A DNA stretch of 64,000 nt from sequence record KF147891.1; one strand, given 5' to 3'. The stretch comes from Pseudomonas phage PaBG. The notes below the pieces were generated by a model. That model worked only from the letters and a program-made list of their open reading frames with translations. It did not search any database and was not told where the DNA came from. This document shows positions 1-64,000 of this stretch, in pieces. The translations under genes and the position numbers were made by a program. How positions within the stretch are numbered: position 1 is the stretch's first letter; the number at the start of each line of letters is the position of its first letter.

Positions 1-614
1 ATATGGAGGGTCGTCTCGCCGCGCAACACATGCTCACGCACCTTGTCGAAAGTCTGCGCAGGCAGTTGAAGAATCGCACAACGCGGTTGATCCCCTGCCA
101 AGTAGACGATCGGCATACCTACGGCAGCGTGCTTGTTGTCCTGTACGGACAACGCATCCTCAGCACTCCCATTTATCAGAATGGGAGGCAGGCGGAAGGC
201 ACGACGCTCAATGCCGTGAAGCCAGATGGTATTTTTCAACACCACCGTATTTGCACCGAGGCCCAGAGCGAACAGCGGTGCAAATTGTTTGACATCGGAG
301 TAGGCAGCCTTGTTGTCCGCGTAAAACGGCGGGTCACGCAGGAAGCTCGGGATCACATGATCCACTCCGTTGCCGATTGTTTGGATTGTGAAGTAACCGC
401 GCTCGTCCAGAACGAGGTTCTTTGCCCGAGACATCAAGGCATACGCAAACACCAAGCTTCCGCTTATGCCTGCCATGATGTACAGAGCCTCGACTATGAT
501 TGCCAACTCGCTGAACGTCAAACGGCGACGTTCCTCGAACGAATCGATCTGCTTGTTGGCGTAAACAATCGCCGGGGTTATTTCGTGGTCACGCTTTATG
601 CGCTGGGCATTCAT
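1..614 (-). CDS. hypothetical protein with a predicted transmembrane helix; the 3' end is truncated by the window edge
   Basis: The reverse frame is open from ATG (rc of 612-614) to position 1. None of the codons in the same register on the + strand is TTA, CTA or TCA, so there is no stop. It encodes MNAQRIKRDHEITPAIVYANKQIDSFEERRRLTF...LAIIVEALYIMAGISGSLVFAYALM (TM-like). The co-registered + ORF 3..629 is R/C/H-rich antisense junk. All neighbours are on the - strand. Confidence 0.45.
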   Translation of the reverse strand, partial: MNAQRIKRDHEITPAIVYANKQIDSFEERRRLTFSELAIIVEALYIMAGISGSLVFAYALMSRAKNLVLDERGYFTIQTIGNGVDHVIPSFLRDPPFYADNKAAYSDVKQFAPLFALGLGANTVVLKNTIWLHGIERRAFRLPPILINGSAEDALSVQDNKHAAVGMPIVYLAGDQPRCAILQLPAQTFDKVREHVLRGETTLH

Positions 615-625
615 AGATTCACCTG

Positions 626-997
626 TTAGGTTTTTCGCCCTAACTCAGAAGGGTCCGTCCCCTCAGTTATCAGCATGTAAGGACCCTTGTTGTAAGCGGG
701 CGCTAGCATTTTCCGTTTACGTTCCTTTTCCTTCTGCGCCAAGGCTTCGCGGCGCACCATTTCTGGATCGTCCAACTGGACGCATTTACTCGGTTTGGTT
801 TTCCTGGCAGCTTGCGCCGACGGAATAGTTCGAGCTTTGACTGGGTCGTCGTACTCGTATGTTGGTATTTTGTTTACGGAGATTTCCTTGTCACTCGGCT
901 TGTCGCGCTTACGCAGCGCTTTCGCCAGCTTCGCCTGTTCCTGCTCCTCACGGAGTCGTTTGGCTTTCGCTTGTGCTTTGGTCAGTCTCTTGGTCAT
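626..997 (-). CDS. hypothetical lysine-rich protein
   Basis: ORF 626..1126 trimmed to the internal start MTKRLTKAQAKAKRLREEQEQAKLAKALRKRDKP... The upstream N-terminal extension is non-coding-like. Confidence 0.45.
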   Translation of the reverse strand: MTKRLTKAQAKAKRLREEQEQAKLAKALRKRDKPSDKEISVNKIPTYEYDDPVKARTIPSAQAARKTKPSKCVQLDDPEMVRREALAQKEKERKRKMLAPAYNKGPYMLITEGTDPSELGRKT

Positions 998-1310
998 GCC
1001 CTGTCTCAGCCATGATGGTAGAAAAACACGACGGTGCAAAGCCGCCGCATTGTTTACGCAACGACTCCTTCTGCTTATGGCTAATAGCGATGATGTCGTG
1101 TGCGTGCTCCAGGTACGTCGCAACATTTGGCGAGTTGTCTGCGATGAAGCCCCAGAGCTTCCCGTGCTCTACTACAGCTTCCGCTGGAGCGGGAAGATCG
1201 TTGACCAGCACCAGTTTTGCCATGGTGTCGGTCGGAATGCTCAGGTAATACTGGTCGGCGAGAGCAGGCTGTGCTGAAACAATCGCCAGTGCAATAATCA
1301 GATTGCGCAT
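948..1310 (-). CDS. hypothetical secreted protein (signal peptide)
   Basis: N-terminus MRNLIIALAIVSAQPALA is a typical Sec signal. The 3' end overlaps the next gene. Confidence 0.45.
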   Translation of the reverse strand: MRNLIIALAIVSAQPALADQYYLSIPTDTMAKLVLVNDLPAPAEAVVEHGKLWGFIADNSPNVATYLEHAHDIIAISHKQKESLRKQCGGFAPSCFSTIMAETGHDQETDQSTSESQTTP

Positions 1311-1375
1311 GTTCGAGTCCTTGAAACGATGAGTGGACCTCTCGGTCCACTCGGTTGAGCCTTTCGGCCGCTAAC

Positions 1376-1588
1376 TTAGCCCCACGTGGTGCGTCGTCCG
1401 GAACTGCCCAGTTGGGTCAGTTTGTCGTTCATGACGACGCGGTTCGCATTACGAGGTGCCTTCTTTACCTTGGACGAAGTACCTTGAGGTACCTGCCCGG
1501 TAGTTTGTCGAATGTGCCTCTCAAGGAGAAGAATCTCCCGTTGAAGTTCATCGAGCGTTGGGTCCGCCACAAACTCATCGGCACTCAT
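1376..1588 (-). CDS. hypothetical small protein
   Basis: 70-aa ORF in the leftward early block. Confidence 0.35.
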   Translation of the reverse strand: MSADEFVADPTLDELQREILLLERHIRQTTGQVPQGTSSKVKKAPRNANRVVMNDKLTQLGSSGRRTTWG

Positions 1589-1645
1589 ATCGTCTCCCCA
1601 TGACGGTTGTGGAGAGGCGAGCCTTAACCCGCCTCTCGTGGCGGA

Positions 1646-2071
1646 TTAGTTTGCAGCTTGCTTCGACGCGGCCTTGGCTGCCGGCTTGGCAGTTGGCTTG
1701 GTGGCTTTGGCCGGCAGCGGCTTGGCCACGGTCTTCTTGCCGACGCTCGGCTTGGCTGCCGGCTTGGTGGCTTTAGCCGGCAGCGGCTTGGCTACTTTCT
1801 TGGCTTCGGGCTTGGCAGCCGGCTTGACTGCCGGAACCTTCTTCACCGGCTTGGCAGCCACGGTGTTCGCGGCCTTGGTGGCAGCTTGTGCCTTGGTCAG
1901 CACGGCTTGCACGCCGTTGATGGCCTTGTCGAGTTCGTGCTGGGCGGCAACCAGTTTCTTCTCCAGTGCCGCCACGTTCTTCACGGCGCGAGTGTAGTTG
2001 CGACCGGCGGCGTCCAGTTCTTTGCGGACAGCTTTCGCGGAGGTCAGAGCTTGTTCGATTTTCTGAGTCAT
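1646..2071 (-). CDS. AlgP/histone H1-like KPAA-repeat protein
   Basis: Internal start MTQKIEQALTSAK preceded by aaggaa. C-terminus has repeated PAKATKPAAKP / KPLPAKATKP units, as in Pseudomonas AlgP and H1-like tails. Overlapping + ORFs 1658..2311 and 1674..1997 are repeat-induced. Confidence 0.55.
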   Translation of the reverse strand: MTQKIEQALTSAKAVRKELDAAGRNYTRAVKNVAALEKKLVAAQHELDKAINGVQAVLTKAQAATKAANTVAAKPVKKVPAVKPAAKPEAKKVAKPLPAKATKPAAKPSVGKKTVAKPLPAKATKPTAKPAAKAASKQAAN

Positions 2072-2150
2072 GTTCGATGTTCCTTTATGTTGGTATTCAA
2101 ACTGTGCGCCACATGCACACATCGAGTGGCACCCGAAGATGCCACTGAAT

Positions 2151-2375
2151 CTATGCAGGCTGGGCAATCGTGTCCGCTGCGGCGAGAACCGCGTCTACAA
2201 ACTTTTTGCGTGCCCGTTGTTCAAGCAGGTTTCTCTTGGCGTGGGTGGTGTCCAACTTCTGGAGTTCCTCCAACTTCACCAGTTGTGCCCAAAGAAACGT
2301 GGCTTGTATAGGTCCGAGTTGGCATCGCACACTTCCGTTGGTGCTATCGAACGTCACTGTTACATGCTGCGTCAT
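2151..2375 (-). CDS. hypothetical small early protein
   Basis: Start MTQHVTVTF with SD gaggt. First gene after early promoter cassette A. Confidence 0.45.
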   Translation of the reverse strand: MTQHVTVTFDSTNGSVRCQLGPIQATFLWAQLVKLEELQKLDTTHAKRNLLEQRARKKFVDAVLAAADTIAQPA

Positions 2376-2432
2376 CTTAACCTCAACTAAGTCCGTAACC
2401 ACTATCGCTACAGCACATGCTGCTAACGTGAT

Positions 2433-2468
2433 GTCATTATAGCATACCGGCGGTACCCACGTGAAGGC
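2433..2468 (-). promoter_or_regulatory. sigma70-type early promoter cassette A (leftward)
   Basis: On the - strand: TTCACG-N18-TGcTATAAT (extended -10). It is followed by a conserved leader with hairpin cagcaTGtgctg and SD gaggt. Paralogous to cassettes at 6.1 and 12.8 kb. Confidence 0.55.
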
Positions 2469-2485
2469 GTTTAGTGGTTATGTTT

Positions 2486-3367
2486 TTAGCTCAGGTATTT
2501 GACGTACCGACTTACGGTGCTGCGAATCGCGTTGGCTTCTAATGCTTTACAGATGAAGTGGATCATCTTGGTATCTGGTTTCCCAGGCACCAGCTTCGAC
2601 AACTTGATCGGCATGATGTCTCGATGAATCGTAACCAGACGCCGGATGAGGCGGAACCGTTCGCGTGCTGCCTCGAAGTTTGCGCGTTGGGTCTTGTTGA
2701 GCACTGAGAGGTCAGCGTCCTCGATACGCTTCGACGTAGCCACGAGTTTGACGATAGCCGCAGGGCCGATTGCTTCGACGCCTGGAATGTTGTCCACCTT
2801 GTCACCTTGCATCATCAACATGCACGGGATGCGGCTTGGCTTAACCAGATAGTGCTCAGCGCAATTCTTGCGCGTGATTTCCAGGTAGTCTTTAGTGTCC
2901 TGCTGGTATTTCAGCAGAGTCACCTTGCCCTTGTCGAGAAGCTGGGCCATGTCCTTGTCGTTGCTGACAATCTCGACCTCCATGTCAGCTTCAACACCCA
3001 GGCGAGTCAACGTGCCGATGATGTCATCCGCCTCGACGCCAGCTTTGTGTACCACCTTGATCCCCATTGCGGTCAGCAGATCATACATGGGCTTGCGCTG
3101 CGGTATCAGGCGAGCTTGCTGCTCAGGGTCTTTCTCTCGATTGCCCTTGTATGCCTTGAATATCTTGTGGCGGTGCGTCGGTGCTTTGCGGTCCATGACG
3201 AACGCAATGTGCGTTGGTTGGCGAGCCAACACGACACTCACCACGATGTTGACGACGCCTTTGATTGCGTTGGTGTGGAACCCTTTCGAGGTCACCAGCT
3301 GAGGTACGGCAAAGAAGGCACGCATCAACACGTTCGAGCCGTCGAAGATCAGGAGCTTCTGTTTCAT
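2486..3367 (-). CDS. 5'-3' exonuclease / flap endonuclease (Pol I 5' nuclease, T5 D15 / T4 RNase H family)
   Basis: N-terminus MKQKLLIFDGSNVLMRAFFA and the GVEADDIIGTL motif are hallmark FEN/5'-3' exonuclease motifs. Confidence 0.85.
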   Translation of the reverse strand: MKQKLLIFDGSNVLMRAFFAVPQLVTSKGFHTNAIKGVVNIVVSVVLARQPTHIAFVMDRKAPTHRHKIFKAYKGNREKDPEQQARLIPQRKPMYDLLTAMGIKVVHKAGVEADDIIGTLTRLGVEADMEVEIVSNDKDMAQLLDKGKVTLLKYQQDTKDYLEITRKNCAEHYLVKPSRIPCMLMMQGDKVDNIPGVEAIGPAAIVKLVATSKRIEDADLSVLNKTQRANFEAARERFRLIRRLVTIHRDIMPIKLSKLVPGKPDTKMIHFICKALEANAIRSTVSRYVKYLS

Positions 3368-3654
3368 TGGATGGTGTACCACTTTGGTATGTACATGCGC
3401 CGACGTGCGTTCGCCTCAATCAGGAAGAAGTCTCCGTCATCGGAGAGCACTTCTATCTCACCGAGAAAAGCTGGAACGCACCGTTGGGATAGGCGGATGT
3501 TGCGGATGGTGTTGTTGTCGCTCTCAGCGATTGCGCGTGCATACTCCACCCAATGCTCAGGTGTTTTGCACGCGAATCCCTCGACAGTGATCACCACTGG
3601 CTGCGGTGGTTGAATTACGACAACCATCAACAGCGCAACCAGAAAGAGTCTCAC
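3364..3654 (-). CDS. hypothetical membrane/secreted protein
   Basis: Hydrophobic N-terminus MRLFLVALLMVVVI. Confidence 0.4.
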   Translation of the reverse strand: MRLFLVALLMVVVIQPPQPVVITVEGFACKTPEHWVEYARAIAESDNNTIRNIRLSQRCVPAFLGEIEVLSDDGDFFLIEANARRRMYIPKWYTIQ

Positions 3655-4064
3655 GGCTGAGCCTGCAAGGCACGCTCCCAGAGCAACGTCTGCGGGCCGG
3701 CCTTATCGAAATAGTTGGGAGAGCTGTACATGACCTTGGCGTCCTGTACGAACTCGATCACGAACAGCGTGCCGTTGAGGGTGCGAATAGGCGCATACCC
3801 GAGAACGTCGAGCGGGTGGGTGTTGTTCAGGAAGCGGCAGCGATTGGCCTTTCGGGCATCACGCACGAATTGCACAAACTCTGCGCTCTGGTTGTTGCCG
3901 GCGAGAGCAACGATGGCTTTGGCGTCCACAGAGGCATCACACACGATGGCATCGGGATTACCCGTGTCGGCAAAGGCAGGTATCGGCGTGAAAGACGAAT
4001 CGCCTTTGGGTTGAGTAGCGCAAGCAGCAAGCGCAATGGTAGCAAGCAAAGCCAACTTTTTCAT
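3651..4064 (-). CDS. putative lipoprotein
   Basis: Internal start MKKLALLATIALAAC. Signal peptide plus lipobox LAAC. Confidence 0.55.
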   Translation of the reverse strand: MKKLALLATIALAACATQPKGDSSFTPIPAFADTGNPDAIVCDASVDAKAIVALAGNNQSAEFVQFVRDARKANRCRFLNNTHPLDVLGYAPIRTLNGTLFVIEFVQDAKVMYSSPNYFDKAGPQTLLWERALQAQP

Positions 4065-4065
4065 G

Positions 4066-4287
4066 TTATTCCTCGTCCGAATGTTCTGCAATTGTTTGTG
4101 GCGTGATCATGGCCACCTGCACCCAATGAGCGATGACCAGAGTAACGACCAGAGCTGCGCACAGTGCGAGCCTTGGAACCGACGGGTCGGGCGTCTGTTC
4201 AAGCACGCCGAAGATAATCAGTAACGCCATCAGGTACATCATGGCGTAGTAGCGGTGTACGATAAACTTCAGGCTTGGTCGGTTCAT
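4066..4287 (-). CDS. hypothetical small membrane protein
   Basis: 73 aa with two hydrophobic segments. Confidence 0.4.
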   Translation of the reverse strand: MNRPSLKFIVHRYYAMMYLMALLIIFGVLEQTPDPSVPRLALCAALVVTLVIAHWVQVAMITPQTIAEHSDEE

Positions 4288-4300
4288 GTTCGTGTGATGC

Positions 4301-5110
4301 CTAGAGAATGTTCCATATACGATCGTGGATAGACCACAGGGCGAAAGCCTCGGGTTTGGCTTTCTTTCTGTGCCTGTTGATCACTGCTGGGATGTGAGGC
4401 ACGTTGCGTTTCGAGTGAGCGCGTCGCGCCTCTTTGTAGCTATTGTATTCACGGCTCGGCGGGTAGCCATCGAGTTCGATGGTGTACGTCGCCTTGTCCT
4501 TCTTGTCGAGCCGATCCTGTGCGTCGTCATGCAACGTCGTGAAGTAGTTGAGACGGTTGCGGTAGCGACCACGAGTTGCAGCCACGCGAGCCTCGTATTC
4601 CCGCTCCAGCGAATCGAGCTCCTCGATCATCTGCGCGTGCAGGTCAGCCTTCAGGTTGGTCAACGTCTTCGGATCGAGCGCTGCAATGTACTCAGCAAAC
4701 GCCAGATCAAGTTTGCGCTGGTTGGGCTTGCACCAGTGAGCCAGTGCATCAGAGAACGAGCCGACAAACAAGCCGCCTGCAAACTCACCAGACATTCGGA
4801 AGACCCCGACTGCCCACTGGGTGGCTGCGTTCTTGATCGGCAGGTCGAAGCCCTGTGGCGGGGCATTACCGCGGAACAGGGCGAACACCAGGTCGCTGTC
4901 GAACGGCCGCAGCTTGAACACTGGGCTCGGCTTACCGCGCTGCGCAAACACAGCATCTACGCACACGGAAAACGGCTCGTCTAAGCGAAGGTCTTCCCAG
5001 TAGTTGTTTGGCCAGTCAAGCGGAGTTCGCGCCTTGAGGAGAGCACTCTGGCCGAGCCTGTTCAACAGGGCGGAGTGCGTTTGCGCAACCGAGAGAGACT
5101 TGAGTTTCAT
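4301..5110 (-). CDS. hypothetical protein
   Basis: 269-aa ORF in the leftward block. No recognisable motifs. Confidence 0.5.
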   Translation of the reverse strand: MKLKSLSVAQTHSALLNRLGQSALLKARTPLDWPNNYWEDLRLDEPFSVCVDAVFAQRGKPSPVFKLRPFDSDLVFALFRGNAPPQGFDLPIKNAATQWAVGVFRMSGEFAGGLFVGSFSDALAHWCKPNQRKLDLAFAEYIAALDPKTLTNLKADLHAQMIEELDSLEREYEARVAATRGRYRNRLNYFTTLHDDAQDRLDKKDKATYTIELDGYPPSREYNSYKEARRAHSKRNVPHIPAVINRHRKKAKPEAFALWSIHDRIWNIL

Positions 5111-5153
5111 TCGTAACCCTCAAAAGGCGACCCGAAGGCCGCCCAAGCGTATG

Positions 5154-6077
5154 TTAGAAGAGGAGTGTCCAGACGCAGCGCTCGGCGTCATACGTGGCGT
5201 ACTTGTGCCAAACGCCAGCGCCGTCTACGTCTGTCTCTTTTACAGTCCACAAGATCGTGGCGTCGATCATGCCGTGCTCACGTTCGTGGCGAGCCATCAG
5301 GCCGCGCACGCTCTTGACCGCAGTTGTGCGCAGAGGCGTCTTGTCATTGTTCGATCCGAGCACCAGACCGTACACGCGCGTGGCGTCATTCTCTTCCTGC
5401 CACTGCGCCTCTTCCGCATGAATCAACTGCGCCTGTTGTGCGGCCCACTGTTCGATCAGCTTTTTCCGCTGGGTGCGCCACTCCTCATCCAGCTTCTGGA
5501 GTTTGTGGTCACGATGCACGGTCACCGACTTGTTCATCTTTGGTAGCAAGCCCGAAGTCTCTTCGGCCATTTGTTTGCGCACCAGCTTTATCAGGTCAGC
5601 GTGCGAGGCGTTGATGAACTCGTACAGGCAATGGTCCCAGTCGCCCATGAAAACGTGGGCTTGTTCGTTGTTGTTGCTTACGTCAACCACAACCCAGCCG
5701 TACTCATTCATGTTGGTACTGTTGGGATTGACACACATGGTGGGCGCCAATGCAGCGCGCTGGTGAAGTGAGTCACTCCACGGAAACACGGAAGCGGCAC
5801 CACGAAGTTCGCAGTTGCTCGGCATCAGGTAGCGAGTGTGCGACCAGAGCGAACGCCAGAAGGCGTGGACAATGTCGCCGTCGATGTTGTACCAGCGGTC
5901 CCGCGTTGGGAAGCCGATTGGGGTACGCAGGTCGAAAGCCGCCTGCTCTGGTGCTTTCGTACCGTGGTAGCCTGCACGAACCAGATTGCCGTCAGGCAGT
6001 GCGAACACTCCCATCAGCTCGCACAGGCTTTCCGGAGTTTCGTAACCGCTAGTGTCTACAGTCGCACGTTCAGTCAT
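5154..6077 (-). CDS. hypothetical protein
   Basis: Start MTERATV after SD gaggt. First gene after promoter cassette B. Confidence 0.5.
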   Translation of the reverse strand: MTERATVDTSGYETPESLCELMGVFALPDGNLVRAGYHGTKAPEQAAFDLRTPIGFPTRDRWYNIDGDIVHAFWRSLWSHTRYLMPSNCELRGAASVFPWSDSLHQRAALAPTMCVNPNSTNMNEYGWVVVDVSNNNEQAHVFMGDWDHCLYEFINASHADLIKLVRKQMAEETSGLLPKMNKSVTVHRDHKLQKLDEEWRTQRKKLIEQWAAQQAQLIHAEEAQWQEENDATRVYGLVLGSNNDKTPLRTTAVKSVRGLMARHEREHGMIDATILWTVKETDVDGAGVWHKYATYDAERCVWTLLF

Positions 6078-6135
6078 ATCTAACCTCATCTAAGTCCATA
6101 ACCAATATACAATACAAGCATGATGCTTGCCCGTG

Positions 6136-6170
6136 CTCAGTATAACACACCGGCGGATGAGTGTCGATGG
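6136..6170 (-). promoter_or_regulatory. sigma70-type early promoter cassette B (leftward)
   Basis: On the - strand: TCGACA-N17-TGtTATACT (5/6 match to the -35 consensus, extended -10). The leader with hairpin caagcATCATgcttg and SD is conserved with cassette A. Confidence 0.6.
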
Positions 6171-6203
6171 AGATAGCGGTTATGTTTATAGCGCAGGTAA
6201 CGA

Positions 6204-6230
6204 CAAACCCCGACACTAGGCCGGGGTTTG
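6204..6230. terminator. intergenic stem-loop (terminator-like hairpin)
   Basis: 9-bp stem caaaccccg/cggggtttg with 9-nt loop. Lies between the upstream gene stop (6466) and promoter B. Same hairpin family as 12079-12095. Confidence 0.4.
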
Positions 6231-6465
6231 TTTGATCACAGTTCGCGCAGTTCGCGCTGGATTTCACGATCAGCAATGCGGCGCTCCGCTCTATGGCAGA
6301 GGGTCTTGAGTTCGCGCCCGTAGCCGATGCTACTGAACGGGCGACGACTCCAGAACTCGCCGGGTTGTTTGCTGCCGTGTTTGGTTCTGCTCATGGTGGT
6401 TCTCCGAATATGACGGGAATGTCATATTCGGATAGTACGGTTGGTCATAGCGGACCTCCTTGGTG

Positions 6466-6951
6466 TTATATCACGTTGCCGACATCGATGTTCTTCTGCG
6501 ACGCGAAGTCAGCAGGTCGCTTGTACTGTTCCTGCGGAATGTGACGGCCGTCTTCGTCGAGGTAACCCCACTCGTACTCTTTGGGCTTGCGTGGATGAAC
6601 GATGATCGTCCAGACGCCGCCCTTGGGGATACTGATGATGCGATGATAGCGCAGCCGTGCGATGTTGCACCAGCGGAACGCGGTGTGCAGCACCTCGCGA
6701 GTCACAGGCTTTTGACAATCGCAGTCGGGCACAGTGACGACCTGCTCCTCGACATACCAGCCTTTGACAACCATCGACTTGAACCCGTACGGGTGGTTGT
6801 GATGGATGCGAGTGTCGACCATCTTGATGTGGTGCAGCCGCACGCAAAACGGCAGATTCCACTCAGGCGGTACGATGTACCAGCGGTCCATGTAGCGACC
6901 GATGTTACGGTTGCGGTGCAGACCAATCAGTGCTTTGAATTTTTGCAACAT
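6466..6951 (-). CDS. hypothetical protein (His-rich HHxxxxxxHHNH segment)
   Basis: ORF 6466..7158 trimmed to the first ATG (MLQKFKALIGL...), which abuts the stop of the upstream gene. The GTG-started extension looks non-coding. Confidence 0.45.
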   Translation of the reverse strand: MLQKFKALIGLHRNRNIGRYMDRWYIVPPEWNLPFCVRLHHIKMVDTRIHHNHPYGFKSMVVKGWYVEEQVVTVPDCDCQKPVTREVLHTAFRWCNIARLRYHRIISIPKGGVWTIIVHPRKPKEYEWGYLDEDGRHIPQEQYKRPADFASQKNIDVGNVI

Positions 6952-6956
6952 TCTGA

Positions 6957-7475
6957 TCACCCCAGGTAATGCGCTTTGCCGCAGTTGCACGGCTTTGGCG
7001 ACACGGCCTTCTTGACTTCGGTGAACAGCTTGTTGGTGGAAGACACGGAGAAATACGCATCGGTATTCACGCCGTTCTTCTCGCGGTAGCGGCGGTTCAC
7101 ATCCGCGCTGTTGAACATCGCGCCGTACGGCCACGATTGCTGATTCGCCTTTTCCCACATCGGGATGTCGAAGGCTTCCCGCTCGATTGCGCTCAGTTGG
7201 CTGGGTGCAACCTTCTGGTCGACCTTGGCACGGTTGGCTTTCAGCAAGCGGCCGTTGTCGGAGACCATCATCATTGCAGACATTTCGATCTTGCTATTGA
7301 TGATGGTGTACGAAACGCTGTCTCTCGACTCCTTGCGGATTGCAGGAACCTTGAACCAGGTGTCGCCGGTGAATTGGTGCTCAGGAATTTCCGGGCAGTA
7401 CCAGTTACGCATGAACACATACAGGACGGAGTTGAACTCCAAGCCCTGCGGATTGTCGTGTACATAGATCATCAC
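6957..7475 (-). CDS. hypothetical protein
   Basis: 172-aa ORF. Confidence 0.5.
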   Translation of the reverse strand: MMIYVHDNPQGLEFNSVLYVFMRNWYCPEIPEHQFTGDTWFKVPAIRKESRDSVSYTIINSKIEMSAMMMVSDNGRLLKANRAKVDQKVAPSQLSAIEREAFDIPMWEKANQQSWPYGAMFNSADVNRRYREKNGVNTDAYFSVSSTNKLFTEVKKAVSPKPCNCGKAHYLG

Positions 7476-7981
7476 GTTACCTCAAATGGGAGGAAGACAG
7501 GCCGACGGCCAGCTCCGATAAAGAGCGCGCACGGGTCCATTGAATAGGAGTAGTGCGCGTAGTTCGTGATGCGTCTAACTTCAAGCACTTCCAAGTGGTC
7601 GTACTCTTTGACGCCGTTGTTGAAACGCAGGCCGTTGTACACCTGGCACGGCTGCACTTCGATCAGATGGTGAGAGTTCAGGCGGACGTGGCGTATCGAG
7701 GTCATGAACGACACGATCTGCCCATTCGACTCCCGCATCCGAAGCGCGTAGGCTTCACTGCCGAACGCGCCTATCTGGATACGCACAGCAATCTCGCCGT
7801 CTGGCCCAAGCACGCGATGGACGTGGTTGTTGGGTTTCGACATAGCGAGTTCGCTGACACGAATCGGTGTGCCATTCGGGCGGAGCACGAAGCATCCGCC
7901 GCAAATGGTGTTCTGACTCAGAGGCATCGGGCGCAGCGATTGCAGGTTTACGCCTTTGTTGAAGCCATTGGTGAGCGGCAT
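7472..7981 (-). CDS. hypothetical protein
   Basis: Trimmed to MPLTNGF, immediately after the topo A-subunit stop. Confidence 0.45.
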   Translation of the reverse strand: MPLTNGFNKGVNLQSLRPMPLSQNTICGGCFVLRPNGTPIRVSELAMSKPNNHVHRVLGPDGEIAVRIQIGAFGSEAYALRMRESNGQIVSFMTSIRHVRLNSHHLIEVQPCQVYNGLRFNNGVKEYDHLEVLEVRRITNYAHYSYSMDPCALFIGAGRRPVFLPFEVT

Positions 7982-7985
7982 GATG

Positions 7986-9602
7986 TCAGGCAAACTCCAG
8001 GCCAGACTTGTTCTTGTCAGGGTTCTTGAGGTACGACTTGACGCGAGCTTCGGTGTCACGCGCTGCTCGGGCACCCGGGGCCTTGAGGTCTTTGGCGAGC
8101 TGCTTCAATTCGTCCTTGAGCTCCTTGATCTTCTCCTTGAGCGCGGCCGCTTCCAACTTGGCAAGCTGGCGAACTTTTCGGTCGAGGATGATGATCGCGT
8201 CTTCGACCGGAATCTTCAACGCCTTGGCGAGTGCTGCGTTCGGGTCGTTGCTCACCAAAACTTTCGGCAATGCCTTGAGCAGTTGCTCCATGTTCTCGAC
8301 GGCGAACAGGTAGACCTCGTTGATGTGCAGGTCACGCTCAGCGCGCTTGGTCAGATACTTGATCAGCCGCACTTCCAGCTTGGTGCGATAGTTGATCCAC
8401 TTGGTGAAGAAGTCCACGTAGTTCAGGTACTTGAACTCGTTCGCCTCTTCCGCCTTACGGATCGTGACACCCAGGCGGTAGTTCACGGAGCTGGTGGTTG
8501 CCTTCTCAACGGCTTCCACGATGTCAGCGAAGCGATCCTCGCCGACGTTGCGACCGCACTCGACGATGAACAGGGCGCCGTACGGACCAGAGCCCTTCGA
8601 CTTCTTGCCCTGCTTGGAAAAGGTCTTCTTCACGCCGTTGATGGCGCTCAACTTCTCCAGGGTCTTGTCGATGGTCTTGGTCGACGACAGGCCTGCGGGT
8701 ACGAACGAGCGAATCTGGATCGTGCGGGTTTTGAAGTCCGCATTCATCAGCGGTGCGTACACGATGTTGCCGCGGCCGGTCTTGAGCATTTCGGCGAACT
8801 GGCTGCCGGCAGTGATGTCCTCGCAACCGAACGGGTGCTGAATCTTCAACACCTTGGCGAGTTGCTTGGCGTTGAACTCCTTGCCGTTCAGCATATCGAT
8901 GACGACGCGCGCCACAGACTTGAACGAGAAGCTCGGGTTGCCAGCGCGCACGCCGTACGCAGGTGCAGGCACGTTGCCGTTAAACAGCACGTACGGGAGC
9001 AGCGCAGGCAGGAACAGCGGGATCACGTCGTCGCCGGAGAAGTTGGGGACTTTCGGCACGACTTCCAGGTACTTGGTGTCCAGCAGGAACATGTGCGAGA
9101 ACTTCGACATCCGCGCTTCGGTGTAACGCTGTGCGGCTGCCGGGTTGATCGGAGTACCCCAGTTACCCTGACCATCGACAGCAGGCGGCATGGTGTTCGC
9201 AATCGTCACCATCGCACCGTATGCTGCGGCGTCGCCGTGCGGGTGGTACTTACCGATGGTGTCACCGACAGTACGTGCCGACTTCTTGTAGCCGCTCGAC
9301 GGACGCAACGACAGACCAGCGAGCGACCAGAGCAGCGAACGGTGAACTGGCTTCAACCCGTCACGGATGTCAGGCACAGCACGGTCTTCAACCACGTAGC
9401 TGCCGTAGGTGAACATGGCTTCGGCAGTGTACTGATCGATGGTGGTGGTCTGCACGGTGTTTGCTTTCAACGGAAAGCGGTCTTCGGCATGCAGTACCTT
9501 GCCTTTGCCTTTCTTCACCTTCTTGTTGCTGACTTCAATCTGCACGTCAGCAGCAGCAGCGCCGCGGGTTTTTTCTTTCTTGGTTTTCTTGACCTTGGCC
9601 AT
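7986..9602 (-). CDS. type II DNA topoisomerase, GyrA/ParC-like subunit (T4 gp52-like)
   Basis: DGLKPVHRSLLWSL and YHPHGDAAAYGAMV match the GyrA breakage-reunion motifs (DGLKPVHRR / YHPHGD). The ORF at 7956..9746 on the + strand is an antisense artefact. Confidence 0.8.
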   Translation of the reverse strand: MAKVKKTKKEKTRGAAAADVQIEVSNKKVKKGKGKVLHAEDRFPLKANTVQTTTIDQYTAEAMFTYGSYVVEDRAVPDIRDGLKPVHRSLLWSLAGLSLRPSSGYKKSARTVGDTIGKYHPHGDAAAYGAMVTIANTMPPAVDGQGNWGTPINPAAAQRYTEARMSKFSHMFLLDTKYLEVVPKVPNFSGDDVIPLFLPALLPYVLFNGNVPAPAYGVRAGNPSFSFKSVARVVIDMLNGKEFNAKQLAKVLKIQHPFGCEDITAGSQFAEMLKTGRGNIVYAPLMNADFKTRTIQIRSFVPAGLSSTKTIDKTLEKLSAINGVKKTFSKQGKKSKGSGPYGALFIVECGRNVGEDRFADIVEAVEKATTSSVNYRLGVTIRKAEEANEFKYLNYVDFFTKWINYRTKLEVRLIKYLTKRAERDLHINEVYLFAVENMEQLLKALPKVLVSNDPNAALAKALKIPVEDAIIILDRKVRQLAKLEAAALKEKIKELKDELKQLAKDLKAPGARAARDTEARVKSYLKNPDKNKSGLEFA

Positions 9603-11618
9603 TTAGTCCTCCAGACCCAGCAGACGGCGACGGTATACAGCATCTTCTGCAACGACGCCACGGAACCAGAGTTCTTGCTCGTGGTTGGCGAACGGATTGA
9701 TGCGAATGAGATTGCGGTGTTCAGGCGAGAACGCGATCGGTTCTAGGAAAGTCTCATCGACCTCACCCCAGCCCTTGATGCGAACGATGTCCTTGTCCTT
9801 GACTGCCTTGGGTGCGGCTTTACGGCACTCATCGAAGGTCATGCCACCGTAGAGTTTGCCGTCATGGAGCACAGCATACAGCGGAGCCTTGACGCACCAG
9901 ACGCGGCCTTCTTTGAACAGGTCTGGCAGCAGTCGGTAGATCGCCGCTAGGAACAGTACGGCAATGTGCCCACCATCCGGGTCCGGATCGACCAGGAAGA
10001 TGATGTTGCCAGTACGCAGATTGTCGGTCGACAGACGCGGGTTCTCAGCTTTCGGATCGAGCGTCTTGATGTCGGCGCCCAGGCTGATGAGCATGTTCTG
10101 GATTTCTTCGTGACCCAGAATCTTCGCCAGGGTCGCTTTCAGTGCGTTCAGTGGCTTACCGCCAGCACCCAGCACTTCCTGATAGTTCGCGTCTCGGGCG
10201 TCGATTGCAGTACCTGCGGCCGAGTCACCCTCAACGATGAACAGCTCGCGCTCATGTGGCTTGGCCTTGTCGGCGACAGCAAGTGCGCTCGGCAGACTGG
10301 AGCCCTTGATCGACTTCTTCGCGTCAGCCATGGACTTGACGACAGCAGCGAGTTCTTCACGGCCCTTGTTCATCACCAGTGCGCGCTTGATGATGGTCTT
10401 CGCAACGCGCTGGTTGGCTTTGAAGTACTCCTCGAACACTGGCAGCATTGCCTCGTGAACTTCGCGGTCGACCTTCGAAGCCAGCTTGTCTTTCACCTGC
10501 GAGGTGTACTGGGCGCCGTGCATACGCCAGTCAAACATACCAACCAGACCGATCAGCAGGTCAGAACCAGAGAATCCATTGCCGCCTTTCTTCTTGCCCT
10601 TGGGCTGAGTCATGTACGGCTTGATCGCAGCCATCAGGGCGCTGGTAAATCCGGTGACGTGCCAGCCACCATCGACAGTCGGCGACGTGTTCACGAACGT
10701 CAGGAAGTGGTCGGCATCCGGATGGTCAGCCCACACGACAGAGCAACTGATGTTGTCGGTCTTGAACGTCATGGGCTTGCCGATCATGCCCAGTTCGCGT
10801 TCCTCACACATTGCCTTGGGTACCCAAGCCAAGTCCTTCTTGTTCAGGAAGGTAAACGCTTTGGTCTTGCCGCCCTTGATGACCTTGAAGCGAATCTCCA
10901 GACCTGGGTTCAGGTTCGCCATGTTCTTCAACCACATGGCAATCGGCTTGGCCTGGGGCGAGGCATGCACATAATCTTTCGGCAGGGCCTTACCACGACG
11001 GGCAGACTCAGACACGACGGTCTGGTCGAGCTTGCCCGCGATGATGGTGCCGTACTTGCTCTGCTTCATCGACAGGCGCGAGGCCACGTCCTTGTCGATG
11101 CTCTTGACCTTGATCGGGTCTTTACCCTTGGTTGTGATTTCGCCTTTCGAGAACGACTGGAAGGCGCACTTGCCGTTGTACATACTCCAGACACGCAACT
11201 CCTCGCACACGGCGTTCACCGCCGCAACACCAACGCCGTGAGTACCGGCCGAAGTCTTGTACGAATCGGAGTTGAACTTGCCACCTGCGTGGGCGCGAGA
11301 GAACGCGGCCGTCATGATGGTCTCTTTCGTCCCGTCTTTCAACTTCTTGTAGTCGGTCGGGATACCGCCAGCAGCGTCGGCGACGATGTGGAAGTCGGCG
11401 TCGTAGTCGAGGATGACCTCGATCAACTTGTTACGACCGGCGATGGCCTCGTCGTATGCGTTGTCTACCTCTTCCTTGATGACACGGTACGCCATGTCAT
11501 GACCGAGGTTACCCAAGTACATCGTGGGGTTTATACGGATGCCTTGGAGGCCCTCCGCGATGACGAAGCCCTCCTGAGAGGCAGACTTCTTCCCCTTCTT
11601 GATCTTTTCCTTAGCCAT
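9603..11618 (-). CDS. type II DNA topoisomerase, GyrB-like ATPase/Toprim subunit (T4 gp39-like)
   Basis: GHKL ATPase motif GTHGVGVAAVNAVC and Toprim motif LFIVEGDSAAGTA. Adjacent to and co-directional with the A subunit. Confidence 0.85.
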   Translation of the reverse strand: MAKEKIKKGKKSASQEGFVIAEGLQGIRINPTMYLGNLGHDMAYRVIKEEVDNAYDEAIAGRNKLIEVILDYDADFHIVADAAGGIPTDYKKLKDGTKETIMTAAFSRAHAGGKFNSDSYKTSAGTHGVGVAAVNAVCEELRVWSMYNGKCAFQSFSKGEITTKGKDPIKVKSIDKDVASRLSMKQSKYGTIIAGKLDQTVVSESARRGKALPKDYVHASPQAKPIAMWLKNMANLNPGLEIRFKVIKGGKTKAFTFLNKKDLAWVPKAMCEERELGMIGKPMTFKTDNISCSVVWADHPDADHFLTFVNTSPTVDGGWHVTGFTSALMAAIKPYMTQPKGKKKGGNGFSGSDLLIGLVGMFDWRMHGAQYTSQVKDKLASKVDREVHEAMLPVFEEYFKANQRVAKTIIKRALVMNKGREELAAVVKSMADAKKSIKGSSLPSALAVADKAKPHERELFIVEGDSAAGTAIDARDANYQEVLGAGGKPLNALKATLAKILGHEEIQNMLISLGADIKTLDPKAENPRLSTDNLRTGNIIFLVDPDPDGGHIAVLFLAAIYRLLPDLFKEGRVWCVKAPLYAVLHDGKLYGGMTFDECRKAAPKAVKDKDIVRIKGWGEVDETFLEPIAFSPEHRNLIRINPFANHEQELWFRGVVAEDAVYRRRLLGLED

Positions 11619-11676
11619 GTTCGATTGAACTCCGTTGGTTCGGTATGAGGACTAGAGCGAAAGTGTTGGACCTGAT

Positions 11677-11701
11677 TGCAGGCCGTACGTAAGCTGTTTA
11701 C
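11677..11701 (-). promoter_or_regulatory. 5'-UTR hairpin containing a GTGTAAAC promoter-like motif, upstream of the topoisomerase operon
   Basis: Inverted repeat acgtaag / cttacgt. The - strand reads aaGTGTAAACag, which matches the recurrent TGTAAA motif. Confidence 0.3.
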
Positions 11702-11708
11702 ACTTACG

Positions 11709-12041
11709 TCATTTTCGAGTTGTGGTTTGTTTGGCCTTGTCGAGTTTTGCTTTTTCCTTCTTCGCCCAGGTGTAACCAGAGTCGCCGCCCCAAAGCAGCC
11801 ATGCGATATAGCCGTTGCTGGGGTTGGCTCGATTGCCAAAATTTGCCGCACGTTTGTCCACTTCATGGCGGGCGAAGAAGGAGACCATGCGACGTATCAC
11901 AGCATCGCTGACGGTGCGACCCTGCGACAACTGGCGGGCGCGTGCCCAGCCAACCTTCGTACCTCCCCTCTTAAACTCTTTGTGCAAAGTCAAGCCAAGA
12001 GCGGCAGCACGTCGAACGGATGCAGGTGCAGTGCGAGACAT
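11709..12041 (-). CDS. hypothetical protein
   Basis: Trimmed to MSRTAPASVRRAAALGL... Confidence 0.45.
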   Translation of the reverse strand: MSRTAPASVRRAAALGLTLHKEFKRGGTKVGWARARQLSQGRTVSDAVIRRMVSFFARHEVDKRAANFGNRANPSNGYIAWLLWGGDSGYTWAKKEKAKLDKAKQTTTRK

Positions 12042-12060
12042 AGCGAGTAGTCCTTTGAGG

Positions 12061-12096
12061 TGAGAGAAAAACGACAAACCCAGCACTAGGCTGGGT
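12061..12096 (-). terminator. intrinsic terminator (leftward)
   Basis: On the - strand: ACCCAGC-cuagu-GCUGGGU followed by UUGUCGUUUUUCUCUC. The stop codon of gene 12086..12469 lies in the loop. Confidence 0.6.
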
Positions 12097-12469
12097 CGGT
12101 CTGTTGGCGTATGAATATTGGATCGATGTGGCCTTCGATGTACCAGCACACGTCATCTGGTCGGTGTGCGGGATCGTCGTTGTCGTAACTTCGCCACTCT
12201 GGGTCCGGCCGTAAGGTTGACTTGAACAGCGAAACGTCCACTTCAAGAACGACAGCATCAGGGCCTTTGAAGAAGGCGGCGTTCAACGTATCGTCGGTCA
12301 ACACGTCCGCATCGAGCGCGAGAAACACGCGCCCTGCAACTTCGCCGCCGTCTGTGGCGCGCGGCATGTTCGGCAGTAAGCCGTCACGCAGAATTGCGCT
12401 CACGTTGTCACGATGCGTAACGTGAACAAGCACGTCTGGGATATGGTCCATGAGAGTCTTCGCCGTCAC
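12086..12469 (-). CDS. hypothetical protein
   Basis: 127-aa ORF. Confidence 0.5.
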   Translation of the reverse strand: MTAKTLMDHIPDVLVHVTHRDNVSAILRDGLLPNMPRATDGGEVAGRVFLALDADVLTDDTLNAAFFKGPDAVVLEVDVSLFKSTLRPDPEWRSYDNDDPAHRPDDVCWYIEGHIDPIFIRQQTDPA

Positions 12470-12768
12470 AGGTCTATGATGGCGCCGACAATCGGCATTT
12501 GGAGTTCGTCGTCTTCGTGGCAGCCCATGCTAGCCATCCAGTCGAGAACTTCTTCCTCGGTCAGGATGCCAGGCTCAGATGCGCCCGTTTCACGCAGCAG
12601 GTCAGGCAACACAGCCGCAGACAACGCCTCAGTTACATGCTTGCCATTCATGACTTCGGCATTGCCGTCAGCCAGTTCAGCCGTCAGGTGCAGAATCAAG
12701 CTGGACGGCAACAGGCCATCGACATCACCAGACTCCAGTGCCGCTTTGACGTGTTCGTAGTTGGACAT
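12466..12768 (-). CDS. hypothetical acidic protein
   Basis: ATG start MSNYEHV with SD aaggag. The tracker start is an upstream TTG. First gene after promoter cassette C. Confidence 0.45.
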   Translation of the reverse strand: MSNYEHVKAALESGDVDGLLPSSLILHLTAELADGNAEVMNGKHVTEALSAAVLPDLLRETGASEPGILTEEEVLDWMASMGCHEDDELQMPIVGAIIDL

Positions 12769-12835
12769 GTGCAAACTCCTTAAACGTAACCTATGAGCGT
12801 AACCAATATAGTTGACACAATCTAGGTGTCACGCA

Positions 12836-12870
12836 TCCAGTATATCACACCAGACACACGCAGACAAGCG
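12836..12870 (-). promoter_or_regulatory. sigma70-type early promoter cassette C (leftward)
   Basis: On the - strand: TTGTCT-N17-TGaTATACT. Shares taacc...gtaaccaatata and cagtatatcacacc blocks with cassettes A and B. Confidence 0.5.
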
Positions 12871-12899
12871 CCTTAATGGTTACGCCCATAGTTGACGTA

Positions 12900-13778
12900 T
12901 CAGGACTGCTGGGCCACACCGTAAACGATGTCGTCGATCACGTCGCTGAGGTACTGGCCAGGTTGCAGTACCACATGCACGCAGCCCTGTTGCTTGGCAC
13001 ACGACTCCAGGAACTTGTCCCAGTTGGTGTACATCAAATCGAGGAAGGCTTTCGGGCTACCGCGGTTCAGATAGCGCAGCATGTAGTCATCCTTCTGATC
13101 TGCGGTCGGGTAGACCAGGATGAAGTCGAAGCCTTGTTCTTCCAGCTCGTCGCGCACCTCGAAATGGCTGGACACCAGAGTCACATCGTTCTTGGGTGCA
13201 ATCTCCCGAATGTGGGCAATGTAGTTGTTCGGGAAGTCATCCTTCGGGAACTGCGACGAATCACTGTCGGAACAGACCAGGCCCTTCAGGTGACACAGTG
13301 CAGACTTGCCAATGCCAGGAAAGCCGCTGATGATCACCGGGCCTTTTCCAGCAGCAGTAGCAGCCAGCCGGCGGATGCGACGCTTGCCAGAAGTGAGCTG
13401 ATTGCTGCGGCCGCCAGCACTTGCAGCAGCCTCTTCGGAGTCTTCGGAGTCTTCGTCCTCTTCTTCGCCTTCATCGGATTCGTCTCCGGAATCGGCGTCT
13501 TCGTCAGAGTCATCCTCTTCTTCCTCTTCCTCGCTGTCATCGCCGCCGCCGAGGTCTTCATCTTCCTCTTCGGCATCACCGTCGGCTTTGGGCTTCTCTT
13601 TTTCCTTGACCTTTTTCTTGGCCAGTTCGAGTTCCTCAGCCTTGCGGTTCTTTTCGATCTGCTCCAGTTCTTCGTCACTGGGTAGCAGTTGTTGGGCGCC
13701 ACGACCAGCAGTTTGATCGACAGTGCCGTACATGTTGGAATTGGCCTCGGCGGAACTGAGCGGTACGTTGATCTTCAT
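12900..13778 (-). CDS. P-loop NTPase/kinase-like protein with a long polyacidic N-terminal tract
   Basis: C-terminal Walker A motif VIISGFPGIGKSALC. About 70 residues of D/E (EEEDEDLGGGDDSEEEEEEDDSDEDADSGDESDEGEEEDEDSEDSEE). Confidence 0.55.
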   Translation of the reverse strand: MKINVPLSSAEANSNMYGTVDQTAGRGAQQLLPSDEELEQIEKNRKAEELELAKKKVKEKEKPKADGDAEEEDEDLGGGDDSEEEEEEDDSDEDADSGDESDEGEEEDEDSEDSEEAAASAGGRSNQLTSGKRRIRRLAATAAGKGPVIISGFPGIGKSALCHLKGLVCSDSDSSQFPKDDFPNNYIAHIREIAPKNDVTLVSSHFEVRDELEEQGFDFILVYPTADQKDDYMLRYLNRGSPKAFLDLMYTNWDKFLESCAKQQGCVHVVLQPGQYLSDVIDDIVYGVAQQS

Positions 13779-13786
13779 TGGAACTC

Positions 13787-14836
13787 CTACGCGCGTGCGA
13801 TGATTTCGGGTTTGACCTCATCAGGCATCCGCGCTATCAACTTGTCGCGGGCCTCGTCGGTGTATTTGATTTCCTTGAGCAGCTTCTTGAGTTCGATGTC
13901 CAGGCCAGGCTTGAAGCAGATGCCGAGCAGCGGGCATTCGTCGTAGAAGTTGATTTCGTCCTCGTACTGAGCCAAGCAACTGCACGGCTTGGCTTTGATC
14001 GCGGCTTTTGGATCACGGGAGAAGAACGACTGCACGCCAGCGCGGAATTTCTTCTTCTCGTCCTTGATGACCTGGGCGATGCGGCGATCCCAAGTTGGCG
14101 ACCAGTGCTCGGCGTACTCGAAGAACTCGAATGGGTTGTCGCGGCTCAGGTACAACAGGCTGAACCCTTTGACGTCCATCTTGTACTTCTTCTTGAGGAC
14201 ATAGCAGTACGTCGGAATCTGCTTAAGGTGAGCCTTGTGCGGCAGATGCCCTTTCTTGTTTATCTGGAACTTGGTTGTGGTCTTGTAGTCAGCCACCCAC
14301 CAGCCGCCGCCATCGAGTTTGACGATGGCATCGATGTGGCCCTTAAGGCCTTTGTACTTGATGCACTTCTCGACGTATTCCATCGGGTGAGAGCACTTCG
14401 GGCATTTGTTGTTCACCGTGTTCTTACGGGTCAACTTACCTTTGCGCCAGCACACGCCGTTTTCGTCGAACAGGTCCTGCGCGTCGTGCCGCTTCTGGCA
14501 GGTCGGGTTCTTGCACTTCCAGTCACCCCACACCTTGCCGCTTTGGCCGATGTAATACTGGATGTTCTCATGCGCGGCCGTCCCGACTGAGGTGAAGTAG
14601 CCGCCACTAGTGGACATACGCCCCTCGAAGTAACCCAGGTGAGCACCCTTCGCAAGACGGAGCATCGTGAGAATCGAGCAGGTCGGGAACGAACTGGGTC
14701 GATATTCCGGACCGCGCCCATAGCTAACAGTGACCGACTCATCCATTGTCTTCTGGTACAGACGGCCGAACATCGAGGCAATCGTACCCTTTGGCTGGAG
14801 GTCGAATGCCTTTTTAGGTTTTAGGTTTGCGAACAT
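13787..14836 (-). CDS. PD-(D/E)XK nuclease, Cas4/RecB-like, with an Fe-S cysteine cluster
   Basis: IDAIVKLDGGGWWVADYKTT (motif II D, motif III DYK). QIPTY (QhxxY). C-terminal CSC...C...C cysteines plus an N-terminal Cys, as in Cas4/AddB. Start MFANLK with SD aggcagagg. Confidence 0.6.
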   Translation of the reverse strand: MFANLKPKKAFDLQPKGTIASMFGRLYQKTMDESVTVSYGRGPEYRPSSFPTCSILTMLRLAKGAHLGYFEGRMSTSGGYFTSVGTAAHENIQYYIGQSGKVWGDWKCKNPTCQKRHDAQDLFDENGVCWRKGKLTRKNTVNNKCPKCSHPMEYVEKCIKYKGLKGHIDAIVKLDGGGWWVADYKTTTKFQINKKGHLPHKAHLKQIPTYCYVLKKKYKMDVKGFSLLYLSRDNPFEFFEYAEHWSPTWDRRIAQVIKDEKKKFRAGVQSFFSRDPKAAIKAKPCSCLAQYEDEINFYDECPLLGICFKPGLDIELKKLLKEIKYTDEARDKLIARMPDEVKPEIIARA

Positions 14837-14892
14837 TTGCCTCTGCCTTATCTGTAAACAGAGAGAAATTAGACGAATTGCTGGCGATTCAC

Positions 14893-15954
14893 ATGGCAAA
14901 CAAATCAATCACGAAAGCGCGCAGCCCGCTTGCTACCAAAGGTGACAAGAACAAGGTCGTGGAAAAAGACCCGGGCATCATTGTCGATGACCTGACTCAC
15001 GTCCTTGAAGAGTTGCAGGAGTACGGAGGCCGCACGAAGCAGATGGGCTCTAACGTCCATGTGCTCTGTCCATTCCACGGCGAGAAGACGCCGTCATGTT
15101 CAATCAACCTGAGTCGCGAGGCTGACGTTCCGATCGGTGCGTTCTTCTGCTTCGGTTGCGGTGAGAAAGGCGCCTGGAACAAGTTTGCCAACCAGACTGG
15201 GTTGAAGAAGCTCAAGAAGTGGCAGCAGTTTGAATCAAACACCGACGGCGGAAAGCTGCGATTCTCGAAGCGGCAGATCGAGTTGATGGGCGCGAACAAC
15301 ATGTCCATCCAACGGTTGTTCGATGAGGTCGGTAACGCTGTAATCCCGTGGCCGCCTGAGCGTAAATGGCGTTCGTACTCAGGGAAGTTGATCAGCCGCA
15401 TCGGTGGGTATTGCTACAACGACGACCATCGCGATGAGCTGATGTTGGTGTTTCCTGTTTACACTAACGGCAGGTACCGTGGCGGTGTTCGGGCCTTCTT
15501 TGAGAAGCAAGACAATGGCTTGTCGTACCTGACGACCAAAGGCGACTGGGTAAAGTCGTACGGGCTGCTTGGGTACGACTACATGATGAAGAAGGACCTG
15601 TGGGGTTGCAAGAGCATCGTCCTTGTTGAAGGTCCGCGTGACTGGTTGCGCCTTGTGAAGAACAAGATTCCGTCTTGCGGTATTCTCGGTTCCAACATGT
15701 TTGACGCGAAGAAGTTGCAACTCCTCGTGGCGTTGGGAATCAAGAAAATCTTCGTCATGCCGGATAACGACAGAGCAGGCAAAAAGATGGCGAATCTGGT
15801 GAAAGGGTTCGCCAAGGAATTTGGCATAGACTGCGAGTATCTGAAACTGCCTCGTCCGATCAACGAGAAAGGCGAAGTGGTAAAACTCGACCCAGACAAC
15901 TGCGACCAGAAGATCATCGACAAGGTGAAAGAGCTGGTGTACGCGGTACGGTGA
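14893..15954 (+). CDS. DNA primase (DnaG-like: CHC2 zinc finger + Toprim)
   Basis: CPFHGEKTPSCSINL...FFCFGCGEKG zinc finger. Toprim motifs IVLVEGPRDWL and VMPDNDRAG. The tracker start is an upstream TTG; ATG MANKS is used here. Confidence 0.8.
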   Translation: MANKSITKARSPLATKGDKNKVVEKDPGIIVDDLTHVLEELQEYGGRTKQMGSNVHVLCPFHGEKTPSCSINLSREADVPIGAFFCFGCGEKGAWNKFANQTGLKKLKKWQQFESNTDGGKLRFSKRQIELMGANNMSIQRLFDEVGNAVIPWPPERKWRSYSGKLISRIGGYCYNDDHRDELMLVFPVYTNGRYRGGVRAFFEKQDNGLSYLTTKGDWVKSYGLLGYDYMMKKDLWGCKSIVLVEGPRDWLRLVKNKIPSCGILGSNMFDAKKLQLLVALGIKKIFVMPDNDRAGKKMANLVKGFAKEFGIDCEYLKLPRPINEKGEVVKLDPDNCDQKIIDKVKELVYAVR

Positions 15955-16229
15955 CGAAAGTGATTGAGCTAGTAGGCGTAGAGCAGTTGCACATTGGAAA
16001 GTTGACACCTGCGGAGATTAAGCGTGACTACCACCGTTACCTGATCGAGGACGTGTCGTCGCTGTTCTACGAATACCGCAATCGCCAAGTCGCACGCGAC
16101 GAAGTGCAAGAGATTAGACGACGAGTGGAGTTTCTTGAGGAAGCGTACCACAGCATCAACGGCAGGACATTCGGAATCATGTTCAACACGCATGACGGAT
16201 ACTTGGATATGTTGCTGTACCCACTGTAA
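15951..16229 (+). CDS. hypothetical small protein
   Basis: GTG start overlapping the primase TGA (GTGA coupling). Confidence 0.4.
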   Translation: MTKVIELVGVEQLHIGKLTPAEIKRDYHRYLIEDVSSLFYEYRNRQVARDEVQEIRRRVEFLEEAYHSINGRTFGIMFNTHDGYLDMLLYPL

Positions 16230-16233
16230 TACT

Positions 16234-16259
16234 GGGGAGTCTTCGGACTCCCTTTTTAT
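16234..16259 (+). terminator. intrinsic terminator
   Basis: GGGGAGTC-uucg-GACUCCC followed by UUUUUAU. Exact copy of the terminator at 31716-31742. Confidence 0.8.
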
Positions 16260-16295
16260 GGCCTGCGGAAAGTCCACAAACTATTCGGTGGAGAC

Positions 16296-16333
16296 CTAAA
16301 AAAGGGAGAGCACATGCTCTCCCTTTTTGTTTG
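16296..16333. terminator. bidirectional intrinsic terminator between convergent genes
   Basis: A-run, GGGAGAGC-acau-GCUCUCCC, T-run. Terminates rightward and leftward transcripts. ORF 16314..17012 on the + strand, which starts inside it, is spurious. Confidence 0.7.
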
Positions 16334-16346
16334 GCGCTGGATGGGA

Positions 16347-17018
16347 TTACTGGCCTTCGGGGCGAGTTTCTTCTTCCAGCTTCATTTCTTCCAGCTGCTC
16401 GGCAGCGTAGGTCTTGATTTCGGCATTGCCGGCGTGCTTGCTGATGTACTCCAGATCAGCCAGAGTCAGCGTGTGCAGCTTGCCGTCGATTTCGCTGATC
16501 AGGTCAGCGGCATCTTCATCGCCTTTCGAACGGCCGACGATGTTCTCGACGAACGGGTTCTCGCTGCCGGCGCCCAGCTTCTCGCTCAGGCTGCGAGCGT
16601 GCGAGTCGTCGATGTTGGCTTCGGCGCCCAGGATCGGATCGTTGCCTTCTTCGATGACCTCGTAGATACGCTTGGTCTCGGAGATACCGCGCGGATCGGT
16701 CTCGATGAACTTCTGGGCTTGATCCGGATCGACCAGCTTGAACAGACCCTTGGCCACCAGGCGGCGGAAGGTCGGGTCGCGCAGGACGGAGGTCTTCTCG
16801 GCGAAGTTGGCGAGGTCGACCGGTGCGCTGGTGACGGGCACAGTGATGACCTGGCGCTGACCGGCGCTGTCGGTGATGTTGAAGTTGACGTTGGCGCTCG
16901 GATTGCTGCGATTCAGCACGAACAGTCGGCTGTCTTCGGATACTTCGGCGTCACGGATGGAAATGAGAGTGAACTTAACCTTGGCCACGATGAGAGGTCC
17001 TCGTTTTGGTGAAAGCAT
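16347..17018 (-). CDS. hypothetical protein
   Basis: Start MLSPKRG with SD ggaga. An alternative GTG start at 16988 gives MAKVKFTL. No recognisable motifs. Confidence 0.4.
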   Translation of the reverse strand: MLSPKRGPLIVAKVKFTLISIRDAEVSEDSRLFVLNRSNPSANVNFNITDSAGQRQVITVPVTSAPVDLANFAEKTSVLRDPTFRRLVAKGLFKLVDPDQAQKFIETDPRGISETKRIYEVIEEGNDPILGAEANIDDSHARSLSEKLGAGSENPFVENIVGRSKGDEDAADLISEIDGKLHTLTLADLEYISKHAGNAEIKTYAAEQLEEMKLEEETRPEGQ

Positions 17019-17532
17019 CGACCACTGTCTCCAACTCCTTTGGCGTCCACCTGAACAGCAGATGAATGGCGAAGCGATTGAAGTCTGGGACGATTCGGTT
17101 TGCGTACTCAGGGTTGAGCACAAATGGGAGCATCCAGACTTGAATGTCCAAATGCTTTATACGGAACAGCTTACTGCGGAAGGACTTCTTCAACAACTGC
17201 TTGGCTTCGCTCGGAAGCTGCCGCATCATGTGAGAGTTTAGTCCATGCTCAGGCCGCTCGTTATTCTGAACGTGCCGAACAACTTGGTTGAGCGCAAGCA
17301 CTGCCTGCACTCGACTTACTGCTCGCTTCCGTATGGAAGCGACTTCCCGTTGGCTGTGGTTCGGGAACTTAAAGATCACCAGCTCGGCGTCGCTCATGCT
17401 CTTGTCATTTGCGGCAAAGCTGGTGTCCATACTCAGGCAACGACTCGGTGTCTTCTCGTTGTACATCTTGCACGTGGCGATTCGACACTGGGTCTTGAAG
17501 CGGTATGCGTCGTGAAGTGGGCATTGTTTCAT
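16975..17532 (-). CDS. hypothetical Cys-rich protein, possible DNA-binding regulator
   Basis: N-terminal CPLH...C...C and the segment SQREVASIRKRAVSRVQ resemble a zinc finger plus an HTH. Weak support. An aaactgtaaagg motif lies upstream on the - strand. Confidence 0.35.
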   Translation of the reverse strand: MKQCPLHDAYRFKTQCRIATCKMYNEKTPSRCLSMDTSFAANDKSMSDAELVIFKFPNHSQREVASIRKRAVSRVQAVLALNQVVRHVQNNERPEHGLNSHMMRQLPSEAKQLLKKSFRSKLFRIKHLDIQVWMLPFVLNPEYANRIVPDFNRFAIHLLFRWTPKELETVVDAFTKTRTSHRGQG

Positions 17533-17594
17533 GGCAAATCTCCATAGACACCTTGGTGTCCCTGGGATGCCTTTACAGTTTGCCTACAAACTCC

Positions 17595-18236
17595 TTAGGA
17601 CTTCCGCCGGCGCTTCTTGGTCTTTTTCTGCTTGGGTAAATGCGCAGGCAGAAAGTTGATCGGAGGTGCAGAGGACAATGCCTTGAGTAGTTTCGCCTCT
17701 TTCTCGCGTGTATCGATGAAGGAGAAAGGACGCACACCCAGCAGCTTGCAGCCGACGTAGATGCCGAGCAACATCGAATCCAGTTGGTGGATGGCGATCT
17801 TGGTCAGCTTCTCTTTACGCAGGTCAGCAAGGTCAAGGTACATTTCCTTCAGGTCGGCGTATCGATTGAACTCGTTCTTCCACACACCTGCCGTGATGAA
17901 GTCGGCGTTCTTGATGTGGTTAGACTGCTGAGCCATGCAGCCCAACATGCAGTTCACGGACTCAATCGTTGGACCTTTACCGCCACGAGCTTGGAAGCGC
18001 TCTGCTACAAACGCATCCAGATTCTCAACCTCGAACAACGGTTGGACGTAATCGCGGAACGTATTCAACGAACTCCGCATGGTCTTCATATCTTTCAGCA
18101 GACGCTGCGGATCAAGCATCGTCGTGCCTTCGCACTTGAACTGGAATCGGTTGTTTGCCCATCGCAAGCGCATGATCGACACTGCGAAATTGGATGTTCC
18201 TGGGTCCATTGCGAGAATGCGCAGATCAGTCATTGC
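17595..18236 (-). CDS. RuvC-like Holliday junction resolvase
   Basis: Start MTDLRILAMDPGTSNFAVSIM matches the RuvC family catalytic motif (D-P-G-[ST]). SD aaggag. Confidence 0.6.
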   Translation of the reverse strand, partial: AMTDLRILAMDPGTSNFAVSIMRLRWANNRFQFKCEGTTMLDPQRLLKDMKTMRSSLNTFRDYVQPLFEVENLDAFVAERFQARGGKGPTIESVNCMLGCMAQQSNHIKNADFITAGVWKNEFNRYADLKEMYLDLADLRKEKLTKIAIHQLDSMLLGIYVGCKLLGVRPFSFIDTREKEAKLLKALSSAPPINFLPAHLPKQKKTKKRRRKS

Positions 18237-18324
18237 ATCACTCCTTCGAATATGAGGGCAAATAACTATCTCATGGTTCGCAGCTCGGTCGTGTAATTTA
18301 CTCACAGATTCGGAGGAACAACCA

Positions 18325-19446
18325 ATGGCAATCAAACGAGGCACGAACACGATCCGCCGCGAACACGCTCGGAACTACACGCACGTTCAGGCGCAAAAGA
18401 GGCTGGATGAGGCAGTGGCTCCGTTCAATCGGCAGGTCGAAAACTCGCTGGCTGTGGATGCAGTAGAAATCGACTACTACCACATTCAACAGAAGACAGG
18501 CATCCCGTGCACCTGCGAGAAGGTGGCACTTGAGCCGCTGATCGACGACCTGGAAGAAACCAACATCCCGCCGATCATCCCAACGGCAGACGATGACAAC
18601 ACAGGCATCAAGGTCAAGTTTCAGGACGACGAAATCTTCGGTGACAGCATCGCCGAGAAAATCTTCAACGACGGGCCTGATACCATTATCGATGTCACAG
18701 GAGACAGCGGCCGTTCGACGTTCCAAGAACTCAAGGCCATGGGTGAGGACAACTTCGCCGATGGGCTACTCGGCGGAGGAAGTGTCGATTGTGGCGTGTG
18801 TTACCGTACAGGCTTCCAACCGCCGTACAAAGCATACGGCAAGCAGCGTTTCATCTTCACCAATTATCAGATCGAAGGTGCTAGTGGGTACCGAGTAAAC
18901 ACCACAAAGCAACCTCACACAATCGAGCGGCATTCGCCGAGCACGCCAGGCTACGTCATGTTCAAGACGCTGGTGCCGAAGTATTTCGTGTCGTTGACCT
19001 ACAGCATCCGAGATAACCTCGTGTATCTGGTCAGCGACAAACTGTTCCGTACCGACGGCGAGCCGTTGCGTGCAGAAGACGTGCGGTCGTTTGCCGGACG
19101 TGAAATGGAGTTCTTGGTCAAGGCTGAGTGCTTCACGCACATTGTCCTTGAGTTTGAACTCGACGTACCAAAGCTGCTGGCGAATATCAGCGGGGAAGTT
19201 GCGGCCCTTGACTACGAGCGGCTGGTGACCATCGGAGACATCAACGTCATCCTACCGCCGTCACTCGCCGAAGTCGAGAACGGGGACATTCTCATAATCA
19301 AGAAACGCAACCTGGCATTGAAGGTGCGCGATAAGGACCGCAAGATCACGGCAGACAAACGTCGGCTGGAGTGGAGCGTTTCTACTCGCGTGCTGCAACC
19401 AACAGAGGCACTGCGCAACATTGCCGCAGGCTTCAAGCTCTACTGA
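18325..19446 (+). CDS. hypothetical protein
   Basis: 373-aa ORF. Upstream gtgtaatttac promoter-like motif. Confidence 0.5.
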   Translation: MAIKRGTNTIRREHARNYTHVQAQKRLDEAVAPFNRQVENSLAVDAVEIDYYHIQQKTGIPCTCEKVALEPLIDDLEETNIPPIIPTADDDNTGIKVKFQDDEIFGDSIAEKIFNDGPDTIIDVTGDSGRSTFQELKAMGEDNFADGLLGGGSVDCGVCYRTGFQPPYKAYGKQRFIFTNYQIEGASGYRVNTTKQPHTIERHSPSTPGYVMFKTLVPKYFVSLTYSIRDNLVYLVSDKLFRTDGEPLRAEDVRSFAGREMEFLVKAECFTHIVLEFELDVPKLLANISGEVAALDYERLVTIGDINVILPPSLAEVENGDILIIKKRNLALKVRDKDRKITADKRRLEWSVSTRVLQPTEALRNIAAGFKLY

Positions 19447-19454
19447 GGTGATGT

Positions 19455-19706
19455 ATGGGAATCACAGTGATTGTAGTGCGGCAAGACGGACGTAGCGTCG
19501 CATCGTCTCTTGCGACCAACAACACGGTGGTTGTTGAAAATCTTGGAGGCCTGCGCCACGTTGTTCGAGGACGTAGCGTCTCCAAGGTCATACTGGTAGA
19601 CCTGAAACGCAGCGAGCTGAATGGCGAACTGGCAGATACGATTCAGGCCGGCACCAAAACACACGAACTCGAAACTGGGGCTCCTGTCCCGTACCTGGAG
19701 GTTTGA
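19455..19706 (+). CDS. hypothetical small protein
   Basis: 83-aa ORF. Confidence 0.35.
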   Translation: MGITVIVVRQDGRSVASSLATNNTVVVENLGGLRHVVRGRSVSKVILVDLKRSELNGELADTIQAGTKTHELETGAPVPYLEV

Positions 19707-20152
19707 CAATGGACCAACGTGACATCAAAATCATGGGCAACATGGTTGCTCTCGCCCGTCGAGGCAAAGGCAAAGGTGCCGGGTCGAAGCGTAGCCTGAT
19801 GCTGCGCACCATTCTGCCGCACCTGTCGAAAGAAACTGGCGACCTGTTGGCGAACGCGATTCAGCAGGGCAACACAGCCAAGTTCAACAACATCTGGAAC
19901 AAGGTACGCGACGAAATCTCCACGAAGATTGCTCACCGTCACGCTGCGCACGCAGGCAACGAGGAGTACGAAGGCCTGGGTATCGCTTTGGCGGGCGAGT
20001 CTGGCTTCTTCAAAGTCTTCGGCGAAGAGTTCGGTCGCATGATGGACGAAATCAACGCCAAGCGTAACGAGGAAATCGCACAGGGCCGTATTCATCCGAA
20101 GGGCAGCCCGCTCTATCGAGCAGAGGATGACCCGATCGCTCACCTGCCGTAA
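19703..20152 (+). CDS. hypothetical protein
   Basis: 149 aa. ATGA overlap with the previous ORF. Confidence 0.45.
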   Translation: MTMDQRDIKIMGNMVALARRGKGKGAGSKRSLMLRTILPHLSKETGDLLANAIQQGNTAKFNNIWNKVRDEISTKIAHRHAAHAGNEEYEGLGIALAGESGFFKVFGEEFGRMMDEINAKRNEEIAQGRIHPKGSPLYRAEDDPIAHLP

Positions 20153-20160
20153 TTCCTGCG

Positions 20161-20205
20161 AAAACCCGAGTAGTGCTCTGTGCCTGCTCGGGTTTTTCAT
20201 TTTGG
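20161..20205 (+). terminator. intrinsic terminator
   Basis: AAAACCCGAG...CUCGGGUUUU stem followed by UUUUUCAUUUU. Confidence 0.75.
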
Positions 20206-20399
20206 GCGTCATTGGCGATTTCTGGTACAAGACGCCATTAAGATAGCGCAGACCCAGTGATCTGCGGAAACGTCCTAGAGGATGCGATTCAAGGAAACGC
20301 GCCGCGATGACCCCGTACGCCTGACAAGGCATAACGTAGGTTCGTTTCTTCGCAAAGTGCCCTGCTTTTCCTGTGTCAGTCACACTCGTTCAAACGCCC

Positions 20400-20470
20400 G
20401 TTTGAAAATATTTTTCGTCGATTGATCACTTTTTGTACAGCATTTTTGTGACCACGGATTTGGTAAAATG
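20400..20470. other. AT-rich tract (DUE-like) inside the 1.4-kb non-coding region
   Basis: tttgaaaatatttttcgtcgattgatcactttttgtacagcatttttgtg...ggtaaaatgg, in an otherwise roughly 58% GC genome. Confidence 0.4.
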
Positions 20471-20472
20471 GC

Positions 20473-20619
20473 AGGTCCTACGCAGCGGGGCGCCATCAGG
20501 TTACAACCTTCCGTACGTTTTTCGCAAAGGTGCAAGGTTTGACTACTGATTGCAGTAGCGGACGATTCCGCAAAACACGCATTCTATGCGAAGGACCTAG
20601 TGAAACTTGCGAAGGACCT
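20473..20619. repeat. three copies of a 12-mer TGCG(A/T)AGGACCT (two direct, one inverted)
   Basis: aggtcctacgca at 20473-20484 (inverted). tgcgaaggacct at 20587-20598 and 20608-20619. Confidence 0.5.
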
Positions 20620-20675
20620 GCCGTTCTGCGGAAACGCAAAAATCGGAGCACTCGTTTTGACTACTGATTGCAGTA
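20538..20675. repeat. two direct 20-bp repeats TTTGACTACTGATTGCAGTA, 118 bp apart
   Basis: Copies at 20538-20557 and 20656-20675. Each contains the interrupted palindrome TACTG-attg-CAGTA and a TTGACT -35-like hexamer. Confidence 0.55.
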
Positions 20676-20914
20676 ACAGATTCGTGTGGGTAGCATGTGA
20701 CCGAAAAAGGACCCACCTAAAGTCGAGACCTTTTGCACATAGGATTACCACGGGGCGGTCCTACGGCATGGCATTTCCCGTGACCATCGACCTCGCTGGA
20801 GAGCGCGTAGAATCTAGCTTCCAGAGCGGTTGGTGAAAAAATGTCCAACCTGTCCAAAAAATAACCAAAAAGCAGGGAAATCGAAAAAATGGATAGTGTC
20901 AAGTACCACGAAGT

Positions 20915-21000
20915 TACTTCGCATCTTCTCCTTCCAGTCTCTTCCAGTCAAGCTGACAAGCTCGTCTCGTCCCTCGCCTCCCTCTCGTACAACTTCGTCG
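20915..21000. repeat. pyrimidine-rich (CT) tract with a cttccagtc direct repeat
   Basis: cttctccttccagtctcttccagtc...ctcgtctcgtccctcgcctccctctcgt, with strong strand asymmetry. Confidence 0.4.
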
Positions 21001-21366
21001 CTCACCAGTGTGGTTAACTCGCATCACAGGATTACTCCAAGCGGAGCGTTAGCGTAGCGCAGGAGAGAATTGAAGAAGGCTTTCGCCGCAGGCGAAACGC
21101 GCAGAGCGCCAGCGATGCGCCTTACGCCTCTGCAATTCCCTGTGCGCAATGGCGACGATTAAAGAGCGCGGATGCTTACTTTGCCTCATTTAGCAGTGAT
21201 GCAACGTAAGCGTCTTCGCTCAAGTATCTGGGTACAAGTCTGCTTCCTTACCTCACGGAGTGAGCAGGTCGCCTGCGAAACGACGTTTTCCGAAATTTTC
21301 TGGATGAACAGGACACACTGGATGGGAGCCTTGGGAGTCTGGGTCGTCGCACATAGACACTTAGGA

Positions 21367-21514
21367 GTTCGCTGGCGCTCACTCCTTGTGAGCTTCGCTC
21401 ACGGAATTTCTTTAGCCTACGGCAGGAGTCGCTGCGCTCCTCTGGTTCGCTGGCGCTCACGGGTGACGCTCATAGACTACCGGACGTTCAAACGGCGAAG
21501 CGAGCTGGCGCTCA
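21367..21514. repeat. iteron-like direct repeats GTTCGCTGGCGCTCAC (x2) plus GCTGGCGCTCA (x1)
   Basis: Copies at 21367-21382, 21445-21460 and 21504-21514. A degenerate copy occurs at 21426-21440. Confidence 0.5.
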
Positions 21515-21562
21515 AACGCCAAGAGCATATTCCGCCCCGCCCGCCGCCGGATTCCCGCCGGA

Positions 21563-21575
21563 AACTGTGAAAATA
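21563..21575 (+). promoter_or_regulatory. AAACTGTGAAAAT promoter-like motif upstream of gene 21630
   Basis: Variant of the recurrent AAACTGTAAAT motif, about 55 nt upstream of the ATG. Confidence 0.4.
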
Positions 21576-21629
21576 GTTTGCACGCCACAATAAACGCCGG
21601 GCGAAAGCCTCGCAATAAGGACATCGAAC

Positions 21630-22436
21630 ATGGGAATCTACCTTCGCGTCACCGATCAGGCGCTGATCGACGCTGTTTCAAACATGAGAGGGAACACCAC
21701 CCTCGTTCAGGACAAGACTCTGCTGGAGCTGTGCAAGGCTGCCAGCCATGTGCATTACGAGAATGGCGAGCCAGTGGGTTTGCTGGTCGATCACACCATG
21801 CGAAAATCGGAGCTGACTGCGCACAGCCTGGAAGGGCTTGTGTTGCGACGTGACGACGTTCCGTGTTTCGGCCGTTTGTGCTCGCTGTACGTTCCGAATC
21901 GCAGGACGATCATCGGAAAAGAGATTGCGTCTATCATGGATGCAATCTCCCAGTCGTCTCGCGTTGCGCGCTACGCTGTTGACTTGGTTGCGCCCAGGAT
22001 CAAATCCAAAATCGCCATCGATGACTTCCAGTTCGACTACCGCGCCCAGGCCCGCGTTCACTTCATCGCCGGCAACCTGTACATCGGCATGGCGGGTGTC
22101 AGCATCGTTAAGCATGTGTATGACGTTGGGCATGGTGTGGAGTTGATCGAACGTGCCGAGTATCGCGCCGCAGTGAAGCAACATCAGGTATCCGCACACA
22201 ACCATCTGTTCAACGAGAACGACAGTCTGGTGCACCGTGCGAAAGCCGCGCTCGACCCATTCCTGCCGCTTGATTTGGCTGTGGTTAGTTCGCTGCTGAC
22301 CGACATCTATCAACGGGTGATCGTCAAACCAAAGGACATCGCCCATTACATTCCGCATGTGTTGCTGGAGCGCGAGCTGATGTATGTCTACGCCTCGCTC
22401 GTTGCGATACTGCATGCCTTCTACGGGGTGGAGTGA
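21630..22436 (+). CDS. hypothetical protein
   Basis: 268 aa with SD aagga. First gene after the non-coding region. Confidence 0.5.
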   Translation: MGIYLRVTDQALIDAVSNMRGNTTLVQDKTLLELCKAASHVHYENGEPVGLLVDHTMRKSELTAHSLEGLVLRRDDVPCFGRLCSLYVPNRRTIIGKEIASIMDAISQSSRVARYAVDLVAPRIKSKIAIDDFQFDYRAQARVHFIAGNLYIGMAGVSIVKHVYDVGHGVELIERAEYRAAVKQHQVSAHNHLFNENDSLVHRAKAALDPFLPLDLAVVSSLLTDIYQRVIVKPKDIAHYIPHVLLERELMYVYASLVAILHAFYGVE

Positions 22437-22777
22437 TGAACACCGTACTGCTTCTGGGCTTGGCAGTTTTCCTGTTCTTCTGGCTGACCGTCATCTGGAG
22501 CCGCTTCGTCACTGACGTGTATCTGAATGTGGCGCAAGCGGCAATCGATGCCTCTCGGTGCTGCATGTTGTTCGACCAGATCACTGCCGGCGATTGGGAT
22601 TTCTCTACGGTCTGCAACTCCTGCGAGTTTGACCTTCCATTCGTTGACTTTGCCTCGCAGCCTATCTCTTGGTGGCCTGCTGTCTGGGTGTGGGATTTCA
22701 TCGGACGGCAGATCGTCATGGAGCACAGCGCCAGCAACATGGAGCTCGATTGGGCTGGCGTGGAGTTCTCGGTATGA
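22433..22777 (+). CDS. hypothetical membrane protein
   Basis: N-terminal TM segment LLLGLAVFLFFWLTVIW. ATGA overlap. Confidence 0.45.
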   Translation: MMNTVLLLGLAVFLFFWLTVIWSRFVTDVYLNVAQAAIDASRCCMLFDQITAGDWDFSTVCNSCEFDLPFVDFASQPISWWPAVWVWDFIGRQIVMEHSASNMELDWAGVEFSV

Positions 22778-23451
22778 CTGAGCATCAGGTATTGCCTGAG
22801 GAAATCGCCAATAACCAACGGCTGCTGCGCATCCACATTTCGCTGACGTCCGAAGAACTGCGTGAGTATTTTGCCATGCGCTCTGCGTGCCGAGAGCTTC
22901 CAGCAGGATCGGAAGCCCAACGTGCTCTCGTTGGCAATTTCACCCAACGCTTCTCTGATTTCGTGGCTGACTGGAAGACGTTTGGTGTTACGCAGTACCC
23001 GACGCCGCTGCTTCCGTCGCTGCCGTACAACTACTTCGCCACGATCGACCGTGAGCACGCATCTGGTGCCGTGCTCTTTCTGCTAGCGAACCCGTCGCCG
23101 CAGAGTCGCGCAATCTACGCCCATTGGGCGACGTGGAGAGCAATGCTGGCTGCGGTTGGTTTAGGTTCGTTGCATGACGATCTGTGCCAGTGGAGTTCGT
23201 ACTTGCAAGTCATGCGCAAGGTCTGCTCGCAGAAGACGTTCCCGCGTCAAACCCTCTGGGCTGAACTGATTCCGCAACTGGTGATGCGCCGCGACTTGGT
23301 AGACGGCCGCGTAACTGGCGTCGTTGCTTATGTTGCCCGCTGCATCCGAGACTGCCTTGGGTTGGATCGTAATTCCGATCGTCTGATAATCAGCGACACC
23401 GGTCTGGTAGTTGACGGACCTGCCCTTACCATTGAACGGAGACTCCCATGA
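22774..23451 (+). CDS. hypothetical protein
   Basis: Trimmed to MTEHQVLPEE (ATGA overlap with the previous stop). Confidence 0.45.
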   Translation: MTEHQVLPEEIANNQRLLRIHISLTSEELREYFAMRSACRELPAGSEAQRALVGNFTQRFSDFVADWKTFGVTQYPTPLLPSLPYNYFATIDREHASGAVLFLLANPSPQSRAIYAHWATWRAMLAAVGLGSLHDDLCQWSSYLQVMRKVCSQKTFPRQTLWAELIPQLVMRRDLVDGRVTGVVAYVARCIRDCLGLDRNSDRLIISDTGLVVDGPALTIERRLP

Positions 23452-24098
23452 TGGAAAACTTCCTCACGCACGACGACATCGTAACCTTCTTCTCGGACAT
23501 GGATGTCAGCGTGCAAATCCTGCAGCAACACCAGGGTTCGCAGTACACCGACATCAACGGCCAGCAGGCTGTCGCTGCGTTCGCAGAGTTCAGCGGTCAC
23601 ATTCCTTTCCCGAACACTGACGGTGATCTGCGCGAAGCGGCCGCAGCGCTCAAGCGCAAACTGCGCGAAGCTCGTGGCGACGCCAACACCGTACTGGTTC
23701 GTTCCATGGTCGCCACCTCGGCACCCACAGGCGTGTCCTTGTTCGCACACTGCGCCTTCGTCAAGGCCTTCGTCGAAGTCGATCCGCGCACTGAGCGCGT
23801 TCGTCGTTTGGTTGAGCGCGGCGAGTGCTGCAACGTCGGCGATGTGGCTCACGCTCTGATCCTCGGCTATCGCTGCGCCCGACCTACGTGGGAGAACGAT
23901 GCGTTCATCTACCTGCAGAACGCGAGCGAGTTCAAGGTCAATCGCGCACCTCTGCTCGGTATTTTCCCCGAGGGCACCAACATCAAGTTCGAGGCGCACA
24001 TCGATCAGTACCAAGACGACGGCAGTGTTCGCGTCTGGTCGCCGAGTGTTGCCGACATCCTGGCCACCGACTGGATCATCCTGGCTCACGAAGTGTGA
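23448..24098 (+). CDS. hypothetical protein
   Basis: 216 aa. ATGA overlap. Confidence 0.5.
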   Translation: MMENFLTHDDIVTFFSDMDVSVQILQQHQGSQYTDINGQQAVAAFAEFSGHIPFPNTDGDLREAAAALKRKLREARGDANTVLVRSMVATSAPTGVSLFAHCAFVKAFVEVDPRTERVRRLVERGECCNVGDVAHALILGYRCARPTWENDAFIYLQNASEFKVNRAPLLGIFPEGTNIKFEAHIDQYQDDGSVRVWSPSVADILATDWIILAHEV

Positions 24099-24227
24099 CA
24101 GCCGAAGTCGAAAATGCTAATTGACTAAGCACTGAAAAGTGTAAACAAAGTTCACTGGTCACTGCGAGTGCGTCGGAAGTCCCCCGACATTCAACCGATG
24201 CCCACACTCCTCGCAGTGATCCTTTTT

Positions 24228-24303
<76 letters not shown>

Positions 24304-24325
24304 TATTCTCTGGAGATACACGAAC

Positions 24326-24799
24326 ATGCCGCAAGTTTCTGCGCCAGAAGGCGATGCGCTACTCGACCTCGCCAACATGCCTGATCCTGCCATCGACGAT
24401 GCGTTCGATCTTCACCTGATCGAGGCGAATGACGGCGTATGTCGTGCGGTCGCGCCGATCTTCAAGTCCCTGCAACTGGCGCTGTCCGATATGAGTTACA
24501 CGGACAACGGTGCGCAGTACAAGGAAGAAACTGGACATCGCGGTGCGCTGACGCTGGAGTTCTTCAACAACGTCGGTGGTCAGCAGTGGATCGACGGTTG
24601 CGACGCGCTCATCGCCGAACTCGATGCCGTTGTATTCCACGTGTACCATGCCAACGGCGAGCTGTACAGCGAACTCCGCTTCTCTGGCTTGACCGAGCCG
24701 GAGTTCACCCGCGAGTTCTCGCACAGCGATCCGACAGTGCAGGTCCTGCAGTACGTCTGGCTGTTTGCCGACGTCAAGGAAACTGTGAAAGAGCAGTAA
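24326..24799 (+). CDS. hypothetical acidic protein
   Basis: 157-aa ORF with SD ggaga directly after tRNA-Thr. Confidence 0.45.
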   Translation: MPQVSAPEGDALLDLANMPDPAIDDAFDLHLIEANDGVCRAVAPIFKSLQLALSDMSYTDNGAQYKEETGHRGALTLEFFNNVGGQQWIDGCDALIAELDAVVFHVYHANGELYSELRFSGLTEPEFTREFSHSDPTVQVLQYVWLFADVKETVKEQ

Positions 24800-25111
24800 A
24801 GAACATCCGACCGCCGATTGCGTGCTCGTCCCACGTGATCGACGGTTTTGGCAGCGACTCCGCTAAGCTGCCGACCAGATGGGTGTGCGGAAGGGTTCGG
24901 CGGAGGTAGCAACTTCGCCGTCGATTGGCCAGTGCAGCGCGTCCTCAGCGTACTCGTCCTACGCAGTCCTCAGCGCTGTACCGCCGTTAGCGTTTACCAA
25001 GCGCCTGCCGAATGCCTGCTCGTCCCAGGATTGGCTGGCCAAAAGACGCAAAGCCCTGCTCGACTTTCCGGTGGAGTAGTAACCGGCTCGATTACTTGAA
25101 GGAGAACAGGC

Positions 25112-25348
25112 ATGTTCCTTTCGCTTTGCCTTGGGCTTGCTCTGGTGTGCGTTGAGCCGACTGCTCCGCCTACACGACCAGATGTCGTGTACTACCAGAC
25201 AGAGACCCGCATGGTTGCTGTTCGGGAATACACCGAACCAAAAGAAGTCGCCGCACTTCCGGAACAGAGTGGCGGTGCGCCCTATCCACGATCAGCGCCT
25301 AACGACCGCGGTCGTGAAGGCCACCGATGTACCATCGGGGTTGCCTAG
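25112..25348 (+). CDS. hypothetical small exported protein
   Basis: SD aggaga. N-terminus MFLSLCLGLALVC is signal- or lipoprotein-like. Confidence 0.3.
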   Translation: MFLSLCLGLALVCVEPTAPPTRPDVVYYQTETRMVAVREYTEPKEVAALPEQSGGAPYPRSAPNDRGREGHRCTIGVA

Positions 25349-26105
25349 CTGTCCGGAGCTTCCGCGATCCCGCCCCAAACCGAAACACCACATCGCTAGG
25401 CTTAACGGCCAACAAAATCGCTGAGAGCGAATGAAGTGCGCGAGAAATCGTAGGCACTAAGAAAGGGCAAGGCGGCACGTTAGAGAACAAGGCAAGAGGC
25501 TGACTCGCTGGATTTAGCGACCAGATGCGCCGGGAAACAAACCTCTGCCGCCTGCCAACCTAAAGCGGACTGATGAGTGGTTCAAGTCCACATGGCGAAA
25601 GCCTCGGGTGAAAGGCCCACGAAACTCAAACGAGTATCCGCATGAACGCCGCTCCTGGATGAGCGGTGGGTTCAAGTACACCGACCCACTAATCGGGTCG
25701 TTTCTCGGAGCTGCTTCTGCTGAGATTTCTGTGCGTAGTGAGAAGCCATAGGAGCCTTCGGATACCTGGTCGGCTCATGCCGATAGCGCTTTTTCATCGG
25801 CGCTATCGTACAGGGTTATGGTGGTCATGTGAAACACAAGCACATGCACGCTGCACTCGTTCCCGCCCGCGAGTTCCACCATGCCTGCGGTGAAAGCCAC
25901 AGGTGCAGCCTATTTATGCCATCACGCTCGGCAACGTGCTGAGAAGAAAGAAACGATAAGGCGAGTCTACATACGCCGATCGGCCGCATAGCAGCCCATT
26001 GTGGCAGCCGCATAGTGCCGATTGCCGTTGCGACCAAGCACTTGGACACAAACGCTTCTTGAGTCGTCGAGCGTGATGGCACCCTATTGAACAGAGGTAA
26101 CACGT

Positions 26106-26288
26106 ATGTGTATTTGCCGCCGTGCATGGTTCCTGATTGTCGTCAGCGCATTGTACCTGTTGGGTTGCGTTGTCGCATGGTCCATGGGTTGTCTGAATGT
26201 TTACGTCAACCCGGCACAGCTGGTATACGTTGCCGTTCTCTCTGTTCCGCTGTGGTGCAAGTCAGTAGGACGTTTGCTTCACATGTGA
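26106..26288 (+). CDS. hypothetical small membrane protein
   Basis: 60 aa with two hydrophobic segments. SD agagg. The overlapping ORF 26087..26296 was rejected. Confidence 0.3.
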   Translation: MCICRRAWFLIVVSALYLLGCVVAWSMGCLNVYVNPAQLVYVAVLSVPLWCKSVGRLLHM

Positions 26289-26294
26289 GTCTGT

Positions 26295-26388
26295 GACCCA
26301 GTAGCTCAGTTGGTAGAGCGCGTGAACGCCTGCGCCGATAGCGGGAGTAACGTCATAGAGGTCGAGAGTTCAAATCTCTCCTGGGTCT
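26295..26388 (+). tRNA. aberrant tRNA-like element (possible tRNA pseudogene or non-canonical tRNA)
   Basis: Perfect 7-bp acceptor stem (GACCCAG/CTGGGTC), canonical D arm (TAGCTCAGTTGGTAGAGC) and T arm (GAGAG-TTCAAAT-CTCTC). There are 43 nt between the D and T arms. The only 5-bp stem with a 7-nt loop (CCTGC-GCCGATA-GCGGG) is displaced 8 nt and lacks U33. Confidence 0.35.
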
Positions 26389-26394
26389 GCCTAT

Positions 26395-26405
26395 TTCTGT
26401 AAAGG
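26395..26405 (+). promoter_or_regulatory. TTCTGTAAAGG promoter-like motif
   Basis: Variant of the recurrent TGTAAA motif directly upstream of ORF 26406. Confidence 0.3.
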
Positions 26406-26615
26406 ATGTACACGATGTTGCCGTCAATGCACTTTCCACTAAAGCGTCCTGTGCTTACTCCAGAAGAAGCCAGTGCGTCGCGTGCCAGAACCCTTGAGGC
26501 TATTCGCAAATGCCGCGAAGCCCAAGCTGAACTGGAGCGAGTTTGCCGTGAGAAAGGCATTGAGATTCCGGTGATGGTCTGTCGTTCTAGTTTCCGAGTT
26601 CGTTCGGGTCGTTAG
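26406..26615 (+). CDS. hypothetical small protein
   Basis: 69 aa. The 3' end runs into the tRNA-Lys gene. Confidence 0.3.
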   Translation: MYTMLPSMHFPLKRPVLTPEEASASRARTLEAIRKCREAQAELERVCREKGIEIPVMVCRSSFRVRSGR

Positions 26616-26681
26616 CTCAGTTGGTAGAGCATGGCGCTTTTAACGCCGTGGTCGTTGGTTCGAGTCCAACACGACCCACCA
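26606..26681 (+). tRNA. tRNA-Lys (anticodon TTT)
   Basis: GGGTCGTTAGCTCAGTTGGTAGAGCATGGCGCTTTTAACGCCGTGGTCGTTGGTTCGAGTCCAACACGACCCACCA. Acceptor stem and D arm identical to E. coli tRNA-Lys. Confidence 0.8.
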
Positions 26682-26689
26682 GTTTCATA

Positions 26690-26765
26690 GGCCCCATAGT
26701 CGAGCGGTTAAGACGCTTGCCTGTCACGCAAGAAATCGCGGGTTCGATTCCCGCTGGGGTCGCCA
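26690..26765 (+). tRNA. tRNA-Asp (anticodon GTC)
   Basis: Anticodon arm CTTGC-CTGTCAC-GCAAG. T arm GCGGG-TTCGATT-CCCGC. Encoded CCA. Confidence 0.75.
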
Positions 26766-26766
26766 T

Positions 26767-26843
26767 AGGACGTTAGCTCAGTTGGTTAGAGCATCTGACT
26801 TTTAATCAGAGGGTCCTGGGTTCGAGTCCCAGACGTCCTACCA
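26767..26843 (+). tRNA. second tRNA with anticodon TTT (tRNA-Lys-like)
   Basis: AGGACGTTAGCTCAGTTGGTTAGAGCATCTGACTTTTAATCAGAGGGTCCTGGGTTCGAGTCCCAGACGTCCTACCA. Anticodon arm TCTGA-CTTTTAA-TCAGA. Separated from tRNA-Asp by 1 nt. Confidence 0.65.
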
Positions 26844-27128
26844 TATAAATGCCGCCGCCCACATTCTAGCTTGGTCGCCTGATTAGGCGGAGGCAACGCA
26901 GCAGCTTGTTCAGTTTCGTCACGGCTTCTGAACTACCTTGCAGCCAAGAGCGGGAAGAGCGCTCACCTATCCTGGCCTGTAGTCCGGAACACTCGGGCTC
27001 GACGGTGCACTCCTCGACAAGTGCGCTGTGACTGTGATTAGACTGACCGGTGTCGAGAGGATCGCCAGTGGCCGGTATATCTTCAGGGAGTGGAAGGAAA
27101 AACTCCCTTAGCCTTTTTGGAGATTGTG

Positions 27129-27326
27129 ATGCTTGCCCAATTGTTGAAGACGGCACGTAGAAAGTGGTACGACTTCTGGGATTACCAGATCGTTCGCGTT
27201 TGGCACCAAGACAGCCCTGGTGTTCGTGTGTACGTCAGTCGAAATTGGTTGCAGCGCATGATCTACAGCAAGGAGTTCTCTCACGTTGGTGAGAGGCACC
27301 TTGAACAGAATCAACCTGCCAGTTGA
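27129..27326 (+). CDS. hypothetical small protein
   Basis: Trimmed to MLAQLLKTARRKWYDFWDYQ after SD ggag. Confidence 0.3.
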   Translation: MLAQLLKTARRKWYDFWDYQIVRVWHQDSPGVRVYVSRNWLQRMIYSKEFSHVGERHLEQNQPAS

Positions 27327-27375
27327 TGCCTGCTTTGTTGCATAGCCCAAGTCTACGGAAAGACATCTACCTCAG

Positions 27376-27405
27376 CGGCGGCCTTCGGGTCGCCGTTTTT
27401 GTTTG
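27376..27405 (+). terminator. intrinsic terminator
   Basis: CGGCGGCC-uucg-GGUCGCCG followed by UUUUUGUUU. Same family as 27885 and 59529. Confidence 0.7.
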
Positions 27406-27427
27406 GTTCAACCCAAGGAGATACCCA

Positions 27428-27880
27428 ATGGCGTCTAACGTCTTTTCCAACTTCGACACGCGCCAGCTGGAGCGTCGTCTGTACATGCTGCTGGATGAGT
27501 TCTCCGCAGTCGATCCTGTGTTCGGCAAGATCACCGCGGCGAAACACTTCCTGACCAACTACGCCTCCATCGACATCTTCCACAACATCTGGCTGTTCGT
27601 GTTCTACGCGCTGCTCGCCGACTACGGTGACAAGTCCGCCACGATCCACGACTGGCTGTACTCCGGATATGGCATCACGCAGGCTGACGGTAGCATCTAC
27701 TACCCGACGCGCAAGGAATGCGACCAGATCATGTATCGGCTACTTCGTGCTGAGGGTGTCGCCCGATGGCGAGCGTGGATGTTCTACGCAGGTGTCCGTA
27801 TTGGCGGCAATAGCCACTACACGCAATTCGCAGATCGCGCCATGATCGAAGTGCGCGCTGCTGACTATATCGACGCATGA
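27428..27880 (+). CDS. hypothetical protein
   Basis: Start MASNVFSNF after SD aaggaga. Lies downstream of a terminator. Confidence 0.45.
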   Translation: MASNVFSNFDTRQLERRLYMLLDEFSAVDPVFGKITAAKHFLTNYASIDIFHNIWLFVFYALLADYGDKSATIHDWLYSGYGITQADGSIYYPTRKECDQIMYRLLRAEGVARWRAWMFYAGVRIGGNSHYTQFADRAMIEVRAADYIDA

Positions 27881-27884
27881 ATCT

Positions 27885-27912
27885 AGGCGGCCTCCGGGTC
27901 GCCTTTTTCATT
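27885..27912 (+). terminator. intrinsic terminator followed by a CTGTAAAT promoter-like motif (27914-27921)
   Basis: AGGCGGCC-uccg-GGUCGCCU followed by UUUUUC. The promoter-like motif follows immediately. Confidence 0.7.
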
Positions 27913-27948
27913 TCTGTAAATGAAGCGCAACAACATGGAGGCTTCGCA

Positions 27949-28419
27949 ATGAAGTGCAACATCAAGATTATGTGGCAGGACATCTTCGCCCGCGATACTT
28001 TGTTTGAGGCGCTGACGCCGCATACGAAGAAATTCAGCGTCTCCACGGAAGTGGATGATGGAGTTTACTGGCTTGGTGCCGATGCGGTGCAAGAGCGGAT
28101 CAGCGTGAACGTGTACGCAGCCTCTTTGGGCCGAGACAACGATGCCGTGGCCGACCGCATTGTCGAACTCTACCGAACTCGCAACGTGCGTTACGTGGCG
28201 CTCGACACTCGACACGTCAACCAAGACGTGTACCACGCCTGGCTGGAGAAACTGCAGGCGCGACTGCCCGATCCGATATACGTCTTCGACCCGTCAGTCG
28301 GCGGGCCTTACTTCGATCAACTCATTCAGGACATGAACGATGGTGTCACACGAATCCCAGAAAGAGCACTTCCAGACGCTTCGGCAACTGGCCGCGACAA
28401 TGGGGAAGAACATTGGTGA
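27949..28419 (+). CDS. hypothetical protein
   Basis: Start MKCNIKIMWQDIF after SD ggagg. Confidence 0.45.
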   Translation: MKCNIKIMWQDIFARDTLFEALTPHTKKFSVSTEVDDGVYWLGADAVQERISVNVYAASLGRDNDAVADRIVELYRTRNVRYVALDTRHVNQDVYHAWLEKLQARLPDPIYVFDPSVGGPYFDQLIQDMNDGVTRIPERALPDASATGRDNGEEHW

Positions 28420-28621
28420 GTTCGTCAACAGCGGCAACGTCTTCCATCGGCCGTGTGCTGATTATCAAGGTAAAGGCGCAACGCTGACGATTACTGCCCG
28501 CGGGACCATACGCGCAAGTGTCCACACGCCAACACCCACAGGCATCGAGACTTTCTGGGGATGGACCTACATGGACGATCAACCCGGACTCAAGCGCCTG
28601 ATCAAGCGCATCGCACTCTAG
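28340..28621 (+). CDS. hypothetical protein (start uncertain; overlaps the previous ORF)
   Basis: 93-aa ORF overlapping the 3' end of 27949..28419. Confidence 0.2.
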   Translation: MVSHESQKEHFQTLRQLAATMGKNIGEFVNSGNVFHRPCADYQGKGATLTITARGTIRASVHTPTPTGIETFWGWTYMDDQPGLKRLIKRIAL

Positions 28622-28688
28622 GGAGCCAATGGCTCCCTTTTCCTTTGGCCGTGGTAATTTCTCCGAATCGAACATGAGGAGATTTGCC

Positions 28689-29192
28689 ATGCTTGGATTA
28701 TTCGGCAACGTGACTGTGAAGAAAGGCAAGCGGAAACGCAAATTCAAGAAGTACCGCCAGTACGAATACGATTTCTACGGGCGCAAGCTGGTGCTGCAAG
28801 GCTACGAAGCACAAGCGCTTGAGTACCTTGTCGAAGTCGGCGGGTTCGATCCTGCGGACATCAAGACCGAGTGCGAGTTCGGCGACGCCCTGAACATCCG
28901 TTACAAGTATTCGGGCAAATGGCGTTCCTACATGCCTGACATTTTCATCCGCAACCACAACATCATCGTCGAAGTGAAGTCGAAATCCACGATGGGCTTG
29001 TTGAACAACAAGAAGCGTGGTTGGTCGATGAACCAAGCCAAGGCGAAGGCGTGCCATGCCCGCGGTTTCAAGTTCTGCGTGCTTCTGATGACCGACTCAG
29101 GCAAGCGCATTCCGCTGCCGAAGAACTGGCCGCTGATGAAGAAGGCGGAGTGCCTGCGCATCATGCGTGAGGAGCTTGGAGTTCGCATCTAA
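28689..29192 (+). CDS. PD-(D/E)XK family nuclease, homing-endonuclease-like (paralog of 41438..42262)
   Basis: YMPDIFIRNHNIIVEVKSK gives PD...EVK. The C-terminal 110 aa align with the C-terminus of the 41438..42262 product. Confidence 0.5.
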   Translation: MLGLFGNVTVKKGKRKRKFKKYRQYEYDFYGRKLVLQGYEAQALEYLVEVGGFDPADIKTECEFGDALNIRYKYSGKWRSYMPDIFIRNHNIIVEVKSKSTMGLLNNKKRGWSMNQAKAKACHARGFKFCVLLMTDSGKRIPLPKNWPLMKKAECLRIMREELGVRI

Positions 29193-29200
29193 ACTGTAAA
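29190..29200 (+). promoter_or_regulatory. AAACTGTAAAC promoter-like motif
   Basis: About 40 nt upstream of the ATG at 29232. Confidence 0.35.
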
Positions 29201-29231
29201 CTCCAGCTATACCAACACAGAGCACACGGAC

Positions 29232-29879
29232 ATGAGCATTACCTACAAGTACGGAAACGGCAAGTTGATCGGCTACCGTTCCGTAGACAAGTTTCATGGT
29301 GGCCTGTCGTTCAAGTTTCATCCAGACGGCGGAGACTCGTTCGATCGGTTCATCGACAAGGGTTTGATTCTCGAAATCAAAACTCAGTACGGTGAGCAAA
29401 CGATCGCGCTGAAACGGAACGACTACCGCGTAGTTCCCGAGCTGTGGAACTGCACCACGCTGATTTTCCAGAGTAACGAGTTGGCGCGCTCGCTCCACCT
29501 TGCTCTCGACGTTGAAGGCTTCCTGCACGTTTCGACACACAGCACGGCGACCCTTGCCGCTGAGTTGGCGAGCACCATCACGCACCAGCTGGCAACACCG
29601 TTCATGAAGCGCAAGCAGATTGACGTGCATCTGCGTAGTGAGCCCAGCGTCATCGCGCATTCCATTCTTCGGTGCATCGGGCTCAACCGATTCGCACCCG
29701 GCATGGACGTCAAGACGTTCTACCAACAGCATACGCCAGAAGCAGCCTACTCTGCGCTGTGTGCGTGGCTGAGCAACAAAGACCTTCGCGTGAACTTCCT
29801 GCCGCATGATGGCACGAAGCGCGCCGCATTCGTTTCTCGCATTGGCGAGAATGTTTTGGAGTTCGCCGAACAGGCGTAA
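29232..29879 (+). CDS. hypothetical protein
   Basis: 215-aa ORF. Confidence 0.45.
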   Translation: MSITYKYGNGKLIGYRSVDKFHGGLSFKFHPDGGDSFDRFIDKGLILEIKTQYGEQTIALKRNDYRVVPELWNCTTLIFQSNELARSLHLALDVEGFLHVSTHSTATLAAELASTITHQLATPFMKRKQIDVHLRSEPSVIAHSILRCIGLNRFAPGMDVKTFYQQHTPEAAYSALCAWLSNKDLRVNFLPHDGTKRAAFVSRIGENVLEFAEQA

Positions 29880-29895
29880 GCAAATAGGACCCATC

Positions 29896-30693
29896 ATGGC
29901 AGCCGTACGTAAACTATCCGACCTGAAAGAAGCTGGCTACAACCCGCGCGTCATCAGCAGCAAGCGCCTCAGCAACCTGCACAAGTCCATGACGACCTAC
30001 GGCGACCTGAGCGGCGTCGTGTTCAACGTCAAGACCAAGACCCTGATTTCCGGCCACCAGCGCCTCAAGCCGCTGCGTGATGCTGGCATCAAAGTCGAAA
30101 TCAAGACCAAGCCCATCACCGACAAGTTCGGCACTGTAGCCGAAGGCTACGTCGTCGCCAAGACCAGCGCCGGCGAGCTGCGCATCCCGTACCGCGAAGT
30201 ATCCTGGAGCGACAAGAAAGCCGAGTACGCTGCCAACATCGCTGCAAACGCTCACGGCGGTGACTTCGACCGCACCAAGCTCGGTACCCTGCTGGCTGCT
30301 CTGGAGAAGGGCAAGTCGTTCGACATCGACGTTCTGGGTCTCGATCCGTTGAGCGTGCGCAGCCTGATGCCGAAGATGCCGAACGTCGAAGGTAGCGGTG
30401 ACGATGACGGTGAATCGTTCCAAGAGTACGGCGAGGACAGCTTCGAGTTCGATCATCAGTGCCCGAAGTGCAAGTTCCAGTTCAACTCCAGCTCTGCAAG
30501 CAAGCCCAAGAAGGACAAGCCGCAACCCAAGGCGCCGAAGCTCGACGTGAAGAAGGCCAAAGCCGAAGTCAAAGCCAAGAAGATCAAGGCTGAGAAGAAG
30601 ACCGACAGCAAGGCCAAGTCCAGCGCCGCAAAAGAATCGCTGAAAAAAGCGAAGTCCAGTAAGCTCAAGGCCAAGATCAAGAAGGCCAAGTAA
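29896..30693 (+). CDS. ParB N-terminal (ParB/Srx-like nuclease) domain protein with a Lys-rich C-terminal tail
   Basis: Start MAAVRKLSDLKEAGYNPRVI after SD agga. The LISGHQRLKPL motif resembles the ParB/sulfiredoxin DGHHR box. C-terminus has CPKCKF and about 70 residues of K/A repeats. Confidence 0.5.
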   Translation: MAAVRKLSDLKEAGYNPRVISSKRLSNLHKSMTTYGDLSGVVFNVKTKTLISGHQRLKPLRDAGIKVEIKTKPITDKFGTVAEGYVVAKTSAGELRIPYREVSWSDKKAEYAANIAANAHGGDFDRTKLGTLLAALEKGKSFDIDVLGLDPLSVRSLMPKMPNVEGSGDDDGESFQEYGEDSFEFDHQCPKCKFQFNSSSASKPKKDKPQPKAPKLDVKKAKAEVKAKKIKAEKKTDSKAKSSAAKESLKKAKSSKLKAKIKKAK

Positions 30694-30704
30694 GTAGGTC
30701 AGCC

Positions 30705-31712
30705 ATGGAAAAGAAAATCGTCAAGATACCTTCGATGAAGAAGATCAACGCTCTTCCGAAGGCATTCAAAGGCATCAGTTCGTTCTCCGGTTGTGGCGGG
30801 AGCTCCACTGGTGTGAAGATGGCTGGCGTCCAAGTGCTGCTCGCAACCGAGTTCATCAAGCCAGCCATCGAAACCTACGAGAAGAACCACAAAGGCACCA
30901 TCGTCATCGGTGAAGACATTCGCAAGGTCGACTGGGAGTCGTGGCGCAAGGAGCTCAAGCTCAAGCGCGGCCAGCTGGACTTCTCCGAAGGCAGTCCGCC
31001 GTGCAAGTCCTTCTCGACCTCTGGCACTGGCAGTGACGACTGGGGCAAGGAGAAACTCTACTCTGAGAACGTCTACCAGCGCACCGATGACCTCTTCTAC
31101 GAGGAAATGCGCAAGCTGGAAGCGTTCATGCCCAAGGTCTTCGTCTGCGAGAACGTCAAGGGCATGGTTGAGGGTGACGCCAAGGGTTACTTCATCGAAA
31201 TCCTGCGTGACCTTAAAGCAATCGGGTATAGCGTGAAGGCGCAGGTGTTGAACGCTGCCCGTCTCGACGTACCCCAAGCCCGCGAGCGCGTGATCTTCGT
31301 TGGTGTGCGTAACGACTTGGTGAAGAAAGGCTTTGAGCCTGTGTTCCCCAAAGCGAAGCCGTACGAGGTGAACGTCAACGACGTCCTACCTCACATTGCG
31401 TACCTCAAGTCGAAGTACCGAGGCGACATCAAGTACGTCCCAGCTTCGATCCCGAGTCCTACGATCGTGGCGAGCGATGGTACCAACAGTGAGACTGCCG
31501 GCTTCTCGTCTGGCGGCTTCATTGAGACTGTCGATGGCGAGCGCCGCAAGTACACCATCGACGAGTTGAAGAAGATTTTCACCTTCCCGGATGACTTCAT
31601 CTTCACTGGTACCTACAAGCAGCAGTTCGAGCGTCTCGGCCGCTCAGTTCCGCCACTCATGATGTATCGCGTAGTCGCGGAGCTTCGCCGCCAGATTCTG
31701 GAGAAGCTGTAA
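30705..31712 (+). CDS. DNA (cytosine-5)-methyltransferase family enzyme with an atypical PCK catalytic motif
   Basis: Motif I FSGCGG, motif II ATEF, motif IV SPPCKSFS (canonical is PCQ), motif VI ENV (FVCENVKG), motif VIII QARER, motif X RLGRSVPP. Confidence 0.8.
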   Translation: MEKKIVKIPSMKKINALPKAFKGISSFSGCGGSSTGVKMAGVQVLLATEFIKPAIETYEKNHKGTIVIGEDIRKVDWESWRKELKLKRGQLDFSEGSPPCKSFSTSGTGSDDWGKEKLYSENVYQRTDDLFYEEMRKLEAFMPKVFVCENVKGMVEGDAKGYFIEILRDLKAIGYSVKAQVLNAARLDVPQARERVIFVGVRNDLVKKGFEPVFPKAKPYEVNVNDVLPHIAYLKSKYRGDIKYVPASIPSPTIVASDGTNSETAGFSSGGFIETVDGERRKYTIDELKKIFTFPDDFIFTGTYKQQFERLGRSVPPLMMYRVVAELRRQILEKL

Positions 31713-31715
31713 CCC

Positions 31716-31742
31716 AAGGGAGTCTTCGGACTCCCTTTTTAT
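31716..31742 (+). terminator. intrinsic terminator followed by AAACTGTAAAT (31751-31761) and TATAAT (31768-31773)
   Basis: GGGAGUC-uucg-GACUCCC followed by UUUUUAU. Exact copy of the 16234 terminator. Confidence 0.8.
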
Positions 31743-31793
31743 GGCCTCCGAAACTGTAAATCCACAGTATAATCCATTGGTTGGAGCCTAAAC

Positions 31794-32570
31794 ATGAGCC
31801 AAGAACCTGTAGTAGACAACCACGTCCCAGGCGAACGCTGGGAGTTCAACGAGGACGTAGCCAAGCAGTTCGACCTGATGCTGGAGAAGTCGATCCCCGG
31901 CTACGGACAGATGCGTGATCTGGTGTATCGCATCGGCAAGCGTTTCGTTCAGTCGCCGTCGAACGTCATCGATCTGGGTGCTAGCCGTGGTGAAGCCGTG
32001 GCGCGCTTTATCGCTGAGTTCCCGCACTCTGACTTCTTCCTCTCGGAAGTTTCCGAGCCAATGCTGGCTGAAATGCACGAGCGCTTTGCTGATCTGCCGA
32101 ACGTGTTTCCTGTGAGCTACGATCTGCGCAAGACGTCCGAGCAGATTGCCACAGCGATTCGTAATCCGAAGTTCGGCATGGCCCACGCTGGGCTGAACCC
32201 TGTTGCGTCGCACACTACGCTGGTGCTGTCTATTCTCACCATGATCTTCGTGCCCATCAACTTCCGCCCGAGCATCTACAAGGGCGTGTACGACGGACTG
32301 GCCCGCGGCGGCGCGTTCATCGTTGTCGAGAAGGTGCTTGGCAACTCCGCCGCCATGCAAGAGCTGCTGGTTGACGTGTACCACGAGTACAAGCACGACA
32401 ACGGCTACAGCTGGGAAGCCATCGAGCGCAAACGCGCCGCCCTCGAAGGCGTGCAAGTACCTGTGAGCCATGAGACCAACATCGATATGTTGCGTGCCGC
32501 TGGCTTCCGCAACGTCGAATCGTTCTGGCGCAACATGAATTTCGTGGCCTATCTGGCTATCAAGGATTAA
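31794..32570 (+). CDS. cmoA: carboxy-S-adenosyl-L-methionine (Cx-SAM) synthase CmoA homolog
   Basis: About 45% identity to E. coli CmoA in two blocks: WEFNEDVAKQFDLMLEKSIPGYGQ..FVQSPSNVIDLGASRGEA vs [42 protein letters not shown], and GGAFIVVEK...YKHDNGYSWEAIERKRAALE...AAGF vs GGALVLSEK...[20 protein letters not shown]...KAGF. Confidence 0.8.
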   Translation: MSQEPVVDNHVPGERWEFNEDVAKQFDLMLEKSIPGYGQMRDLVYRIGKRFVQSPSNVIDLGASRGEAVARFIAEFPHSDFFLSEVSEPMLAEMHERFADLPNVFPVSYDLRKTSEQIATAIRNPKFGMAHAGLNPVASHTTLVLSILTMIFVPINFRPSIYKGVYDGLARGGAFIVVEKVLGNSAAMQELLVDVYHEYKHDNGYSWEAIERKRAALEGVQVPVSHETNIDMLRAAGFRNVESFWRNMNFVAYLAIKD

Positions 32571-32572
32571 CG

Positions 32573-33025
32573 ATGCGTGAACTCAAGCTACTCCGCAAGC
32601 GCGTAAAGCAGGCTTGGGCGGCAGAAGCTGACCTGAGTCCGAATGAGCGAGAACTGCACCAGTGGCAGTTCCTGTCGATGCAGAGCAACGTGCCCTATGT
32701 CGTCGGTAAGGGTGCCGCCAACACGTTCTTCTATCGTGTCGGTACTACTGGTGAAATGACCTACGTGATGCCAGACGAAATGTTTGCCATCATGGACAAG
32801 TGGGTCAACTCTAGCTTTGCTTTGTTCGCCATCACCAAGACGCGCGACATCAAAGACGCCCCGTGCTCCACGGACATCAACGTCCTGCTGCAAAAGACGA
32901 AGGACAAGTACGTCGGTTATTTCATTGTCGGTATCACACCCGACCAGCGTGTAGTTCGCCTGCATGTATTGAAAAGCGGACTCCGCAAAAACCAATGGGT
33001 GCCCTTCAAGCCGAAGAAACGGTAA
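32573..33025 (+). CDS. hypothetical protein (within the modification cassette)
   Basis: 150-aa ORF directly after the cmoA-like gene. Confidence 0.45.
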   Translation: MRELKLLRKRVKQAWAAEADLSPNERELHQWQFLSMQSNVPYVVGKGAANTFFYRVGTTGEMTYVMPDEMFAIMDKWVNSSFALFAITKTRDIKDAPCSTDINVLLQKTKDKYVGYFIVGITPDQRVVRLHVLKSGLRKNQWVPFKPKKR

Positions 33026-33034
33026 GGAAAGACA

Positions 33035-33859
33035 ATGGACCAGAAGACTCGTTCCAAGAAATTGCGCCGAGCGCTCGTTGCGCAGGCGAAGTCGGTGGGC
33101 GTCAAGAATGTAGCCGTTCCCATGAGCAGCGGTGTGGACAGTCACTGTGCGCTGTTCGCCTGCCTCGAAGCTGGGTTGAGCCCGCACGTCTACTCGTTCC
33201 ATCTGGACGGCGTTGAAAGCCGTGACGTGCGTGTCGCCGAGAAGACAGCGGAAGCCTTCGATCTGCCGTTCACCAAAGTGACGCTACCCAATGGCAAGAA
33301 GCAACTCATCAAGGACGTCATCGAGCTTGCCCGTTTCGGCTGCCGTAGCAAGACGGACTTCGAGTGCTTCTGGCCAATGTGGCACTTGCTGCCGAAGATC
33401 AAGCAGAAGGCTTTCTTCACCGGCCATGGTGCCGACAGCCTGTACTGCCTTAGCCGCAAAGCTGTTCAACACTACGCCGGCCGCGAAGATGAATTTCGTA
33501 GGCTGGCTTTCTCGTCCAACAAAGCCTTCCAGAAGGGCTTGATCGAGAAGTGGTGTGAGACTAAGGGCAAAGGCAAAATCTACTGCCCGATCTTCTTCAA
33601 CCAGCAGACGCTTGCAATCTTCCAAGGCGCCAAGCCTGCTGATCTGAACAAGCCGATCCAGAAAGCCGTGAGCCGCATGGCGTTCGAGGAATACTTCGAG
33701 CATGTGCGCGTCTACGTTCACCAACCTTTCCAGTTGGGTGACACCGGCATCAAGATCGGCTTCGAGCAGCATCTGCTGGACAGCGAACTCAACACCAAGT
33801 CCTACAAAAGCGTTGTCGGCATTTATAATGAGCTGGTGCGCAACTACGGGAAGAAGTGA
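33035..33859 (+). CDS. PP-loop (adenine-nucleotide alpha-hydrolase) superfamily ATP pyrophosphatase
   Basis: N-terminal VAVPMSSGVDSHCALFA matches the PP-loop motif SGGxDS, as in asparagine synthetase, QueC, NAD synthetase and TilS. Confidence 0.55.
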   Translation: MDQKTRSKKLRRALVAQAKSVGVKNVAVPMSSGVDSHCALFACLEAGLSPHVYSFHLDGVESRDVRVAEKTAEAFDLPFTKVTLPNGKKQLIKDVIELARFGCRSKTDFECFWPMWHLLPKIKQKAFFTGHGADSLYCLSRKAVQHYAGREDEFRRLAFSSNKAFQKGLIEKWCETKGKGKIYCPIFFNQQTLAIFQGAKPADLNKPIQKAVSRMAFEEYFEHVRVYVHQPFQLGDTGIKIGFEQHLLDSELNTKSYKSVVGIYNELVRNYGKK

Positions 33860-34473
33860 CCATGTTCATCCAAAACTATATCCACTACAAGACCGATCCC
33901 GCCTCGTGGGTGCTGAACACGCTGTTCCCGCTGACTGCGGAAGAGTACGGCGACCAGCAAGCTTGGCTCGATGCTGGAGCTCCAGACGAACCTCCGATGA
34001 CTCGCGTCCTGAATGCTGAGCAAGATCGACTGTTCAAGCTGGTACACAAGCACGCCAGTGACTACTACGCGCAGAACAAGCCGTACCTGAACTCCGTCGC
34101 AATCATGATGGCAATGACCGCGCTCTACGGTGAGCAGCAAGTTCTCGGCCATTCGTATCGCGGTGCATTCCTGTTTGCCGGCAACTGCGAAGCGATGTTC
34201 AGTCGTCTGGTGATGCAAGGTCAAGGTGCAATGGATTTCATGCGCTACAACCTTGCACAAGAAGTAACTGGTGACCCGATGCTCGCGGTAATTCGCGCCG
34301 AGCAACTGTGCCACAAGTACGGCCTGCGTAATCACCGCATGCCAACCGGTGACGGTACCGACATCGTGTTCAGCCTTGAGCCGATCGCCAACCCGGTGTT
34401 CGATAACGTCAAATACATTCCATCCGTCGCTGGCTACTATACCATCGTCGGCAAAGGTGCAGCGAGGGATTAA
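33856..34473 (+). CDS. hypothetical protein
   Basis: GTGA-coupled to the PP-loop gene. Likely ATG 6 nt downstream (MFIQNY). Confidence 0.45.
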   Translation: MTMFIQNYIHYKTDPASWVLNTLFPLTAEEYGDQQAWLDAGAPDEPPMTRVLNAEQDRLFKLVHKHASDYYAQNKPYLNSVAIMMAMTALYGEQQVLGHSYRGAFLFAGNCEAMFSRLVMQGQGAMDFMRYNLAQEVTGDPMLAVIRAEQLCHKYGLRNHRMPTGDGTDIVFSLEPIANPVFDNVKYIPSVAGYYTIVGKGAARD

Positions 34474-34475
34474 CC

Positions 34476-35537
34476 GTGGCCAAGAAAGACAAACTCAAGA
34501 AGAAAAAAGGTGATGTCAAGATCGATGTCACCGTCGAGAAGAAAAAGAAAAAGAAGGCGAAAGCCGAGGTAATGCCGATCGCGAAGGACAGCTACATCAT
34601 CGTTCGTGTCGGTAGCAAGCACAAGCTGGCACTCGCCATCAACCCGGAACGCGGTCGCGCTGTCATCGACGAAACTCTGGCGGACGACGAGCCACAGCAC
34701 ATCGAGTTCGACGAGAACAACCTGGTGTGCAACCTGGGCACCAAGCCCAAGGGTGGCGCTGCCTTCGGCGTGCGTATCGAACCCTACGTCTCCAGCGTCG
34801 AATCCAAGTACGGCCAGATGCACTTCTTCCGCGAGCTGGGTGACCTGGAGAAGAAAGCACTCAAGCGCGCACTGCGTCGCACCTACGACGGCATGCTGGA
34901 ACAGAACCTGAACGTCTTCCCGTTCACCCAGATGAAGATTACGCCGAAGCGCGGCAAGTACGCGGGTATGTATCTGTTCCGTCGCAAGTCTGGCGAGGTC
35001 TGGGATGCCGTTGTACTGCACCCGGAGACGTTCGAGGACACCAAGTTCAACGAGTACCTGCTGTACCACGAATACGGTCACGCTGTCTGGTACAAGATGA
35101 TCACTGCCAGCTACAAGGCCAAGTGGATCAAGCTCTACCACAAGCGCCTGGAGCTGATGAACATCCTGAAAGATCGTCTTGAGCCGATGCTGGACGAACT
35201 GCTCAAGTTCGCCGGCAGTCTCAAGGACTTCTACAAGGAACTCGAAGAGGAAGACCGCCTCGTGTTCCGTGAGGTGCTGTCGCACTACAAGCGCTACCAC
35301 AAGATGGATGGCTACTCGATGGACATCCTGCACATGGAAGACACTGAGAAGTTTGCTTCGATGTGGCCGAAGCGTGCAACTCTCGTTGAATCGCGCCCTG
35401 ACCTGAGCGAATATGCGATGGTCAAGCCTGAGGAGTTCTGGGCAGAAGCGTTTGCGTTCCACATGACTGGGCGCAAAATGCCCAAGGACATTACCAAAGC
35501 CATGGAGAAAACGCTGACTGCTTTGCAGAGCGTGTAG
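34476..35537 (+). CDS. HExxH zinc-metallopeptidase-like protein with a poly-Lys N-terminus
   Basis: MAKKDKLKKKKGDVKIDVTVEKKKKKKAKAEV followed by LLYHEYGHAVWYK (HExxH). Confidence 0.45.
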   Translation: MAKKDKLKKKKGDVKIDVTVEKKKKKKAKAEVMPIAKDSYIIVRVGSKHKLALAINPERGRAVIDETLADDEPQHIEFDENNLVCNLGTKPKGGAAFGVRIEPYVSSVESKYGQMHFFRELGDLEKKALKRALRRTYDGMLEQNLNVFPFTQMKITPKRGKYAGMYLFRRKSGEVWDAVVLHPETFEDTKFNEYLLYHEYGHAVWYKMITASYKAKWIKLYHKRLELMNILKDRLEPMLDELLKFAGSLKDFYKELEEEDRLVFREVLSHYKRYHKMDGYSMDILHMEDTEKFASMWPKRATLVESRPDLSEYAMVKPEEFWAEAFAFHMTGRKMPKDITKAMEKTLTALQSV

Positions 35538-35547
35538 AGACTCCCAC

Positions 35548-36111
35548 ATGAACGACCTTGCGACGTTAAAGTCCCTAACCTCGATCAAGCCCATTGCTAC
35601 ATTGGGCAACACACCAGGCACCACCATGTTCAATCGTTTCTTCTTTGAGCGACTGAGCGCATTCGGCTCTGTGAAAAATGGCATCGTCCTGACGATTAAC
35701 GACGAAGCCTTTGAAGATGTAGAAGACTGGGGTGAGTTCATCCAGACCCCGATGGGTAACGTGACGGTTCGCCGTGCTGTTACCGAAGATGACCTGCAGA
35801 GTCTGAGTTTGCCGGGTATGGCCCATCTTCGTCATGCAGGCGTGCGCAATTTTGCTCGCCTGTTATCTGACGATGCCGTGATCTTTCGGTTTGAGACTGC
35901 GCGTTGGCAAGGCGTTGAGTATCCGATCGAGGAATTGAATCGGTACTTTGAAACCCTGCGTCGCGCTTATCACCTGAGTGACGAGGCTGGCATCATCGAC
36001 GTGCCGATTCAGCTCGGTAGTGTAAACCACCGATATACGACCAGAGCGCAGATTGAATCTGTCCTCTACCCAATGGCGTACTACTTTTTTCGAGAAGATA
36101 CGGAGCTCTAA
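35548..36111 (+). CDS. hypothetical protein
   Basis: 187-aa ORF. Confidence 0.45.
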   Translation: MNDLATLKSLTSIKPIATLGNTPGTTMFNRFFFERLSAFGSVKNGIVLTINDEAFEDVEDWGEFIQTPMGNVTVRRAVTEDDLQSLSLPGMAHLRHAGVRNFARLLSDDAVIFRFETARWQGVEYPIEELNRYFETLRRAYHLSDEAGIIDVPIQLGSVNHRYTTRAQIESVLYPMAYYFFREDTEL

Positions 36112-36112
36112 C

Positions 36113-36346
36113 ATGAACTTTGGTGAAGCGCTACACGTACTGGAACAAGGCGGCAAAGTCCAGCGCACCGGCTGGAATGGCAACGGCATGTGGCTCGAAC
36201 TCCAAGTGCCTGACGAACACAGCAAGATGACGCTACCGTACATCTTCCTGTCGTATCCTGCAGATGCCAAGAACACGCCCGGTGCGCGCGTACCCTGGGC
36301 TCCGTCGCAGACCGACGTTCTGGCGAAAGACTGGCAAGTGGTTTAA
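36113..36346 (+). CDS. DUF2829 / Tad2-like protein (putative anti-Thoeris sponge)
   Basis: MNFGEALHVLEQGGKVQRTGWNGNGMWLELQ...MTLPYIFL...VPWAPSQTDVLAKDWQVV matches, from memory, the GEA..L..G.kv.R.GWNG.GM and SQTD.LA.DW signature of DUF2829/Tad2. Start after SD ggag. Confidence 0.5.
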   Translation: MNFGEALHVLEQGGKVQRTGWNGNGMWLELQVPDEHSKMTLPYIFLSYPADAKNTPGARVPWAPSQTDVLAKDWQVV

Positions 36347-36358
36347 CAGGAGCCCATC

Positions 36359-37498
36359 ATGGCAAAGAAAAAAGAGAAGGCACCGCTCCCGCAACCTTCT
36401 GCAACCGAATCCCTGGCGGTCAAGTATCGCCCACGCACGTTGAAGGACGTGAAAGGCCAAGACAATGCTGTCGCCGCTGTCAAAGGTATGATCAAGCAGC
36501 GCAAGTACCCGGGTGCCATCCTGATCACCGGGCCGAGCGGCACCGGCAAGACCACGCTTGCCCGCATCCTTGCCACGTACATGAATGCCGACGACCCGAA
36601 GAAAGTGAAGGAGTCGATGGCGTATCGTCTGGGCGAAAAGCACCCAGACATCCTGACGCTGAACGCTGGCACCAACGGCAAAGTCGAAGACATCCGTACG
36701 CTGGTCAAGGGCTCGCGCTCTGCTCCGATGTCCAACTACCGCGTCATCATCATCGACGAAGCACACAAGCTCACCGGCGCCTCTGCCGAAGCTCTGCTTG
36801 TTCCAATGGAAGAGCCGCCGAGTCGTACCATCTGGATTCTCTGCACGACCGACCCGGAGAAGCTGCTCGACACGATGCAGAACCGCTGTGTCAAGTTGCA
36901 CCTGAGTCCTGTGGAGCCCAACCACATCGTTGATCGTCTGGCAGAAGTTGCTGCCGCAGAAGGCGTCAAGATGGGCAAAGAGAAGGAAGCGAAGAAGGCG
37001 CTGAATGCCATCGCGCAACTTTCCGACGGCAGTATGCGCAACGCCATCTCCATTCTCGAAAACCTCATGTTCGCCGTTGCTGGTGGCTTGGATTTCTCGG
37101 CCGAGGGTGCCCTCAAGTCCTATGTCGAGTCCGGTGCTGCCGACCTAGACAAGGCAGCAGCCTCCATGGTGGCTGCGTCGCTCAATCTCGACCTGCCGGG
37201 CGCTGTCAGTATGATTCGTCGTGCTGAGAACCCGCGCGGTATCGTGTACAAGTCGCGTATGCTGGTCGATTTCCTGATCGGCGAAAAGACGAAGACTGCC
37301 AAGTTCCAACCGTACACTGGTCGCGTGTTCAAGCAGGTTGCCGAGAAGATGGGCATTAAGTACAGTCTGCGTGCCCTGCTGCTTCTCCAGACGACCATCA
37401 CGAACGTGGAGTTGCAAATGAACAGTTGCAGCATCGCCGAAGCCGTGCTGCTCCAAACCGCCATCGGCAATTTTATCATCGAGAACAAGAGCGAGTAA
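36359..37498 (+). CDS. AAA+ clamp loader subunit (DnaX/RFC-like)
   Basis: KYRPRTLKDVKGQD box, Walker A GPSGTGKTTLARILA, Walker B IIIDEAHKLTG, sensor CTTDPEKL. Confidence 0.8.
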   Translation: MAKKKEKAPLPQPSATESLAVKYRPRTLKDVKGQDNAVAAVKGMIKQRKYPGAILITGPSGTGKTTLARILATYMNADDPKKVKESMAYRLGEKHPDILTLNAGTNGKVEDIRTLVKGSRSAPMSNYRVIIIDEAHKLTGASAEALLVPMEEPPSRTIWILCTTDPEKLLDTMQNRCVKLHLSPVEPNHIVDRLAEVAAAEGVKMGKEKEAKKALNAIAQLSDGSMRNAISILENLMFAVAGGLDFSAEGALKSYVESGAADLDKAAASMVAASLNLDLPGAVSMIRRAENPRGIVYKSRMLVDFLIGEKTKTAKFQPYTGRVFKQVAEKMGIKYSLRALLLLQTTITNVELQMNSCSIAEAVLLQTAIGNFIIENKSE

Positions 37499-37504
37499 TC
37501 GAAC

Positions 37505-39949
37505 ATGCTTGAAGGACTTGACGTTGAGCTAAACAACGTCGTCTATTTCAAGAACGCGAAACTGGACATTACCCGGCATCCGTTCACTGTCATCAGTGGG
37601 CACAACAAGGACAGCCGCATTTCCACAGAGACCAGTAACGGTGCAGGTAAGTCGCTGCTCTGGTCTGCTGTGCCAAACCTTCGTTATGAAGCAACGCCGC
37701 TTGCAACTCAGAAAAAGCGCAAGGACATCTTGGGCGCCTCCGACTCGTCAATCGCGTTTCGGTTCAAAGGCAACGACGGTAAAGTCTACCGTATCACCCA
37801 GACGCCCTCCAAGTTCGTTATTGAAAGAGACGGCAAAGACATCGAATGTCGAACCGTACCTCTACAGAAAAAGAAGATCGAGGAAATCTTCCCGATCACC
37901 GAAGATGAGTTCTACTCGTATGTGTACCTGCAATCGCAACGGCCGCTGCTGTTCCAGATAGCCAAGCCTACCGAGCGCCTGCAGTACATCACGTCCGTGT
38001 TCCGTTTGGACGTGTACGACCAGCTCAAGAAATACTTCACCAAGAAGCTTGGTGAAATCAAAAACAAGCAGGTCGAATTTGACGTGCTCAACACCCAGCT
38101 GGTGAAAGTCGATGGTCTCCTGTCGCGCCTTGACTGGAGCAAGGAGAAAGCCAAGGAACTGGAGAAGGCACAAGCCATCATCCGTACTCTTGGCGACGAC
38201 TCCAAGAAACTCCAGTCGTCCATCGAGCGGTACAAGGCGGCCATCGCGGCCAGCGAGCAGTATGCGAAGCTCAAGAAGCAACGCAAGAAGCTCAATCCTC
38301 CGATCAGCAGGAAAGAAGCCCTCGAACAGCAGGAGCTCCACGAAGCTCAGGCAGACTACCAATCTGACCTTAAGTCGTACCAAGCGCAGCGCAAGCAGCT
38401 CAAGCAACAACTGGATGAACTCGGCGACATCGAGTCTCTCCAGAAGCTGGAGAAGCGCCTCAAGAAACTCATCGACCATCAGGCAGGTGAAGAGGCTAGC
38501 TTGACCATGCTGCACGAGGCTCGCCAGGCCTACAAGCAGATCACTGCCGAACTCGACGAAGCCATTAGCGAGGCGAAATCCCTAGGCATCAAGCGTAAGG
38601 ACATCGACATCATCGTCGCCATCGGCCCTAAGGGGATGGAAGACGAAATCGCCAAGCACAGCGCCGTGTTGCAGCTTGAGTCGATTGTGTCTGACTGTGC
38701 TGATGGCGAATGCCCAACGTGCCAACAATCCGTAAATGTCAAGGCGTTCAAGAAGCAGATCGCTGCGGCAAAAGAAGCGGTGAAGAAACACAAGAAGGGG
38801 CTCGCCAAGTACGCTGCAAGCAAGGCAGTGTTTGACTTGCAGAAGAAAGCAAAGAAGCATGAGTTCAACGAAGCCAGCGAGCAGGAGTTTCTGGATCGCC
38901 GCTTGAAGTATCGGGAAACCGAAGAAAAGCTGGAGCAACTCCAAGAGCGTGTACGGGCCGCCAAGCAGGCTGACCGTATTCAGGCTAAGCTGAACGATCT
39001 GGAAAAGCCCAAAGCTCCGAAGAAAGAGCCAAGCTACTCGACCAAGCAGCTCAAGGAAATCCTTGAACAGCACTCCGAGCTGAAACGCATTGATAGCGTT
39101 CTGGCATCACTGGAAGAGCAGCACGGAACTATCGATGCAAAGGCGCTGTCTAATAAACTGGCCGATGCAGAAAAGCGCTACGCCAAGATTGAGTGTAAGT
39201 ACACCAGCGCTCAGGATGTGTGCAGCAATCTAGGTTCCAAGGCAAGTGAGTTCAAGGTCCTGCGCCGCGAGCGTAAGGATGTACTCGCACAGCTCGAAGC
39301 GATCAAGCCTATCATCGACCAGCGCGACCTGTACAAGTCCCTGGAGAAGGCATACTCCGCCAAAGGCCTCAAAGTGTTTGCGGCGAATCAGATTCTGGGT
39401 CAGATCGAACAGAACATGAATCGCTACGCCAATCTGATCTTCGCAGAACCCTTCAAGTTCAACCTGTTCGCCAAGGAAGACGGTGTGCATTGTATCGTCG
39501 ACCGCGGTAATGGGAAGAAGTCGGATGTCCGTATGCTCTCCGGAGCTGAATCGGATGCGTTCCGCCTTCTCTGGATGTGGGTAATGCTGATCATGGTTGA
39601 AGACGACCGTCGTACCAACTTCGCCGTTCTGGATGAGCCTGATTCGCACATGGACGAGACCACTCGTTCCTTGTTCATCGAGCGCTTCCTGCCGGCGCTG
39701 CGTTCGCTCGTTCCGCATGTGTTCTTGATCACTCCGTTGAGCAAGCACATGTACAGCGAGTGTGCGTACCTGACTGTCGTTAAACACAAAGGCGTTTCCC
39801 AACTGGTGGAGAATTTCGATGAGAGTAGCGGGCTTCGGATGCCACGCGCCGGACGAAGTTCTGGTGCGGCTGAACCGAGAAAACGGAGTAAGAAGAAGTC
39901 AGGTGCTCATGGTAGCGCCAGACGAAAAGCTGCCAAAGCGGCGGCCTAA
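37505..39949 (+). CDS. SbcC/Rad50-like recombination ATPase (T4 gp46-like)
   Basis: N-terminal Walker A TSNGAGKSLLWSA, long coiled-coil, CPTC zinc hook, C-terminal signature and D-loop LSGAESDAF...FAVLDEPDSHMD. Confidence 0.8.
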   Translation: MLEGLDVELNNVVYFKNAKLDITRHPFTVISGHNKDSRISTETSNGAGKSLLWSAVPNLRYEATPLATQKKRKDILGASDSSIAFRFKGNDGKVYRITQTPSKFVIERDGKDIECRTVPLQKKKIEEIFPITEDEFYSYVYLQSQRPLLFQIAKPTERLQYITSVFRLDVYDQLKKYFTKKLGEIKNKQVEFDVLNTQLVKVDGLLSRLDWSKEKAKELEKAQAIIRTLGDDSKKLQSSIERYKAAIAASEQYAKLKKQRKKLNPPISRKEALEQQELHEAQADYQSDLKSYQAQRKQLKQQLDELGDIESLQKLEKRLKKLIDHQAGEEASLTMLHEARQAYKQITAELDEAISEAKSLGIKRKDIDIIVAIGPKGMEDEIAKHSAVLQLESIVSDCADGECPTCQQSVNVKAFKKQIAAAKEAVKKHKKGLAKYAASKAVFDLQKKAKKHEFNEASEQEFLDRRLKYRETEEKLEQLQERVRAAKQADRIQAKLNDLEKPKAPKKEPSYSTKQLKEILEQHSELKRIDSVLASLEEQHGTIDAKALSNKLADAEKRYAKIECKYTSAQDVCSNLGSKASEFKVLRRERKDVLAQLEAIKPIIDQRDLYKSLEKAYSAKGLKVFAANQILGQIEQNMNRYANLIFAEPFKFNLFAKEDGVHCIVDRGNGKKSDVRMLSGAESDAFRLLWMWVMLIMVEDDRRTNFAVLDEPDSHMDETTRSLFIERFLPALRSLVPHVFLITPLSKHMYSECAYLTVVKHKGVSQLVENFDESSGLRMPRAGRSSGAAEPRKRSKKKSGAHGSARRKAAKAAA

Positions 39950-40547
39950 GGGAATCGATTACGTCATCATGTTCAGTGTCAAGGACATGCGGCGTAATCT
40001 GGATGCGCACCAGAGCTTTGAACCCGTGGTGTTCCTAGTGTTCGATACGCCAATCGCCCTCAGTGGTTACACGATCCAACACATGGACTTCAAGATCGGA
40101 AGCGACGTGCATATCGACGGGTTCGAGTGCATTCCACTGAATCTCAATTTAAGCATTGACTCCAAGCCGTTTGAGCGCAGCGGTCTCGACATCGTGCAAC
40201 TGTCCATCGAAGAGGTTAAGGCCCAGCGGACACTGCTCAACCAGTTGATGACCTTCATCTACTCCCTGCCAAGGGCGACACACCAACGACCAATCAACTC
40301 GGCGGTGTGTTCCTGGATGGGTAGCAAGACCACGCTCGTGAAGCTCAACAACGACTTGGCCAAGATGCGGGATAGTCCGCTGACCGCCAAGCAGCTCGCC
40401 AGACTGAACGACATCCTTTCATCCGAGACCGCAGTCCTCTATCGAGAGGCGATGCGTGAAGGTGGGGATTCCGAAGTCTTGGCTCGCCGCTATGGCATCA
40501 GCGCGTATGAAATCAACTATATGCGCGCGATTGCCGCAAGGAGCTAG
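39909..40547 (+). CDS. hypothetical protein with a C-terminal HTH (sigma region 4-like)
   Basis: Start MVAPDEK after SD aggtg. C-terminus LARRYGISAYEINYMRAIA is HTH-like. Confidence 0.4.
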   Translation: MVAPDEKLPKRRPKGIDYVIMFSVKDMRRNLDAHQSFEPVVFLVFDTPIALSGYTIQHMDFKIGSDVHIDGFECIPLNLNLSIDSKPFERSGLDIVQLSIEEVKAQRTLLNQLMTFIYSLPRATHQRPINSAVCSWMGSKTTLVKLNNDLAKMRDSPLTAKQLARLNDILSSETAVLYREAMREGGDSEVLARRYGISAYEINYMRAIAARS

Positions 40548-40551
40548 ACCC

Positions 40552-41403
40552 ATGGCAAAGGTAGTGCTGTACCACGCAGAGTGCAATGACGGGATCATGG
40601 CAGCAGCCATCGTCTCGTACTTCGAGAAAGACCCGACCATCATTTACCACCCTGTACACTACAACCGACCTTTGCCGGATATTCCAAAGGACTCCGATGT
40701 CATCGTTGCGGATTTCTGCCACGGTGATGTCGGGGCAATGTTTGCCCTGTTGGAGAACTCCAAGTCTCTGCTGGTAATTGATCATCATGCTGATGCAATC
40801 CCAGTGCTGGATGAGTTGCTGAAAGTCGATTCTCCGAAGCTCCAGGTCGTCTTCGACTCTGAGAACTCGGGCGCTGGTTGCACCTGGCGGCACTACACTG
40901 AGAAACAGGCACCCCTCGTTGTGCAGCGCGTTCGCGGTCATGACCTGTACAAGAACAAGGTGATCGATGACGATTACTTCTTCTACGGTGTGATGACGAA
41001 TCCGCAAACCATTTCCTACTGGGCGTCGTTGATCGATAACGACGCTGAGGTCACCAACCTTGTTGCGGCTGGTCGTCACATCTACAACTTCGTGATGAAC
41101 TCCGTGCTTCCGCAGATGCGGACCAAGGTGCGCTACACCAGCCATGCAGGTTACATCATTCCGATCGTGAACTGCAACCGTATCATCCAGCCGCTGATCC
41201 TTGATCGCCTGATCGAGATTGACTCTGTGGCTTTCGCGTATGAAGACATCGGCGGCGGAAAGCGTAAATGGAGCGTACGGTCCAGCACTTTCTGCAATGG
41301 TGCCGCCAAACGCATTGCCAACTCCTTTAACGGAGGCGGCCATCAGAACGCTGCCGGTTTCGTTACCGATGACACGTTCATGTTCCCGATCTTGGATACC
41401 TAA
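40552..41403 (+). CDS. DHH-family phosphoesterase (NrnA/RecJ-like)
   Basis: Start MAKVVLYHAECNDGIMAAA after SD aaggag. Motifs DG, ADFCHGD and LVIDHHAD (DHH motif). Confidence 0.7.
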   Translation: MAKVVLYHAECNDGIMAAAIVSYFEKDPTIIYHPVHYNRPLPDIPKDSDVIVADFCHGDVGAMFALLENSKSLLVIDHHADAIPVLDELLKVDSPKLQVVFDSENSGAGCTWRHYTEKQAPLVVQRVRGHDLYKNKVIDDDYFFYGVMTNPQTISYWASLIDNDAEVTNLVAAGRHIYNFVMNSVLPQMRTKVRYTSHAGYIIPIVNCNRIIQPLILDRLIEIDSVAFAYEDIGGGKRKWSVRSSTFCNGAAKRIANSFNGGGHQNAAGFVTDDTFMFPILDT

Positions 41404-41437
41404 GCATGTTGGAAGCCCTTTCGACCAGTGACTGGCA

Positions 41438-42262
41438 TTAGCCGATTACCGCTCGCCGAACCTGTGCTTTCGTCATGTTGTACCAACCACTTGGCAGGCT
41501 TCGCCTGTTCCCGCCTTTGTCCATGAGAAGAAGGGTGAAGTTATACCCAGCGGCGATTGCAGCCTTTGCCTTCGCCGCGTTCTTCTTGAACGGACCGCCG
41601 TCTTGCTTCCCGCTCAATCCTAGAGTCCAGACGCTCTTGACCTCGATCACGTTGTTCTTGGTAACGTGGTAGAAGTCAGGAATGAACGTCCGGACCTTGC
41701 CCTCGAAACGATACTTGATCGTAGGCTTCCCGTCACGCACTTCGGAGACGATGTTCTCTGGCTTGGCACCACGGGCGATCATGTATTGCAGTGCCGCAGG
41801 TTCAAAGCCTTGGAGCTTGCGCGTCACGCCCGCTATGACTACCTCTTTCCTCTCGAAGTAACCGTAACGCTGTTTATCTTTCGCACAGACGAAACAGCCA
41901 TGCCCCTTGATGATGTGATTTGGGAGCATCTTTCGTTCGCTCTTACATTCAAGGCAGACGTGCATGATTTTCTTCAGGCGGCCCCTGTAGTCTTCCAAAG
42001 GCCTGAGTGTGGAGTCGCGCTCTTTAAGTTCGGCGATATAGGCATCCGTAGTTGGCAACTGATAACAACACAACAACTTGCCACGAGACGTTTTGGAACT
42101 CATAACGACCCCAGGATGGCGGTCGCGGATATCGCCACATTTGGTGCATTGGTGTTTGATTGAAGTCTTGATATTGACGTACTGTTCCAGTACGATGAGG
42201 TCAGGCCCGTACTTTTGCCTAACTAAGGCCAAGTACTCCTGATGGGTGATGCGCTTAGGCAT
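41438..42262 (-). CDS. PD-(D/E)XK nuclease with an N-terminal Cys-rich (zinc-finger-like) region; free-standing homing-endonuclease-like gene
   Basis: CTKCGD, CLECKS and CFVCAKD motifs. FIPDFYHVTKNNVIEVKS gives PD...EVK. The C-terminus is paralogous to 28689..29192. Antisense insertion between the DHH and Mre11 genes. Confidence 0.5.
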   Translation of the reverse strand: MPKRITHQEYLALVRQKYGPDLIVLEQYVNIKTSIKHQCTKCGDIRDRHPGVVMSSKTSRGKLLCCYQLPTTDAYIAELKERDSTLRPLEDYRGRLKKIMHVCLECKSERKMLPNHIIKGHGCFVCAKDKQRYGYFERKEVVIAGVTRKLQGFEPAALQYMIARGAKPENIVSEVRDGKPTIKYRFEGKVRTFIPDFYHVTKNNVIEVKSVWTLGLSGKQDGGPFKKNAAKAKAAIAAGYNFTLLLMDKGGNRRSLPSGWYNMTKAQVRRAVIG

Positions 42263-42352
42263 GTGATACTCTCTGAAAGTAAGGTGAAGGTGCCCAGACG
42301 GTATCCGTATTCAGAGTACGGAAGGACTGGCCGGTCTTTTCCCGTCTGGACA

Positions 42353-42362
42353 AGTGTAAATT
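42353..42362 (+). promoter_or_regulatory. AGTGTAAATT promoter-like motif upstream of the Mre11 gene
   Basis: Recurrent TGTAAA core about 25 nt upstream of the ATG at 42383. Confidence 0.3.
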
Positions 42363-42382
42363 AGTCGCATACGGAACAGACT

Positions 42383-43462
42383 TTGGTGTTTACCATGTTA
42401 GAAGCAATCAGTACGTCAGATTTCCACCTCGAGGGAATGTTCAAGCATTTCGCCGATGCAACCGCGCGCCAGTTGCGTGAAATCGACAAGATTTACCAGT
42501 ACGGAATGAGCAAAGGCATTCGCCATGTCTTCATTCCGGGCGACATTTCCGATACGCCTCACATGAAGTTCGCCACGTACATGCAGTTGGTGATGTTCTT
42601 CAAGAAGTACGACGGCATCATCAACAGCTACTACATCGGAGGTAACCATGACCGTTCCGATGTCGAGTCCACGTCGTGTGACTTCCTCAAGATGATCGCG
42701 GATCACGGCTTCTTCAAGTCGTTCCGCATCTTCCTGCAACCTGAACAAGACCGCATCGATGGTACGCTCGTAAACTTCTGCGCATGGCCGTGCTACGAGA
42801 CCATGACCGAGAAGGAAGGTTGCCTGAACTTTGCCCACGTTGAATACAACGGCGCAATCGGTGATAACGGCCGACCGTTGAAGACCAAGCATGAGTTCCG
42901 CAGCCATGAGCGCGACTTCACCATCAGCGGTCACATCCACCAGTACCAGTATTTGAAGAACAAGCGTGCCATCTTCAATGGTAACCCGTACCAGAAGAAC
43001 TTCGGCGAGGCGTTGCCTAAGGGTTTCGTTCACTTCAAGGCCAGAACCAGTAAGAATACGGTTGACGTGAAGCACCGCTTCATCGACAACATGCCGAACT
43101 TTCGCCTGGAGACGGTCGTTGTGGAATCCCCGAAGGACTTCGCACGCCTGAAGGATGACAACAACATCCGCTACAAGCTGCTGGTGGCCCCTGATGTCCT
43201 GGTGCCCGCTGATCTGCGGCTCACCTACCCGAACATCACAGGTGGTATCTTCAACTCGGAAACCAAGAAGGCCGCCGCGAACGATGATTCGCCAATGGTC
43301 GAGCAACTCGGCCAGGTGGCTCAGATTAGCCGCGTGAAGCCTACCACCGGATTGAACAATTGGTTGGCTGGTGAGGGTTTCTCCAAGAAAGAAATCTCCA
43401 TGGCCAAAGGTATGGTCAAGGAGGCCATGAACGAACTCGGCATTTCCGTTGGAGAGTCCTAG
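42383..43462 (+). CDS. Mre11/SbcD-like nuclease (calcineurin-like phosphoesterase, T4 gp47-like)
   Basis: VFIPGDISD, YYIGGNHD and GHIHQ phosphoesterase motifs. The antisense ORF 42416..43306 was rejected. Confidence 0.8.
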   Translation: MVFTMLEAISTSDFHLEGMFKHFADATARQLREIDKIYQYGMSKGIRHVFIPGDISDTPHMKFATYMQLVMFFKKYDGIINSYYIGGNHDRSDVESTSCDFLKMIADHGFFKSFRIFLQPEQDRIDGTLVNFCAWPCYETMTEKEGCLNFAHVEYNGAIGDNGRPLKTKHEFRSHERDFTISGHIHQYQYLKNKRAIFNGNPYQKNFGEALPKGFVHFKARTSKNTVDVKHRFIDNMPNFRLETVVVESPKDFARLKDDNNIRYKLLVAPDVLVPADLRLTYPNITGGIFNSETKKAAANDDSPMVEQLGQVAQISRVKPTTGLNNWLAGEGFSKKEISMAKGMVKEAMNELGISVGES

Positions 43463-43630
43463 GAAATCCTAGGCATTCCTCCTAAGTTTGCCAATGTCAT
43501 TCTGATGTCAGAGAAATACATAGCTAGAGAATGCTAATTTTTCTGCATCGAGTGACAAAGCACCTTGGCGCTAAGGTTGTACGTCGTCCTCGATGTTCAC
43601 AACCAAGCTCATTCCTAAGGAGACAAGGTC

Positions 43631-44629
43631 ATGGCGACCCGTACTCGTAACAAAGTGGTTGGCGGCAAAGTCGTCAAGCAAAAGGTAACGGTGGACAACT
43701 CCCCCGAGGCCAAAGCCAAGCGTAAGAAGGCGGCGCAGACTCGCAAGAAGACTGCTTCCAAGGACAACGCCAAGGCTCGCACCGAGCGCAAGTCGCGCAC
43801 CCCGCAAGAGAAGCTGGAAGCCGGCATCAAGCGTGCCATGCTCCGCGCCGCTCGCGAAGGCCGCGATCCGAAGAAGGCGAAGAAAGACTACATCGCCTGG
43901 CACAAGAAGCAGCAGTCCCACGGCGCTGCCAAGTCCAAGTCCAAGGAAGCCGCTGCCAAGGTGCGCGAAGCTCACAAGAAGCAGCGCGAAGCCCTGACTG
44001 CCAAGCGCAAGGCCATGGCCGACAGCTACAAGGCTGCCCGCGCCAAGCTGAAAGGCCTGCCGATCGAGAAGCGCAAGGCTCAAGGTGCCAAGCTGCGTGA
44101 CAAGTACAAGGCCAGCCTGGCCAAGCTGTCGCAAGCTCGCACCAAGCTGACCGCCGCCAAGAAGAAGAAGCTGGACGGCATCAAGTCCAAGCTGGCTGCC
44201 AAGAAGCCCGGCGCCAACCCGAACCGCAAGGTGAAGGCTGCTTCCGCTCCTGGCGTTACCGCTGCTCCGGCCAAGAAGCCGCGTAAGATGAAGACCACAC
44301 CGGAAAAAGCGAAAGCCCAATCCAAGACCCCGGCCAGCGGCGCTAAGGCTCCGGCCAAGAAAGCTGCAACCAAAGCTGCCAAGCCGGTAGCCAAGAAAGC
44401 AGCAGTCAAGGCCGCCAAGCCGGCAGCCAAGGCCGAAGCCAAGAAAGTGGCAACCAAGGTCGCTAAGACCGAGGCCAAGAAAGCCGCGACCAAAGCTGCC
44501 AAGCCGGTAGCCAAGAAAGCAGCCACCAAGGCCGCCAAGCCCGCCGCTAAGGCGACCGCGAAGAAAGAAGCTGCCAAGCCGACTACTCGCGCTCGCGCCA
44601 CCGGCAAAAAGGCTATCAAACGCGGCTAA
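43631..44629 (+). CDS. histone H1 / AlgP-like K/A-rich DNA-binding protein
   Basis: 332 aa, strongly basic, with tandem AKKAATKAAKPVAKKAA repeats encoded by tandem DNA repeats (about 44390-44560). Confidence 0.55.
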   Translation: MATRTRNKVVGGKVVKQKVTVDNSPEAKAKRKKAAQTRKKTASKDNAKARTERKSRTPQEKLEAGIKRAMLRAAREGRDPKKAKKDYIAWHKKQQSHGAAKSKSKEAAAKVREAHKKQREALTAKRKAMADSYKAARAKLKGLPIEKRKAQGAKLRDKYKASLAKLSQARTKLTAAKKKKLDGIKSKLAAKKPGANPNRKVKAASAPGVTAAPAKKPRKMKTTPEKAKAQSKTPASGAKAPAKKAATKAAKPVAKKAAVKAAKPAAKAEAKKVATKVAKTEAKKAATKAAKPVAKKAATKAAKPAAKATAKKEAAKPTTRARATGKKAIKRG

Positions 44630-44654
44630 TCCCCGCACGGTAGTCTGACCTCAA

Positions 44655-44697
44655 AAAGGCCCGAGTCACTTCACTGTGGCTTGGGCCTTTTTGTTTC
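44655..44697 (+). terminator. intrinsic terminator
   Basis: AGGCCCGAG...CUUGGGCCU followed by UUUUUGUUU. Confidence 0.7.
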
Positions 44698-44752
44698 TCC
44701 AGCCACCTGATCGCTAATTTATGAGCACGACACCTCTTGGCTGAGCATTACG

Positions 44753-45748
44753 ATGCAACTACAACCAAAATCTATCGACAGTAGCCAGAATGTCATCGAC
44801 ATTCGCAAGGCACGCAACGCCAATGAGCTTATAACGGTCATTGGCCGTATCAACACAGCATTACGGCAACAGCAATCCCAACACAAGACAGAGCGCACCA
44901 AAGTGAAATTTGGTCCTATGTCGAAGCTGTATGACGGCCTTCGTTGGGTGCTGCAAACACAAGGCGAACTGCTGGCTGCGTCTACCGTAGCTCAGAGCCT
45001 GAACGATGCTAAGCGCGAGCGCTGTGTTACTGCGTTGGATCACCTGAACGCCGACGTGCTCGCATTGAAGCGATCCCTGATTTCCCGCATCAACGCCGCA
45101 TCGAAGCCTATGGTCAGCGAGAAGCTTGGCCAGTATGCCGATGCCGTTCACGACTTTCTGCGTCCGCTGTGTGAGAAGTTGTACTCCATCAGCATGTACG
45201 ACGATTCCACGACCTACGTGGCATTCATCGCTCGGAACGTACAGACGGAAGGTTTTACCTCGCCGGAAGTGTGCTTGAAGCTGTCCGAGCGTGATGGTGT
45301 ACTCAAGGTCTCCATCCCGTACAGCCCGTTCGTGGATACTGAACAAGTCCCGCTGACCTCGTTGCGCGACCTGACCTACTTCCTTCAAGGTACGTTGAGC
45401 GTTCGCAAGACGGCTGCTCCGAAGCCGAAAGAAGAAAAGCTGCTACGCATCGAAGGTGTTACCGGAGTCGATGTTACCGATACCTTGAACCTGAATCTGG
45501 ATGCTGCCGTTCGTCCTGCTGACATCAACGGCATTCTGCGATTGGTCATTCCGATGATCCGCAAAGCCTTCTCTCCAGACCAGTTCGAGGTCTTGCATCG
45601 CTTCAACAACCAAAGCGATAAGAAGTGCCTGCAGTTCTGTGTATGCAAGCGCGCAGTTGTAGACCCGAGAGCATTGAGTCGTTTGACCCGCCTGCTGGGT
45701 ATGACCAAATCGCAGATCACTCAAATGACCGAACCGGAGACCCCATGA
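44753..45748 (+). CDS. hypothetical protein (late/structural-like block)
   Basis: 331-aa ORF. Confidence 0.45.
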   Translation: MQLQPKSIDSSQNVIDIRKARNANELITVIGRINTALRQQQSQHKTERTKVKFGPMSKLYDGLRWVLQTQGELLAASTVAQSLNDAKRERCVTALDHLNADVLALKRSLISRINAASKPMVSEKLGQYADAVHDFLRPLCEKLYSISMYDDSTTYVAFIARNVQTEGFTSPEVCLKLSERDGVLKVSIPYSPFVDTEQVPLTSLRDLTYFLQGTLSVRKTAAPKPKEEKLLRIEGVTGVDVTDTLNLNLDAAVRPADINGILRLVIPMIRKAFSPDQFEVLHRFNNQSDKKCLQFCVCKRAVVDPRALSRLTRLLGMTKSQITQMTEPETP

Positions 45749-46788
45749 AACATCTCGAAAAATTGACCGAGGAACAACTGCTGGAGCACGCCAAGAAGCA
45801 GATGCCTCTGTATCGCCGCCTTCTGGCTCGCGCCACTTCCTTCCTCGGTGGGTTGTTCGGCAAGGGCCGCCAAGTGGCTACTGCCGCAGACGTTCAGATC
45901 AGCGTTGACGGCATGGGCGGTCGCCAAGTCGGTAAGCTCACCCTGAGCAACTTCAAGGCACCCAGCTTCAACAAGCTCAAGTCGCACGTCACTGCGCTAC
46001 AGGAAAGCGACGCCATCGACGAGCTGGACTATATCGTCAGCCGTCTGGCCAAGAGCGAAAATACCAAGATGAAGGCCGAGGCCAAGCGCATGTTGCCCAT
46101 GCTGGTAGCGATGCAAGAGGCCTTCAATGATGCGCATGAAGCGCTGGAGTCCATTGCGGACAAGCACTTGCCTGCCGAAGTAGGCAATGTATTCCAAGCG
46201 GCCGACAAGCATGTCACCGAGTTCATGCGTGAATATACCGGTGACGCCAAAGTCGAAGTCCCGGCGAACGTGTTGGTTGGTGCCGAAGACGACCACATCG
46301 ACTTCGTGCAATACTTTGAACTCACCGAGTTCGTCGAGCAGCGCATCTACCTGATGGTCACCTGTTCGCTGACCGCCGTGGGTAATGAGTACGTCATGTC
46401 CACGCACGTTACCTCGCAGGATCGCTTCCAAGGCCCTATGAGCTACGACATCGGCGAGGCGACACAAGACGTCGGCAAGGCCATGCGCCAAGAGCTGGCT
46501 GTTCAAGGTGTGATCGTCACGACCGGCGCCATCAAGCTCAAGGTGGACGAGAAGCGCGTCACCAATGCGCTCAAGCGCCTCCCATTCGTTACCGACGTTA
46601 AGGTAGCACCGAAAGCCATCAACGTCTGGGTGAAGGGCAACAAGCGCACGCACGATCAGGAGAAGGAAATCTTTGCGATTATCTCCTCCGATTCCGACGT
46701 CCGCACTCAGTTGGGCCGCAGTCGCCGCCTGGTGAGCAACTTCACCGAAGACAAGCACTGGCAGTTCACCGTCACCGCCCGGGGCTGA
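45745..46788 (+). CDS. hypothetical protein
   Basis: Trimmed to MKHLEKLTEEQ (ATGA overlap). Confidence 0.45.
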   Translation: MKHLEKLTEEQLLEHAKKQMPLYRRLLARATSFLGGLFGKGRQVATAADVQISVDGMGGRQVGKLTLSNFKAPSFNKLKSHVTALQESDAIDELDYIVSRLAKSENTKMKAEAKRMLPMLVAMQEAFNDAHEALESIADKHLPAEVGNVFQAADKHVTEFMREYTGDAKVEVPANVLVGAEDDHIDFVQYFELTEFVEQRIYLMVTCSLTAVGNEYVMSTHVTSQDRFQGPMSYDIGEATQDVGKAMRQELAVQGVIVTTGAIKLKVDEKRVTNALKRLPFVTDVKVAPKAINVWVKGNKRTHDQEKEIFAIISSDSDVRTQLGRSRRLVSNFTEDKHWQFTVTARG

Positions 46789-46790
46789 CC

Positions 46791-47720
46791 ATGTACCAAT
46801 ACTTCCATGACCCGTTGTCGTTTCGGCTGTCAACGTGGCCGTGGGGTGGTGCGTCTTACATCAAGACGTTCAACTACCGCGTCCACAACATCCTGTTCAA
46901 ACCGCTGCTGGACTATCTCGCCGCTGAGCTGGACAAGAGCCCGACACTGAAAGTACGCAAGACCACGTTCACTCTGGTCAACGTCTACAGCGGGTTCACG
47001 GATATGAGCTACGGCTCAGGGCCTGCGCCGTATCGTTCCATTCGACGCGGTCCAATCGTTTTCACGTTCGCCATGACACGTCGCGAGGGAGGCTTCCAAT
47101 TCCCTCGCCACGTTATTTGGAACACAGGACACACCGCGCTCTGGGGTCCGAACCTGCAACGCGGACACGACTACCTGTCGATCAGCGTGCCGATCAACAT
47201 TGCCATGCAGTGTCGGTTGAACAACACGCTGCGCACGCAGATGGAGTGGCTGTACAAAATCGTTGGAGGCTGGAGCAAGTCGTATGCGATGAGCCGTGAT
47301 TCATTCACGCTGCGCAGCGACAGCAACAAGCTCACGCATGACCAGTTGTACTTCCGAACCATTCCGAAGACCATGTGGATGTTCCCGTGGCAGGACTGGA
47401 AGTACGTTCGAGAGTTCTGGGATCGCGGCGCCGATGTGCTGAATCTGGACAACCTGGACGTGCAGTTCGTGGATTACTTCTTGTCGTACCTGACACGGTA
47501 CTTCAACAAGGTCGACGACCCGAACGTGAAGCCTGCCTTTGAGTTCATCGAGCAGACCGTACGTTCCGGTATTCTGGATTGCGTACAGCGCACTTCGAGT
47601 GACCTGTCACGTCTGGTTGAACCGTACATCCCAATCGACATCAAGACACAGATGGTACAAGGCGAAGCGACCGATGTCGAATCGCTTGTTCGTGCCATTT
47701 GCAATGGGGACACCAAATGA
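46791..47720 (+). CDS. hypothetical protein
   Basis: 309-aa ORF. Confidence 0.45.
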   Translation: MYQYFHDPLSFRLSTWPWGGASYIKTFNYRVHNILFKPLLDYLAAELDKSPTLKVRKTTFTLVNVYSGFTDMSYGSGPAPYRSIRRGPIVFTFAMTRREGGFQFPRHVIWNTGHTALWGPNLQRGHDYLSISVPINIAMQCRLNNTLRTQMEWLYKIVGGWSKSYAMSRDSFTLRSDSNKLTHDQLYFRTIPKTMWMFPWQDWKYVREFWDRGADVLNLDNLDVQFVDYFLSYLTRYFNKVDDPNVKPAFEFIEQTVRSGILDCVQRTSSDLSRLVEPYIPIDIKTQMVQGEATDVESLVRAICNGDTK

Positions 47721-48937
47721 GTTCCGTCCATAAGTGTGTCGAGGGTACCAACCTGGCCGTGATCGATGTCATCTTGGATGAGTTCGATCAGCCAGTCCAT
47801 CCTGCAGATAACGTCGCAGGCCCTCGCGTCCGTGTTTACGATACGGACAAATCAGTCATCTGCGAAGTCATCGCAACTGTCGATCCGAGCGAGCCCGGTG
47901 CTTGGCGTGCCGACCTCGCCATCCCCAAGATGGGGCTCAAGGATCGTGTTGATCTGCGCTGCGTGTGGCACCTGCGAGGCAACGACGGTGAGTCGTACAA
48001 GTCCACGCACGTCCTGCAGGTAAGTCCACAGACGGATGAGCGCACTGGCGACGTTATCGCCATGTACTCCCGCGATATGCACCTGACTGTGGCTCTGCCG
48101 TTCTCGTTCGATCCCGGCAAACCAAAGCAGCCTGCAAATCCTCAGAAAGGGCTGCCTGCTGTTCCAGGACGTCCCGGCGATATGCTGACCTTCAGCCTGT
48201 ATCGGAACAACGAACCTCTCATGGTCGATCTTCCGTTCAGCGATCCTGCCGTTGCGTATGAGCAATATGCGGACAAGACCGTTGTTCGGGTGCCGAACGT
48301 GGCTGGGTTGGCAAAGCTGGAGCCGCTGCTGTTGTACGTCCAGCACACCCGGAAAGATGCGTTCACTCCGACGATGTACACGTTCAAGGTGTGGATCATC
48401 ACGCCGCAAGTCCTAGTGGCCGCCAACAGCCTTGAGCAGTTCATCAACAAGGCGCGGGTGCAGAACGTGATCCCAGAGCTGGAGTACACGCAGAGCGACC
48501 TGTTGGAGTATCTGGCCCGCGGCTTGAACCTGTTCAACATGTTCCCACCGCAGCTCACTGCGTTCAACGGTACCAACATGCAGGGCCTGATCTACGACTG
48601 CTGGTTGCAGTGCAGTTCGTACTACGCTCTGGCTGCGCAGCTCCAAGCTGAAGGTGCCCTTGCGTTCGACTTCTCCGGTCAGAGCGTGTCGCTGAACGTG
48701 GATCGCACTCCCGCCATTGAGTCGGCCCTGGGTCGCGTGGAACAAGGCATCGAGCAGTATGTCAAACCCGCCAAGAAGCTGCTGGCTCGTGCAGGTGTCA
48801 ACTCTGGTGATGGTTCGCAAGGTGGCAAGTTCATCGATGGCAGTTCGCAGATCGGCGCTGTCGGACTTATCAACGCTCCGACTACACGTCTTCCATGGAC
48901 TGGTCGTGGCGCTACGTGGAGCCGCGGCTTCTTGTAA
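47717..48937 (+). CDS. hypothetical protein (possible virion protein)
   Basis: Start MSSVHKC (ATGA overlap). Confidence 0.45.
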   Translation: MSSVHKCVEGTNLAVIDVILDEFDQPVHPADNVAGPRVRVYDTDKSVICEVIATVDPSEPGAWRADLAIPKMGLKDRVDLRCVWHLRGNDGESYKSTHVLQVSPQTDERTGDVIAMYSRDMHLTVALPFSFDPGKPKQPANPQKGLPAVPGRPGDMLTFSLYRNNEPLMVDLPFSDPAVAYEQYADKTVVRVPNVAGLAKLEPLLLYVQHTRKDAFTPTMYTFKVWIITPQVLVAANSLEQFINKARVQNVIPELEYTQSDLLEYLARGLNLFNMFPPQLTAFNGTNMQGLIYDCWLQCSSYYALAAQLQAEGALAFDFSGQSVSLNVDRTPAIESALGRVEQGIEQYVKPAKKLLARAGVNSGDGSQGGKFIDGSSQIGAVGLINAPTTRLPWTGRGATWSRGFL

Positions 48938-48955
48938 TTTCATGTGGAGAGCAAC

Positions 48956-49396
48956 ATGACGCAACTCACGCAAAACTTCACGCTCGCCGAGTTCGAGCGC
49001 TCCGACACTGCACGCGCACAAGGGATCGACAACTCCGTCCCCAAGGCGTTGCTTCCCAATGTTCAGCGCCTCGCCGAGTTCCTGCAGGAACTGCGTGATG
49101 CTCTGGGCAAGCGTATCATCATCAGCTCCGGCTATCGTGGTGACGCGCTGAATCGCATGGTTGGTGGTGTCACGTCCTCTGCGCACACGCAGGGTCTGGC
49201 TGCCGACATCAGCGTTCCGGGCATGAGCCCTGAGGAGCTGTTCCAGGCGATCATCAAACTGGACCTCGGTTATGACCAAGTGATCCAGGAGTTCGACAAA
49301 TGGGTCCACGTCGGCCTGAGCGTCGGCAAACCGCGCAAGCAGCGTCTTCGCGCAACGAAAAACTCGGCCAAGAAAACGGTCTACACTCAAGTCTAA
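48956..49396 (+). CDS. peptidase M15 (D-Ala-D-Ala carboxypeptidase-like) peptidoglycan hydrolase / endolysin-like
   Basis: IISSGYRGDALNRMVGGVTSSAHTQGLAADI matches the M15 Zn-binding signature. Start MTQLTQNF after SD ggagag. Confidence 0.7.
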   Translation: MTQLTQNFTLAEFERSDTARAQGIDNSVPKALLPNVQRLAEFLQELRDALGKRIIISSGYRGDALNRMVGGVTSSAHTQGLAADISVPGMSPEELFQAIIKLDLGYDQVIQEFDKWVHVGLSVGKPRKQRLRATKNSAKKTVYTQV

Positions 49397-49408
49397 ACGG
49401 AGACACTC

Positions 49409-50269
49409 ATGTCCAGTTTCGAGCATACTCGCCAGAACGTGACTCAGGCGCTGCGCAACCTGCAAGCCGAAGGCCCGTCCTTCCAAGTCCAGCGCGTCAC
49501 TCCCATCGGCGACAAGTTCGCCCGCATCCTCGGCACCATCACCGCCAGCGCCAGCCCGGAAGCCGTGCGTAACGCCGTCTCCAAGCTCAGCAACAAGGTC
49601 GTGCCTGTTGAGGGCAGCTTCGCAGCCATCGCCTCCAACGGCATCACCCAGACCGTCGAAGGTATCGTCGGTGTGCTGGAGCAGCGTGTAGTTCTCGACG
49701 AGAGCAACGCCAGCGGCTTCACTGCCATTGCCAACACCAACATGTACATGGACTCCGAAGAGCGCCTGTGGAGCCTGAACAAGACCGACGCCGGCGACAT
49801 CCTGATCAAGTCCCACGCGGGCGACGATCTGGAGATCATGAACAGCCTCATGGCCTGTGTCGCTTCCAACAGCGTCGGCATTCAGGAATCCATCCCTGCC
49901 AGTGATCGCGTCGCTCAACAGCGTATCGGTCTGCAAGGTGGTGACCTGATGGCGTATGTCAGCCCGTCGCTCGGTCGTACCGTCATGGGCTTCGCTGTCG
50001 CCAGCGTGGATGACGCTCACGGCAACGACACCGGCCTGCTGGCTGTGATCGACCGCGATGGTAACGTCGAGCAGGTGCACCGTGATCTGGTTATCGCCTC
50101 GGTGGCCAGCAACGACATCGAGTTCGACGACACTACCGAGATGGAAGCCGTCGCTGCTGGGAACTTCTCGCTGGAGTTCATCGCTGACTACTACCGCAAG
50201 ATGTTCATCCGCAGTCCGGAATACTTCGACAAGTTCTGGGCTCGCTTCAAGAGCCACGCTTTCATGTAA
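49409..50269 (+). CDS. hypothetical protein
   Basis: 286-aa ORF. Confidence 0.45.
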   Translation: MSSFEHTRQNVTQALRNLQAEGPSFQVQRVTPIGDKFARILGTITASASPEAVRNAVSKLSNKVVPVEGSFAAIASNGITQTVEGIVGVLEQRVVLDESNASGFTAIANTNMYMDSEERLWSLNKTDAGDILIKSHAGDDLEIMNSLMACVASNSVGIQESIPASDRVAQQRIGLQGGDLMAYVSPSLGRTVMGFAVASVDDAHGNDTGLLAVIDRDGNVEQVHRDLVIASVASNDIEFDDTTEMEAVAAGNFSLEFIADYYRKMFIRSPEYFDKFWARFKSHAFM

Positions 50270-50295
50270 TCTGTGGCGCCATCCAGTAGTGAAGG

Positions 50296-50323
50296 AGGGG
50301 TGCCTTAGGGTGCCCCTTTTTTA
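50296..50323 (+). terminator. intrinsic terminator
   Basis: AGGGGUGCC-uuag-GGUGCCCCU followed by UUUUUU. Confidence 0.65.
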
Positions 50324-50333
50324 GGTCCGCGAT

Positions 50334-51146
50334 ATGCCAAAACTCAAGACGAAAACCAAAGGTGATCGACGCATAGACGTTAGCGGCGTTGACGTTGATG
50401 AGCGCGGTCGCCTCAGAAACAAGGATGTGCCAGATGACGCACGCCGTAGTTCTGGCGTGAAGAAAAAGAAACGCACGGATGACAGGAAGGCAAAACTCGC
50501 AACTCTGTCTGAGGAAGAACCCAAGAAGCGCAAGAAGAAACGCGCTCTGGATGAGGATGAACTTCCGAAGAAGAAAAAGCTGAAACAGGCTACGCTATCC
50601 ACTGAGGAGAAGCGAGCCAAGAAGAAGGACAAGCTGGAGCGAGAGCCCGCAACATCGAAGCAGCTTGCCAAGATGGAGCGACGCAAAGCTAAGCTGCTGG
50701 ACGACCTCGAAACTCTGCCGGTACCATCCGATCACGGAGACGAGTTCGATCACCAGTATCGCGGCATGTTCGATAACCTGCGGACCATCACGGCACTCTT
50801 CGAGGAGAAGATGCTGTCGAATCCAACGGGTCGTGACGTGTACGCCCTCTCCACGCTTTACTCGCAGATGCGAGAGGTGATTGCGGACATCCGTTCCGCG
50901 AAGGACGTAACCTCTCAAATTCATGAGCTGGAGTCCAAGGCCTATTCTTCGTTCCTGACCATGGTTGGCCAGACGTATATCGACACCTTCTTCAAGATGC
51001 AGAAGGACATCCGCATGTACGTCAAGGACACTGATGCCCAGTCGCAGCTCATCGCCTCGTTGCAGGGCGTTTGCAAAGACCAGGCAGACAAAATCCAGAT
51101 CGGTTACGGCGCAATGCTAGACCGTGTCCGTACGGTACTGATGTGA
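50334..51146 (+). CDS. hypothetical K/E-rich protein
   Basis: 270 aa with a highly charged N-terminal half. Confidence 0.45.
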   Translation: MPKLKTKTKGDRRIDVSGVDVDERGRLRNKDVPDDARRSSGVKKKKRTDDRKAKLATLSEEEPKKRKKKRALDEDELPKKKKLKQATLSTEEKRAKKKDKLEREPATSKQLAKMERRKAKLLDDLETLPVPSDHGDEFDHQYRGMFDNLRTITALFEEKMLSNPTGRDVYALSTLYSQMREVIADIRSAKDVTSQIHELESKAYSSFLTMVGQTYIDTFFKMQKDIRMYVKDTDAQSQLIASLQGVCKDQADKIQIGYGAMLDRVRTVLM

Positions 51147-51520
51147 TGAAACGACCCAAGGTCCACAAGTCGAAAGCGCGCCTCGTAACCGGCCCCAAGA
51201 AAGTAGGGACCGTTGCCAAGATACGCCGCACCAAAACGCAAGCGTACGGTGATCGGTGGACCTGGGCTGCGATGTGCGCCGAAGTAAAACGTCGTGCCGG
51301 ACATAAGTGCCAGAAGTGCGGTCGACCCGAATCCGAATACGGACTGCAGGTTGATCACATTGTCGAAGTTTCGCGCGGTGGGCAGACGGCCTTCTACAAC
51401 CTGAGGGCCCTATGTCCCATCTGTCACGCGAACCGACCCAGCCACAAATCCGCCAAGAATCTCATCCTACATGAAGCTAAGAATCGTGACCAACGTCGAG
51501 TTTCCAAGGGACGTAAGTGA
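51146..51520 (+). CDS. HNH endonuclease
   Basis: HKCQKCGRPESEYGLQVDHIVEVSRGG...NLRALCPICHANR is a classic HNH motif. Confidence 0.75.
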   Translation: MKRPKVHKSKARLVTGPKKVGTVAKIRRTKTQAYGDRWTWAAMCAEVKRRAGHKCQKCGRPESEYGLQVDHIVEVSRGGQTAFYNLRALCPICHANRPSHKSAKNLILHEAKNRDQRRVSKGRK

Positions 51521-52154
51521 AGACTACCGTCCTGTATGGGATGCGTTCCTTAAGATGCGTGCCGTTACTCAGCTTCGGATGTTTGAGAATGCGGAGACGG
51601 CCGTACCGGAATGCTTTCGTTTGTTAATCAACCAGACTGGCGCCAAAGTCAAGCTGCTCCATACTGTAAAAGAGTGTATGCCGCTCGCCAAGCCCATCAA
51701 ACGCCTGAAGGATTTTCTTCGCAAAGGCGACGTGTTGGGTCACATGCGAATCGTGCGGCATTCGCAGTCTATGCGGTACCAAGAAGCTGGCTCTGTTTGC
51801 GCCCTCTATAACCCTGTCTTCCAGGGTATTGTCGTTTTACGGCCGATGCGATTCGACCTGAACTACATGGTCAACCGCATGCAGGGCTTGTTGTTCAAGC
51901 ACGTGCCGTACCAGATCAGCGACAAGATGCCGAACGGCAACCCGAAGAAGCAGAAGAAATTCGGTGCACTGCGCGACGCTGATTATGCGACCGTGCTTAG
52001 TACCACGGACCTCGTCGTCTACATGGCGCGAACCGAGAACGAACTTGTCTTGAAGTACGAAGTCAAGTTGGCAGCCATAGTGCCCCTTTACCAGCGGGTA
52101 GACGTTGCTCTAAAGAGTACATGGCGTAACGCAATCACAGGAGTCTTTGTATGA
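51471..52154 (+). CDS. hypothetical protein (start uncertain; overlaps the HNH 3' end)
   Basis: 227-aa ORF. Confidence 0.35.
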   Translation: MKLRIVTNVEFPRDVSEDYRPVWDAFLKMRAVTQLRMFENAETAVPECFRLLINQTGAKVKLLHTVKECMPLAKPIKRLKDFLRKGDVLGHMRIVRHSQSMRYQEAGSVCALYNPVFQGIVVLRPMRFDLNYMVNRMQGLLFKHVPYQISDKMPNGNPKKQKKFGALRDADYATVLSTTDLVVYMARTENELVLKYEVKLAAIVPLYQRVDVALKSTWRNAITGVFV

Positions 52155-52531
52155 GCGGCGATATGGACAATGTCCAACAGAAGCTGCAAGAACTTGCCGA
52201 TGGGCAGTCCAGCCCAGGCACCCTACAGATCATCGACAGTCTCAGCCGAGAGTTGGACAGTGCGCGATCTGAACTGCTGTACGAGCGCATGAGCGATGCT
52301 CAGGACGTGACCGACAAGGAGGTGACCGAGTTCAAGCGCAAAGTCTACGCCTCGCTCAAGACGGAGCGGGCCGCCGACCTTGCAATGCTTTACGGTCGCA
52401 AGTTCTTCGAGGCGCATACTCCTGCCGTGTGTCTGGCAGTAGCGCAGGCCCTCGTTACCATCGCAAACGAGCAGAAGGCCAAGACGCCAAAACTTTGGCA
52501 AGACCTTCTGGAATCTCGTGGTCACATTTGA
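52151..52531 (+). CDS. hypothetical protein
   Basis: 126 aa. ATGA overlap. Confidence 0.4.
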   Translation: MSGDMDNVQQKLQELADGQSSPGTLQIIDSLSRELDSARSELLYERMSDAQDVTDKEVTEFKRKVYASLKTERAADLAMLYGRKFFEAHTPAVCLAVAQALVTIANEQKAKTPKLWQDLLESRGHI

Positions 52532-52540
52532 GGACATATC

Positions 52541-55500
52541 ATGGGCTCTCTGTTTACGCTGAACAGCCTCTCTGCCGCAATCGACGCGGCGGTTGAGGAA
52601 GCATCGAAGACTCCCTTCAAGCGCGAAATCGATGCCATGTACGACGCGCTTGGTGCGTCCCTTTCCGGTGATGCTCCAGAGTACGTTTCGCTGGCTGCCG
52701 GCGCACCCGACCTGGTGAAGTCTTTGCAGCCGGTCTCTCTGGACCCTGAGCTGTATAAGGCTTACAACTCCTTCTTCTACAACAAGCGCCGCGCCTTCCT
52801 GGTCGAACTGTTCGATCAAGTCGCTGACGTTGCCAACTCCGTGAACTGCTTCTTCCTGTTCATGCGGGAAATGCTGCAACAAGGCCGCAGCCTGTTCGCA
52901 GCCGAATCCAATCGTACCGAATGGGATCGTCGCATTCAGGAGCTGGCTGAACGTGCTGTCAAGCAGCGCGATATGCTGCGTCAAGGCGACAAGTCGTCGG
53001 TCAACGAATCGATGTATCGCCTGCTGGGTGCGATGATGCACGGCGACAAGCACTCCATCCGAGCCTCAGAGGTCTACTCTGGCGGTGTCGATGTGATGCT
53101 GGCACGCTCCGCGCGTGACAAGGCACTGATGTGCTCCAACATCCAGTACGGCTATTTCCTGGCGTCCAATACGTCGCAGTTCGGTTATGAGAATGACCGC
53201 ATGCAGGCGTTCATGACAGAGACTTCGCTCAAGGTCAAAGAAGCCGCTCGTGAAATCCTGGAGTACCTGTTCGGCGCCGGCCACGAAGGCAGCAGCTACG
53301 AGCCGTACATGAAGTCGCTCCCGCTGACCACGGACTTCACCGAAATCCAGCGCATCTTCGAGAAGGTTGTGGGCGTCAAGCTGGGCGTCAACTTCTTCCA
53401 CAACATCACCTTCGGCACCGACAGCAAGTCCAAGGCTGAGCAGTTCTGCCGCGCCGTGTTGGTGCTGCACGCAGAGAAGTCGGCCGAAGCTGAACTCTCC
53501 AAGCAGTACAGCCGCGAAATCGCTCGCTCCGACATCGGCCCGGAGGGTTTGCTGTCTGTCGAAGCCCTCGTTAAGCAGCGCGTACAGCAGGACATCACCA
53601 CGGAAGCCGCCCTGCTCAACCGTGTTGTTGGCTCCACAATCGCGTTCACCTTCGACAAGCCCACGGCGCGATTCATCGCACAGGCAGAAGAAACCGAAGA
53701 CCTCAACTTCGCCAACTTCGACTCCTGGTTCAGTCTGTGGAGCACGCAGTTCCTGCGCAAGAAGGGCAGCACTGTCTCCAATGACCTCGTCAAAGGTCGT
53801 GTCAAGCTCGCCAACATCCCGCGCTACGTGCTGCCTGTGTCCAAGCTGGCCCAGATCACCAAGGCGCGTCAACGTCTCGGTATGTCTGTCGAGGCTACCC
53901 GCGCGAACGAAGACGGTCTGTACATCACGCCCCAGGGCACGCTCGCCTATCTGCCGACTGGCGAAGACCGTGACAAGCTGACGGCCATCAACGAGTTCGA
54001 GCGTCTGGGTGCTGCTGTGGCCAAGGTCTGCTCCGACTACGGCATCAACAACAGCATCCTCGCCGAGAGCTACGAGAAGGTTGCCCAGTACGGCATTCCG
54101 CACAGCGTCTACGCTGAGGCAAACGCCAACCTGAAACGCCTGACTGAGTTCCACGACTCCGTGCTGAGCTACGACTGGGACTACGGTCTGCGTGTCTACG
54201 GCTCCGAGCGCCCTGGTCTGGTTCGCTGTGAGGTGCAAATCGGCGCGGTGAAGCCTGATACGCTTACCATCGCTGATTACCTAGGCTATAACATGGCCAA
54301 GGAAGGTGAGGCGCCGTTGCAGAAGACGTTCGCCGACAGTCTGATGTTGATGACGCATGACAACCCGATTGCGTCCGACACGCATCCGCGCGACATCTAC
54401 GGTTCCACCATGGAGCCGGACAAGTTCGTCAAGACCGCCCAGTTCCGTTCGATCTTCGAGACGTATTTCTTCCACGTCTACAAGGGTGAGCTTCCTGGTC
54501 TGCAGGAGCTGGTGAAGCGTGCCATGTCGGAACTCTCCATCGAGAAGCTCGACAAGGAAACTCCGCGCGATCAGGGTCCGCTGTACACTGGTCTGATCAC
54601 CAGTGACGGTACCATGCGCGATGCTGGCCGTAATCAGGAAACTGACATCGAGCTGGCTGAGCGTCTTCTGGCAGCCACTGCGAACGCCACCAGCGGTAAG
54701 AACGGCACTTTCATCGCCCGCGAACTGGGCGAGGATATGCGCGACGCCTCGTACCAGGAAATGCAAGATGCCATTGCCGAGCACGAAGACTTCTTCGTTG
54801 CCGACAAGTCGCCTGCCCACCACTTTGCCCGCCTGTTCAACTTCATCGGCGGTAACGTGTTCAAGCAGATTCTCGACGGCATCAACAGCCTGAGCGTCGA
54901 GCAACTCACCGATGGCTCTCGCAGCCATGAAGTGGTCGAGCGTCTGCCATCTGCCGATGGCGGTCAGCCCATGGACGTGAAGCGCACCATCGTGCGTCCG
55001 AACTCCAATGAGCTGCTGAACACGGTCAAGCCTATCGCCATCATGTTCGGCAAGTACGCGCAGAACTATGAGGCGTTGGAAGCCGAGGCCGAAGAAGCCA
55101 TCAAGTCTATCGAGTACGATCCGGGCGTCGATGTGGAAGACATCCACTTCGCGGGTAGCAAAGAGTCGTTCTCTGTGTTCCCGCACCAGCTGGACACCCA
55201 TCGGTATCTGCGCAAGCCGCAGCCGCCGAAGTTCGCAGTGCTCGACATCAGCCCCGGTGGCGGTAAGACCTCGATCGGCCTCGGCGACATGGCTGCCATC
55301 GTCAAGGATATGCAGGGCTTGGGCAAGAAGATTCGCCCGCTGGTTCTCTGCCCTGATGGTCTGATCCGTAACTGGTGTAATGATATGAAGTCGTTCGCCG
55401 GTGACACCTGGAACATGATCCCGATTGACAAGAACGTGTTCAATCGTTGGGGCGCCGAGCGTCTCCAGCAGGTGATCGAACAGGCTCCGCCGAACACGAT

Positions 55501-58450
55501 CGTGGTTGCTGGTCTGAACTTCCTGCGGAACAACCGCATGTCCATCGTTATCGGCAACGCCGTAATGAACGTGGGCACCAACCTGGAGTTCATCAAGGCA
55601 TTCAAGTTCAACTACATCATCATCGACGAAAGCCACAAGCTCAAGGGCATCAACACCGCCAAGCACAAGGTCACGAAGCAGCTCACCACTGCGTCGTTCG
55701 TGGAGTACCTGCGCATCGCAACTGGTACCCTGATCGCCGACCGTGTGCGTGACATCGAAGGTCAAACGGCTCTGTACTCGCCGCACATCTTCCGTCAGGG
55801 CGAACTGTCCAGCAGCACGGTCACGCAGTCGCTGAACGACGAGCTGAAACTCGGTGACGAAACCGTCCAGTTGTGGAAGGTGAACACGCCGCAACGCGCA
55901 CGGCAACGTCTGTCGCGCTACGCCGCAGTCATCACCAAGAAGAAGAAAGAGTGGGCCTTCATGCTGCCCTCCCCGATCGAAAACTTCTATGGTATCAAGT
56001 TCGTCAACGAGGAAGGTACCGAGCAGGAGATTCGTGAAGGCGAACTGCACCGCCAGCTCTATGATCTGGTAGTGGACGAGTCCGTACAGGCCCTGCAGCA
56101 GTTGCTGTCGAAGGCCAAGGGCCGTGCTGCTGGTGAAGATGATGACGACGATGACGATGGTGACGGTGACGAAGACGCCGAAGGCAACGAAATCGACTTC
56201 GAGATGGACGAAGGGGATGAACTGGCTGCTCTCAGCCAAGCAGACCTCGACGCCTACCTGCAGCGGATCGAGCGCCTGATCATCGCACCCGAGTACGACC
56301 CTCTGTTCGAGCAGGTCTTCGGTGCGTACGGCATCAAGAGCTACACGTCGCGGAAAGCGAAGTTCATCGCCAATCTGGTTGATCGCCATTTCAATCCCAA
56401 GGAGTGGAGTAAGGGCGAAGTGTACACCGAGTACGATCTGGTAACCTTCGAAGGTGACCTGTATCTGGCTCGTAAGTACAACAAGGAATCGACCACTCGC
56501 GACCAACTGCCGCGCGATACCATCGGCAAGGACCCGAAGTCCAACCCGTCGATCTGGAAGAAAGAGCCTGAGGGCAAGGTCATCATCTTCTGCCGCTACA
56601 CCAACTCGGTGAACGCGGTGTACAACGCGCTCGCGCCGAAGTACCAGAAGATGGCGGTCAAGTTCACCGGCGAAGAAGTGGACAAGTGGTCGAACCTGGA
56701 TGCGTTCATCAGTGACCCGAACGTCAAGATCATCGTTGCCAACGAAATGGGTCTGTCGGAAGGTCACAACCTGCAGATGGCCTCGCGCATGATTCGCGTG
56801 GAGTCTCCGTGGGGTCCGGGTGAACTCGACCAGTCGGCTTCGCGTATCTTCCGTCCTGATCCGAAGGGTGCGGCTGCTGGTGAAATCTACCGTGAAGTCG
56901 TGTTCCTGGACTGGGTGCTCGCGGACAACTCGATGGAGGTGGCTAAGCAAGGTCGCTTGATCGCCAAAATCTTCAACAAGACCCGCTTTGACGAGGCCGA
57001 GAACCCGCGCTACGCCGACGTGTTGGCACACAACATGCTGGAAGAAGTCAGCATGTCCTTGGCGACTCTGCAGGAGCGTCCGAGCCTGTATGACTACGAC
57101 GAGTATATCTCGGCGTACAGCCAGCTCAACGGCATCCAGCGTGCCGAGTTCACGCACATGCGGGCGACCATGCCTACCTCGATGCTTGAGGTTCCGCAGA
57201 CCCCTGTTGTTGATGGGGCGCGGTCGATCAACACTCCGTTCGTTTCGTCTCAGGACATTCCTGACCCGAACGGCTGGAAGCCTGTTGTGTTGAAGAAGGT
57301 GCTGCGTGCGGAAGACGGCAAGCAGTATGTCGAAGACCCGGATCGTCTCGTTGGGCAGCCGGTTATTACCGACCGCGGCAACGGCATGATCGTCAGTGTC
57401 AAGACCCGCTACGTTGGTCTGGCGAAAGACGGTGTGGTCAACAAAGACCGTCCGATCAGCTCCGTGTTGGTCAAGCTGAAAGGCAGCAACGAAATCATCA
57501 GCATTGGTGACATGGGCCTGCTGTTCATGCCTACTGCTGCCAGCTCGAAGGTGATCCAGAAAGAGTTTGCTGTCGATCTGGCCTACCGCAAGGCGGACAT
57601 CAAGAAGCAGGAACGCTTGCAGCGCGATCAGGAGCTTCTGGAAGAGCAGGAAGAGAAGGAACGTGTGCGTCGGGAACGTCGCAGCACTCGCCAGGCTCGC
57701 GTGCGTACAACTTCCATCGATGCCGGTGAAAAGCGTAAACGCAACATCAAGGAAGGTAAGCCTGTTAACCAGGGTGTGACCTACACTCCGAACTTGAAGA
57801 TTCCGACTTCGGTGAAGCCGGACGCAGCAGAAGTTGAGGCAACTCCACTGGTGCTGTCGCCTGCTTACTACCACGGGTATCTGACGCTCGAATCCGACAA
57901 CATCGACTACGCCAAGGCGTTGAAGAAGCACGGGTTCAAGCAGATCGGGGAGTACGCTTTCATCGTAGTGTCGCGCCGTAATCAGGCGAACGCTGTGATG
58001 GACTACATCGAGGAGAAGTTCCACCTGTCCGATCAAACGGCCAACCGCCTCGGTGAAGTGTTCGCTGCCTTTGAGAAGGGCAAGCGTGGTTTGTACAATC
58101 TGGAGCTCCTGCCTCAGAACACGCTGCCGCACTTCTTCCAAGTCAGCAAGCGCATGGTAACCGATCGGAAAGAGGCTCGTTTCTTCCCGTTCTTCATGGA
58201 TGACAAGCTGATGATTGCTGTGGACGTTGCTACGTCGCCGATCATCAAGCGCCATATCGGCAAGGAGATTCCGGGTGCAAATACCAAGTGGCAACTGTCA
58301 CCTGGTGCTCTGGTGTGCTTCCTGCAGAACAAGGCTGCCATGAACAGCAAGGTCAAGGAGCTGAAAGACGCTGGCTTCACCATCGCATCGCCTGACGTGC
58401 TCAAGAAGGAGATTGCTGCAATCAACTTCAAGGCATCGAAGAAGAAGTGA
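52541..58450 (+). CDS. giant (1969 aa) SNF2/Rad54-family helicase-domain protein
   Basis: Walker A AVLDISPGGGKTSIG, Walker B IIIDESHKLKG (DExH), motif III ATGTLIADR, motif VI QSASRIFRPD. Polyacidic insert GEDDDDDDDGDGDEDAEG. About 850 aa N-terminal and about 500 aa C-terminal of unknown function. The large antisense ORFs were rejected. Confidence 0.75.
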   Translation: MGSLFTLNSLSAAIDAAVEEASKTPFKREIDAMYDALGASLSGDAPEYVSLAAGAPDLVKSLQPVSLDPELYKAYNSFFYNKRRAFLVELFDQVADVANSVNCFFLFMREMLQQGRSLFAAESNRTEWDRRIQELAERAVKQRDMLRQGDKSSVNESMYRLLGAMMHGDKHSIRASEVYSGGVDVMLARSARDKALMCSNIQYGYFLASNTSQFGYENDRMQAFMTETSLKVKEAAREILEYLFGAGHEGSSYEPYMKSLPLTTDFTEIQRIFEKVVGVKLGVNFFHNITFGTDSKSKAEQFCRAVLVLHAEKSAEAELSKQYSREIARSDIGPEGLLSVEALVKQRVQQDITTEAALLNRVVGSTIAFTFDKPTARFIAQAEETEDLNFANFDSWFSLWSTQFLRKKGSTVSNDLVKGRVKLANIPRYVLPVSKLAQITKARQRLGMSVEATRANEDGLYITPQGTLAYLPTGEDRDKLTAINEFERLGAAVAKVCSDYGINNSILAESYEKVAQYGIPHSVYAEANANLKRLTEFHDSVLSYDWDYGLRVYGSERPGLVRCEVQIGAVKPDTLTIADYLGYNMAKEGEAPLQKTFADSLMLMTHDNPIASDTHPRDIYGSTMEPDKFVKTAQFRSIFETYFFHVYKGELPGLQELVKRAMSELSIEKLDKETPRDQGPLYTGLITSDGTMRDAGRNQETDIELAERLLAATANATSGKNGTFIARELGEDMRDASYQEMQDAIAEHEDFFVADKSPAHHFARLFNFIGGNVFKQILDGINSLSVEQLTDGSRSHEVVERLPSADGGQPMDVKRTIVRPNSNELLNTVKPIAIMFGKYAQNYEALEAEAEEAIKSIEYDPGVDVEDIHFAGSKESFSVFPHQLDTHRYLRKPQPPKFAVLDISPGGGKTSIGLGDMAAIVKDMQGLGKKIRPLVLCPDGLIRNWCNDMKSFAGDTWNMIPIDKNVFNRWGAERLQQVIEQAPPNTIVVAGLNFLRNNRMSIVIGNAVMNVGTNLEFIKAFKFNYIIIDESHKLKGINTAKHKVTKQLTTASFVEYLRIATGTLIADRVRDIEGQTALYSPHIFRQGELSSSTVTQSLNDELKLGDETVQLWKVNTPQRARQRLSRYAAVITKKKKEWAFMLPSPIENFYGIKFVNEEGTEQEIREGELHRQLYDLVVDESVQALQQLLSKAKGRAAGEDDDDDDDGDGDEDAEGNEIDFEMDEGDELAALSQADLDAYLQRIERLIIAPEYDPLFEQVFGAYGIKSYTSRKAKFIANLVDRHFNPKEWSKGEVYTEYDLVTFEGDLYLARKYNKESTTRDQLPRDTIGKDPKSNPSIWKKEPEGKVIIFCRYTNSVNAVYNALAPKYQKMAVKFTGEEVDKWSNLDAFISDPNVKIIVANEMGLSEGHNLQMASRMIRVESPWGPGELDQSASRIFRPDPKGAAAGEIYREVVFLDWVLADNSMEVAKQGRLIAKIFNKTRFDEAENPRYADVLAHNMLEEVSMSLATLQERPSLYDYDEYISAYSQLNGIQRAEFTHMRATMPTSMLEVPQTPVVDGARSINTPFVSSQDIPDPNGWKPVVLKKVLRAEDGKQYVEDPDRLVGQPVITDRGNGMIVSVKTRYVGLAKDGVVNKDRPISSVLVKLKGSNEIISIGDMGLLFMPTAASSKVIQKEFAVDLAYRKADIKKQERLQRDQELLEEQEEKERVRRERRSTRQARVRTTSIDAGEKRKRNIKEGKPVNQGVTYTPNLKIPTSVKPDAAEVEATPLVLSPAYYHGYLTLESDNIDYAKALKKHGFKQIGEYAFIVVSRRNQANAVMDYIEEKFHLSDQTANRLGEVFAAFEKGKRGLYNLELLPQNTLPHFFQVSKRMVTDRKEARFFPFFMDDKLMIAVDVATSPIIKRHIGKEIPGANTKWQLSPGALVCFLQNKAAMNSKVKELKDAGFTIASPDVLKKEIAAINFKASKKK

Positions 58451-58498
58451 TCCACAGGTGGGGAGGAAACTCCCCACTTCCTCAACGAGGGAATCTGA

Positions 58499-59011
58499 AT
58501 GCAAACCAGTAAAGAGAAACTGATGGCGCAGCAATTGGTGCTGTTCCATCTGGGCTTCTACAAAGGCCTGATCGATGGCATTTGGTCGACCGCCACCATC
58601 ACAGCCAAGAAGAAATTCGAGGCCGACATGAGCTTCTTGCCTGCCTATCCGAATCAAGGACTGCCCTTCGGTGAGCGCGACAAGTTGCCCAAGAACATGT
58701 ACTACGCCAACGGTCTCATCAAGCACCGTGAGCTGACGCCTGAACGCGAGAAGGAAATCATGGACGCCATGAAGGCGCGCATGGGTGCTGCCACGCGGGA
58801 AGAGCCGAAGGTCGAAGTCGGTATTACTGAGATCGACGGGGCAGGTCTCGTGGGTCCTGCCGGTGAAGCTGGTCAACCCGGCCCAGACTATCCAGCAGAC
58901 GGACAGCCCAACGCGTTGGCTGGTGCTGCAGGGCAGGAACAGAAGCCTGCACACCAGCAACAGGGCAAGCCACATCATCACGGCCATCGGCCCAAAGATC
59001 AACGGCGGTGA
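58499..59011 (+). CDS. hypothetical protein with a short collagen-like Gly-X-Y stretch
   Basis: GLVGPAGEAGQPGPD. Confidence 0.4.
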   Translation: MQTSKEKLMAQQLVLFHLGFYKGLIDGIWSTATITAKKKFEADMSFLPAYPNQGLPFGERDKLPKNMYYANGLIKHRELTPEREKEIMDAMKARMGAATREEPKVEVGITEIDGAGLVGPAGEAGQPGPDYPADGQPNALAGAAGQEQKPAHQQQGKPHHHGHRPKDQRR

Positions 59012-59014
59012 CCT

Positions 59015-59524
59015 ATGAAGCATCCGGCTAAGCTCACTTACGCCGCGCTGCGACTCAATGGTGCCACCCGCCGCTACCTGTTCTGCACAACCCAAGAGAA
59101 GCCACACTTCGGTGACGAGTCTTTCGACTTCTTGGCGTACTTCGGGTTTGGTAGTGGTGAGTTTGAGGGCATGCACCCGCCCGAGTACGACAAGCTGCGC
59201 GTTCGCGTTGTTCAACTGCCGTCGTCTGATGTCGAGTACAACCTGGCCTTCATCGCCAAAACGATGAGCCAGCCGACAGACGAGTTTCGTGGCTTCTACA
59301 CGGAAGACGGCACTACGTTTCACATGCTCATGCCCGATCCCGATGGTGTGTCCCTGACTCATCTTTCGGCGTTCAACTGGCATTACTACACCGCAATCGG
59401 CGGCGACCAGCATACTGCGTTCTCGCACATCAAAGCGATGAACCGCAAGCATGTGCTGTTCGAGACCTACGCGGAGCAAAGTCGCTTGCTGCTCGGCTAC
59501 AGCGAACTCGCCCGTGTGATCTGA
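59015..59524 (+). CDS. hypothetical protein
   Basis: 169 aa. ATGA overlap. Confidence 0.45.
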   Translation: MKHPAKLTYAALRLNGATRRYLFCTTQEKPHFGDESFDFLAYFGFGSGEFEGMHPPEYDKLRVRVVQLPSSDVEYNLAFIAKTMSQPTDEFRGFYTEDGTTFHMLMPDPDGVSLTHLSAFNWHYYTAIGGDQHTAFSHIKAMNRKHVLFETYAEQSRLLLGYSELARVI

Positions 59525-59528
59525 CTAT

Positions 59529-59557
59529 AGGCGGCCTTCGGGTCGCCTTTTCTTTTT
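59529..59557 (+). terminator. intrinsic terminator followed by an AAACTGTAAAT motif (59562-59572)
   Basis: AGGCGGCC-uucg-GGUCGCCU followed by UUUUCUUUUU. Confidence 0.75.
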
Positions 59558-59600
59558 CCGCAAACTGTAAATGCTATCCAGACATGGATTAGAGGTGTTT

Positions 59601-62600
59601 GGTATGCCTAAGTGCGATCATGTCGAGTTGGACTACAAATACTCCAAGAAGTTTCGCAGAGTCGAGAACAACTTCGGGTATGTCCGCTTGGCCAAATCGG
59701 TAGTCAAGAAGCCCAAGGGCAAGATTCTGTTTGTGTTGGACTACGTTCCGACCGAAGACCTGCGCAGTGGCCGTATGCTCAGCGGTGCCACTGGCCAACT
59801 GTTCGATAACGTCATCAAAGTAGCCGAGCAGTATTACAACAGCGACCACGAACTCGCCGATTATTCGTGGCTGGCAATATCGTTCCACGCGTTCAAGACG
59901 GCAGGCCAACCCGAGCAGTTTCGCTCTGACGCCAAGCTGGAGTTTGCGGAGCGCCTGAATTTCATCATCACCGAATACAAGCCAGATGTCGTAGTGACCT
60001 TCGGACAAGACCCGTACAAGGCACTGAACGGCGAGTTGATTGCCTCGAAGTACCGCGACCGAAAGGGTATCCACTACGAGCACTTCTACGGCGTACCAAT
60101 CGAGACGACCGTAAGCAAGGGTGAGAAGTCGCACACGTTCAAGCACGTTCCGACGCTCAGCCTGAACACCCTGGTAAACGCCAGCGGCAAAGGCGAGCCA
60201 ATGTACCTCGCTGGGTATGTTGCGCGTAACCTGATGACTGCGCTGTATGGCGGCGAGTTGCGGTACAAGATTCCTGAGTTGAAGTACAAGGTCAGGCTGG
60301 TCGACACTATCGACAAGTTTGACGAAATGCTCGACACGATCACCGAAGCCAAGGAAGTGGCAATCGACACGGAGACCAAGAACCTCATGCGGATCACAAA
60401 CCGCATGTTGACGATTCAGTTTGCCGTGGATGAAAAGGCTGCGTACATTCTGCCCATCGGACACAAGGACAGTCCTTGGTTGCCCGACGAGTTGAAGTAC
60501 ATCAAGAAGAAGTTGCGCCTGTACTTCGAGCGCAAGAACAAGAACAAGCAGCACATCTACGCCAACGCCGTGTTCGACCTGAACAGGATTCGCGTGGACC
60601 TTGGAGTTCGCCATTTCAAGAATGCTGTCTGGGACGTGTTCGCTGGTGAGTTCGGGCACGACGAAAACATGAAGGTGTTGGAGGGTATCACTGGCGGTAC
60701 CTACTACACCCTGCTCAACATTTGTATGCAGTACGGTTGTACCGCGTACTACGAGTCCGACTTCGGTAAGGACAAGCGGGCAACCATCGAACAGGCCGAC
60801 TTGGATAAGTCCCTGCTCAATTACTGCGCACTGGACGTCGTTACGCTCATCCACATCAAGCGCCTGCAGATTCAGCGCGGTAAGGACTACGGCTACAAGA
60901 AGTACCAGAGCATCGTGAAAGAGCAGATCAGTGATATGCTCCACGTGTTCTCGTGCCTTGAGGTCAACGGGTGCAAGACGGACATCAACTGGCTGTTCTA
61001 CCTGAAGTCCAAAGACAGCCCGATCTTGAAGCACCGTGCCGACGTCATCAAGGCACTCAACGAGACCAAGGGCGTACAGCGCGCCAACGCCAAGATGTCG
61101 AAGCAGTCTGGCGCGCCGCAACTCGGCCTGTTTGGAAAGACCAAGCTCAACATCTTCGACATCGGCAAGAAGGCACACTTGAACATGCTCATGTTCGACG
61201 TGCTCAAGCTCAAGCCGCTGTCTACGGGTAAGGGCGGTCAGGGCAACATCGACAAGGACTTCCAGAAGAAGTATGCGGACATACCGGAAGTGGCTCTGTA
61301 CAACGAGCTACAGAAGGTCAAGAAAATCTACAACAGCTATGTCAAGGCGTTTGTCAAGCAATGGGGTTCCGACTCCGACATGCGCTCCGACTCCTGCATT
61401 CGTCCGTTCTTCCAGTTCCGAGACGTGGTAACAGGCCGTACCTCGGCGAAGAAACCATCGCTGCACCAAATCCCAAGCAGAAACGAAATCACGGAGTTCA
61501 TCAAGAAGATGTTCCCCGGCCGTGCCGACTTGGGTAAGATCATCAAGCGCCTGTTCATTGCGGACAAGGGTCGCCTGATCTTGAAGATCGACTATGCGGC
61601 ACACGAAGTTCGTGGTTGGTCGATCATCACTGGTGACCAAGAAGTGGCAGACCTGTTCTGGCACGGCTTGCGTATGCGTAACCAGTACAAGCTCTACCCA
61701 ACGGAAGAGCTGGCGAAAAAGATTGACATGGAAGGTGACGTCCATAAGATCAACGCCGCGTACTTCTTCGGTATGAAGATCGAGGACGTAGATAAGCCGA
61801 AGCGTAACAGCGTTAAGCAGGTAATCTTCGGTCTGATTTACCAGCAGGGCATGGAGGGTGTTGCCAAGTCCACAGGGCAAACCCTTGAGGCGATCAAGTC
61901 TCTGGTCAAGGCGTTCTTCAAGCGCTTCCCGATCGGTGCTGGCTGGTTCGACAAGATCAAGGAGAAAGCTGCCAAGCAGTTGTATGTCGAATCGCCCCTG
62001 GGCCGTCGCCGTAACCTGTGGGCATTCCTGATCCCGAAAGATGCCAAGTCGTTCGAGGGTGTCTACGCTGCCACTGGCCGTCGTGCTGTGAACTCGCCAA
62101 TTCAGGGCATGGGTTCTGACTTCCTGGTGTCTGGCGCTCGGGAAATCGAGAACATGAAGTATGCCCACTACCGCGAGACTGGCCACTACCCGGACTTCTA
62201 CATGTGCAACTCTGTACACGACTCCTTGGAGTTTAGCGTTGCGTATGAGGACGTTTGGCTTGCGATTCGGATGATCGAACACGGCCTGACTTACGGCGTC
62301 ATGAGTGTCATGGAGAAACGTCATGGTCTGCGCTTCCCAGTGCCGCTGGAAATCGACTTTGAAATCGGCGCCAACATCCGTGACTGCAAAGGCTGGGATT
62401 ACAGCCTTGCCAATCTGGATGAGTTGATCGAAAAAGCTCTGGTACAGCAGCGCGATGAATTCGGCTACGAAGTGGACGTTGAGAAGACACTCAAGCAGAT
62501 CACCCGTGGTCAGTACGAGCACATGCCTGACTGGGCCAAGAAGCAAGCCTGGAACCTGAAACTCAAGATGAAGGGTATGAAGAAAGACCCGCGTGCCGCC

Positions 62601-62702
62601 GACGAAGTCTTCACAGCGAAGACTGCGAAAGCCGCCATCGAGAAATTCAACGCCAAGCCTAAGAAACCTGTGAAAGGCAAAGTCATGAAGGAGGCCGCAT
62701 GA
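59601..62702 (+). CDS. family A DNA polymerase with 3'-5' exonuclease and an N-terminal degenerate UDG-like domain
   Basis: Pol motif A KIDYAAHEVR (compare DYSQIELR). Motif B RNSVKQVIFGLIYQQG. Motif C CNSVHDSLEF. Exo I VAIDTET. N-terminus has PTEDLRSGRMLSGATGQLFDNV, which resembles the family-4 UDG motif but lacks the GEGPG box. Confidence 0.9.
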   Translation, partial: GMPKCDHVELDYKYSKKFRRVENNFGYVRLAKSVVKKPKGKILFVLDYVPTEDLRSGRMLSGATGQLFDNVIKVAEQYYNSDHELADYSWLAISFHAFKTAGQPEQFRSDAKLEFAERLNFIITEYKPDVVVTFGQDPYKALNGELIASKYRDRKGIHYEHFYGVPIETTVSKGEKSHTFKHVPTLSLNTLVNASGKGEPMYLAGYVARNLMTALYGGELRYKIPELKYKVRLVDTIDKFDEMLDTITEAKEVAIDTETKNLMRITNRMLTIQFAVDEKAAYILPIGHKDSPWLPDELKYIKKKLRLYFERKNKNKQHIYANAVFDLNRIRVDLGVRHFKNAVWDVFAGEFGHDENMKVLEGITGGTYYTLLNICMQYGCTAYYESDFGKDKRATIEQADLDKSLLNYCALDVVTLIHIKRLQIQRGKDYGYKKYQSIVKEQISDMLHVFSCLEVNGCKTDINWLFYLKSKDSPILKHRADVIKALNETKGVQRANAKMSKQSGAPQLGLFGKTKLNIFDIGKKAHLNMLMFDVLKLKPLSTGKGGQGNIDKDFQKKYADIPEVALYNELQKVKKIYNSYVKAFVKQWGSDSDMRSDSCIRPFFQFRDVVTGRTSAKKPSLHQIPSRNEITEFIKKMFPGRADLGKIIKRLFIADKGRLILKIDYAAHEVRGWSIITGDQEVADLFWHGLRMRNQYKLYPTEELAKKIDMEGDVHKINAAYFFGMKIEDVDKPKRNSVKQVIFGLIYQQGMEGVAKSTGQTLEAIKSLVKAFFKRFPIGAGWFDKIKEKAAKQLYVESPLGRRRNLWAFLIPKDAKSFEGVYAATGRRAVNSPIQGMGSDFLVSGAREIENMKYAHYRETGHYPDFYMCNSVHDSLEFSVAYEDVWLAIRMIEHGLTYGVMSVMEKRHGLRFPVPLEIDFEIGANIRDCKGWDYSLANLDELIEKALVQQRDEFGYEVDVEKTLKQITRGQYEHMPDWAKKQAWNLKLKMKGMKKDPRAADEVFTAKTAKAAIEKFNAKPKKPVKGKVMKEAA

Positions 62703-63028
62703 GTGGTGACCTGCAACACGCCGTCGATCTTTTGAACGAGGCAGTGGCGCTTGATCCGAAACTCTGGTCGCTGTTTGACGTGATGGTCCCTACGGCTACC
62801 GTCGTAGGGCTATCAACGCCTATCGAGTTGATGCAGGTCAATGATCGACTCGCCATGGCGAACGTGCTCGGAGTCCTGAACGGACTTCTTGCACCCAGTG
62901 CAAACGAGCGTATCAGCATTATCGTGGAAAACAAAAATGGACACACCCAACGCAAATTTTGCGTCACCGGGCTTGAACATTCCGCCGTGGGCGATGCTCA
63001 GCACCAGGATGTCGAAGGGTCTGTATAA
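62699..63028 (+). CDS. hypothetical protein
   Basis: 109 aa. ATGA overlap with the polymerase stop. Confidence 0.35.
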   Translation: MSGDLQHAVDLLNEAVALDPKLWSLFDVMVPTATVVGLSTPIELMQVNDRLAMANVLGVLNGLLAPSANERISIIVENKNGHTQRKFCVTGLEHSAVGDAQHQDVEGSV

Positions 63029-63350
63029 GCGCATTCTTGCCAGCCAGACCATAAGCCTGTCCAAGGGCGAATTGCAGCAATGGTTCGTTGAGTCGTGGAA
63101 TGCAACCTACGCCAACTTCACGCAGGTTGCAATCGCAATGTGTGAAGACACTACGTCGGCAGAGATTCTGATGCGCGCTGCCCGCGCCGTGTTTCTGGAA
63201 ATGCAAGTGCGATTCCCAGGACTTCACCGTTCTGGATACAACATGTACATGGCAGTGTCACCTCGCGGTAGAACCTGCCGTCTCTATTTAGACGTTGCGC
63301 CCAAGGGCGTGATCGTGACAGACGCTCCTGTTAATTGGACTCTGCACTAA
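62937..63350 (+). CDS. hypothetical protein (start uncertain)
   Basis: Part of ORF 62889..63350. Overlaps the previous ORF. Confidence 0.3.
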   Translation: MDTPNANFASPGLNIPPWAMLSTRMSKGLYKRILASQTISLSKGELQQWFVESWNATYANFTQVAIAMCEDTTSAEILMRAARAVFLEMQVRFPGLHRSGYNMYMAVSPRGRTCRLYLDVAPKGVIVTDAPVNWTLH

Positions 63351-63360
63351 GGAACGAAAG

Positions 63361-64000
63361 ATGAAGATTTCCCAGAAGCCAAACCTCTCTTTCACTGCAC
63401 ATGCCAAAGAACTGCAATCGGCAATCAGCAAGGTGCAGAGCATCACCCAGTTCGTCGATTGCCTTGACACCGAGCGCAAGCATGCCCTGATCGTCGCTGA
63501 TGGCAAAGCCTACGTTGCAGGTATCACACCTGATGCGTTTGCGTGCCTCCAGATTGCCGACAGTATGGCTGACGCTGAGGGTAGCCTGGTGTTCGATCCG
63601 CAGACGGTCAACGGCCTTATCAAAGGTCGTGATGTTCTGAGCGTCGAAGGCAGCAAAGCGCAAGTCACGTTCAGTGCCGTGAAAGGTAAGTACACCGCCA
63701 AGACCGAACTCGCCTTGTTCGATGACGCCGACATGGTGCGCGTCAAGTCCGTGTTCGAGGCTCCCAAGGCGAAGAAGCTCAAGAATGCCGTCATCAACGC
63801 AATTCGCGCAGGCATCAAAGCGGCCGAACTCACCAACTTCTACTCGGACGAAGTGATCCTCGCTTTCGTCAAGGTTGGTGAGAAAGGCGTCACCATCGAG
63901 TGCGCGGACAACTTCCACATTTCCTGCTACCAGGACAAGACACCGAGCGACGCCAAGTTTCGCTTTGCCATTCCTGCCAAGACTTTCGGCCTGATCGACA
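63361..64000 (+). CDS. sliding clamp-like protein (T4 gp45-like); 3' end truncated by the window edge
   Basis: ATG at 63361 after SD aaggaa. The frame is open to the end of the window. MKISQKPNLSFTAHAKELQSAISKV... resembles the gp45 N-terminus (MKLSKDTTALLKNFATINSGI). The antisense ORF 63331..63918 was rejected. Confidence 0.45.
   Translation, partial: MKISQKPNLSFTAHAKELQSAISKVQSITQFVDCLDTERKHALIVADGKAYVAGITPDAFACLQIADSMADAEGSLVFDPQTVNGLIKGRDVLSVEGSKAQVTFSAVKGKYTAKTELALFDDADMVRVKSVFEAPKAKKLKNAVINAIRAGIKAAELTNFYSDEVILAFVKVGEKGVTIECADNFHISCYQDKTPSDAKFRFAIPAKTFGLID

Follow-up and report, generated by a model that had tools for sequence, protein, structure and literature searches.

A conserved non-coding locus in two parts in Lu11-like jumbo phages and its possible role as a structured RNA

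The window analyzed here is the whole stretch of 64,000 nucleotides from Pseudomonas phage PaBG (KF147891.1), and its largest non-coding gap lies at 20153-21629, the other intergenic regions being far shorter. The surroundings of the gap form a replication/recombination block that encodes a primase, topoisomerase subunits, a PD-(D/E)XK nuclease and a RuvC-like resolvase, with Pol III nearby in Lu11, and the operon that starts downstream at 21630 carries a Tad2-like anti-defence gene. A conserved, predicted zinc-motif protein of 373 amino acids is always found directly upstream; its AlphaFold2 model (mean pLDDT 73.5) has no PDB fold match. A sequence-only reading had proposed that the gap is an origin of replication or a regulatory hub. 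The replication gene neighbourhood and the zinc-motif protein speak for an origin, while no initiator gene is recognisable among the neighbouring proteins, which gave no usable match to Pfam, PHROG or PDB sequences, and this speaks against it. ARAGORN finds no tRNA or tmRNA in the gap and places all five tRNAs of the window at 24228-26843, in a cluster 2.6 kb downstream. A second gene-poor stretch (24800-26290) shows no conserved blocks across the four lineages compared.

One possible option is that the gap is a decayed gene, encodes unannotated small proteins or is a neutral spacer. It contains an ATG ORF of 132 amino acids (21172-21570) and several ORFs of 40-80 amino acids, and in the equivalent gap of Lu11 two tiny ORFs were annotated by its authors. 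The earlier description of 1.4 kb without an ORF is thus not literally true, but the region is gene-free: a codon-usage log-likelihood trained on the long genes of the window found no ORF with real coding potential in 20153-21629, the 132-aa ORF being mechanical (coding score -30.5), the ORFs of 40-80 amino acids scoring negative or near zero, and the top scores being +4.1 (42-aa ORF) and +2.4 (38-aa ORF). Substitutions relative to L006 show no 3-nt periodicity (chi2 ≤2.9, against 9-50 in a flanking gene), and neither the genome-like codon usage nor the substitutions at codon position 3 that mark a protein-coding gene are seen. The invariant blocks of the gap are conserved at all three codon phases, which also argues against coding, and the idea that Block 3 hides a small gene, of 42 aa in the window, was rejected because its frame, start and length vary among lineages and the invariance extends to every codon position. 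The two tiny ORFs of Lu11 are probably not genes and we correct this annotation.

Fourteen related jumbo-phage lineages have a gene-free gap in the syntenic position, and in seven of them it is 1435-1477 nt long. Between the window and L006, a close relative, the gap is 79% identical, against 60% at the third codon positions of the flanking genes, and purifying selection acts on almost all of its 1.4 kb; being more conserved than synonymous sites, the gap does not behave as a neutral spacer. Taken with the coding scores, this makes a decayed gene, small proteins or a spacer very improbable. Distant lineages have in common conserved sequence islands in an otherwise saturated alignment (~47% identity) as well as at least nine short hairpins. 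That the phage clade conserves the gap in place and size, together with its sequence islands and hairpin structure, bears out the suggestion of a functional element and, as judged from these comparisons, the gap is a functional non-coding element and not junk.

Searches for relatives outside this set were carried out at several levels. With the gap as query against 50,697 phage records, nucleotide BLAST gave no match in either its near or its distant mode. Viral contigs scanned with the flanking proteins gave nothing, and a 20-base Block 3 pattern returned from viral and metagenome contigs only the sampled lineages, a partial new relative (L026) and a chance match (L027). One lineage of the clade is present in 122 blocks of a public assembly collection. 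Among 4227 Rfam models, including GOLLD, ROOL, group I and II introns, RNase P, tmRNA and 6S, none matched the gap at its gathering score; at E ≤10 the sole match was a chance hit to ALIL (11.7 bits against a cut-off of 50 bits), and the gaps of four relatives (L011, L014, L013 and Lu11) gave nothing. For the Lu11/PaBG/Erwinia-Dickeya group, the literature that we searched describes neither a replication origin nor a non-coding RNA with a function, and searches on Lu11 promoters, origins or non-coding RNAs gave nothing on this locus.

The conserved locus can be divided into two parts, of which the 5' half (~20200-20890) would act as a control region. Its features are:

20161-20200 (arms 20161-20196), no strand assigned: terminator-like hairpin AAAACCCGAG...CTCGGGTTTTT, inverted repeat I2, which ends the upstream operon
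20374-20450, + strand: Block 1, with GTGTCAG, the palindrome TTCAAACG-CC-CGTTTGAA (8-bp arms, 20389-20406) and the AT-rich CGATTGATCAcTTTTTGTACAGCaTTTTT, earlier read as a 'DUE'
20467-20484 and 20608-20625, also 20587-20598, + strand: arms (18 nt, 89% complementary) of an inverted repeat enclosing Block 2 copy 1
20538-20557, + strand: Block 2, copy 1 of the 20-bp repeat TTTGACTACTGATTGCAGTA, containing the operator-like palindrome ACTGATnnCAGT; kept in seven lineages
20656-20675, + strand: copy 2 of the 20-bp repeat, at this place in the window and the L006 lineage only

The first hairpin has an A run before it and a T run after it and so could act in both directions; an equivalent hairpin with a T run opens the gap in other lineages. 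Block 1 is near-invariant in seven of eight aligned lineages (nhmmer E 1e-21 to 1e-24) between saturated flanks, and is weaker in L013, L029 and L028 (E 5.5e-8 to 1e-5). No equivalent was found in Lu11, HRDY3, L030 or L031, yet Lu11, HRDY3 and L031 possess the 3' domain. Its AT-richness is real (65% A+T at 20396-20450 and 68% at 20400-20470, against 45% in the window), but its reading as an unwinding element is weakened by its distance of ~650-1000 nt from the so-called iterons, by its conservation as a sequence block and by its absence from Lu11, HRDY3 and L031. Block 1 is likely a candidate protein-binding or promoter region.

The two 20-bp repeats are indeed 118 bp apart (20538 and 20656) and each contains TACTG-N4-CAGTA, which occurs only at these two places in the 64 kb. 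The palindrome is found one to four times per phage (four in L014) and looks like an operator for a phage DNA-binding protein. Operator-like repeats 5' of the promoter motif are lineage-specific, ACTGATnnCAGT in the window and CCTAAT/ATTAGG in Lu11 and HRDY3. From the three reported copies of TGCG(A/T)AGGACCT, those at 20587 and 20608 are direct, but the third (20473-20484) is on the opposite strand and is therefore an inverted-repeat arm; these arms are what had been listed as TGCGAAGGACCT repeats. Inverted repeats of different sequence occur at a similar place in L009, L011 and L017. A long-range helix around Block 2 is not claimed, as duplex energies were no better than those of shuffles (z +0.6 to -1.6).

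The 3' half (~20905-21555) is most likely transcribed rightward from a phage-type promoter motif within Block 3. The features from this motif to the end of the gap are:

20850-20903, + strand: phased A-tracts followed by the promoter-like motif GGATAGTGTCAAG (relatives carry ACTGTCAAC), together the opening part of Block 3
20907-20929, + strand: invariant core CACGAAGTTACTTCGCATCTTC with the hairpin CGAAG-TTA-CTTCG (20909-20921); all but two bases invariant in eight lineages
20915-21000, + strand: pyrimidine-rich tract, 72% C+T and 14% G, partly conserved
21040-21123, - strand: inverted copy of module M (covariance model R1, 22.2 bits, E ~4e-5)
21174-21211, + strand: hairpin GCTTACTTTGC...GCAACGTAAGC with a conserved CAGTG inside; other stem sequences in L013, L014 and L029, absent in the L009/L011 group
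21234-21268, + strand: conserved AAGTCTGCTTCCTt, hairpin CTCAC-GGA-GTGAG (21252-21264) within an outer stem CCTG/CAGG
21361-21450, + strand: direct copy of module M, with covariation; R1 matches of 58-85 bits in nine lineages
21446-21460, + strand: second 'iteron' TTCGCTGGCGCTCAC, a conserved unpaired block
21502-21515, + strand: third 'iteron' GAGCTGGCGCTCAA, common to the window, L006, L013 and L029
21533-21558, + strand: C-rich G+C block (CCGCCCCGCCCGCCGCCGG...); most lineages, Lu11 and HRDY3 among them, have an equivalent block at the end of the gap
21560-21576, + strand: promoter-like motif GGAAACTGTGAAAATAG, candidate promoter of the operon starting at 21630

On the + strand, the pattern [AT]N[ACT]TGT[ACG]AA is found at the Block 3 position in 12 of 14 lineages, and the window and L006 carry a variant, GGATAGTGTCAA, just outside this pattern. 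The motif or its variant opens the 3' domain on the + strand in every lineage while on the - strand it is at no consistent place, and both observations favour an RNA. In Lu11 the motif at this position is annotated as a 'putative middle/late promoter'. The same motif class, AAACTGT(A/G)AA, recurs mostly at intergenic sites in the window, which again favours transcription, and matches the annotated CTGTAAATA promoters of Lu11; the Block 3 motif is a variant (ACTGTCAAC) of this intergenic motif and not canonical, which counts against an RNA. A k-mer enrichment in intergenic regions gave no clear promoter motif. The invariant core is a candidate transcript 5' end or recognition site; the loop of its hairpin varies (TTT, TCA) and in L030 its helix is replaced by ATAC/GTAT. 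The C+T skew of 20915-21000 was confirmed, and so were the terminal G/C block (84% G+C at 21530-21560) and the motif before the gene at 21630, where GGAAACTGTGAA stands at 21560 and again at 24778.

The locus could also serve in pure transcription control. Promoters and operators, together with hairpins acting as terminators or attenuators, would then insulate the replication genes from the downstream operon and time its expression, and neither RNA nor DNA structure would have a function of its own. The terminator at 20161-20200, the promoter-like motifs at 20891 and 21560, the repeated palindromes, the lineage-specific operator-like repeats, a hairpin with a U-rich tract within the module on either strand, and the Lu11 annotation, which places the promoter of the next gene ~600 nt upstream, all fit such a role. 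Yet transcription control needs no ~650 nt with at least nine hairpins, compensatory changes and conserved spacing, nor purifying selection across nearly 1.4 kb, and the other intergenic regions of the window manage with far less length; we consider it unlikely as the whole explanation. The idea of a regulatory hub is nevertheless partly borne out by the promoter-like and operator-like motifs and the replication/recombination setting.

The main element of the 3' half is module M, a unit of ~85 nt with three hairpins, present as an inverted pair ~240 nt apart, and this spacing is conserved (226-251 nt). When the inverted copy is read on the + strand, a purine-rich run is followed by the hairpins TTTCGCC-GCA-GGCGAAA (21081-21097), which shows compensatory changes, and GCGCA[GAGCGCCAGCGA]TGCGC (21099-21120), with an inverted 'iteron' in its loop. 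R1 matches the - strand at the same place in L006, L009, L011, L013, L014, L017, L018, L028 and L031. The direct copy contains the hairpin GGAGT[TCGCTGGCGCTC]ACTCC (21364-21385) with the first 'iteron' in its loop, the hairpin GTGAGC-TTC-GCTCAC (21388-21402), a T-rich linker (21405-21413), the small hairpin GCC-TAC-GGC (21415-21423) and a further hairpin GGAG[TCGCTGCG]CTCC (21425-21440) with an 11-nt variant of the motif. In most lineages the second module hairpin is followed by a weak hairpin and a U-rich tract, and a hairpin with a GAAA tetraloop shows covariation on the + strand (GUCUC/GAGAC versus GUAUC/GAUAC); both count for an RNA. The occurrence of the module in both orientations counts against one, as does Lu11, whose single module faces the opposite way from the promoter-like motif. 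GCC-UUC-GGC, which resembles a UUCG tetraloop, is a triloop and so gives no argument specific to RNA.

The reported 'iterons' (TCGCTnnCGCTC) are copies of an 11-12-nt motif. Three exact copies of GCTGGCGCTCA are present as stated (21371, 21449 and 21504), but they are not evenly spaced direct repeats (78 and 57 nt from start to start), an inverted copy that had been missed lies 265 nt upstream (21103-21113), and three of the four copies are housed in hairpin loops, mostly of covarying hairpins. Matches with at most one mismatch number seven against 2.4 expected, and none of 100 shuffles reaches seven. All 22 copies in eight loci fall inside the gap, which counts both for an RNA and for an origin. 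Upstream of the third copy, AGCGCCAGC is found in the window, L006 and L013.

Base pairing in these hairpins is well supported. In the hand-curated helices 353 of 380 cells are canonical (93%), compensatory double changes occur at 31 of 56 paired positions, and permutation tests give p ~0.004 or lower for four helices; the inner stem CTCAC-GGA-GTGAG alone is paired in 40 of 40 cells over eight lineages, with compensatory changes at four of five positions (p ~0.001). In an unfitted MAFFT alignment of the direct module M region, 87.9% of cells are paired against 71.2% in shuffles and the covariation score is 0.398 against 0.168, values that none of 500 shuffles reaches; with the partners slid, pairing drops to 33-41%. 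The compensatory changes expected of a structured non-coding RNA are thus found.

Tolerance of G.U above A.C marks a structured RNA and its transcribed strand, and an RNA transcribed from a single strand would ordinarily contain more wobble pairs. Here G.U wobble does not rise well above A.C mismatches: the hand-curated helices contain 10 of each, which counts against an RNA, and module M has 239 Watson-Crick, six G.U and three A.C pairs. A crude scan of all hairpins (G.T 27, A.C 29) was set aside, as chance hairpins dominate it. Other observations that count against an RNA are the folding energy of the 3' half, which is no better than shuffles (z -0.4 on the + and -1.05 on the - strand), the RNAalifold energies of the whole region, which are alike on both strands and so not informative about the strand, the 3' end, which in the window shows no clear terminator, and the absence of a match to Rfam.

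The main rival hypothesis, possible but rather doubtful, gives the locus a role at the DNA level, that of a replication origin or a priming site, with hairpins that arise in unwound single strands or take the shape of cruciforms. The two modules, as mirror images, would then be the same signal on two strands flanking a 240-bp core, the 11-12-nt loop motif a site for an initiator, primase or nicking protein, and the upstream promoter would activate or prime initiation, as in T4 oriF/oriG, T7 and ColE1; in ColE1 two primosome-assembly sites place one signal on each strand. The near-pure Watson-Crick pairing, with G.U as rare as A.C, the unimpressive RNA folding z-scores, the inverted module pair at conserved spacing and the signature motif unique to the locus fit this view. 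So do the loops: C-GNA-G triloops (GAA, GCA, GTA) make up many of them, with the + strand carrying these in the left module and the - strand in the right one. Triloops of this kind give DNA mini-hairpins of very high stability, of which d(GCGAAGC) is an example, and such hairpins have been reported at the origins of phages phiX174 and G4. Yet the core between the modules is 52% G+C without an unwinding element, the sole AT-rich block is 700 nt off and missing in three lineages, spacing and orientation of the motif copies are not those of regular direct repeats, only one module is present in Lu11, and the promoter-like motif and GAAA tetraloop fit an RNA equally or better. GC skew is weak in the 64-kb window and its cumulative curve has a broad maximum at 17-23 kb, near the gap, instead of the dip looked for.

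The anatomy first proposed for such an origin, iterons with a DUE, is not supported: the motif is irregular and sits in hairpin loops, the AT block is ~700-1000 nt away, and at least three regular, helix-phased repeats of ~17-22 bp with an adjacent AT-rich element, as in an iteron origin, are not found. A transcription-primed origin, or one with single-strand hairpin signals on both strands, is possible, because wobble pairs are nearly absent and the modules are mirrored. As an origin, the locus would be of an undescribed kind, with mirrored three-hairpin C-GNA-G modules and the 11-nt loop motif acting in the unwound strands that flank the 240-bp core, and with a phage late-type promoter as the switch; we hold this to be a minority prospect.

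Comparison with known systems shows partial likeness to several. Iteron origins (lambda ori, P4 ori/crr, RK2, F) also have a short motif three to four times at one locus only, near a primase gene, and in P4 it occurs in both orientations, but the present motif is 11-12 nt instead of 17-22 bp, is irregularly spaced, has three of four copies in loops flanked by covarying stems, and lacks an adjacent unwinding element and a recognisable initiator. The stem-loop origins of HUH endonucleases (geminivirus, circovirus, rolling-circle plasmid dso) share a conserved loop on a varying but paired stem; unlike them, the locus has the element in several copies that face both ways, no gene for an HUH endonuclease identified in its vicinity and a 270-kb dsDNA phage as host. 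In a ColE1-type origin the RNA II primer starts at an upstream promoter and primosome-assembly hairpins lie on both strands. The locus likewise has a promoter-like motif several hundred nt before a hairpin-rich region, mirrored hairpins, a place among replication genes, and complementary loops that recall RNA I/RNA II kissing, but there is no sequence relationship, the would-be RNA has a C-rich 3' tail, and Lu11 has one module. The lambda late leader (pR'-6S RNA-tR') and HK022 put offer a phage promoter, a structured non-coding stretch, a hairpin with a U-tract and a long operon; the locus is several times longer, has no similarity to qut or put, and has a second promoter-like motif just before the operon. 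GOLLD and ROOL are large structured non-coding RNAs, often on phages or prophages and commonly near tRNA genes. The locus resembles them in its hundreds of nt, its many covariation-supported hairpins, its phage location, the tRNA cluster 2.6 kb downstream and complementary loops that could mediate kissing contacts, and differs from them in having no family match, very few wobbles, an inverted pair of one module and an unexceptional folding energy.

The explanation that we tentatively prefer, though with rather less than full conviction, is that the regulatory 5' half, with its invariant palindrome, AT-rich Block 1 and repeated ACTGATnnCAGT palindromes, is followed by a rightward-transcribed, structured RNA of ~650 nt, either a stand-alone non-coding RNA or a long leader of the downstream operon. 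Within one RNA, the two module copies would present complementary loops of 11-12 nt (21104-21115 and 21369-21380), GAGCGCCAGCGA and UCGCUGGCGCUC, the former iterons, which could kiss or zip and close a domain around two further conserved hairpins. In the lineage of the window the complementary loops of the two modules have changed together (CC versus GG), which counts for the RNA. A broader, lineage-specific complementarity of the two copies was not retained, as outside the window and L006 (-87 kcal/mol) it is absent (-50 to -72 kcal/mol in the other lineages). A gap kept by selection, hairpins with matched base changes and the lack of a match to a described RNA family or origin suggest that this is probably a new structured RNA locus.

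Under either reading, RNA or origin-type DNA, the locus is new, and its purifying selection nearly throughout and defined modular architecture make it directly testable. If it is an origin, it would be the first mapped in the Lu11/PaBG/Erwinia-Dickeya group and would help phage engineering and replication studies. Read as an RNA, the locus would add a new large structured molecule beside an anti-defence operon. With two halves that are inverted copies of each other and 12-nt loops that kiss, such an RNA would form a new class among the large phage RNAs.

No other stretch of the window that lacks a credible gene is as long as that from 20153 to 21629 (the gap). The sequence-only reading had proposed an ORF-free candidate replication origin or regulatory hub at this place. 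In a codon-usage log-likelihood test trained on 37 long ORFs, the flanking genes score +78 to +149 while all ORFs of the gap fall between -32 and +4, and a 132-aa ATG ORF (21172-21570) scores -30.5. No tRNA or tmRNA (ARAGORN) and no Rfam family was found in the gap, and its substitutions relative to the close relative L006 show no codon periodicity; that it is coding or junk is highly improbable. The compositional features described earlier are present: 68% A+T at 20400-20470, 72% C+T at 20915-21000 and 84% G+C at 21530-21560. The direct-repeat families are also real, with two corrections. All three copies of TGCG(A/T)AGGACCT exist, but the third lies on the opposite strand and is therefore an inverted-repeat arm, and the GCTGGCGCTCA repeats have a further inverted copy at 21103-21113 that had been overlooked.

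Judged by its flanking proteins, the phage belongs to the Lu11-like jumbo phages. A 373-aa protein (18325-19446), which adjoins the gap upstream in every case, is 46% identical to that of Pseudomonas phage Lu11, 45.5% to that of HRDY3 and 27-35% to those of phage NCTB and of Dickeya, Erwinia and Yersinia jumbo phages. It has invariant cysteines (CxC...CxxC; C62, C64, C156, C159) and a C-terminal domain confidently predicted to be beta-rich; it has no match in Pfam, PDB sequences or PDB folds, and its PHROG family is without known function. In a paper on phage PaBG this phage set is named the 'Lupandier group', and a phage-encoded sigma-70-like factor is reported in it (PMC7412058).

No nucleotide match to the gap was found among deposited phages, and relatives were gathered by protein search with the 373-aa neighbour, which gave a graded metagenomic series from 91% down to 34% identity. 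A gene-free gap occupies the same syntenic place in every relative whose contig was fetched (1477 nt in the window and L011, 1475 in L018, 1473 in L009, 1466 in L029, 1459 in L006, 1435 in L014, 1310 as called in L017, 1297 in L028, 1135 in L030, 1085 in L013 and L031, 748 in Lu11 and 630 in HRDY3), and in Dickeya JA11 and Erwinia Y3 it is reduced to about 390-435 nt. Identity between the window and L006 is 79% over the gap but 60% at the third codon positions of the two genes beside it; of the 100-nt bins of the gap, a single one (20253-20352, 58%) is as low as the neutral level. In distant lineages overall identity drops to ~47%, yet sharply bounded islands persist.

Conserved islands of the gap
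20374-20450, Block 1
20536-20557, Block 2
20850-20929, Block 3, with CACGAAGTTACTTCGCATCTTC invariant but for two bases
between 21080 and 21600, several blocks

In the 3' half the islands border short hairpins, whose stem sequences vary among lineages while the pairing is retained.

Hairpin stem variants among lineages
21081-21097, TTCGCC/GGCGAA, AGCGCC/GGCGCT, TGTGCC/GGCACA
21252-21264, CTCAC/GTGAG, TTCAC/GTGAA, TTTGC/GCAAA, TTCGC/GCGAA, CGCAC/GTGCG
21364-21385, loop TCGCTnnCGCTC, GGAGT/ACTCC, GGTAT/ATACC, GGCAG/CTGCC, ACCTC/GAGGT
21388-21402, GTGAGC/GCTCAC, GAGAGC/GCTCTC, TTGAGC/GCTCAA, GTTGC/GCAAC, GAGGGC/GCCCTC

Ten helices were aligned by hand, with 4-9 lineages each; 353 of 380 cells are canonical and 31 of 56 positions show compensatory double changes. 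When 3' arms were permuted among lineages, the observed pairing was reached in at most 0.4% of trials for four helices. A further test used a plain MAFFT alignment, unfitted to any structure: 87.9% of cells are paired versus 71.2% in shuffles, and the covariation score is 0.398 versus 0.168 (for both, 0 of 500 shuffles reach the observed value), while sliding the partners lowers pairing to 33-41%.

This covariation surrounds the 11-12-nt motif that had been taken for origin iterons, and its copies are therefore parts of a conserved single-strand structure, mostly within hairpins. The inverted copy, GAGCGCCAGCGA, forms the loop of hairpin GCGCA/TGCGC (21099-21120) and is complementary, without a mismatch, to the loop of the hairpin copy at 21369-21380. 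All 22 occurrences of TCGCTn(n)CGCTC or its complement in eight loci (~170 kb in total) lie within the gap.

Motif copies in the window
21104-21115, inverted, full copy, hairpin loop
21369-21380, full copy, hairpin loop
21429-21439, full copy, 11-nt variant, within a hairpin
21447-21458, full copy, conserved unpaired block
21504-21514, related partial copy

A covariance model built on 21361-21450, with 87 positions and 13 pairs, finds the expected + strand copies in all window-clade lineages at 58-85 bits, and in most of them a weaker minus-strand copy 226-251 nt upstream (window 21040-21123, 22 bits, E about 4e-5; L014, 29 bits; L031, 34 bits). In Lu11 the sole match is on the minus strand over the full model length (11179-11265, 40.5 bits, E about 3e-11), and HRDY3 has a weak minus-strand match. 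The 3' domain is therefore built from a module of ~85 nt, in which a stem closing a loop of 11-12 nt is joined by a GC hairpin, a U-rich linker, a small hairpin and a second copy of the motif; the module is present as an inverted pair in the window clade and singly in Lu11. Lu11_0129A and Lu11_0129B (Lu11 11000-11197 and 11417-11548), annotated as hypothetical proteins, fall within the equivalent structured non-coding region and are probably not genes.

The motif [AT]N[ACT]TGT[ACG]AA stands on the + strand exactly at the start of the 3' domain in 12 of 14 lineages, the window and L006 having the near variant GGATAGTGTCAA; on the minus strand no consistent position was found across lineages. 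In Lu11 the authors annotated this motif as one of their 'putative middle/late promoters', four of which share CTGTAAATA. The window, 81% coding by a rough gene call, has nine occurrences of AAACTGT(A/G)AA, among them sites at 17572-17583 on the minus strand, 21560, 24134, 24778, 29193, 31753 and 59564. Five or six of the nine are intergenic and directly upstream of genes; one precedes tRNA-Thr, that at 21560 precedes the downstream operon, and Block 3 carries the variant ACTGTCAAC. By its resemblance to the annotated Lu11 promoters it is a candidate phage promoter class. That the whole gap serves transcription control and nothing else seems unlikely to us.

The reading that we tentatively favour is that the locus has a regulatory 5' half and is transcribed into a structured RNA, either a stand-alone one or a leader. 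A rightward RNA fits the + strand promoter-like motif, the covariation on that strand of a hairpin with a GAAA tetraloop (GUCUC/GAGAC versus GUAUC/GAUAC), the hairpin with U-rich tract within the module and a terminator upstream. Against an RNA of one strand, wobble is as rare as A.C mismatch in the hand-aligned helices (10 versus 10), the module pairs comprise 239 Watson-Crick, 6 G.U and 3 A.C, the predicted folding of the 3' half is unremarkable in energy, and the module is found in both orientations. C-GNA-G triloops are also common; the left module copy has them on the + strand, the right one on the minus strand. Such triloops belong to a class of very stable mini-hairpins of DNA that has been reported at the origins of phiX174 and G4. 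The properties listed here, and the replication genes adjoining the gap, would suit an origin or priming element acting as DNA, which is possible but doubtful. The classical iteron-plus-DUE anatomy proposed earlier does not hold: G+C content is 52% in the core that separates the modules, and the AT-rich block is distant and not shared by all lineages. GC skew within the 64-kb window is weak, and its polarity is opposite to that of a bacterial-type origin. What remains of the probability goes to mixed or unforeseen cases.

The genes before the gap encode a DnaG-like primase, topoisomerase subunits, a PD-(D/E)XK nuclease and a RuvC-like resolvase; those after it form an operon of small genes of no known function, the last encoding a Tad2-like protein, and five tRNA genes follow. 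The contig L003 is 99.4% identical to the window, and of the 48 differences that separate the two, 34 lie in a 520-nt patch of this Tad2-like (anti-Thoeris-like) gene (23543-24065), which suggests a recombinant or fast-diversifying segment. The near-identical public contigs L003, L004 and L005 (window 15630-24264) all stop at 24257-24264, within tRNA-Thr, and two begin within the gap, at 20377 and 20998; these contig limits are probably assembly breaks rather than biology. The tRNA-Ala(TGC) at 26295-26388 is 94 nt long, with its anticodon at position 37 and an Rfam score of 48.9 bits, versus 76-77 nt and about 70-76 bits for the other four, and may carry an intron or insertion. Between a gene ending at 24799 and tRNA-Ala, there is a further gene-poor stretch of ~1.5 kb (24778-26290), at whose start (24778) the promoter-like motif recurs as GGAAACTGTGAA. 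A gap of 1.3-1.5 kb is present there in relatives too, but the four lineages compared have no conserved blocks in common.

The gap is a real, conserved and structured feature, and nothing described matches it. After the promoter-like motif the 3' domain measures 455-760 nt in all lineages, whereas the 5' half ranges from 146 to 790 nt; in Lu11 and HRDY3 a short stretch carrying CCTAAT/ATTAGG repeats stands in its place. These repeated palindromes lie upstream of the promoter motif (Lu11 10880-10960; HRDY3 11140-11180), where the window clade has ACTGATnnCAGT; the two sets suggest lineage-specific operators for different regulators. We therefore treat the steady 3' domain as the universal core of the feature, and the variable 5' half as what would be a clade-specific control region.

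Follow-up and report, generated by a model that had tools for sequence, protein, structure and literature searches.

A predicted CmoA-CmoX-CmoY-type DNA hypermodification cassette in Pseudomonas phage PaBG

The closest described counterpart of the locus presented here is the CmoA-CmoX-CmoY system of the Synechococcus phage S-B43, which is backed by biochemical, structural and virion DNA evidence (Yang et al., Nat Commun 2025; PMC12783734). In that system, SpCmoA makes carboxy-S-adenosylmethionine (Cx-SAM), SpCmoX accepts only Cx-SAM, and not SAM, to yield 5-carboxymethylcytosine (5cxmC), and SpCmoY adds glycine, acting on 5cxmC in DNA both in vitro and in vivo; 5gcxmC is present in S-B43 virion DNA. 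The carboxylate of Cx-SAM is bound by R350 in motif X of SpCmoX, and the R350N mutant is dead. The same paper describes an engineered laboratory carboxymethyltransferase acting at CpG (M.MpeI N374K), a ParB-domain neighbour in many contigs, and several ligase clusters with differing pocket residues, whose amines are not yet assigned (PMC12783734).

Judged from its sequence, a region of Pseudomonas phage PaBG, which grows on P. aeruginosa PAO1 (PMC7412058), is very probably that phage's version of the same DNA hypermodification system. The window, that is, the whole 64-kb stretch of DNA analysed, corresponds to PaBG bases 96001-160000 (offset 96000). We verified all seven open reading frames that the initial annotation had placed here, on the + strand and at the same coordinates, with spacings of -4 to 81 nt. 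They correspond to PaBG_00176 to PaBG_00182 of the published re-annotation, where the same proteins are listed, with different starts for PaBG_00181 (window 33862) and PaBG_00182 (window 34572):

29896-30693, + strand: ParB/Srx-like protein (PaBG_00176)
30705-31712, + strand: predicted CmoX-type DNA cytosine C5-carboxymethyltransferase (PaBG_00177), annotated as 'DNA cytosine methylase'
31794-32570, + strand: predicted CmoA-type carboxy-SAM synthase (PaBG_00178), annotated as 'tRNA (cmo5U34)-methyltransferase'
32573-33025, + strand: 150-aa protein (p150; PaBG_00179 / O152_gp307), conserved alongside CmoA and the ligase
33035-33859, + strand: predicted CmoY-like PP-loop amide ligase (PaBG_00180), annotated as 'putative asparagine synthase'
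33856-34473, + strand: 205-aa open reading frame (PaBG_00181), whose start overlaps the ligase stop
34476-35537, + strand: HExxH metalloprotease-like protein with Zmp1/PPEP/anthrax-LF similarity (PaBG_00182)

Two further genes of anti-defence type, with Tad2-like domains, lie inside the window.

The product of 30705-31712 is a CmoX-type enzyme by prediction, far closer to SpCmoX than to ordinary methylases. It matches the Pfam family PF00145 (DNA_methylase, E 1e-51), and its best match in the PDB is SpCmoX (8YF3, E 5.4e-56), whereas every ordinary C5-methyltransferase in that comparison scored 3.4e-22 or worse, HaeIII standing at 3.4e-22. Identity to SpCmoX is 40% in a MAFFT alignment and 35% by tblastn. 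The SPPC, ENV, QARER and GRSVPP motifs are all present, and the catalytic SPPC (S97-P98-P99-C100) aligns with S95-C98 of SpCmoX. The Asn of motif X is replaced by Arg ('erlGRSVPP', against 'ervGRMVPP' in SpCmoX and 'miGNAVP' in HaeIII); this residue, R313, occupies the position of SpCmoX R350 and HhaI N304 and is invariant in the CmoX alignment. The other Cx-SAM contacts are likewise kept and invariant, SpCmoX F25, E47, F48, D69, C98 and R350 corresponding to PaBG F27, E49, F50, D71, C100 and R313. Five more CmoX homologues, each adjoining CmoA, share the motif X Arg, and those of divergent jumbo-phage contigs each carry SPPC and LGR(S/I)HVP. Assignment to the canonical SAM-dependent C5-methyltransferases (Dcm/HhaI/HaeIII type) was rejected, their motif X being Gly-Asn-(Ala/Ser)-Val, with the Asn adjacent to the methyl of SAM, and that of PaBG having Arg in GRSVPP. 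The target-recognition region of PaBG CmoX is shorter than that of SpCmoX and the two do not align, so that the GC specificity is not transferable to PaBG.

The gene lying 81 nt downstream encodes a full-length CmoA homologue, a predicted Cx-SAM synthase. Its closest solved structures, aligned end to end, are CmoA 1IM8 (E 4.5e-26) and 4GEK (E 2.2e-25), and it is 28.5% identical to the assayed SpCmoA (E 5e-28); compared with E. coli CmoA it bears an insertion. It matches NCBIfam TIGR00740 (E 7.6e-38) with 130.5 bits, below the equivalog cut-off of 193.3, and NF011995 with 95 bits, for a cut-off of 285. Given these scores and the lack of an annotated CmoB, it was not classed as a bacterial CmoA equivalog of the tRNA cmo5U pathway. 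CmoB was sought among the product names of the annotation table for the whole 258-kb genome, which include no 'cmoB' and four 'transferase' products only; the window searchable by homology covers 64 of the 258 kb.

The product of 33035-33859 (274 aa) is a predicted CmoY-like, AMP-forming amide ligase. It matches PF00733 (Asn_synthase, E 4.9e-6), displays the PP-loop SSGVDS (S31-G33-D35-S36), and is a full-length homologue of SpCmoY (33% identity, E 6e-32, the alignment spanning 90% of the length); 21 invariant columns are common to the 11 family members compared. The match to TIGR01536 is limited to profile positions 234-368 of 517, at 22.6 bits against a cut-off of 267, and in this profile comparison no glutaminase domain was found. 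A glutamine-hydrolysing AsnB, with its Ntn glutaminase and synthetase domains, was thus rejected for this 274-aa protein. The profile matches bear out the C5-methyltransferase-like, CmoA and PP-loop genes of the initial annotation.

Contigs of divergent jumbo phages keep a set consisting of ParB, CmoX, CmoA, in some cases p150, and ligase, with identities of 35-56%, and across the diverse contigs examined CmoA always adjoins an R-type CmoX. All 28 IMG/VR loci found with a p150 profile contain both CmoA and the ligase. PaBG_00176, directly upstream of CmoX, has the ParB N-terminal (sulfiredoxin-like) fold and a Lys-rich C-terminal tail; it is presented here as a conserved partner of CmoX that may help to bring the modification enzymes to DNA, by targeting or by loading. 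It and the 150-aa protein are conserved accessory factors, with a possible role in DNA binding or targeting. Among relatives whose CmoX is 87-89% identical to that of PaBG, the ligase is either 82% or 35% identical, the 35%-identical form being accompanied by an extra 2OG-Fe(II) oxygenase; a DUF1611 gene is carried by the contig L011. Since the ligase and tailoring genes differ among close relatives, the amide-forming step is the variable part. One contig (L015) has ParB, CmoX, CmoA and p150 with no ligase within 6 kb. In two others (L024, L026) a same-family ligase (32-35% identical) is accompanied by a thymidylate-synthase-like and a PLP enzyme, and neither CmoA nor CmoX was detected within 10 kb, so that family membership alone does not fix the substrate. 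In a related jumbo-phage contig (L029), the same genomic slot holds TAGT glycosyltransferases together with ParB-like and p150-like genes.

The initial annotation had the ParB/Srx-like and HExxH proteins both flanking the core. The HExxH gene, which stays beside the clamp loader in four contigs whose islands are without CmoA and CmoX (L024, L026, L028 and L029), belongs to the backbone bordering the island and lies outside the Cx-SAM pathway, since its position is kept beside islands of other chemistry. Its product matches PHROG 17197 (E 1e-147), and H198, E199, H202, E320 and E324 are invariant among five homologues (HEYGH and 'PEEFWAEAFAF'); the helix downstream of HExxH, 'PEEFFAE', is like that of Zmp1/PPEP/lethal factor. 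Profile matches to Zmp1/PPEP (E 0.003, with the C-terminal helix alone aligned) and to ATLF (9G0J, E 0.0015; Pfam ATLF, E 0.05) are weak. The longer form, starting at 34476, has a Lys-rich N-terminus also seen in an IMG/VR relative. The 205-aa open reading frame starting at 33856 is probably not a core component: Pfam, PHROG and NCBIfam-type profile searches returned no family match, it has three close homologues only, it is absent from L011-L016, and it shows no similarity to the post-ligase open reading frames of Alexandravirus or a Yersinia phage. The companion status of the 150-aa and ParB proteins, the backbone status of HExxH and the swapping of ligases and tailoring enzymes are not discussed in the parts of Yang et al. 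consulted (PMC12783734).

We infer the enzyme activities, amine, target sequence and virion base of PaBG from the homology of its proteins, their diagnostic residues and the conservation of the surrounding genes. CmoA would convert SAM and host prephenate into Cx-SAM, whose carboxylate would be bound by the motif X Arg that replaces Asn in CmoX. After replication, CmoX would flip out cytosines of the phage DNA, Cys100 attacking C6, and would move the carboxymethyl group onto C5 to give 5cxmC; the PP-loop ligase would then adenylate the 5cxmC carboxylate and couple an amine to form an amide. PaBG DNA thus most likely carries 5cxmC turned into an amide, and such a modification should protect the DNA from host restriction and from other defences directed at DNA. 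In the PaBG literature searched we found no mention of DNA modification or restriction resistance, and no experiment on PaBG DNA. The route from Cx-SAM to 5cxmC put forward in the initial annotation gains support from the evidence on the homologous S-B43 genes (PMC12783734), whose defining sequence features PaBG shares. The accompanying supposition that such a cassette was uncharacterised did not hold, the S-B43 counterpart having been published in 2025: the idea was right but not new. Counted against our reading were the CmoA score below the equivalog cut-off, the low identity of the ligase to SpCmoY, the equally similar ligases in islands where CmoA and CmoX were not detected (L024, L026), and the target-recognition region that does not align with that of SpCmoX.

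An ATP-dependent amidation giving 5-carbamoylmethylcytosine had also been proposed. An amide formed via the PP-loop ligase is supported, but this particular product is less likely than an amino-acid amide because the ligase is without a glutaminase domain to supply ammonia and the characterised homologue adds glycine; the amine is probably glycine or another small alpha-amino acid rather than ammonia. That the same pathway uses something other than glycine (free ammonia, another amino acid or a polyamine), which would make the base an undescribed one, is a reading we take seriously while holding it to be the lesser chance. It agrees with the several ligase clusters and their differing pockets (PMC12783734), with the 32-33% identity to SpCmoY, and with the swapping of ligases and addition of oxygenase or DUF1611 genes among relatives with nearly the same CmoX; among the 11 ligases compared, however, H56 and Y137 belong to the subgroup residues common to the PaBG ligase and SpCmoY and missing in the alternative ligases. 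A substrate other than 5cxmC in DNA, such as the carboxylate of a nucleotide or protein, would reduce the position of the ligase in the cassette to mere synteny. This is unlikely: it would accommodate the ligases of L024 and L026 and the ligase-free set of L015, but not the co-occurrence of CmoA and ligase in all p150-profile loci, nor the action of SpCmoY on 5cxmC in DNA (PMC12783734).

Two tRNA genes, tRNA-Thr(UGU) and tRNA-Ala(UGC), are encoded in the window 3-5 kb upstream of the cassette, and the published annotation makes PaBG_00178 a tRNA (cmo5U34)-methyltransferase. Both anticodons bear cmo5U34 in E. coli (on the topic, see PMC4737166). One could propose that CmoX is an ordinary 5mC methyltransferase and that the CmoA homologue feeds extra Cx-SAM to host CmoB for cmo5U34 on phage tRNAs, but this is very unlikely, as the motif X Arg is present, the nearest structure is that of a Cx-SAM-specific enzyme that does not use SAM, CmoA always sits beside an R-type CmoX, the target in S-B43 is DNA and not tRNA (PMC12783734), and the linked ligase would be left unexplained. 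That CmoA is mainly an anti-defence protein draining host SAM, with DNA modification secondary, is posed as an open question by Yang et al. (PMC12783734) and is in keeping with the two Tad2-like-domain genes, yet we regard it as exceedingly improbable, since the obligate pairing with R-type CmoX and ligase across lineages suggests that supplying the cofactor is what has been selected for.

If the hypermodification reading is true, PaBG, which can be cultured on a well-studied host, would lend itself to the study of bases derived from 5cxmC, and raises the questions of which defences are blocked, what part the ParB-like and 150-aa proteins play, and what amine the ligase takes. The swapping of ligases and the oxygenase and DUF1611 additions point to a family of chemically different cytosine amides yet to be identified. 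More speculatively, and less probably than not, the ParB/Srx and 150-aa partners might be needed for genome-wide modification, a non-glycine amine might yield an undescribed cytosine amide, and the slot between the TnsA-like nuclease gene and the HExxH/clamp-loader genes might be a swappable modification island of Cx-SAM, TAGT glycosyl and thymidine types.

Compared with S-B43 (PMC12783734), PaBG has the same three enzyme families in adjacent genes, a CmoX with SPPC, motif X Arg and Cx-SAM contacts, and a ligase consisting of the ATP-binding PP-loop domain only. Identities are nevertheless low (CmoX 35-40%, CmoA 28.5%, ligase 32-33%). The gene order is ParB-CmoX-CmoA-p150-ligase in PaBG and CmoA-CmoY-CmoX in S-B43, whose cluster is without the ParB-like and p150 genes that PaBG has, and the phages carrying these clusters are a Lu11/Alexandravirus-related jumbo phage on Pseudomonas aeruginosa and a T4-like cyanophage, respectively. 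M.MpeI N374K, as presented in the same source, is alike in that substituting a basic residue for the Asn of motif X lets a C5-methyltransferase use Cx-SAM, but it is a laboratory Lys mutant, whereas PaBG CmoX has a natural Arg, belongs to a dedicated phage clade and has its own cofactor supply. With the bacterial CmoA/CmoB tRNA cmo5U34 pathway PaBG shares the fold of CmoA and, presumably, its reaction (SAM and prephenate giving Cx-SAM), the acceptor enzyme being CmoB in bacteria and a DNA C5-methyltransferase homologue in PaBG. Finally, as in the C5-MTase/TET/TAGT islands responsible for 5hmC glycosylation, cytosine C5 would be modified after replication and then decorated; those islands employ a hydroxymethyl group and a glycoside, whereas PaBG is predicted to employ a carboxylate handle from Cx-SAM and an amide.

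Seven plus-strand ORFs are packed into positions 29896-35537 of the window, with intergenic gaps of -4 to 81 nt. Their translations correspond to those of PaBG_00176-00182 in the published PaBG re-annotation, whose coordinates are offset from the window by exactly 96,000. The cassette proposed for this interval in the initial annotation is thus present, as judged from the ORFs, their spacing and the family matches below.

Genes of the PaBG cassette interval (window coordinates, strand, description)
29896-30693, +, ParB-like protein (PaBG_00176); PHROG 620, E = 2.9e-38; Pfam ParBc not matched
30705-31712, +, C5 cytosine DNA methylase fold (CmoX, PaBG_00177); PF00145, E = 1e-51; TIGR00675, E = 1e-44
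31794-32570, +, CmoA-like protein (PaBG_00178); TIGR00740, E = 7.6e-38, 130 bits, below the equivalog cut-off of 193
32573-33025, +, 150-aa protein (p150, PaBG_00179), 100% identical to O152_gp307 of PaBG; PHROG 23597
33035-33859, +, PP-loop ligase (PaBG_00180); PF00733 Asn_synthase, E = 4.9e-6; PP-loop SSGVDS
33856-34473, +, 205-aa ORF (p205, PaBG_00181); no match in family searches
34476-35537, +, HExxH protein (PaBG_00182); PHROG 17197 'peptidase'

The surrounding genes form the replication module of a jumbo phage and encode topoisomerase II subunits, a clamp loader, SbcCD-like proteins, an SNF2 helicase and a DNA polymerase of family A. This polymerase shares 54% identity with its counterpart in Pseudomonas phage Lu11 and roughly 45% with those of Erwinia Alexandravirus phages. 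Between 28.5 and 37.6 kb, a search for promoters and terminators yielded no signal exceeding shuffled expectation inside the cassette. A TnsA-like/DUF7487 endonuclease gene (28629-29192, PaBG_00174, annotated in the Vsr/MutH/HJR family) precedes the ParB-like gene, with one 215-aa ORF (29232-29879, PaBG_00175) intervening. Its homologues lie upstream of ParB at three loci of related phage contigs (L004, L006 and L011), and a fourth locus (L024) has one close to the island; the nuclease could perhaps act on unmodified DNA. A domain resembling Tad2 (Thoeris anti-defence 2) is present in two window proteins, one just downstream of the cassette (36053-36346, E = 1.2e-23) and one at 23448-24098 (E = 2.8e-12).

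The enzyme at 30705-31712 had been annotated as a complete C5-methyltransferase fold, consistent with its PF00145 match and the presence of SPPC. Among solved structures, its best match was 8YF3, the CmoX of Synechococcus phage S-B43 (SpCmoX; E = 5.4e-56), with HaeIII methylase as runner-up (E = 3.4e-22). S-B43 CmoX, a C5-MTase homologue, is reported to use carboxy-SAM (Cx-SAM) but not SAM, and to place the carboxymethyl group on C5 of cytosines in GC sites; in the crystal structure, Arg350 takes the place of HhaI Asn304 and touches the cofactor carboxylate (Yang et al., 2025, PMC12783734). In motif X, 'erlGRSVPP' of PaBG pairs with 'ervGRMVPP' of SpCmoX and 'miGNAVP' of HaeIII, so the diagnostic arginine (R313) is present in PaBG CmoX. 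SPPC (C100) and the counterparts of the SpCmoX cofactor contacts F25, E47, F48 and D69 were invariant in the three-way alignment. The motif VIII-IX segment is shorter and unalignable with SpCmoX, and GC specificity is therefore not transferable to the PaBG enzyme.

The CmoA homologue annotated at 31794-32570 was likewise recovered, below the equivalog cut-off and with end-to-end alignments to the CmoA structures of H. influenzae and E. coli (E = 4.5e-26 and 2.2e-25). Identity to the CmoA assayed from S-B43 (SpCmoA) is 28.5%, and the PaBG protein carries 'KRaaLEGV', matching the Arg199 region of E. coli CmoA. This arginine was dropped as a CmoA signature, because the active SpCmoA has no aligned Arg there. 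CmoA would synthesise Cx-SAM, and CmoX would then carboxymethylate C5 via Cys100, with Arg313 gripping the carboxylate. Given the signature residues and the characterised homologue, we consider it highly probable that the PaBG proteins perform these two steps.

Five tRNA genes are encoded at 24228-26843: Thr(UGU), Ala(UGC), two Lys(UUU) and Asp(GUC). At 94 nt, with its anticodon at position 37, the predicted tRNA-Ala is longer than usual, pointing to an insertion, an intron or a miscall. In E. coli, Thr-UGU and Ala-UGC anticodons bear cmo5U34, and host CmoB could therefore also be supplied with Cx-SAM by the phage enzyme; the PaBG annotation table lists no CmoB, a check of product names and not of homology. 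That tRNA-Thr(UGU) and tRNA-Ala(UGC) are encoded in the window also speaks for a rival reading, where CmoA serves cmo5U34 on tRNAs and the methylase is an ordinary one. However, the Arg-type methylase, the ligase and the conserved linkage would all be left unexplained, and we regard this reading as very improbable. CmoA might also deplete SAM, but at most as a by-product of its activity.

Under the preferred reading, cytosine carboxymethylation, the product would be 5-carboxymethylcytosine (5cxmC), whose carboxylate the ligase likely adenylates before forming an amide. The PP-loop ATP pyrophosphatase proposed at 33035-33859 is supported by its PF00733 match and SSGVDS loop. The PaBG ligase equals the S-B43 ligase (SpCmoY) in length, is 33% identical to it over 90% of the length (E = 6e-32), and shares with it the PP-loop and many further invariant residues; a sequence search against solved structures returned zero matches. 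CmoY of S-B43, an asparagine-synthetase-like enzyme, is described as ligating glycine to 5cxmC in an ATP-dependent reaction, and the glycine amide is present in virion DNA (Yang et al., 2025, PMC12783734). The AsnB profile is matched by the PaBG ligase in its synthetase half only, indicating that it has no glutaminase domain. This point, together with subgroup residues such as H56 and Y137, common to PaBG ligase and SpCmoY and missing from alternative ligases, favours glycine or a similar amino acid as the amine. The choice is uncertain on sequence grounds, because identity to SpCmoY is only 32-33%, ligases are swapped among close relatives, and ligases of the same family are also present in islands that lack CmoA.

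Relatives that share 87-89% identity with PaBG in CmoX have either a ligase 82% identical or one 35% identical plus a 2OG-Fe(II) oxygenase. At one such locus (L025, 5565-7360; CmoX 87% identical), the 35% identical ligase lies between CmoX and CmoA, followed by the oxygenase (PF13640, E = 1.6e-14). In L011 (3366-5265) and L012, a DUF1611 gene (PF07755) precedes the ligase. Since closely similar CmoX proteins are paired with such different partners, the amide-forming and tailoring part has evidently been exchanged between close relatives, and the oxygenase and DUF1611 genes suggest more tailoring of the carboxymethyl handle. Erwinia Alexandravirus genomes (L040-L057) differ in the ligase near cmoA, whose identity to the PaBG enzyme is either about 42% or about 25%.

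The order TnsA-like nuclease, ParB, CmoX, CmoA, p150, ligase, p205, HExxH, p187 was found in five IMG/VR contigs (up to 228 kb), with 42% to 89% amino-acid identity to the PaBG proteins. We read the neighbourhoods of four ParB-like homologues (41-52% identity): a DNA_methylase beside a CmoA-like gene and a p150 homologue occurred at all four and a ligase at three, and every CmoX carried SPPC and LGR(S/I)HVP. A p150 profile search of IMG/VR gave 28 loci, including Erwinia Alexandravirus phages and a Yersinia phage, all 28 with CmoA and ligase within 10 kb. Conservation across such distant loci marks the ParB-like protein and p150 as recurrent companions of the predicted pathway. The p150 link is strong, not absolute, as one homologue (L009, 6001-6441; 50% identity, on contigs of 72 and 236 kb) has none of CmoA, CmoX and ligase in the flanking 6 kb. 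In Alexandravirus the cassette is dispersed: some 18 kb separate CmoX and cmoA, and in L057 a ParB-like match follows p150 at a distance of about 10 kb. The 7 kb around the Yersinia phage locus contained no CmoX match. A 168-kb contig of a Bacteroidales MAG bin (L015, 6001-9006) has ParB-CmoX-CmoA-p150 but lacks a ligase in the adjoining 6 kb; 5cxmC may stay unamidated in its DNA.

In L011 (1053-3353) and L012, CmoX is interrupted by an intein sited precisely at the catalytic cysteine (residue 100 in PaBG), with Pfam matches running from DNA_methylase through Hint/Intein_splicing back to DNA_methylase. The same intein is probably widespread, because most Alexandravirus matches start at residue 100 and PHROG 36001 (715 positions) covers only residues 100-332 of PaBG CmoX.

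The HExxH protein (34476-35537) does flank the core, as initially annotated, but it does not belong to the cassette. Its homologues adjoin p187 and the clamp loader at loci with a different upstream island: a thymidylate-synthase-like gene, a PLP enzyme, a ~500-aa ORF and a CmoY-family ligase, with no CmoA or CmoX within 10 kb and no ParB (L024, 6249-11888; L026, 5389-9275), or an NAD-epimerase, two TET-associated glycosyltransferases, ParB-like and p150-like proteins and a sigma factor, with CmoA and CmoX absent (L029, 5024-9999). This constant position led us to reject a pathway-specific amidase or trimming protease. The gene is phage backbone, and the slot upstream of HExxH/p187/clamp loader appears from its changing contents to be a variable DNA-modification island in this jumbo-phage group. 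The island shows evidence of a swappable tailoring module. The protein has an invariant HExxH and a C-terminal 'PEEFFAE' helix aligning weakly with the Zmp1/PPEP/lethal-factor family. Its published start is at 34572; with the upstream GTG at 34476 the protein gains a Lys-rich N-terminus, and conservation of this extension in an IMG/VR relative (L004, 6940) argues for the longer form. We also discarded p205 as a ligase partner: it has three close homologues only, is missing from more distant cassettes (L011-L016), and is unlike the ORFs 3' of the ligase in Alexandravirus and the Yersinia phage.

The mechanism initially proposed, from CmoA through Cx-SAM and cytosine carboxymethylation to a ligase, was essentially right and had already been demonstrated in S-B43; the supposition that such a cassette was uncharacterised was overtaken by that report in December 2025 in Nat Commun (Yang et al., 2025, PMC12783734). 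According to the same source, a survey of phage data for SPPC and R350 gave 5,615 candidate CmoX sequences, accompanied by 4,257 CmoA, 2,251 ligases and 1,660 ParBc-domain proteins; its available text makes no mention of p150. Two published descriptions of PaBG do not discuss DNA modification, and the phage, which grows on the laboratory strain PAO1, could serve as a model for 5cxmC-type chemistry. The PaBG cassette is a further member of the published CmoA-CmoX-CmoY system and not a new kind of system; in contrast to the S-B43 cluster, from which both are absent, it includes a ParB-like protein and p150.

What the first reader, a model, noticed from the sequence alone, without database searches (positions are those of the whole stretch)
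30993..31016. C5-MTase catalytic motif IV reads PCK instead of the near-universal PCQ
In SPPCKSFS the residue after the catalytic Cys is Lys. A positively charged residue at this active-site position is what one would expect if the cofactor carries an extra carboxylate, as Cx-SAM does. Engineered C5-MTases have been reported to gain Cx-SAM use through a single introduced Lys; I recall this from the literature. The adjacent cmoA homolog makes this look like a natural adaptation rather than coincidence.
Basis: partly seen in the sequence, partly recalled or inferred. Interest (0 to 1): 0.7.

Follow-up and report, generated by a model that had tools for sequence, protein, structure and literature searches.

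The report
Phage DNA carboxymethyltransferase (CmoX); Lys not the determinant
The unusual Pro-Cys-Lys motif is real and sits in a phage enzyme that almost certainly puts carboxymethyl groups, not methyl groups, on DNA cytosines, but this enzyme family was described in 2025 and its cofactor choice is set by an arginine elsewhere in the protein, with the lysine an optional lineage-specific variant.

Summary
Observation confirmed. Window 30993-31016 encodes SPPCKSFS in a 335-aa C5-MTase ORF (30705-31712), and Lys101 aligns with the Gln of PCQ.

The window is Pseudomonas jumbo phage PaBG. The gene sits in a same-strand cluster: ParB-like, MTase, CmoA, ORF150, Asn-synthase-like ligase. This matches the CmoA/CmoX/CmoY system of Synechococcus phage S-B43 (Nat Commun 2025, PMC12783734; crystal 8YF3). 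That system makes 5-carboxymethylcytosine and then a glycine amide.

In that system the Cx-SAM carboxylate is held by Arg350, in motif X at the HhaI Asn304 position. PaBG has this Arg (Arg313, LGRSVPP). Validated SpCmoX has Ser after the catalytic Cys and still accepts only Cx-SAM.

Across 148 cluster representatives the two positions covary:
- Motif X Asn goes with Gln (33/40).
- Motif X Arg goes with Ala 46, Ser 26, Lys 13 and Gln 2 (of 96).

None of 61 cmoA-adjacent viral MTases has Gln. Lys is essentially one clade and swaps with Ala, Ser and Leu in clusters that keep cmoA. PCK also occurs, rarely, in Asn-type MTases without cmoA.

Verdict: correct inference about the cofactor, wrong residue. 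This is a new member of a known family.

The parts
29806..30693 (+). ParB-like (ParB_N/ParBc) protein, 295 aa, immediately upstream of the MTase
   Evidence: phrog_620 'ParB-like partition protein' 3.4e-38. It is 43% identical to Erwinia phage Yoloswag gp42, which also precedes that phage's CmoX. PMC12783734 reports ParBc proteins in 1660 CmoX contigs. No Pfam hit at gathering score.
30705..31712 (+). CmoX-type DNA cytosine C5-carboxymethyltransferase homolog, 335 aa (annotated 'DNA cytosine methylase' in Pseudomonas phage PaBG)
   Evidence: PF00145 1e-51. Best PDB sequence hit is 8yf3_A at 5.4e-56. 35% identity to SpCmoX over the full length, E=1.5e-65. AF2 model pLDDT 90.5, and the top Foldseek PDB hit is 8YF3 at E=2.4e-27. 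100% identical to P0001 from PaBG.
30993..31016 (+). Motif IV, SPPCKSFS: catalytic Cys100 (31002-31004) and Lys101 (31005-31007) at the position of HhaI Gln82
   Evidence: Ser-Pro-Pro-Cys is one of the two features used to define CmoX in PMC12783734.
31635..31655 (+). Motif X, LGRSVPP: Arg313 (31641-31643, CGC) at the position of SpCmoX Arg350 / HhaI Asn304 / M.MpeI Asn374. This is the inferred Cx-SAM carboxylate ligand.
   Evidence: Aligned 'rlgRsvPPlmm' against SpCmoX 'rvgRmvPPlmm' and HaeIII 'miGNaVP'. Arg is invariant in alignment A3, in 117/120 nearest homologs and in 58/58 alignable cmoA-adjacent viral MTases.
31794..32570 (+). CmoA homolog (carboxy-SAM synthase), 258 aa
   Evidence: TIGR00740 CmoA 7.6e-38, but 130.5 bits is below the equivalog cutoff of 193.3. 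PDB 1im8 (YecO) 4.5e-26 and 4gek (E. coli CmoA) 2.2e-25. 28.5% identity, E=8e-31, to the biochemically validated SpCmoA. phrog_4752 2.7e-74.
32573..33025 (+). ORF150, a conserved protein of unknown function between CmoA and the ligase
   Evidence: phrog_23597 (unknown function) 2.9e-77. Homologs sit at the same place after cmoA in PaBG-like contigs and in L252/L253. No Pfam or PDB hit. The single-sequence AF2 model is unusable, pLDDT 38.7.
33035..33859 (+). CmoY-like ATP-dependent amide ligase (Asn-synthase/PP-loop domain only, no glutaminase domain), 274 aa
   Evidence: PF00733 Asn_synthase 4.9e-6. 33% identity, E=1.2e-34, to SpCmoY, the 5cxmC-glycine ligase. The sequence carries the PP-loop 'SSGVDS'.
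33856..34473 (+). ORF205, unknown. It overlaps the ligase stop by 4 nt and is possibly co-transcribed. Membership of the system is unproven.
   Evidence: No Pfam, NCBIfam or PHROG hit. No promoter-like site inside 29000-36000 and no + strand terminator-like site downstream of 29851 (the two + strand sites, at 29443-29459 and 29834-29851, lie at or before the start of the ParB-like ORF).

Best explanation
The ORF is the PaBG ortholog of CmoX, a C5-MTase-fold enzyme that transfers the carboxymethyl group of carboxy-SAM (Cx-SAM) to C5 of DNA cytosine. The proposed pathway is as follows. The adjacent CmoA makes Cx-SAM from SAM and prephenate. CmoX attacks C6 with Cys100 and transfers the carboxymethyl group to give 5cxmC. 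The downstream Asn-synthase-like ligase (CmoY-like) then adenylates the new carboxylate and amidates it with an amine, which is glycine in S-B43 and unknown here. The ParB-like protein and ORF150 are conserved accessories of unknown role.

Cofactor selectivity is set mainly by Arg313 in motif X, which replaces the canonical Asn and pairs with the Cx-SAM carboxylate. The canonical Gln after the catalytic Cys packs against that Asn and the methyl group. Once Asn becomes Arg, the Gln is lost and the position becomes permissive (Ala, Ser, Cys, Lys, Arg, Leu). Lys101 is the variant fixed in the PaBG/Erwinia-jumbo-phage lineage. It may add a second positive charge near the carboxylate, but it is neither necessary nor sufficient for Cx-SAM use.

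Shown: homology, motif residues, gene context, covariation. Inferred: enzymatic activity in PaBG, any contact made by Lys101, the identity of the amine.
For: Family assignment:
- The best sequence and structure matches are both 8YF3.
- All SpCmoX Cx-SAM contact residues are conserved: Phe27, Glu49, Phe50, Asp71, Cys100, Arg313, equivalent to SpCmoX F25, E47, F48, D69, C98, R350.
- CmoA and CmoY homologs are adjacent on the same strand.

Determinant is Arg, not Lys:
- The crystal structure shows R350 contacting the carboxymethyl group, and R350N is inactive. Wild-type SpCmoX, which has Ser99, accepts only Cx-SAM (sequence).
- The engineered gain of Cx-SAM use is at the same motif X position.

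Covariation:
- 148 representatives at 50% clustering. With motif X Arg (n=96): Ala 46, Ser 26, Lys 13, Arg 1, Gln 2. With motif X Asn (n=40): Gln 33, Lys 0.
- The Fisher tests were run on these representatives plus the PaBG protein itself (97 Arg-type). Gln versus non-Gln gives p=1.7e-22. Lys/Arg versus other gives p=0.006.
- A second search gave only the pairs (A,R) 60, (E,D) 31, (Q,N) 20 and (S,R) 2.
- Motif X residue 313 is the top-ranked column by normalised mutual information with residue 101.

Context:
- Of the 61 C5-MTase ORFs next to cmoA in 60 viral loci, Arg is at motif X in all 58 in which that column could be aligned. Of the 59 with an alignable C+1 residue, Ala 27, Lys 13, Cys 11, Ser 8, Gln 0.
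- None of the 120+ PCQ loci has cmoA.

Lability of Lys:
- At least 25 changes occur at this position among the 120 nearest homologs.
- Lys is one main clade plus singletons.
- Leu variants at 62% identity retain the CmoX-CmoY-CmoA cluster.

Pocket geometry: HhaI Gln82, Tyr254 and Asn304 lie close to extended transferable groups, and Q82A lowers methylation about 16-fold (PMC3526304).
Against: - No biochemistry or DNA chemistry exists for PaBG. The PaBG genome paper does not mention modification.
- The CmoA hit is below the NCBIfam equivalog cutoff.
- Lys/Arg at C+1 was found only with motif X Arg in the family-level sample (15/97 versus 0/40). Within the closest subclade the only substitution is Lys to Arg (3 of 23 at 75% identity or more). 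This hints at selection for positive charge and fits a real, if auxiliary, carboxylate contact.
- I could not obtain model coordinates, so the Lys101-carboxylate distance was not measured. The loop just after it (residues 105-109) is predicted with low confidence.
- The covariation counts are not phylogenetically corrected.
Confidence: 0.8

Rival explanations
1. One reading: Lys101 is itself an adaptive, direct salt-bridge partner of the Cx-SAM carboxylate, working as a second ligand together with Arg313. It materially sets cofactor preference or affinity in the PaBG lineage.
For: - The position lines the transferable-group pocket.
- Lys/Arg at C+1 occurs only with motif X Arg in the 148-representative sample.
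- Lys-to-Arg is the only change among the homologs at 75% identity or more.
- A strict Glu/Asp pairing at the same two positions in another clade (31/31) suggests that charge at both positions can matter together.
- Cationic substitutions in the pocket enhance Cx-SAM use in engineered enzymes.
Against: - SpCmoX with Ser at this position is already exclusive for Cx-SAM.
- About 75% of Arg-type clusters have Ala or Ser.
- Lys swaps with Leu, Ala and Ser at about 60% identity in clusters that keep cmoA.
- Lys is essentially one clade, so the association rests on few independent events.
- PCK also occurs with motif X Asn and no cmoA.
Confidence: 0.3
2. Lys101 has a structural or DNA-related role unrelated to the cofactor. 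For example, it could form a salt bridge to acidic residues of the target-recognition domain (such as Asp258 or Glu263), or contact a DNA phosphate, helping to close the catalytic loop in place of the lost Gln-Asn contact.
For: - HhaI Gln82 is described as contributing intramolecular contacts that stabilise the closed catalytic loop.
- Within Arg-type sequences, the Lys/Arg group is enriched for acidic residues at TRD positions 258 (0.78 versus 0.32) and 263 (0.70 versus 0.17).
Against: - The enrichment is confounded by phylogeny, because the Lys group is mostly one clade with its own TRD.
- There are no coordinates to test proximity.
- The position tolerates Leu, Ala and Ser in close relatives.
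Confidence: 0.2
3. The MTase is an ordinary SAM-dependent 5mC methylase with an incidental PCK. The neighbouring CmoA serves tRNA modification instead, supplying Cx-SAM to host CmoB for cmo5U34 on the phage-encoded tRNA-Thr(UGU) and tRNA-Ala(UGC).
For: - The window encodes tRNA-Thr(UGU) and tRNA-Ala(UGC) 5-7 kb upstream. From my own knowledge, these isoacceptors carry cmo5U34 in E. coli.
- PaBG annotates the CmoA homolog as a tRNA methyltransferase.
- PCK exists in Asn-type MTases.
Against: - The MTase has Arg, not Asn, at the motif X position, plus all SpCmoX Cx-SAM contacts.
- SpCmoX does not accept SAM.
- A CmoY-like ligase is in the same cluster.
- Every cmoA-adjacent viral C5-MTase examined is Arg-type.
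- No CmoB homolog was noticed in the cluster.
- A dual role for CmoA is not excluded.
Confidence: 0.04

Closest known systems
SpCmoX / SpCmoA / SpCmoY of Synechococcus phage S-B43 (Yang et al., Nat Commun 2025, PMC12783734; PDB 8YF3)
   Same: - Same three enzymes clustered on one strand.
- SPPC motif, motif X Arg, and the adenine/ribose contacts F, E, F, D are all conserved.
- CmoX 35% identical (1.5e-65), CmoA 28.5% (8e-31), CmoY 33% (1.2e-34).
- ParB-domain neighbour as in many CmoX contigs.
   Different: - Lys instead of Ser after the catalytic Cys.
- Shorter protein (335 versus 372 aa) with a different TRD, so the target sequence (GC in S-B43) is unknown here.
- Gene order is ParB-CmoX-CmoA-ORF150-CmoY rather than CmoA-CmoY-CmoX.
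- There is an extra conserved ORF150.
- The host is Pseudomonas and the phage is an unrelated jumbo phage.
- The amine ligated by the CmoY-like enzyme is untested.
Engineered carboxymethyltransferases M.MpeI N374K, M.MedI N377K, M.CviPI Y205K/R
   Same: A cationic residue is placed in the pocket around the transferred group of a C5-MTase and confers Cx-SAM use.
   Different: - The engineered cation is at the motif X position (equivalent to PaBG Arg313), not at the residue after the catalytic Cys.
- The engineered enzymes retain SAM activity, whereas natural SpCmoX does not.
M.HhaI / M.HaeIII-type SAM-dependent C5-MTases (Dcm family), including the HhaI Q82A/N304A steric-engineering work (PMC3526304)
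   Same: Same fold and the same ten motifs. Cys nucleophile, ENV Glu and QxRxR Arg are all present. The Gln82 and Asn304 positions form the pocket for the transferred group.
   Different: Both pocket residues are changed in PaBG (Gln to Lys, Asn to Arg). Its context includes cmoA and an amide ligase.
CmoX homologs of Erwinia/Dickeya/Yersinia jumbo phages (e.g. Yoloswag gp43)
   Same: Lys after the catalytic Cys (C-extein starts CKGFS), Arg in motif X, a ParB-like gene upstream and cmoA in the genome.
   Different: The gene is interrupted by an intein inserted exactly before the catalytic Cys. cmoA lies about 14 kb away rather than adjacent.

Membership tests
CmoX (DNA cytosine C5-carboxymethyltransferase) | C5-MTase fold with catalytic Ser-Pro-Pro-Cys motif IV | tested here: met
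   PF00145 1e-51. SPPC at residues 97-100. Foldseek top hit is 8YF3.
CmoX (DNA cytosine C5-carboxymethyltransferase) | Arg at the SpCmoX Arg350 position (motif X, replacing the canonical Asn) | tested here: met
   Arg313 in LGRSVPP aligns with SpCmoX VGRMVPP and with HaeIII GNAVP. Invariant in A3.
CmoX (DNA cytosine C5-carboxymethyltransferase) | Conservation of the Cx-SAM adenine/ribose contacts (SpCmoX F25, E47, F48, D69) and of the cytosine-contacting Glu (ENV) and Arg (QxRxR) | tested here: met
   F27, E49, F50 and D71 by alignment. E149, R193 and R195 are invariant in A3.
CmoX (DNA cytosine C5-carboxymethyltransferase) | Genomic association with a phage-encoded CmoA | tested here: met
   The CmoA homolog starts 82 nt downstream on the same strand.
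CmoX (DNA cytosine C5-carboxymethyltransferase) | Cx-SAM-dependent, SAM-independent formation of 5cxmC in DNA | not testable with these tools
   Needs an enzyme assay, or LC-MS/MS of PaBG DNA.
CmoA (carboxy-SAM synthase) | Scores as an equivalog of bacterial CmoA (TIGR00740 / PRK15451) | tested here: inconclusive
   Full-length matches at 7.6e-38 and 3.9e-27, but 130.5 and 95.3 bits are below the cutoffs of 193.3 and 285. The best PDB hits are CmoA structures 1im8 and 4gek. 8e-31 to the validated SpCmoA. The 'KRxALEGV' segment is conserved.
CmoY (5cxmC amide ligase) | Stand-alone Asn-synthase-type PP-loop ATP-pyrophosphatase domain adjacent to CmoX/CmoA, homologous to SpCmoY | tested here: met
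   PF00733 4.9e-6. 33% identity, 1.2e-34, to SpCmoY. Substrate amine not testable.
Ordinary SAM-dependent Dcm-type 5mC methyltransferase | Pro-Cys-Gln in motif IV together with Gly-Asn-(Ser/Ala)-Val in motif X | tested here: not met
   PaBG has Pro-Cys-Lys and Gly-Arg-Ser-Val. In relatives, Gln pairs with Asn in 33 of the 35 Gln-bearing representatives.

The most novel reading that the evidence does not exclude
The residue after the catalytic Cys and the motif X residue together form a two-residue 'cofactor code' in SPPC-type phage C5-MTases. Gln/Asn would mean SAM. (Ala/Ser/Cys/Lys)/Arg would mean Cx-SAM, with Lys101 acting as a genuine second carboxylate ligand that tunes affinity in the PaBG lineage. 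The strictly paired Glu/Asp class (31/31) and the Asp/(Leu,Met) class would then use other, still unknown, transferable groups, and so would mark undiscovered phage DNA modifications.
Probability: 0.2. Interest if true: 0.7.

Novelty: new member of a known kind. Interest (0 to 1): 0.3.

Why it matters
It predicts that the DNA of Pseudomonas jumbo phage PaBG, and of related Erwinia, Dickeya and Yersinia jumbo phages, carries 5-carboxymethylcytosine or an amide derivative. That bears on restriction evasion, on sequencing artefacts and on phage-therapy biology.

For enzyme engineers, the natural variation is a ready-made mutational map of the Cx-SAM pocket. Arg at motif X is obligatory. The former Gln position tolerates Ala, Ser, Cys, Lys, Arg and Leu, but almost never Gln.

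The system itself, however, was published in December 2025, so the finding extends a known family rather than revealing a new one.

Tried and rejected
1. Megablast of the cluster against the phage collection found nothing. PaBG is simply absent from that collection. Identity came from the protein search.
The accepted pattern fixes Gly-x-Pro-Pro-Cys-[K/Q]-x-Phe-Ser(TCN), so it undercounts MTases with other contexts. 23 of 38 K hits were chance matches in short ORFs.
3. My first regex for motif X picked the wrong Gly-x in many ordinary MTases, and an off-by-one column error occurred. Both were replaced by hmmalign-based columns.
4. Structure prediction gave a good CmoX model, but the tool returns no coordinates. 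The Lys101-Arg313-cofactor geometry therefore could not be measured.
6. I looked for a cofactor-synthesis gene next to the Glu/Asp-class MTases in five contigs and found only a ParB_N gene as a conserved neighbour.
7. The supplements of PMC12783734 do not mention PaBG, Pseudomonas or Erwinia, and its text does not discuss the residue after the Cys.
8. I considered and rejected that cmoA serves only tRNA modification (see rivals).
Full report
**1. Observation**

Window 30993-31016 (+) translates to SPPCKSFS. It lies in frame in a 335-aa ORF, 30705-31712. That ORF is a full-length C5 cytosine methyltransferase homolog (PF00145 E=1e-51; TIGR00675 1.2e-44).

In HMMER alignments to solved structures, the motif aligns column for column with M.HaeIII GGPPCQSWS. 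Cys100 is therefore the catalytic nucleophile. Lys101 (AAG, 31005-31007) replaces the Gln of the canonical Pro-Cys-Gln.

**2. What the locus is**

The protein is 100% identical to the 'DNA cytosine methylase' of Pseudomonas jumbo phage PaBG, a 258-kb contig. PaBG is not in the local phage collection, which explains the empty megablast.

The gene sits in a tight same-strand cluster:
- A ParB-like protein, 29806-30693 (phrog_620 3.4e-38).
- The MTase, 30705-31712.
- A CmoA homolog, 31794-32570. It matches TIGR00740 at 7.6e-38, though below the equivalog cutoff. Its best PDB hits are CmoA structures 1im8 and 4gek.
- A conserved unknown ORF150, 32573-33025.
- A stand-alone Asn-synthase-type PP-loop protein, 33035-33859.

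No promoter-like site lies inside the cluster, and the only + strand terminator-like sites (29443-29459 and 29834-29851) lie at or before the start of the ParB-like ORF.

**3. This system is already described**

A full-text search found Yang et al., Nat Commun 2025 (PMC12783734). In Synechococcus phage S-B43:
- CmoA makes carboxy-SAM.
- The C5-MTase homolog CmoX transfers the carboxymethyl group to cytosine C5, giving 5cxmC at GC sites.
- The Asn-synthase homolog CmoY ligates glycine to that carboxylate.

The CmoX crystal structure with Cx-SAM (8YF3) shows Arg350 contacting the carboxymethyl group. Arg350 replaces HhaI Asn304 in motif X. R350N is inactive, and the wild type accepts only Cx-SAM. 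The authors retrieved 5,615 candidate CmoX sequences defined by SPPC plus Arg350, many with cmoA, a ligase and a ParBc protein nearby.

**4. The PaBG enzyme meets every sequence criterion for CmoX**

- 8yf3_A is its best PDB sequence hit (5.4e-56). HaeIII follows at 3.4e-22.
- 8YF3 is also the best structural match of a confident AF2 model (pLDDT 90.5; Foldseek E=2.4e-27).
- PaBG 'LGRSVPPLMM' aligns with SpCmoX 'VGRMVPPLMM', so Arg313 is the Arg350 equivalent.
- The SpCmoX contacts F25, E47, F48 and D69 are F27, E49, F50 and D71 in PaBG.
- Against sequences taken from the S-B43 record, CmoX is 35% identical (1.5e-65), CmoA 28.5% (8e-31) and CmoY 33% (1.2e-34).

**5.

SpCmoX reads SPPC-S99. A Ser after the Cys is therefore compatible with exclusive Cx-SAM use.

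The engineered 'single Lys' enzymes are M.MpeI N374K and M.MedI N377K (PMC12015181) and M.CviPI Y205K/R (PMC13288465). All place the cation at the motif X-equivalent position, not in motif IV.

**6. The motif IV position is nevertheless not irrelevant**

In M.HhaI, Gln82, Tyr254 and Asn304 lie close to extended transferable groups. Q82A lowers methylation about 16-fold and raises transfer of a larger group (PMC3526304).

I tested covariation in three samples.

(a) 148 representatives of 50%-identity clusters, from an exhaustive phmmer search, aligned to a family HMM:

| Motif X residue | n | Residue after the catalytic Cys |
|---|---|---|
| Arg | 96 | Ala 46, Ser 26, Lys 13, Arg 1, Cys 2, Gln 2, Thr 2, Val 2, Ile 1, Leu 1 |
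| Asn | 40 | Gln 33, Val 3, Glu 2, Thr 2, Lys 0 |
| Asp | 5 | Glu 5 |
| Leu or Met | 2 | Asp 2 |

The Fisher tests were run on these representatives plus the PaBG protein itself (97 Arg-type). For Gln versus non-Gln the test gives p=1.7e-22. For Lys/Arg versus other it gives p=0.006.

(b) A second search seeded on a Glu/Asp member gave only four pair states: (A,R) 60, (E,D) 31, (Q,N) 20 and (S,R) 2.

(c) Across 376 sequences (effective number 88), residue 313 is the top column by normalised mutual information with residue 101. It ranks ninth by raw mutual information, which favours high-entropy columns.

On a rough neighbour-joining tree, the Gln/Asn to non-Gln/Arg switch occurred many times (11 and 14 Fitch steps). 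These counts are not phylogenetically corrected.

**7. Gene context**

At least 576 IMG/VR contigs encode a CmoA relative. Of the 80 fetched, 60 have a C5-MTase within 7 kb.
- In all 58 ORFs where motif X can be aligned, the residue is Arg.
- The residue after the Cys is Ala 27, Lys 13, Cys 11, Ser 8 and Gln 0.

Conversely, none of the 120+ IMG/VR loci matching G-x-P-P-C-Q-x-F-S has cmoA in the fetched DNA.

The same pattern with Lys gave 38 hits, of which 15 are real MTases.
- Nine are Arg-type. Five of them have cmoA in the fetched piece.
- Six are Asn-type with no cmoA: L010, L019, L036 and L039 (GGPPCKAFS with GNGVP), plus L027 and L041.

So PCK is rare among ordinary MTases but not exclusive to CmoX.

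**8. How constrained is the Lys?**

Among the 120 nearest homologs, Lys is 59, Ser 28, Ala 23, Arg 4, Leu 3 and Gln 0. Arg313 is present in 117 of the 120.

At 75% identity or more, the position is Lys 20 and Arg 3. Below that it interchanges freely, with at least 25 changes on a neighbour-joining tree.

Two relatives at about 62% identity, P0024 and P0026, carry Leu (SPPCLSFS). They still sit in CmoX, Asn_synthase, class-I MTase (CmoA-like) clusters.

At family level, Lys is one main clade plus singletons. That clade comprises PaBG-like phages and the Erwinia, Dickeya and Yersinia jumbo phages. In those jumbo phages the C-extein begins CKGFS, and cmoA lies about 14 kb away.

**9. Interpretation**

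The best-supported reading has three parts.
- Arg313 determines Cx-SAM use.
- The canonical Gln is incompatible with the Arg-plus-carboxymethyl arrangement and is lost.
- The position then becomes permissive.

Lys101 is the variant fixed in this lineage. The Lys/Arg-only pattern in the closest subclade, and the absence of Lys from Asn-type relatives in sample (a), leave room for an auxiliary electrostatic contact with the carboxylate. I put that at about 0.3. A structural role is an alternative, suggested by weak and phylogenetically confounded enrichment of acidic TRD residues. The tools gave no model coordinates, so I could not discriminate between these.

**10. Rival for CmoA**

The window also encodes tRNA-Thr(UGU) and tRNA-Ala(UGC). 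To my knowledge these isoacceptors carry cmo5U34 in E. coli, so CmoA might also feed tRNA modification. This does not explain the Arg-type MTase or the ligase, and I rate it as at most a secondary role.

**11. Novelty and score**

The system and its cofactor determinant are published. PaBG is an uncharacterised member from a different phage lineage and host, with a different gene order, an extra conserved ORF and Lys at the former Gln position.

The tight two-position covariation, including the Glu/Asp and Asp/(Leu,Met) classes, is not discussed in the text I could read. It is the most interesting by-product.

Interest 0.3. New member of a known kind.

Noticed in passing
Proteins P0309, P0338, P0347, P0360, P0382, P0389-P0413 and others; loci L249-L251, L254-L256: A coherent class of SPPC-type C5-MTase homologs has Glu after the catalytic Cys (SPPCEPFS) strictly paired with Asp at the motif X Asn/Arg position (RLGD[ASC]VPP), 31 of 31. 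They sit in phage-like contigs with a ParB_N gene directly upstream. No cmoA, ligase or other recognisable cofactor gene is nearby. Two acidic pocket residues would repel Cx-SAM, and the transferred group is unknown.
   Followed up: partly
Proteins P0084, P0261, P0362: Another small class pairs Asp after the Cys (SPPCDSFS) with Leu or Met at the motif X position (G[LM]SVPP).
   Followed up: no
L248 (Erwinia phage Yoloswag gp43, 4663-6771); P0241, P0244, P0245, P0247-P0249, P0252, P0278, P0285, P0292, P0335, P0350, P0354, P0385, P0066: Inteins of 140-400 aa are inserted exactly between Ser-Pro-Pro and the catalytic Cys of motif IV (SPP|CF..G...HN|CKGFS). The catalytic Cys therefore doubles as the +1 extein nucleophile. 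They occur in 16 of 148 cluster representatives and in the whole Erwinia/Dickeya/Yersinia jumbo-phage group.
   Followed up: partly
L194:5446-6999, L221:4866-6398, L187:5442-6998, L236:5071-6585 (each directly upstream of cmoA): 20 of 80 cmoA-bearing viral loci have no C5-MTase within 7 kb. In at least four groups unrelated at the DNA level, cmoA is immediately preceded by an ORF of about 510 aa. This ORF has a ParB_N domain plus a Rossmann class-I MTase-like domain ('VDFGAGKLNNTR..FEPY', C-terminal 'LPYPDG'; weak PF13489 hit). It has no DPPY motif and no Pro-Cys motif. It may be a different kind of Cx-SAM-using DNA-modifying enzyme. The 2025 paper says no non-C5 candidates were found next to cmoA.
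   Followed up: partly
window 32573-33025: ORF150 is conserved directly after cmoA in PaBG-like contigs and in the more distant L252/L253 clusters (34-63% identity; invariant QWQ and VGKG.NT.F). It has no Pfam or PDB match and no usable model. It is absent from the S-B43 cluster.
   Followed up: partly
L252:9536-10501, L253:7020-8093 and 10077-11054, L239:9032-10998: Related CmoX/CmoA/ligase clusters carry extra enzymes: a PLP-dependent PALP enzyme, DUF1611 and an alanine-racemase-like protein. This suggests supply of amine donors other than glycine for the ligase. PaBG lacks these.
   Followed up: no
window 24228-26843: A tRNA cluster: Thr(UGU), Ala(UGC), Lys(UUU) twice and Asp(GUC). The Ala tRNA is 94 nt, unusually long, and has the lowest Rfam score (48.9 bits). 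Thr(UGU) and Ala(UGC) are cmo5U34-type isoacceptors in E. coli (from my own knowledge), a possible second use for phage-made Cx-SAM.
   Followed up: partly
window 28629-29192: A 187-aa ORF with DUF7487 (4.9e-14) and TnsA-like endonuclease N-terminal (3.7e-5) domains sits between the tRNA cluster and the modification cluster. It may be a homing-type endonuclease.
   Followed up: no
window 33856-35537: ORF205 (no hits) overlaps the ligase stop codon by 4 nt. It is followed 3 nt later by a 353-aa ORF matching phrog_17197 'peptidase' (1.2e-147) with a Lys-rich N-terminus. Whether either belongs to the modification system is unknown.
   Followed up: no
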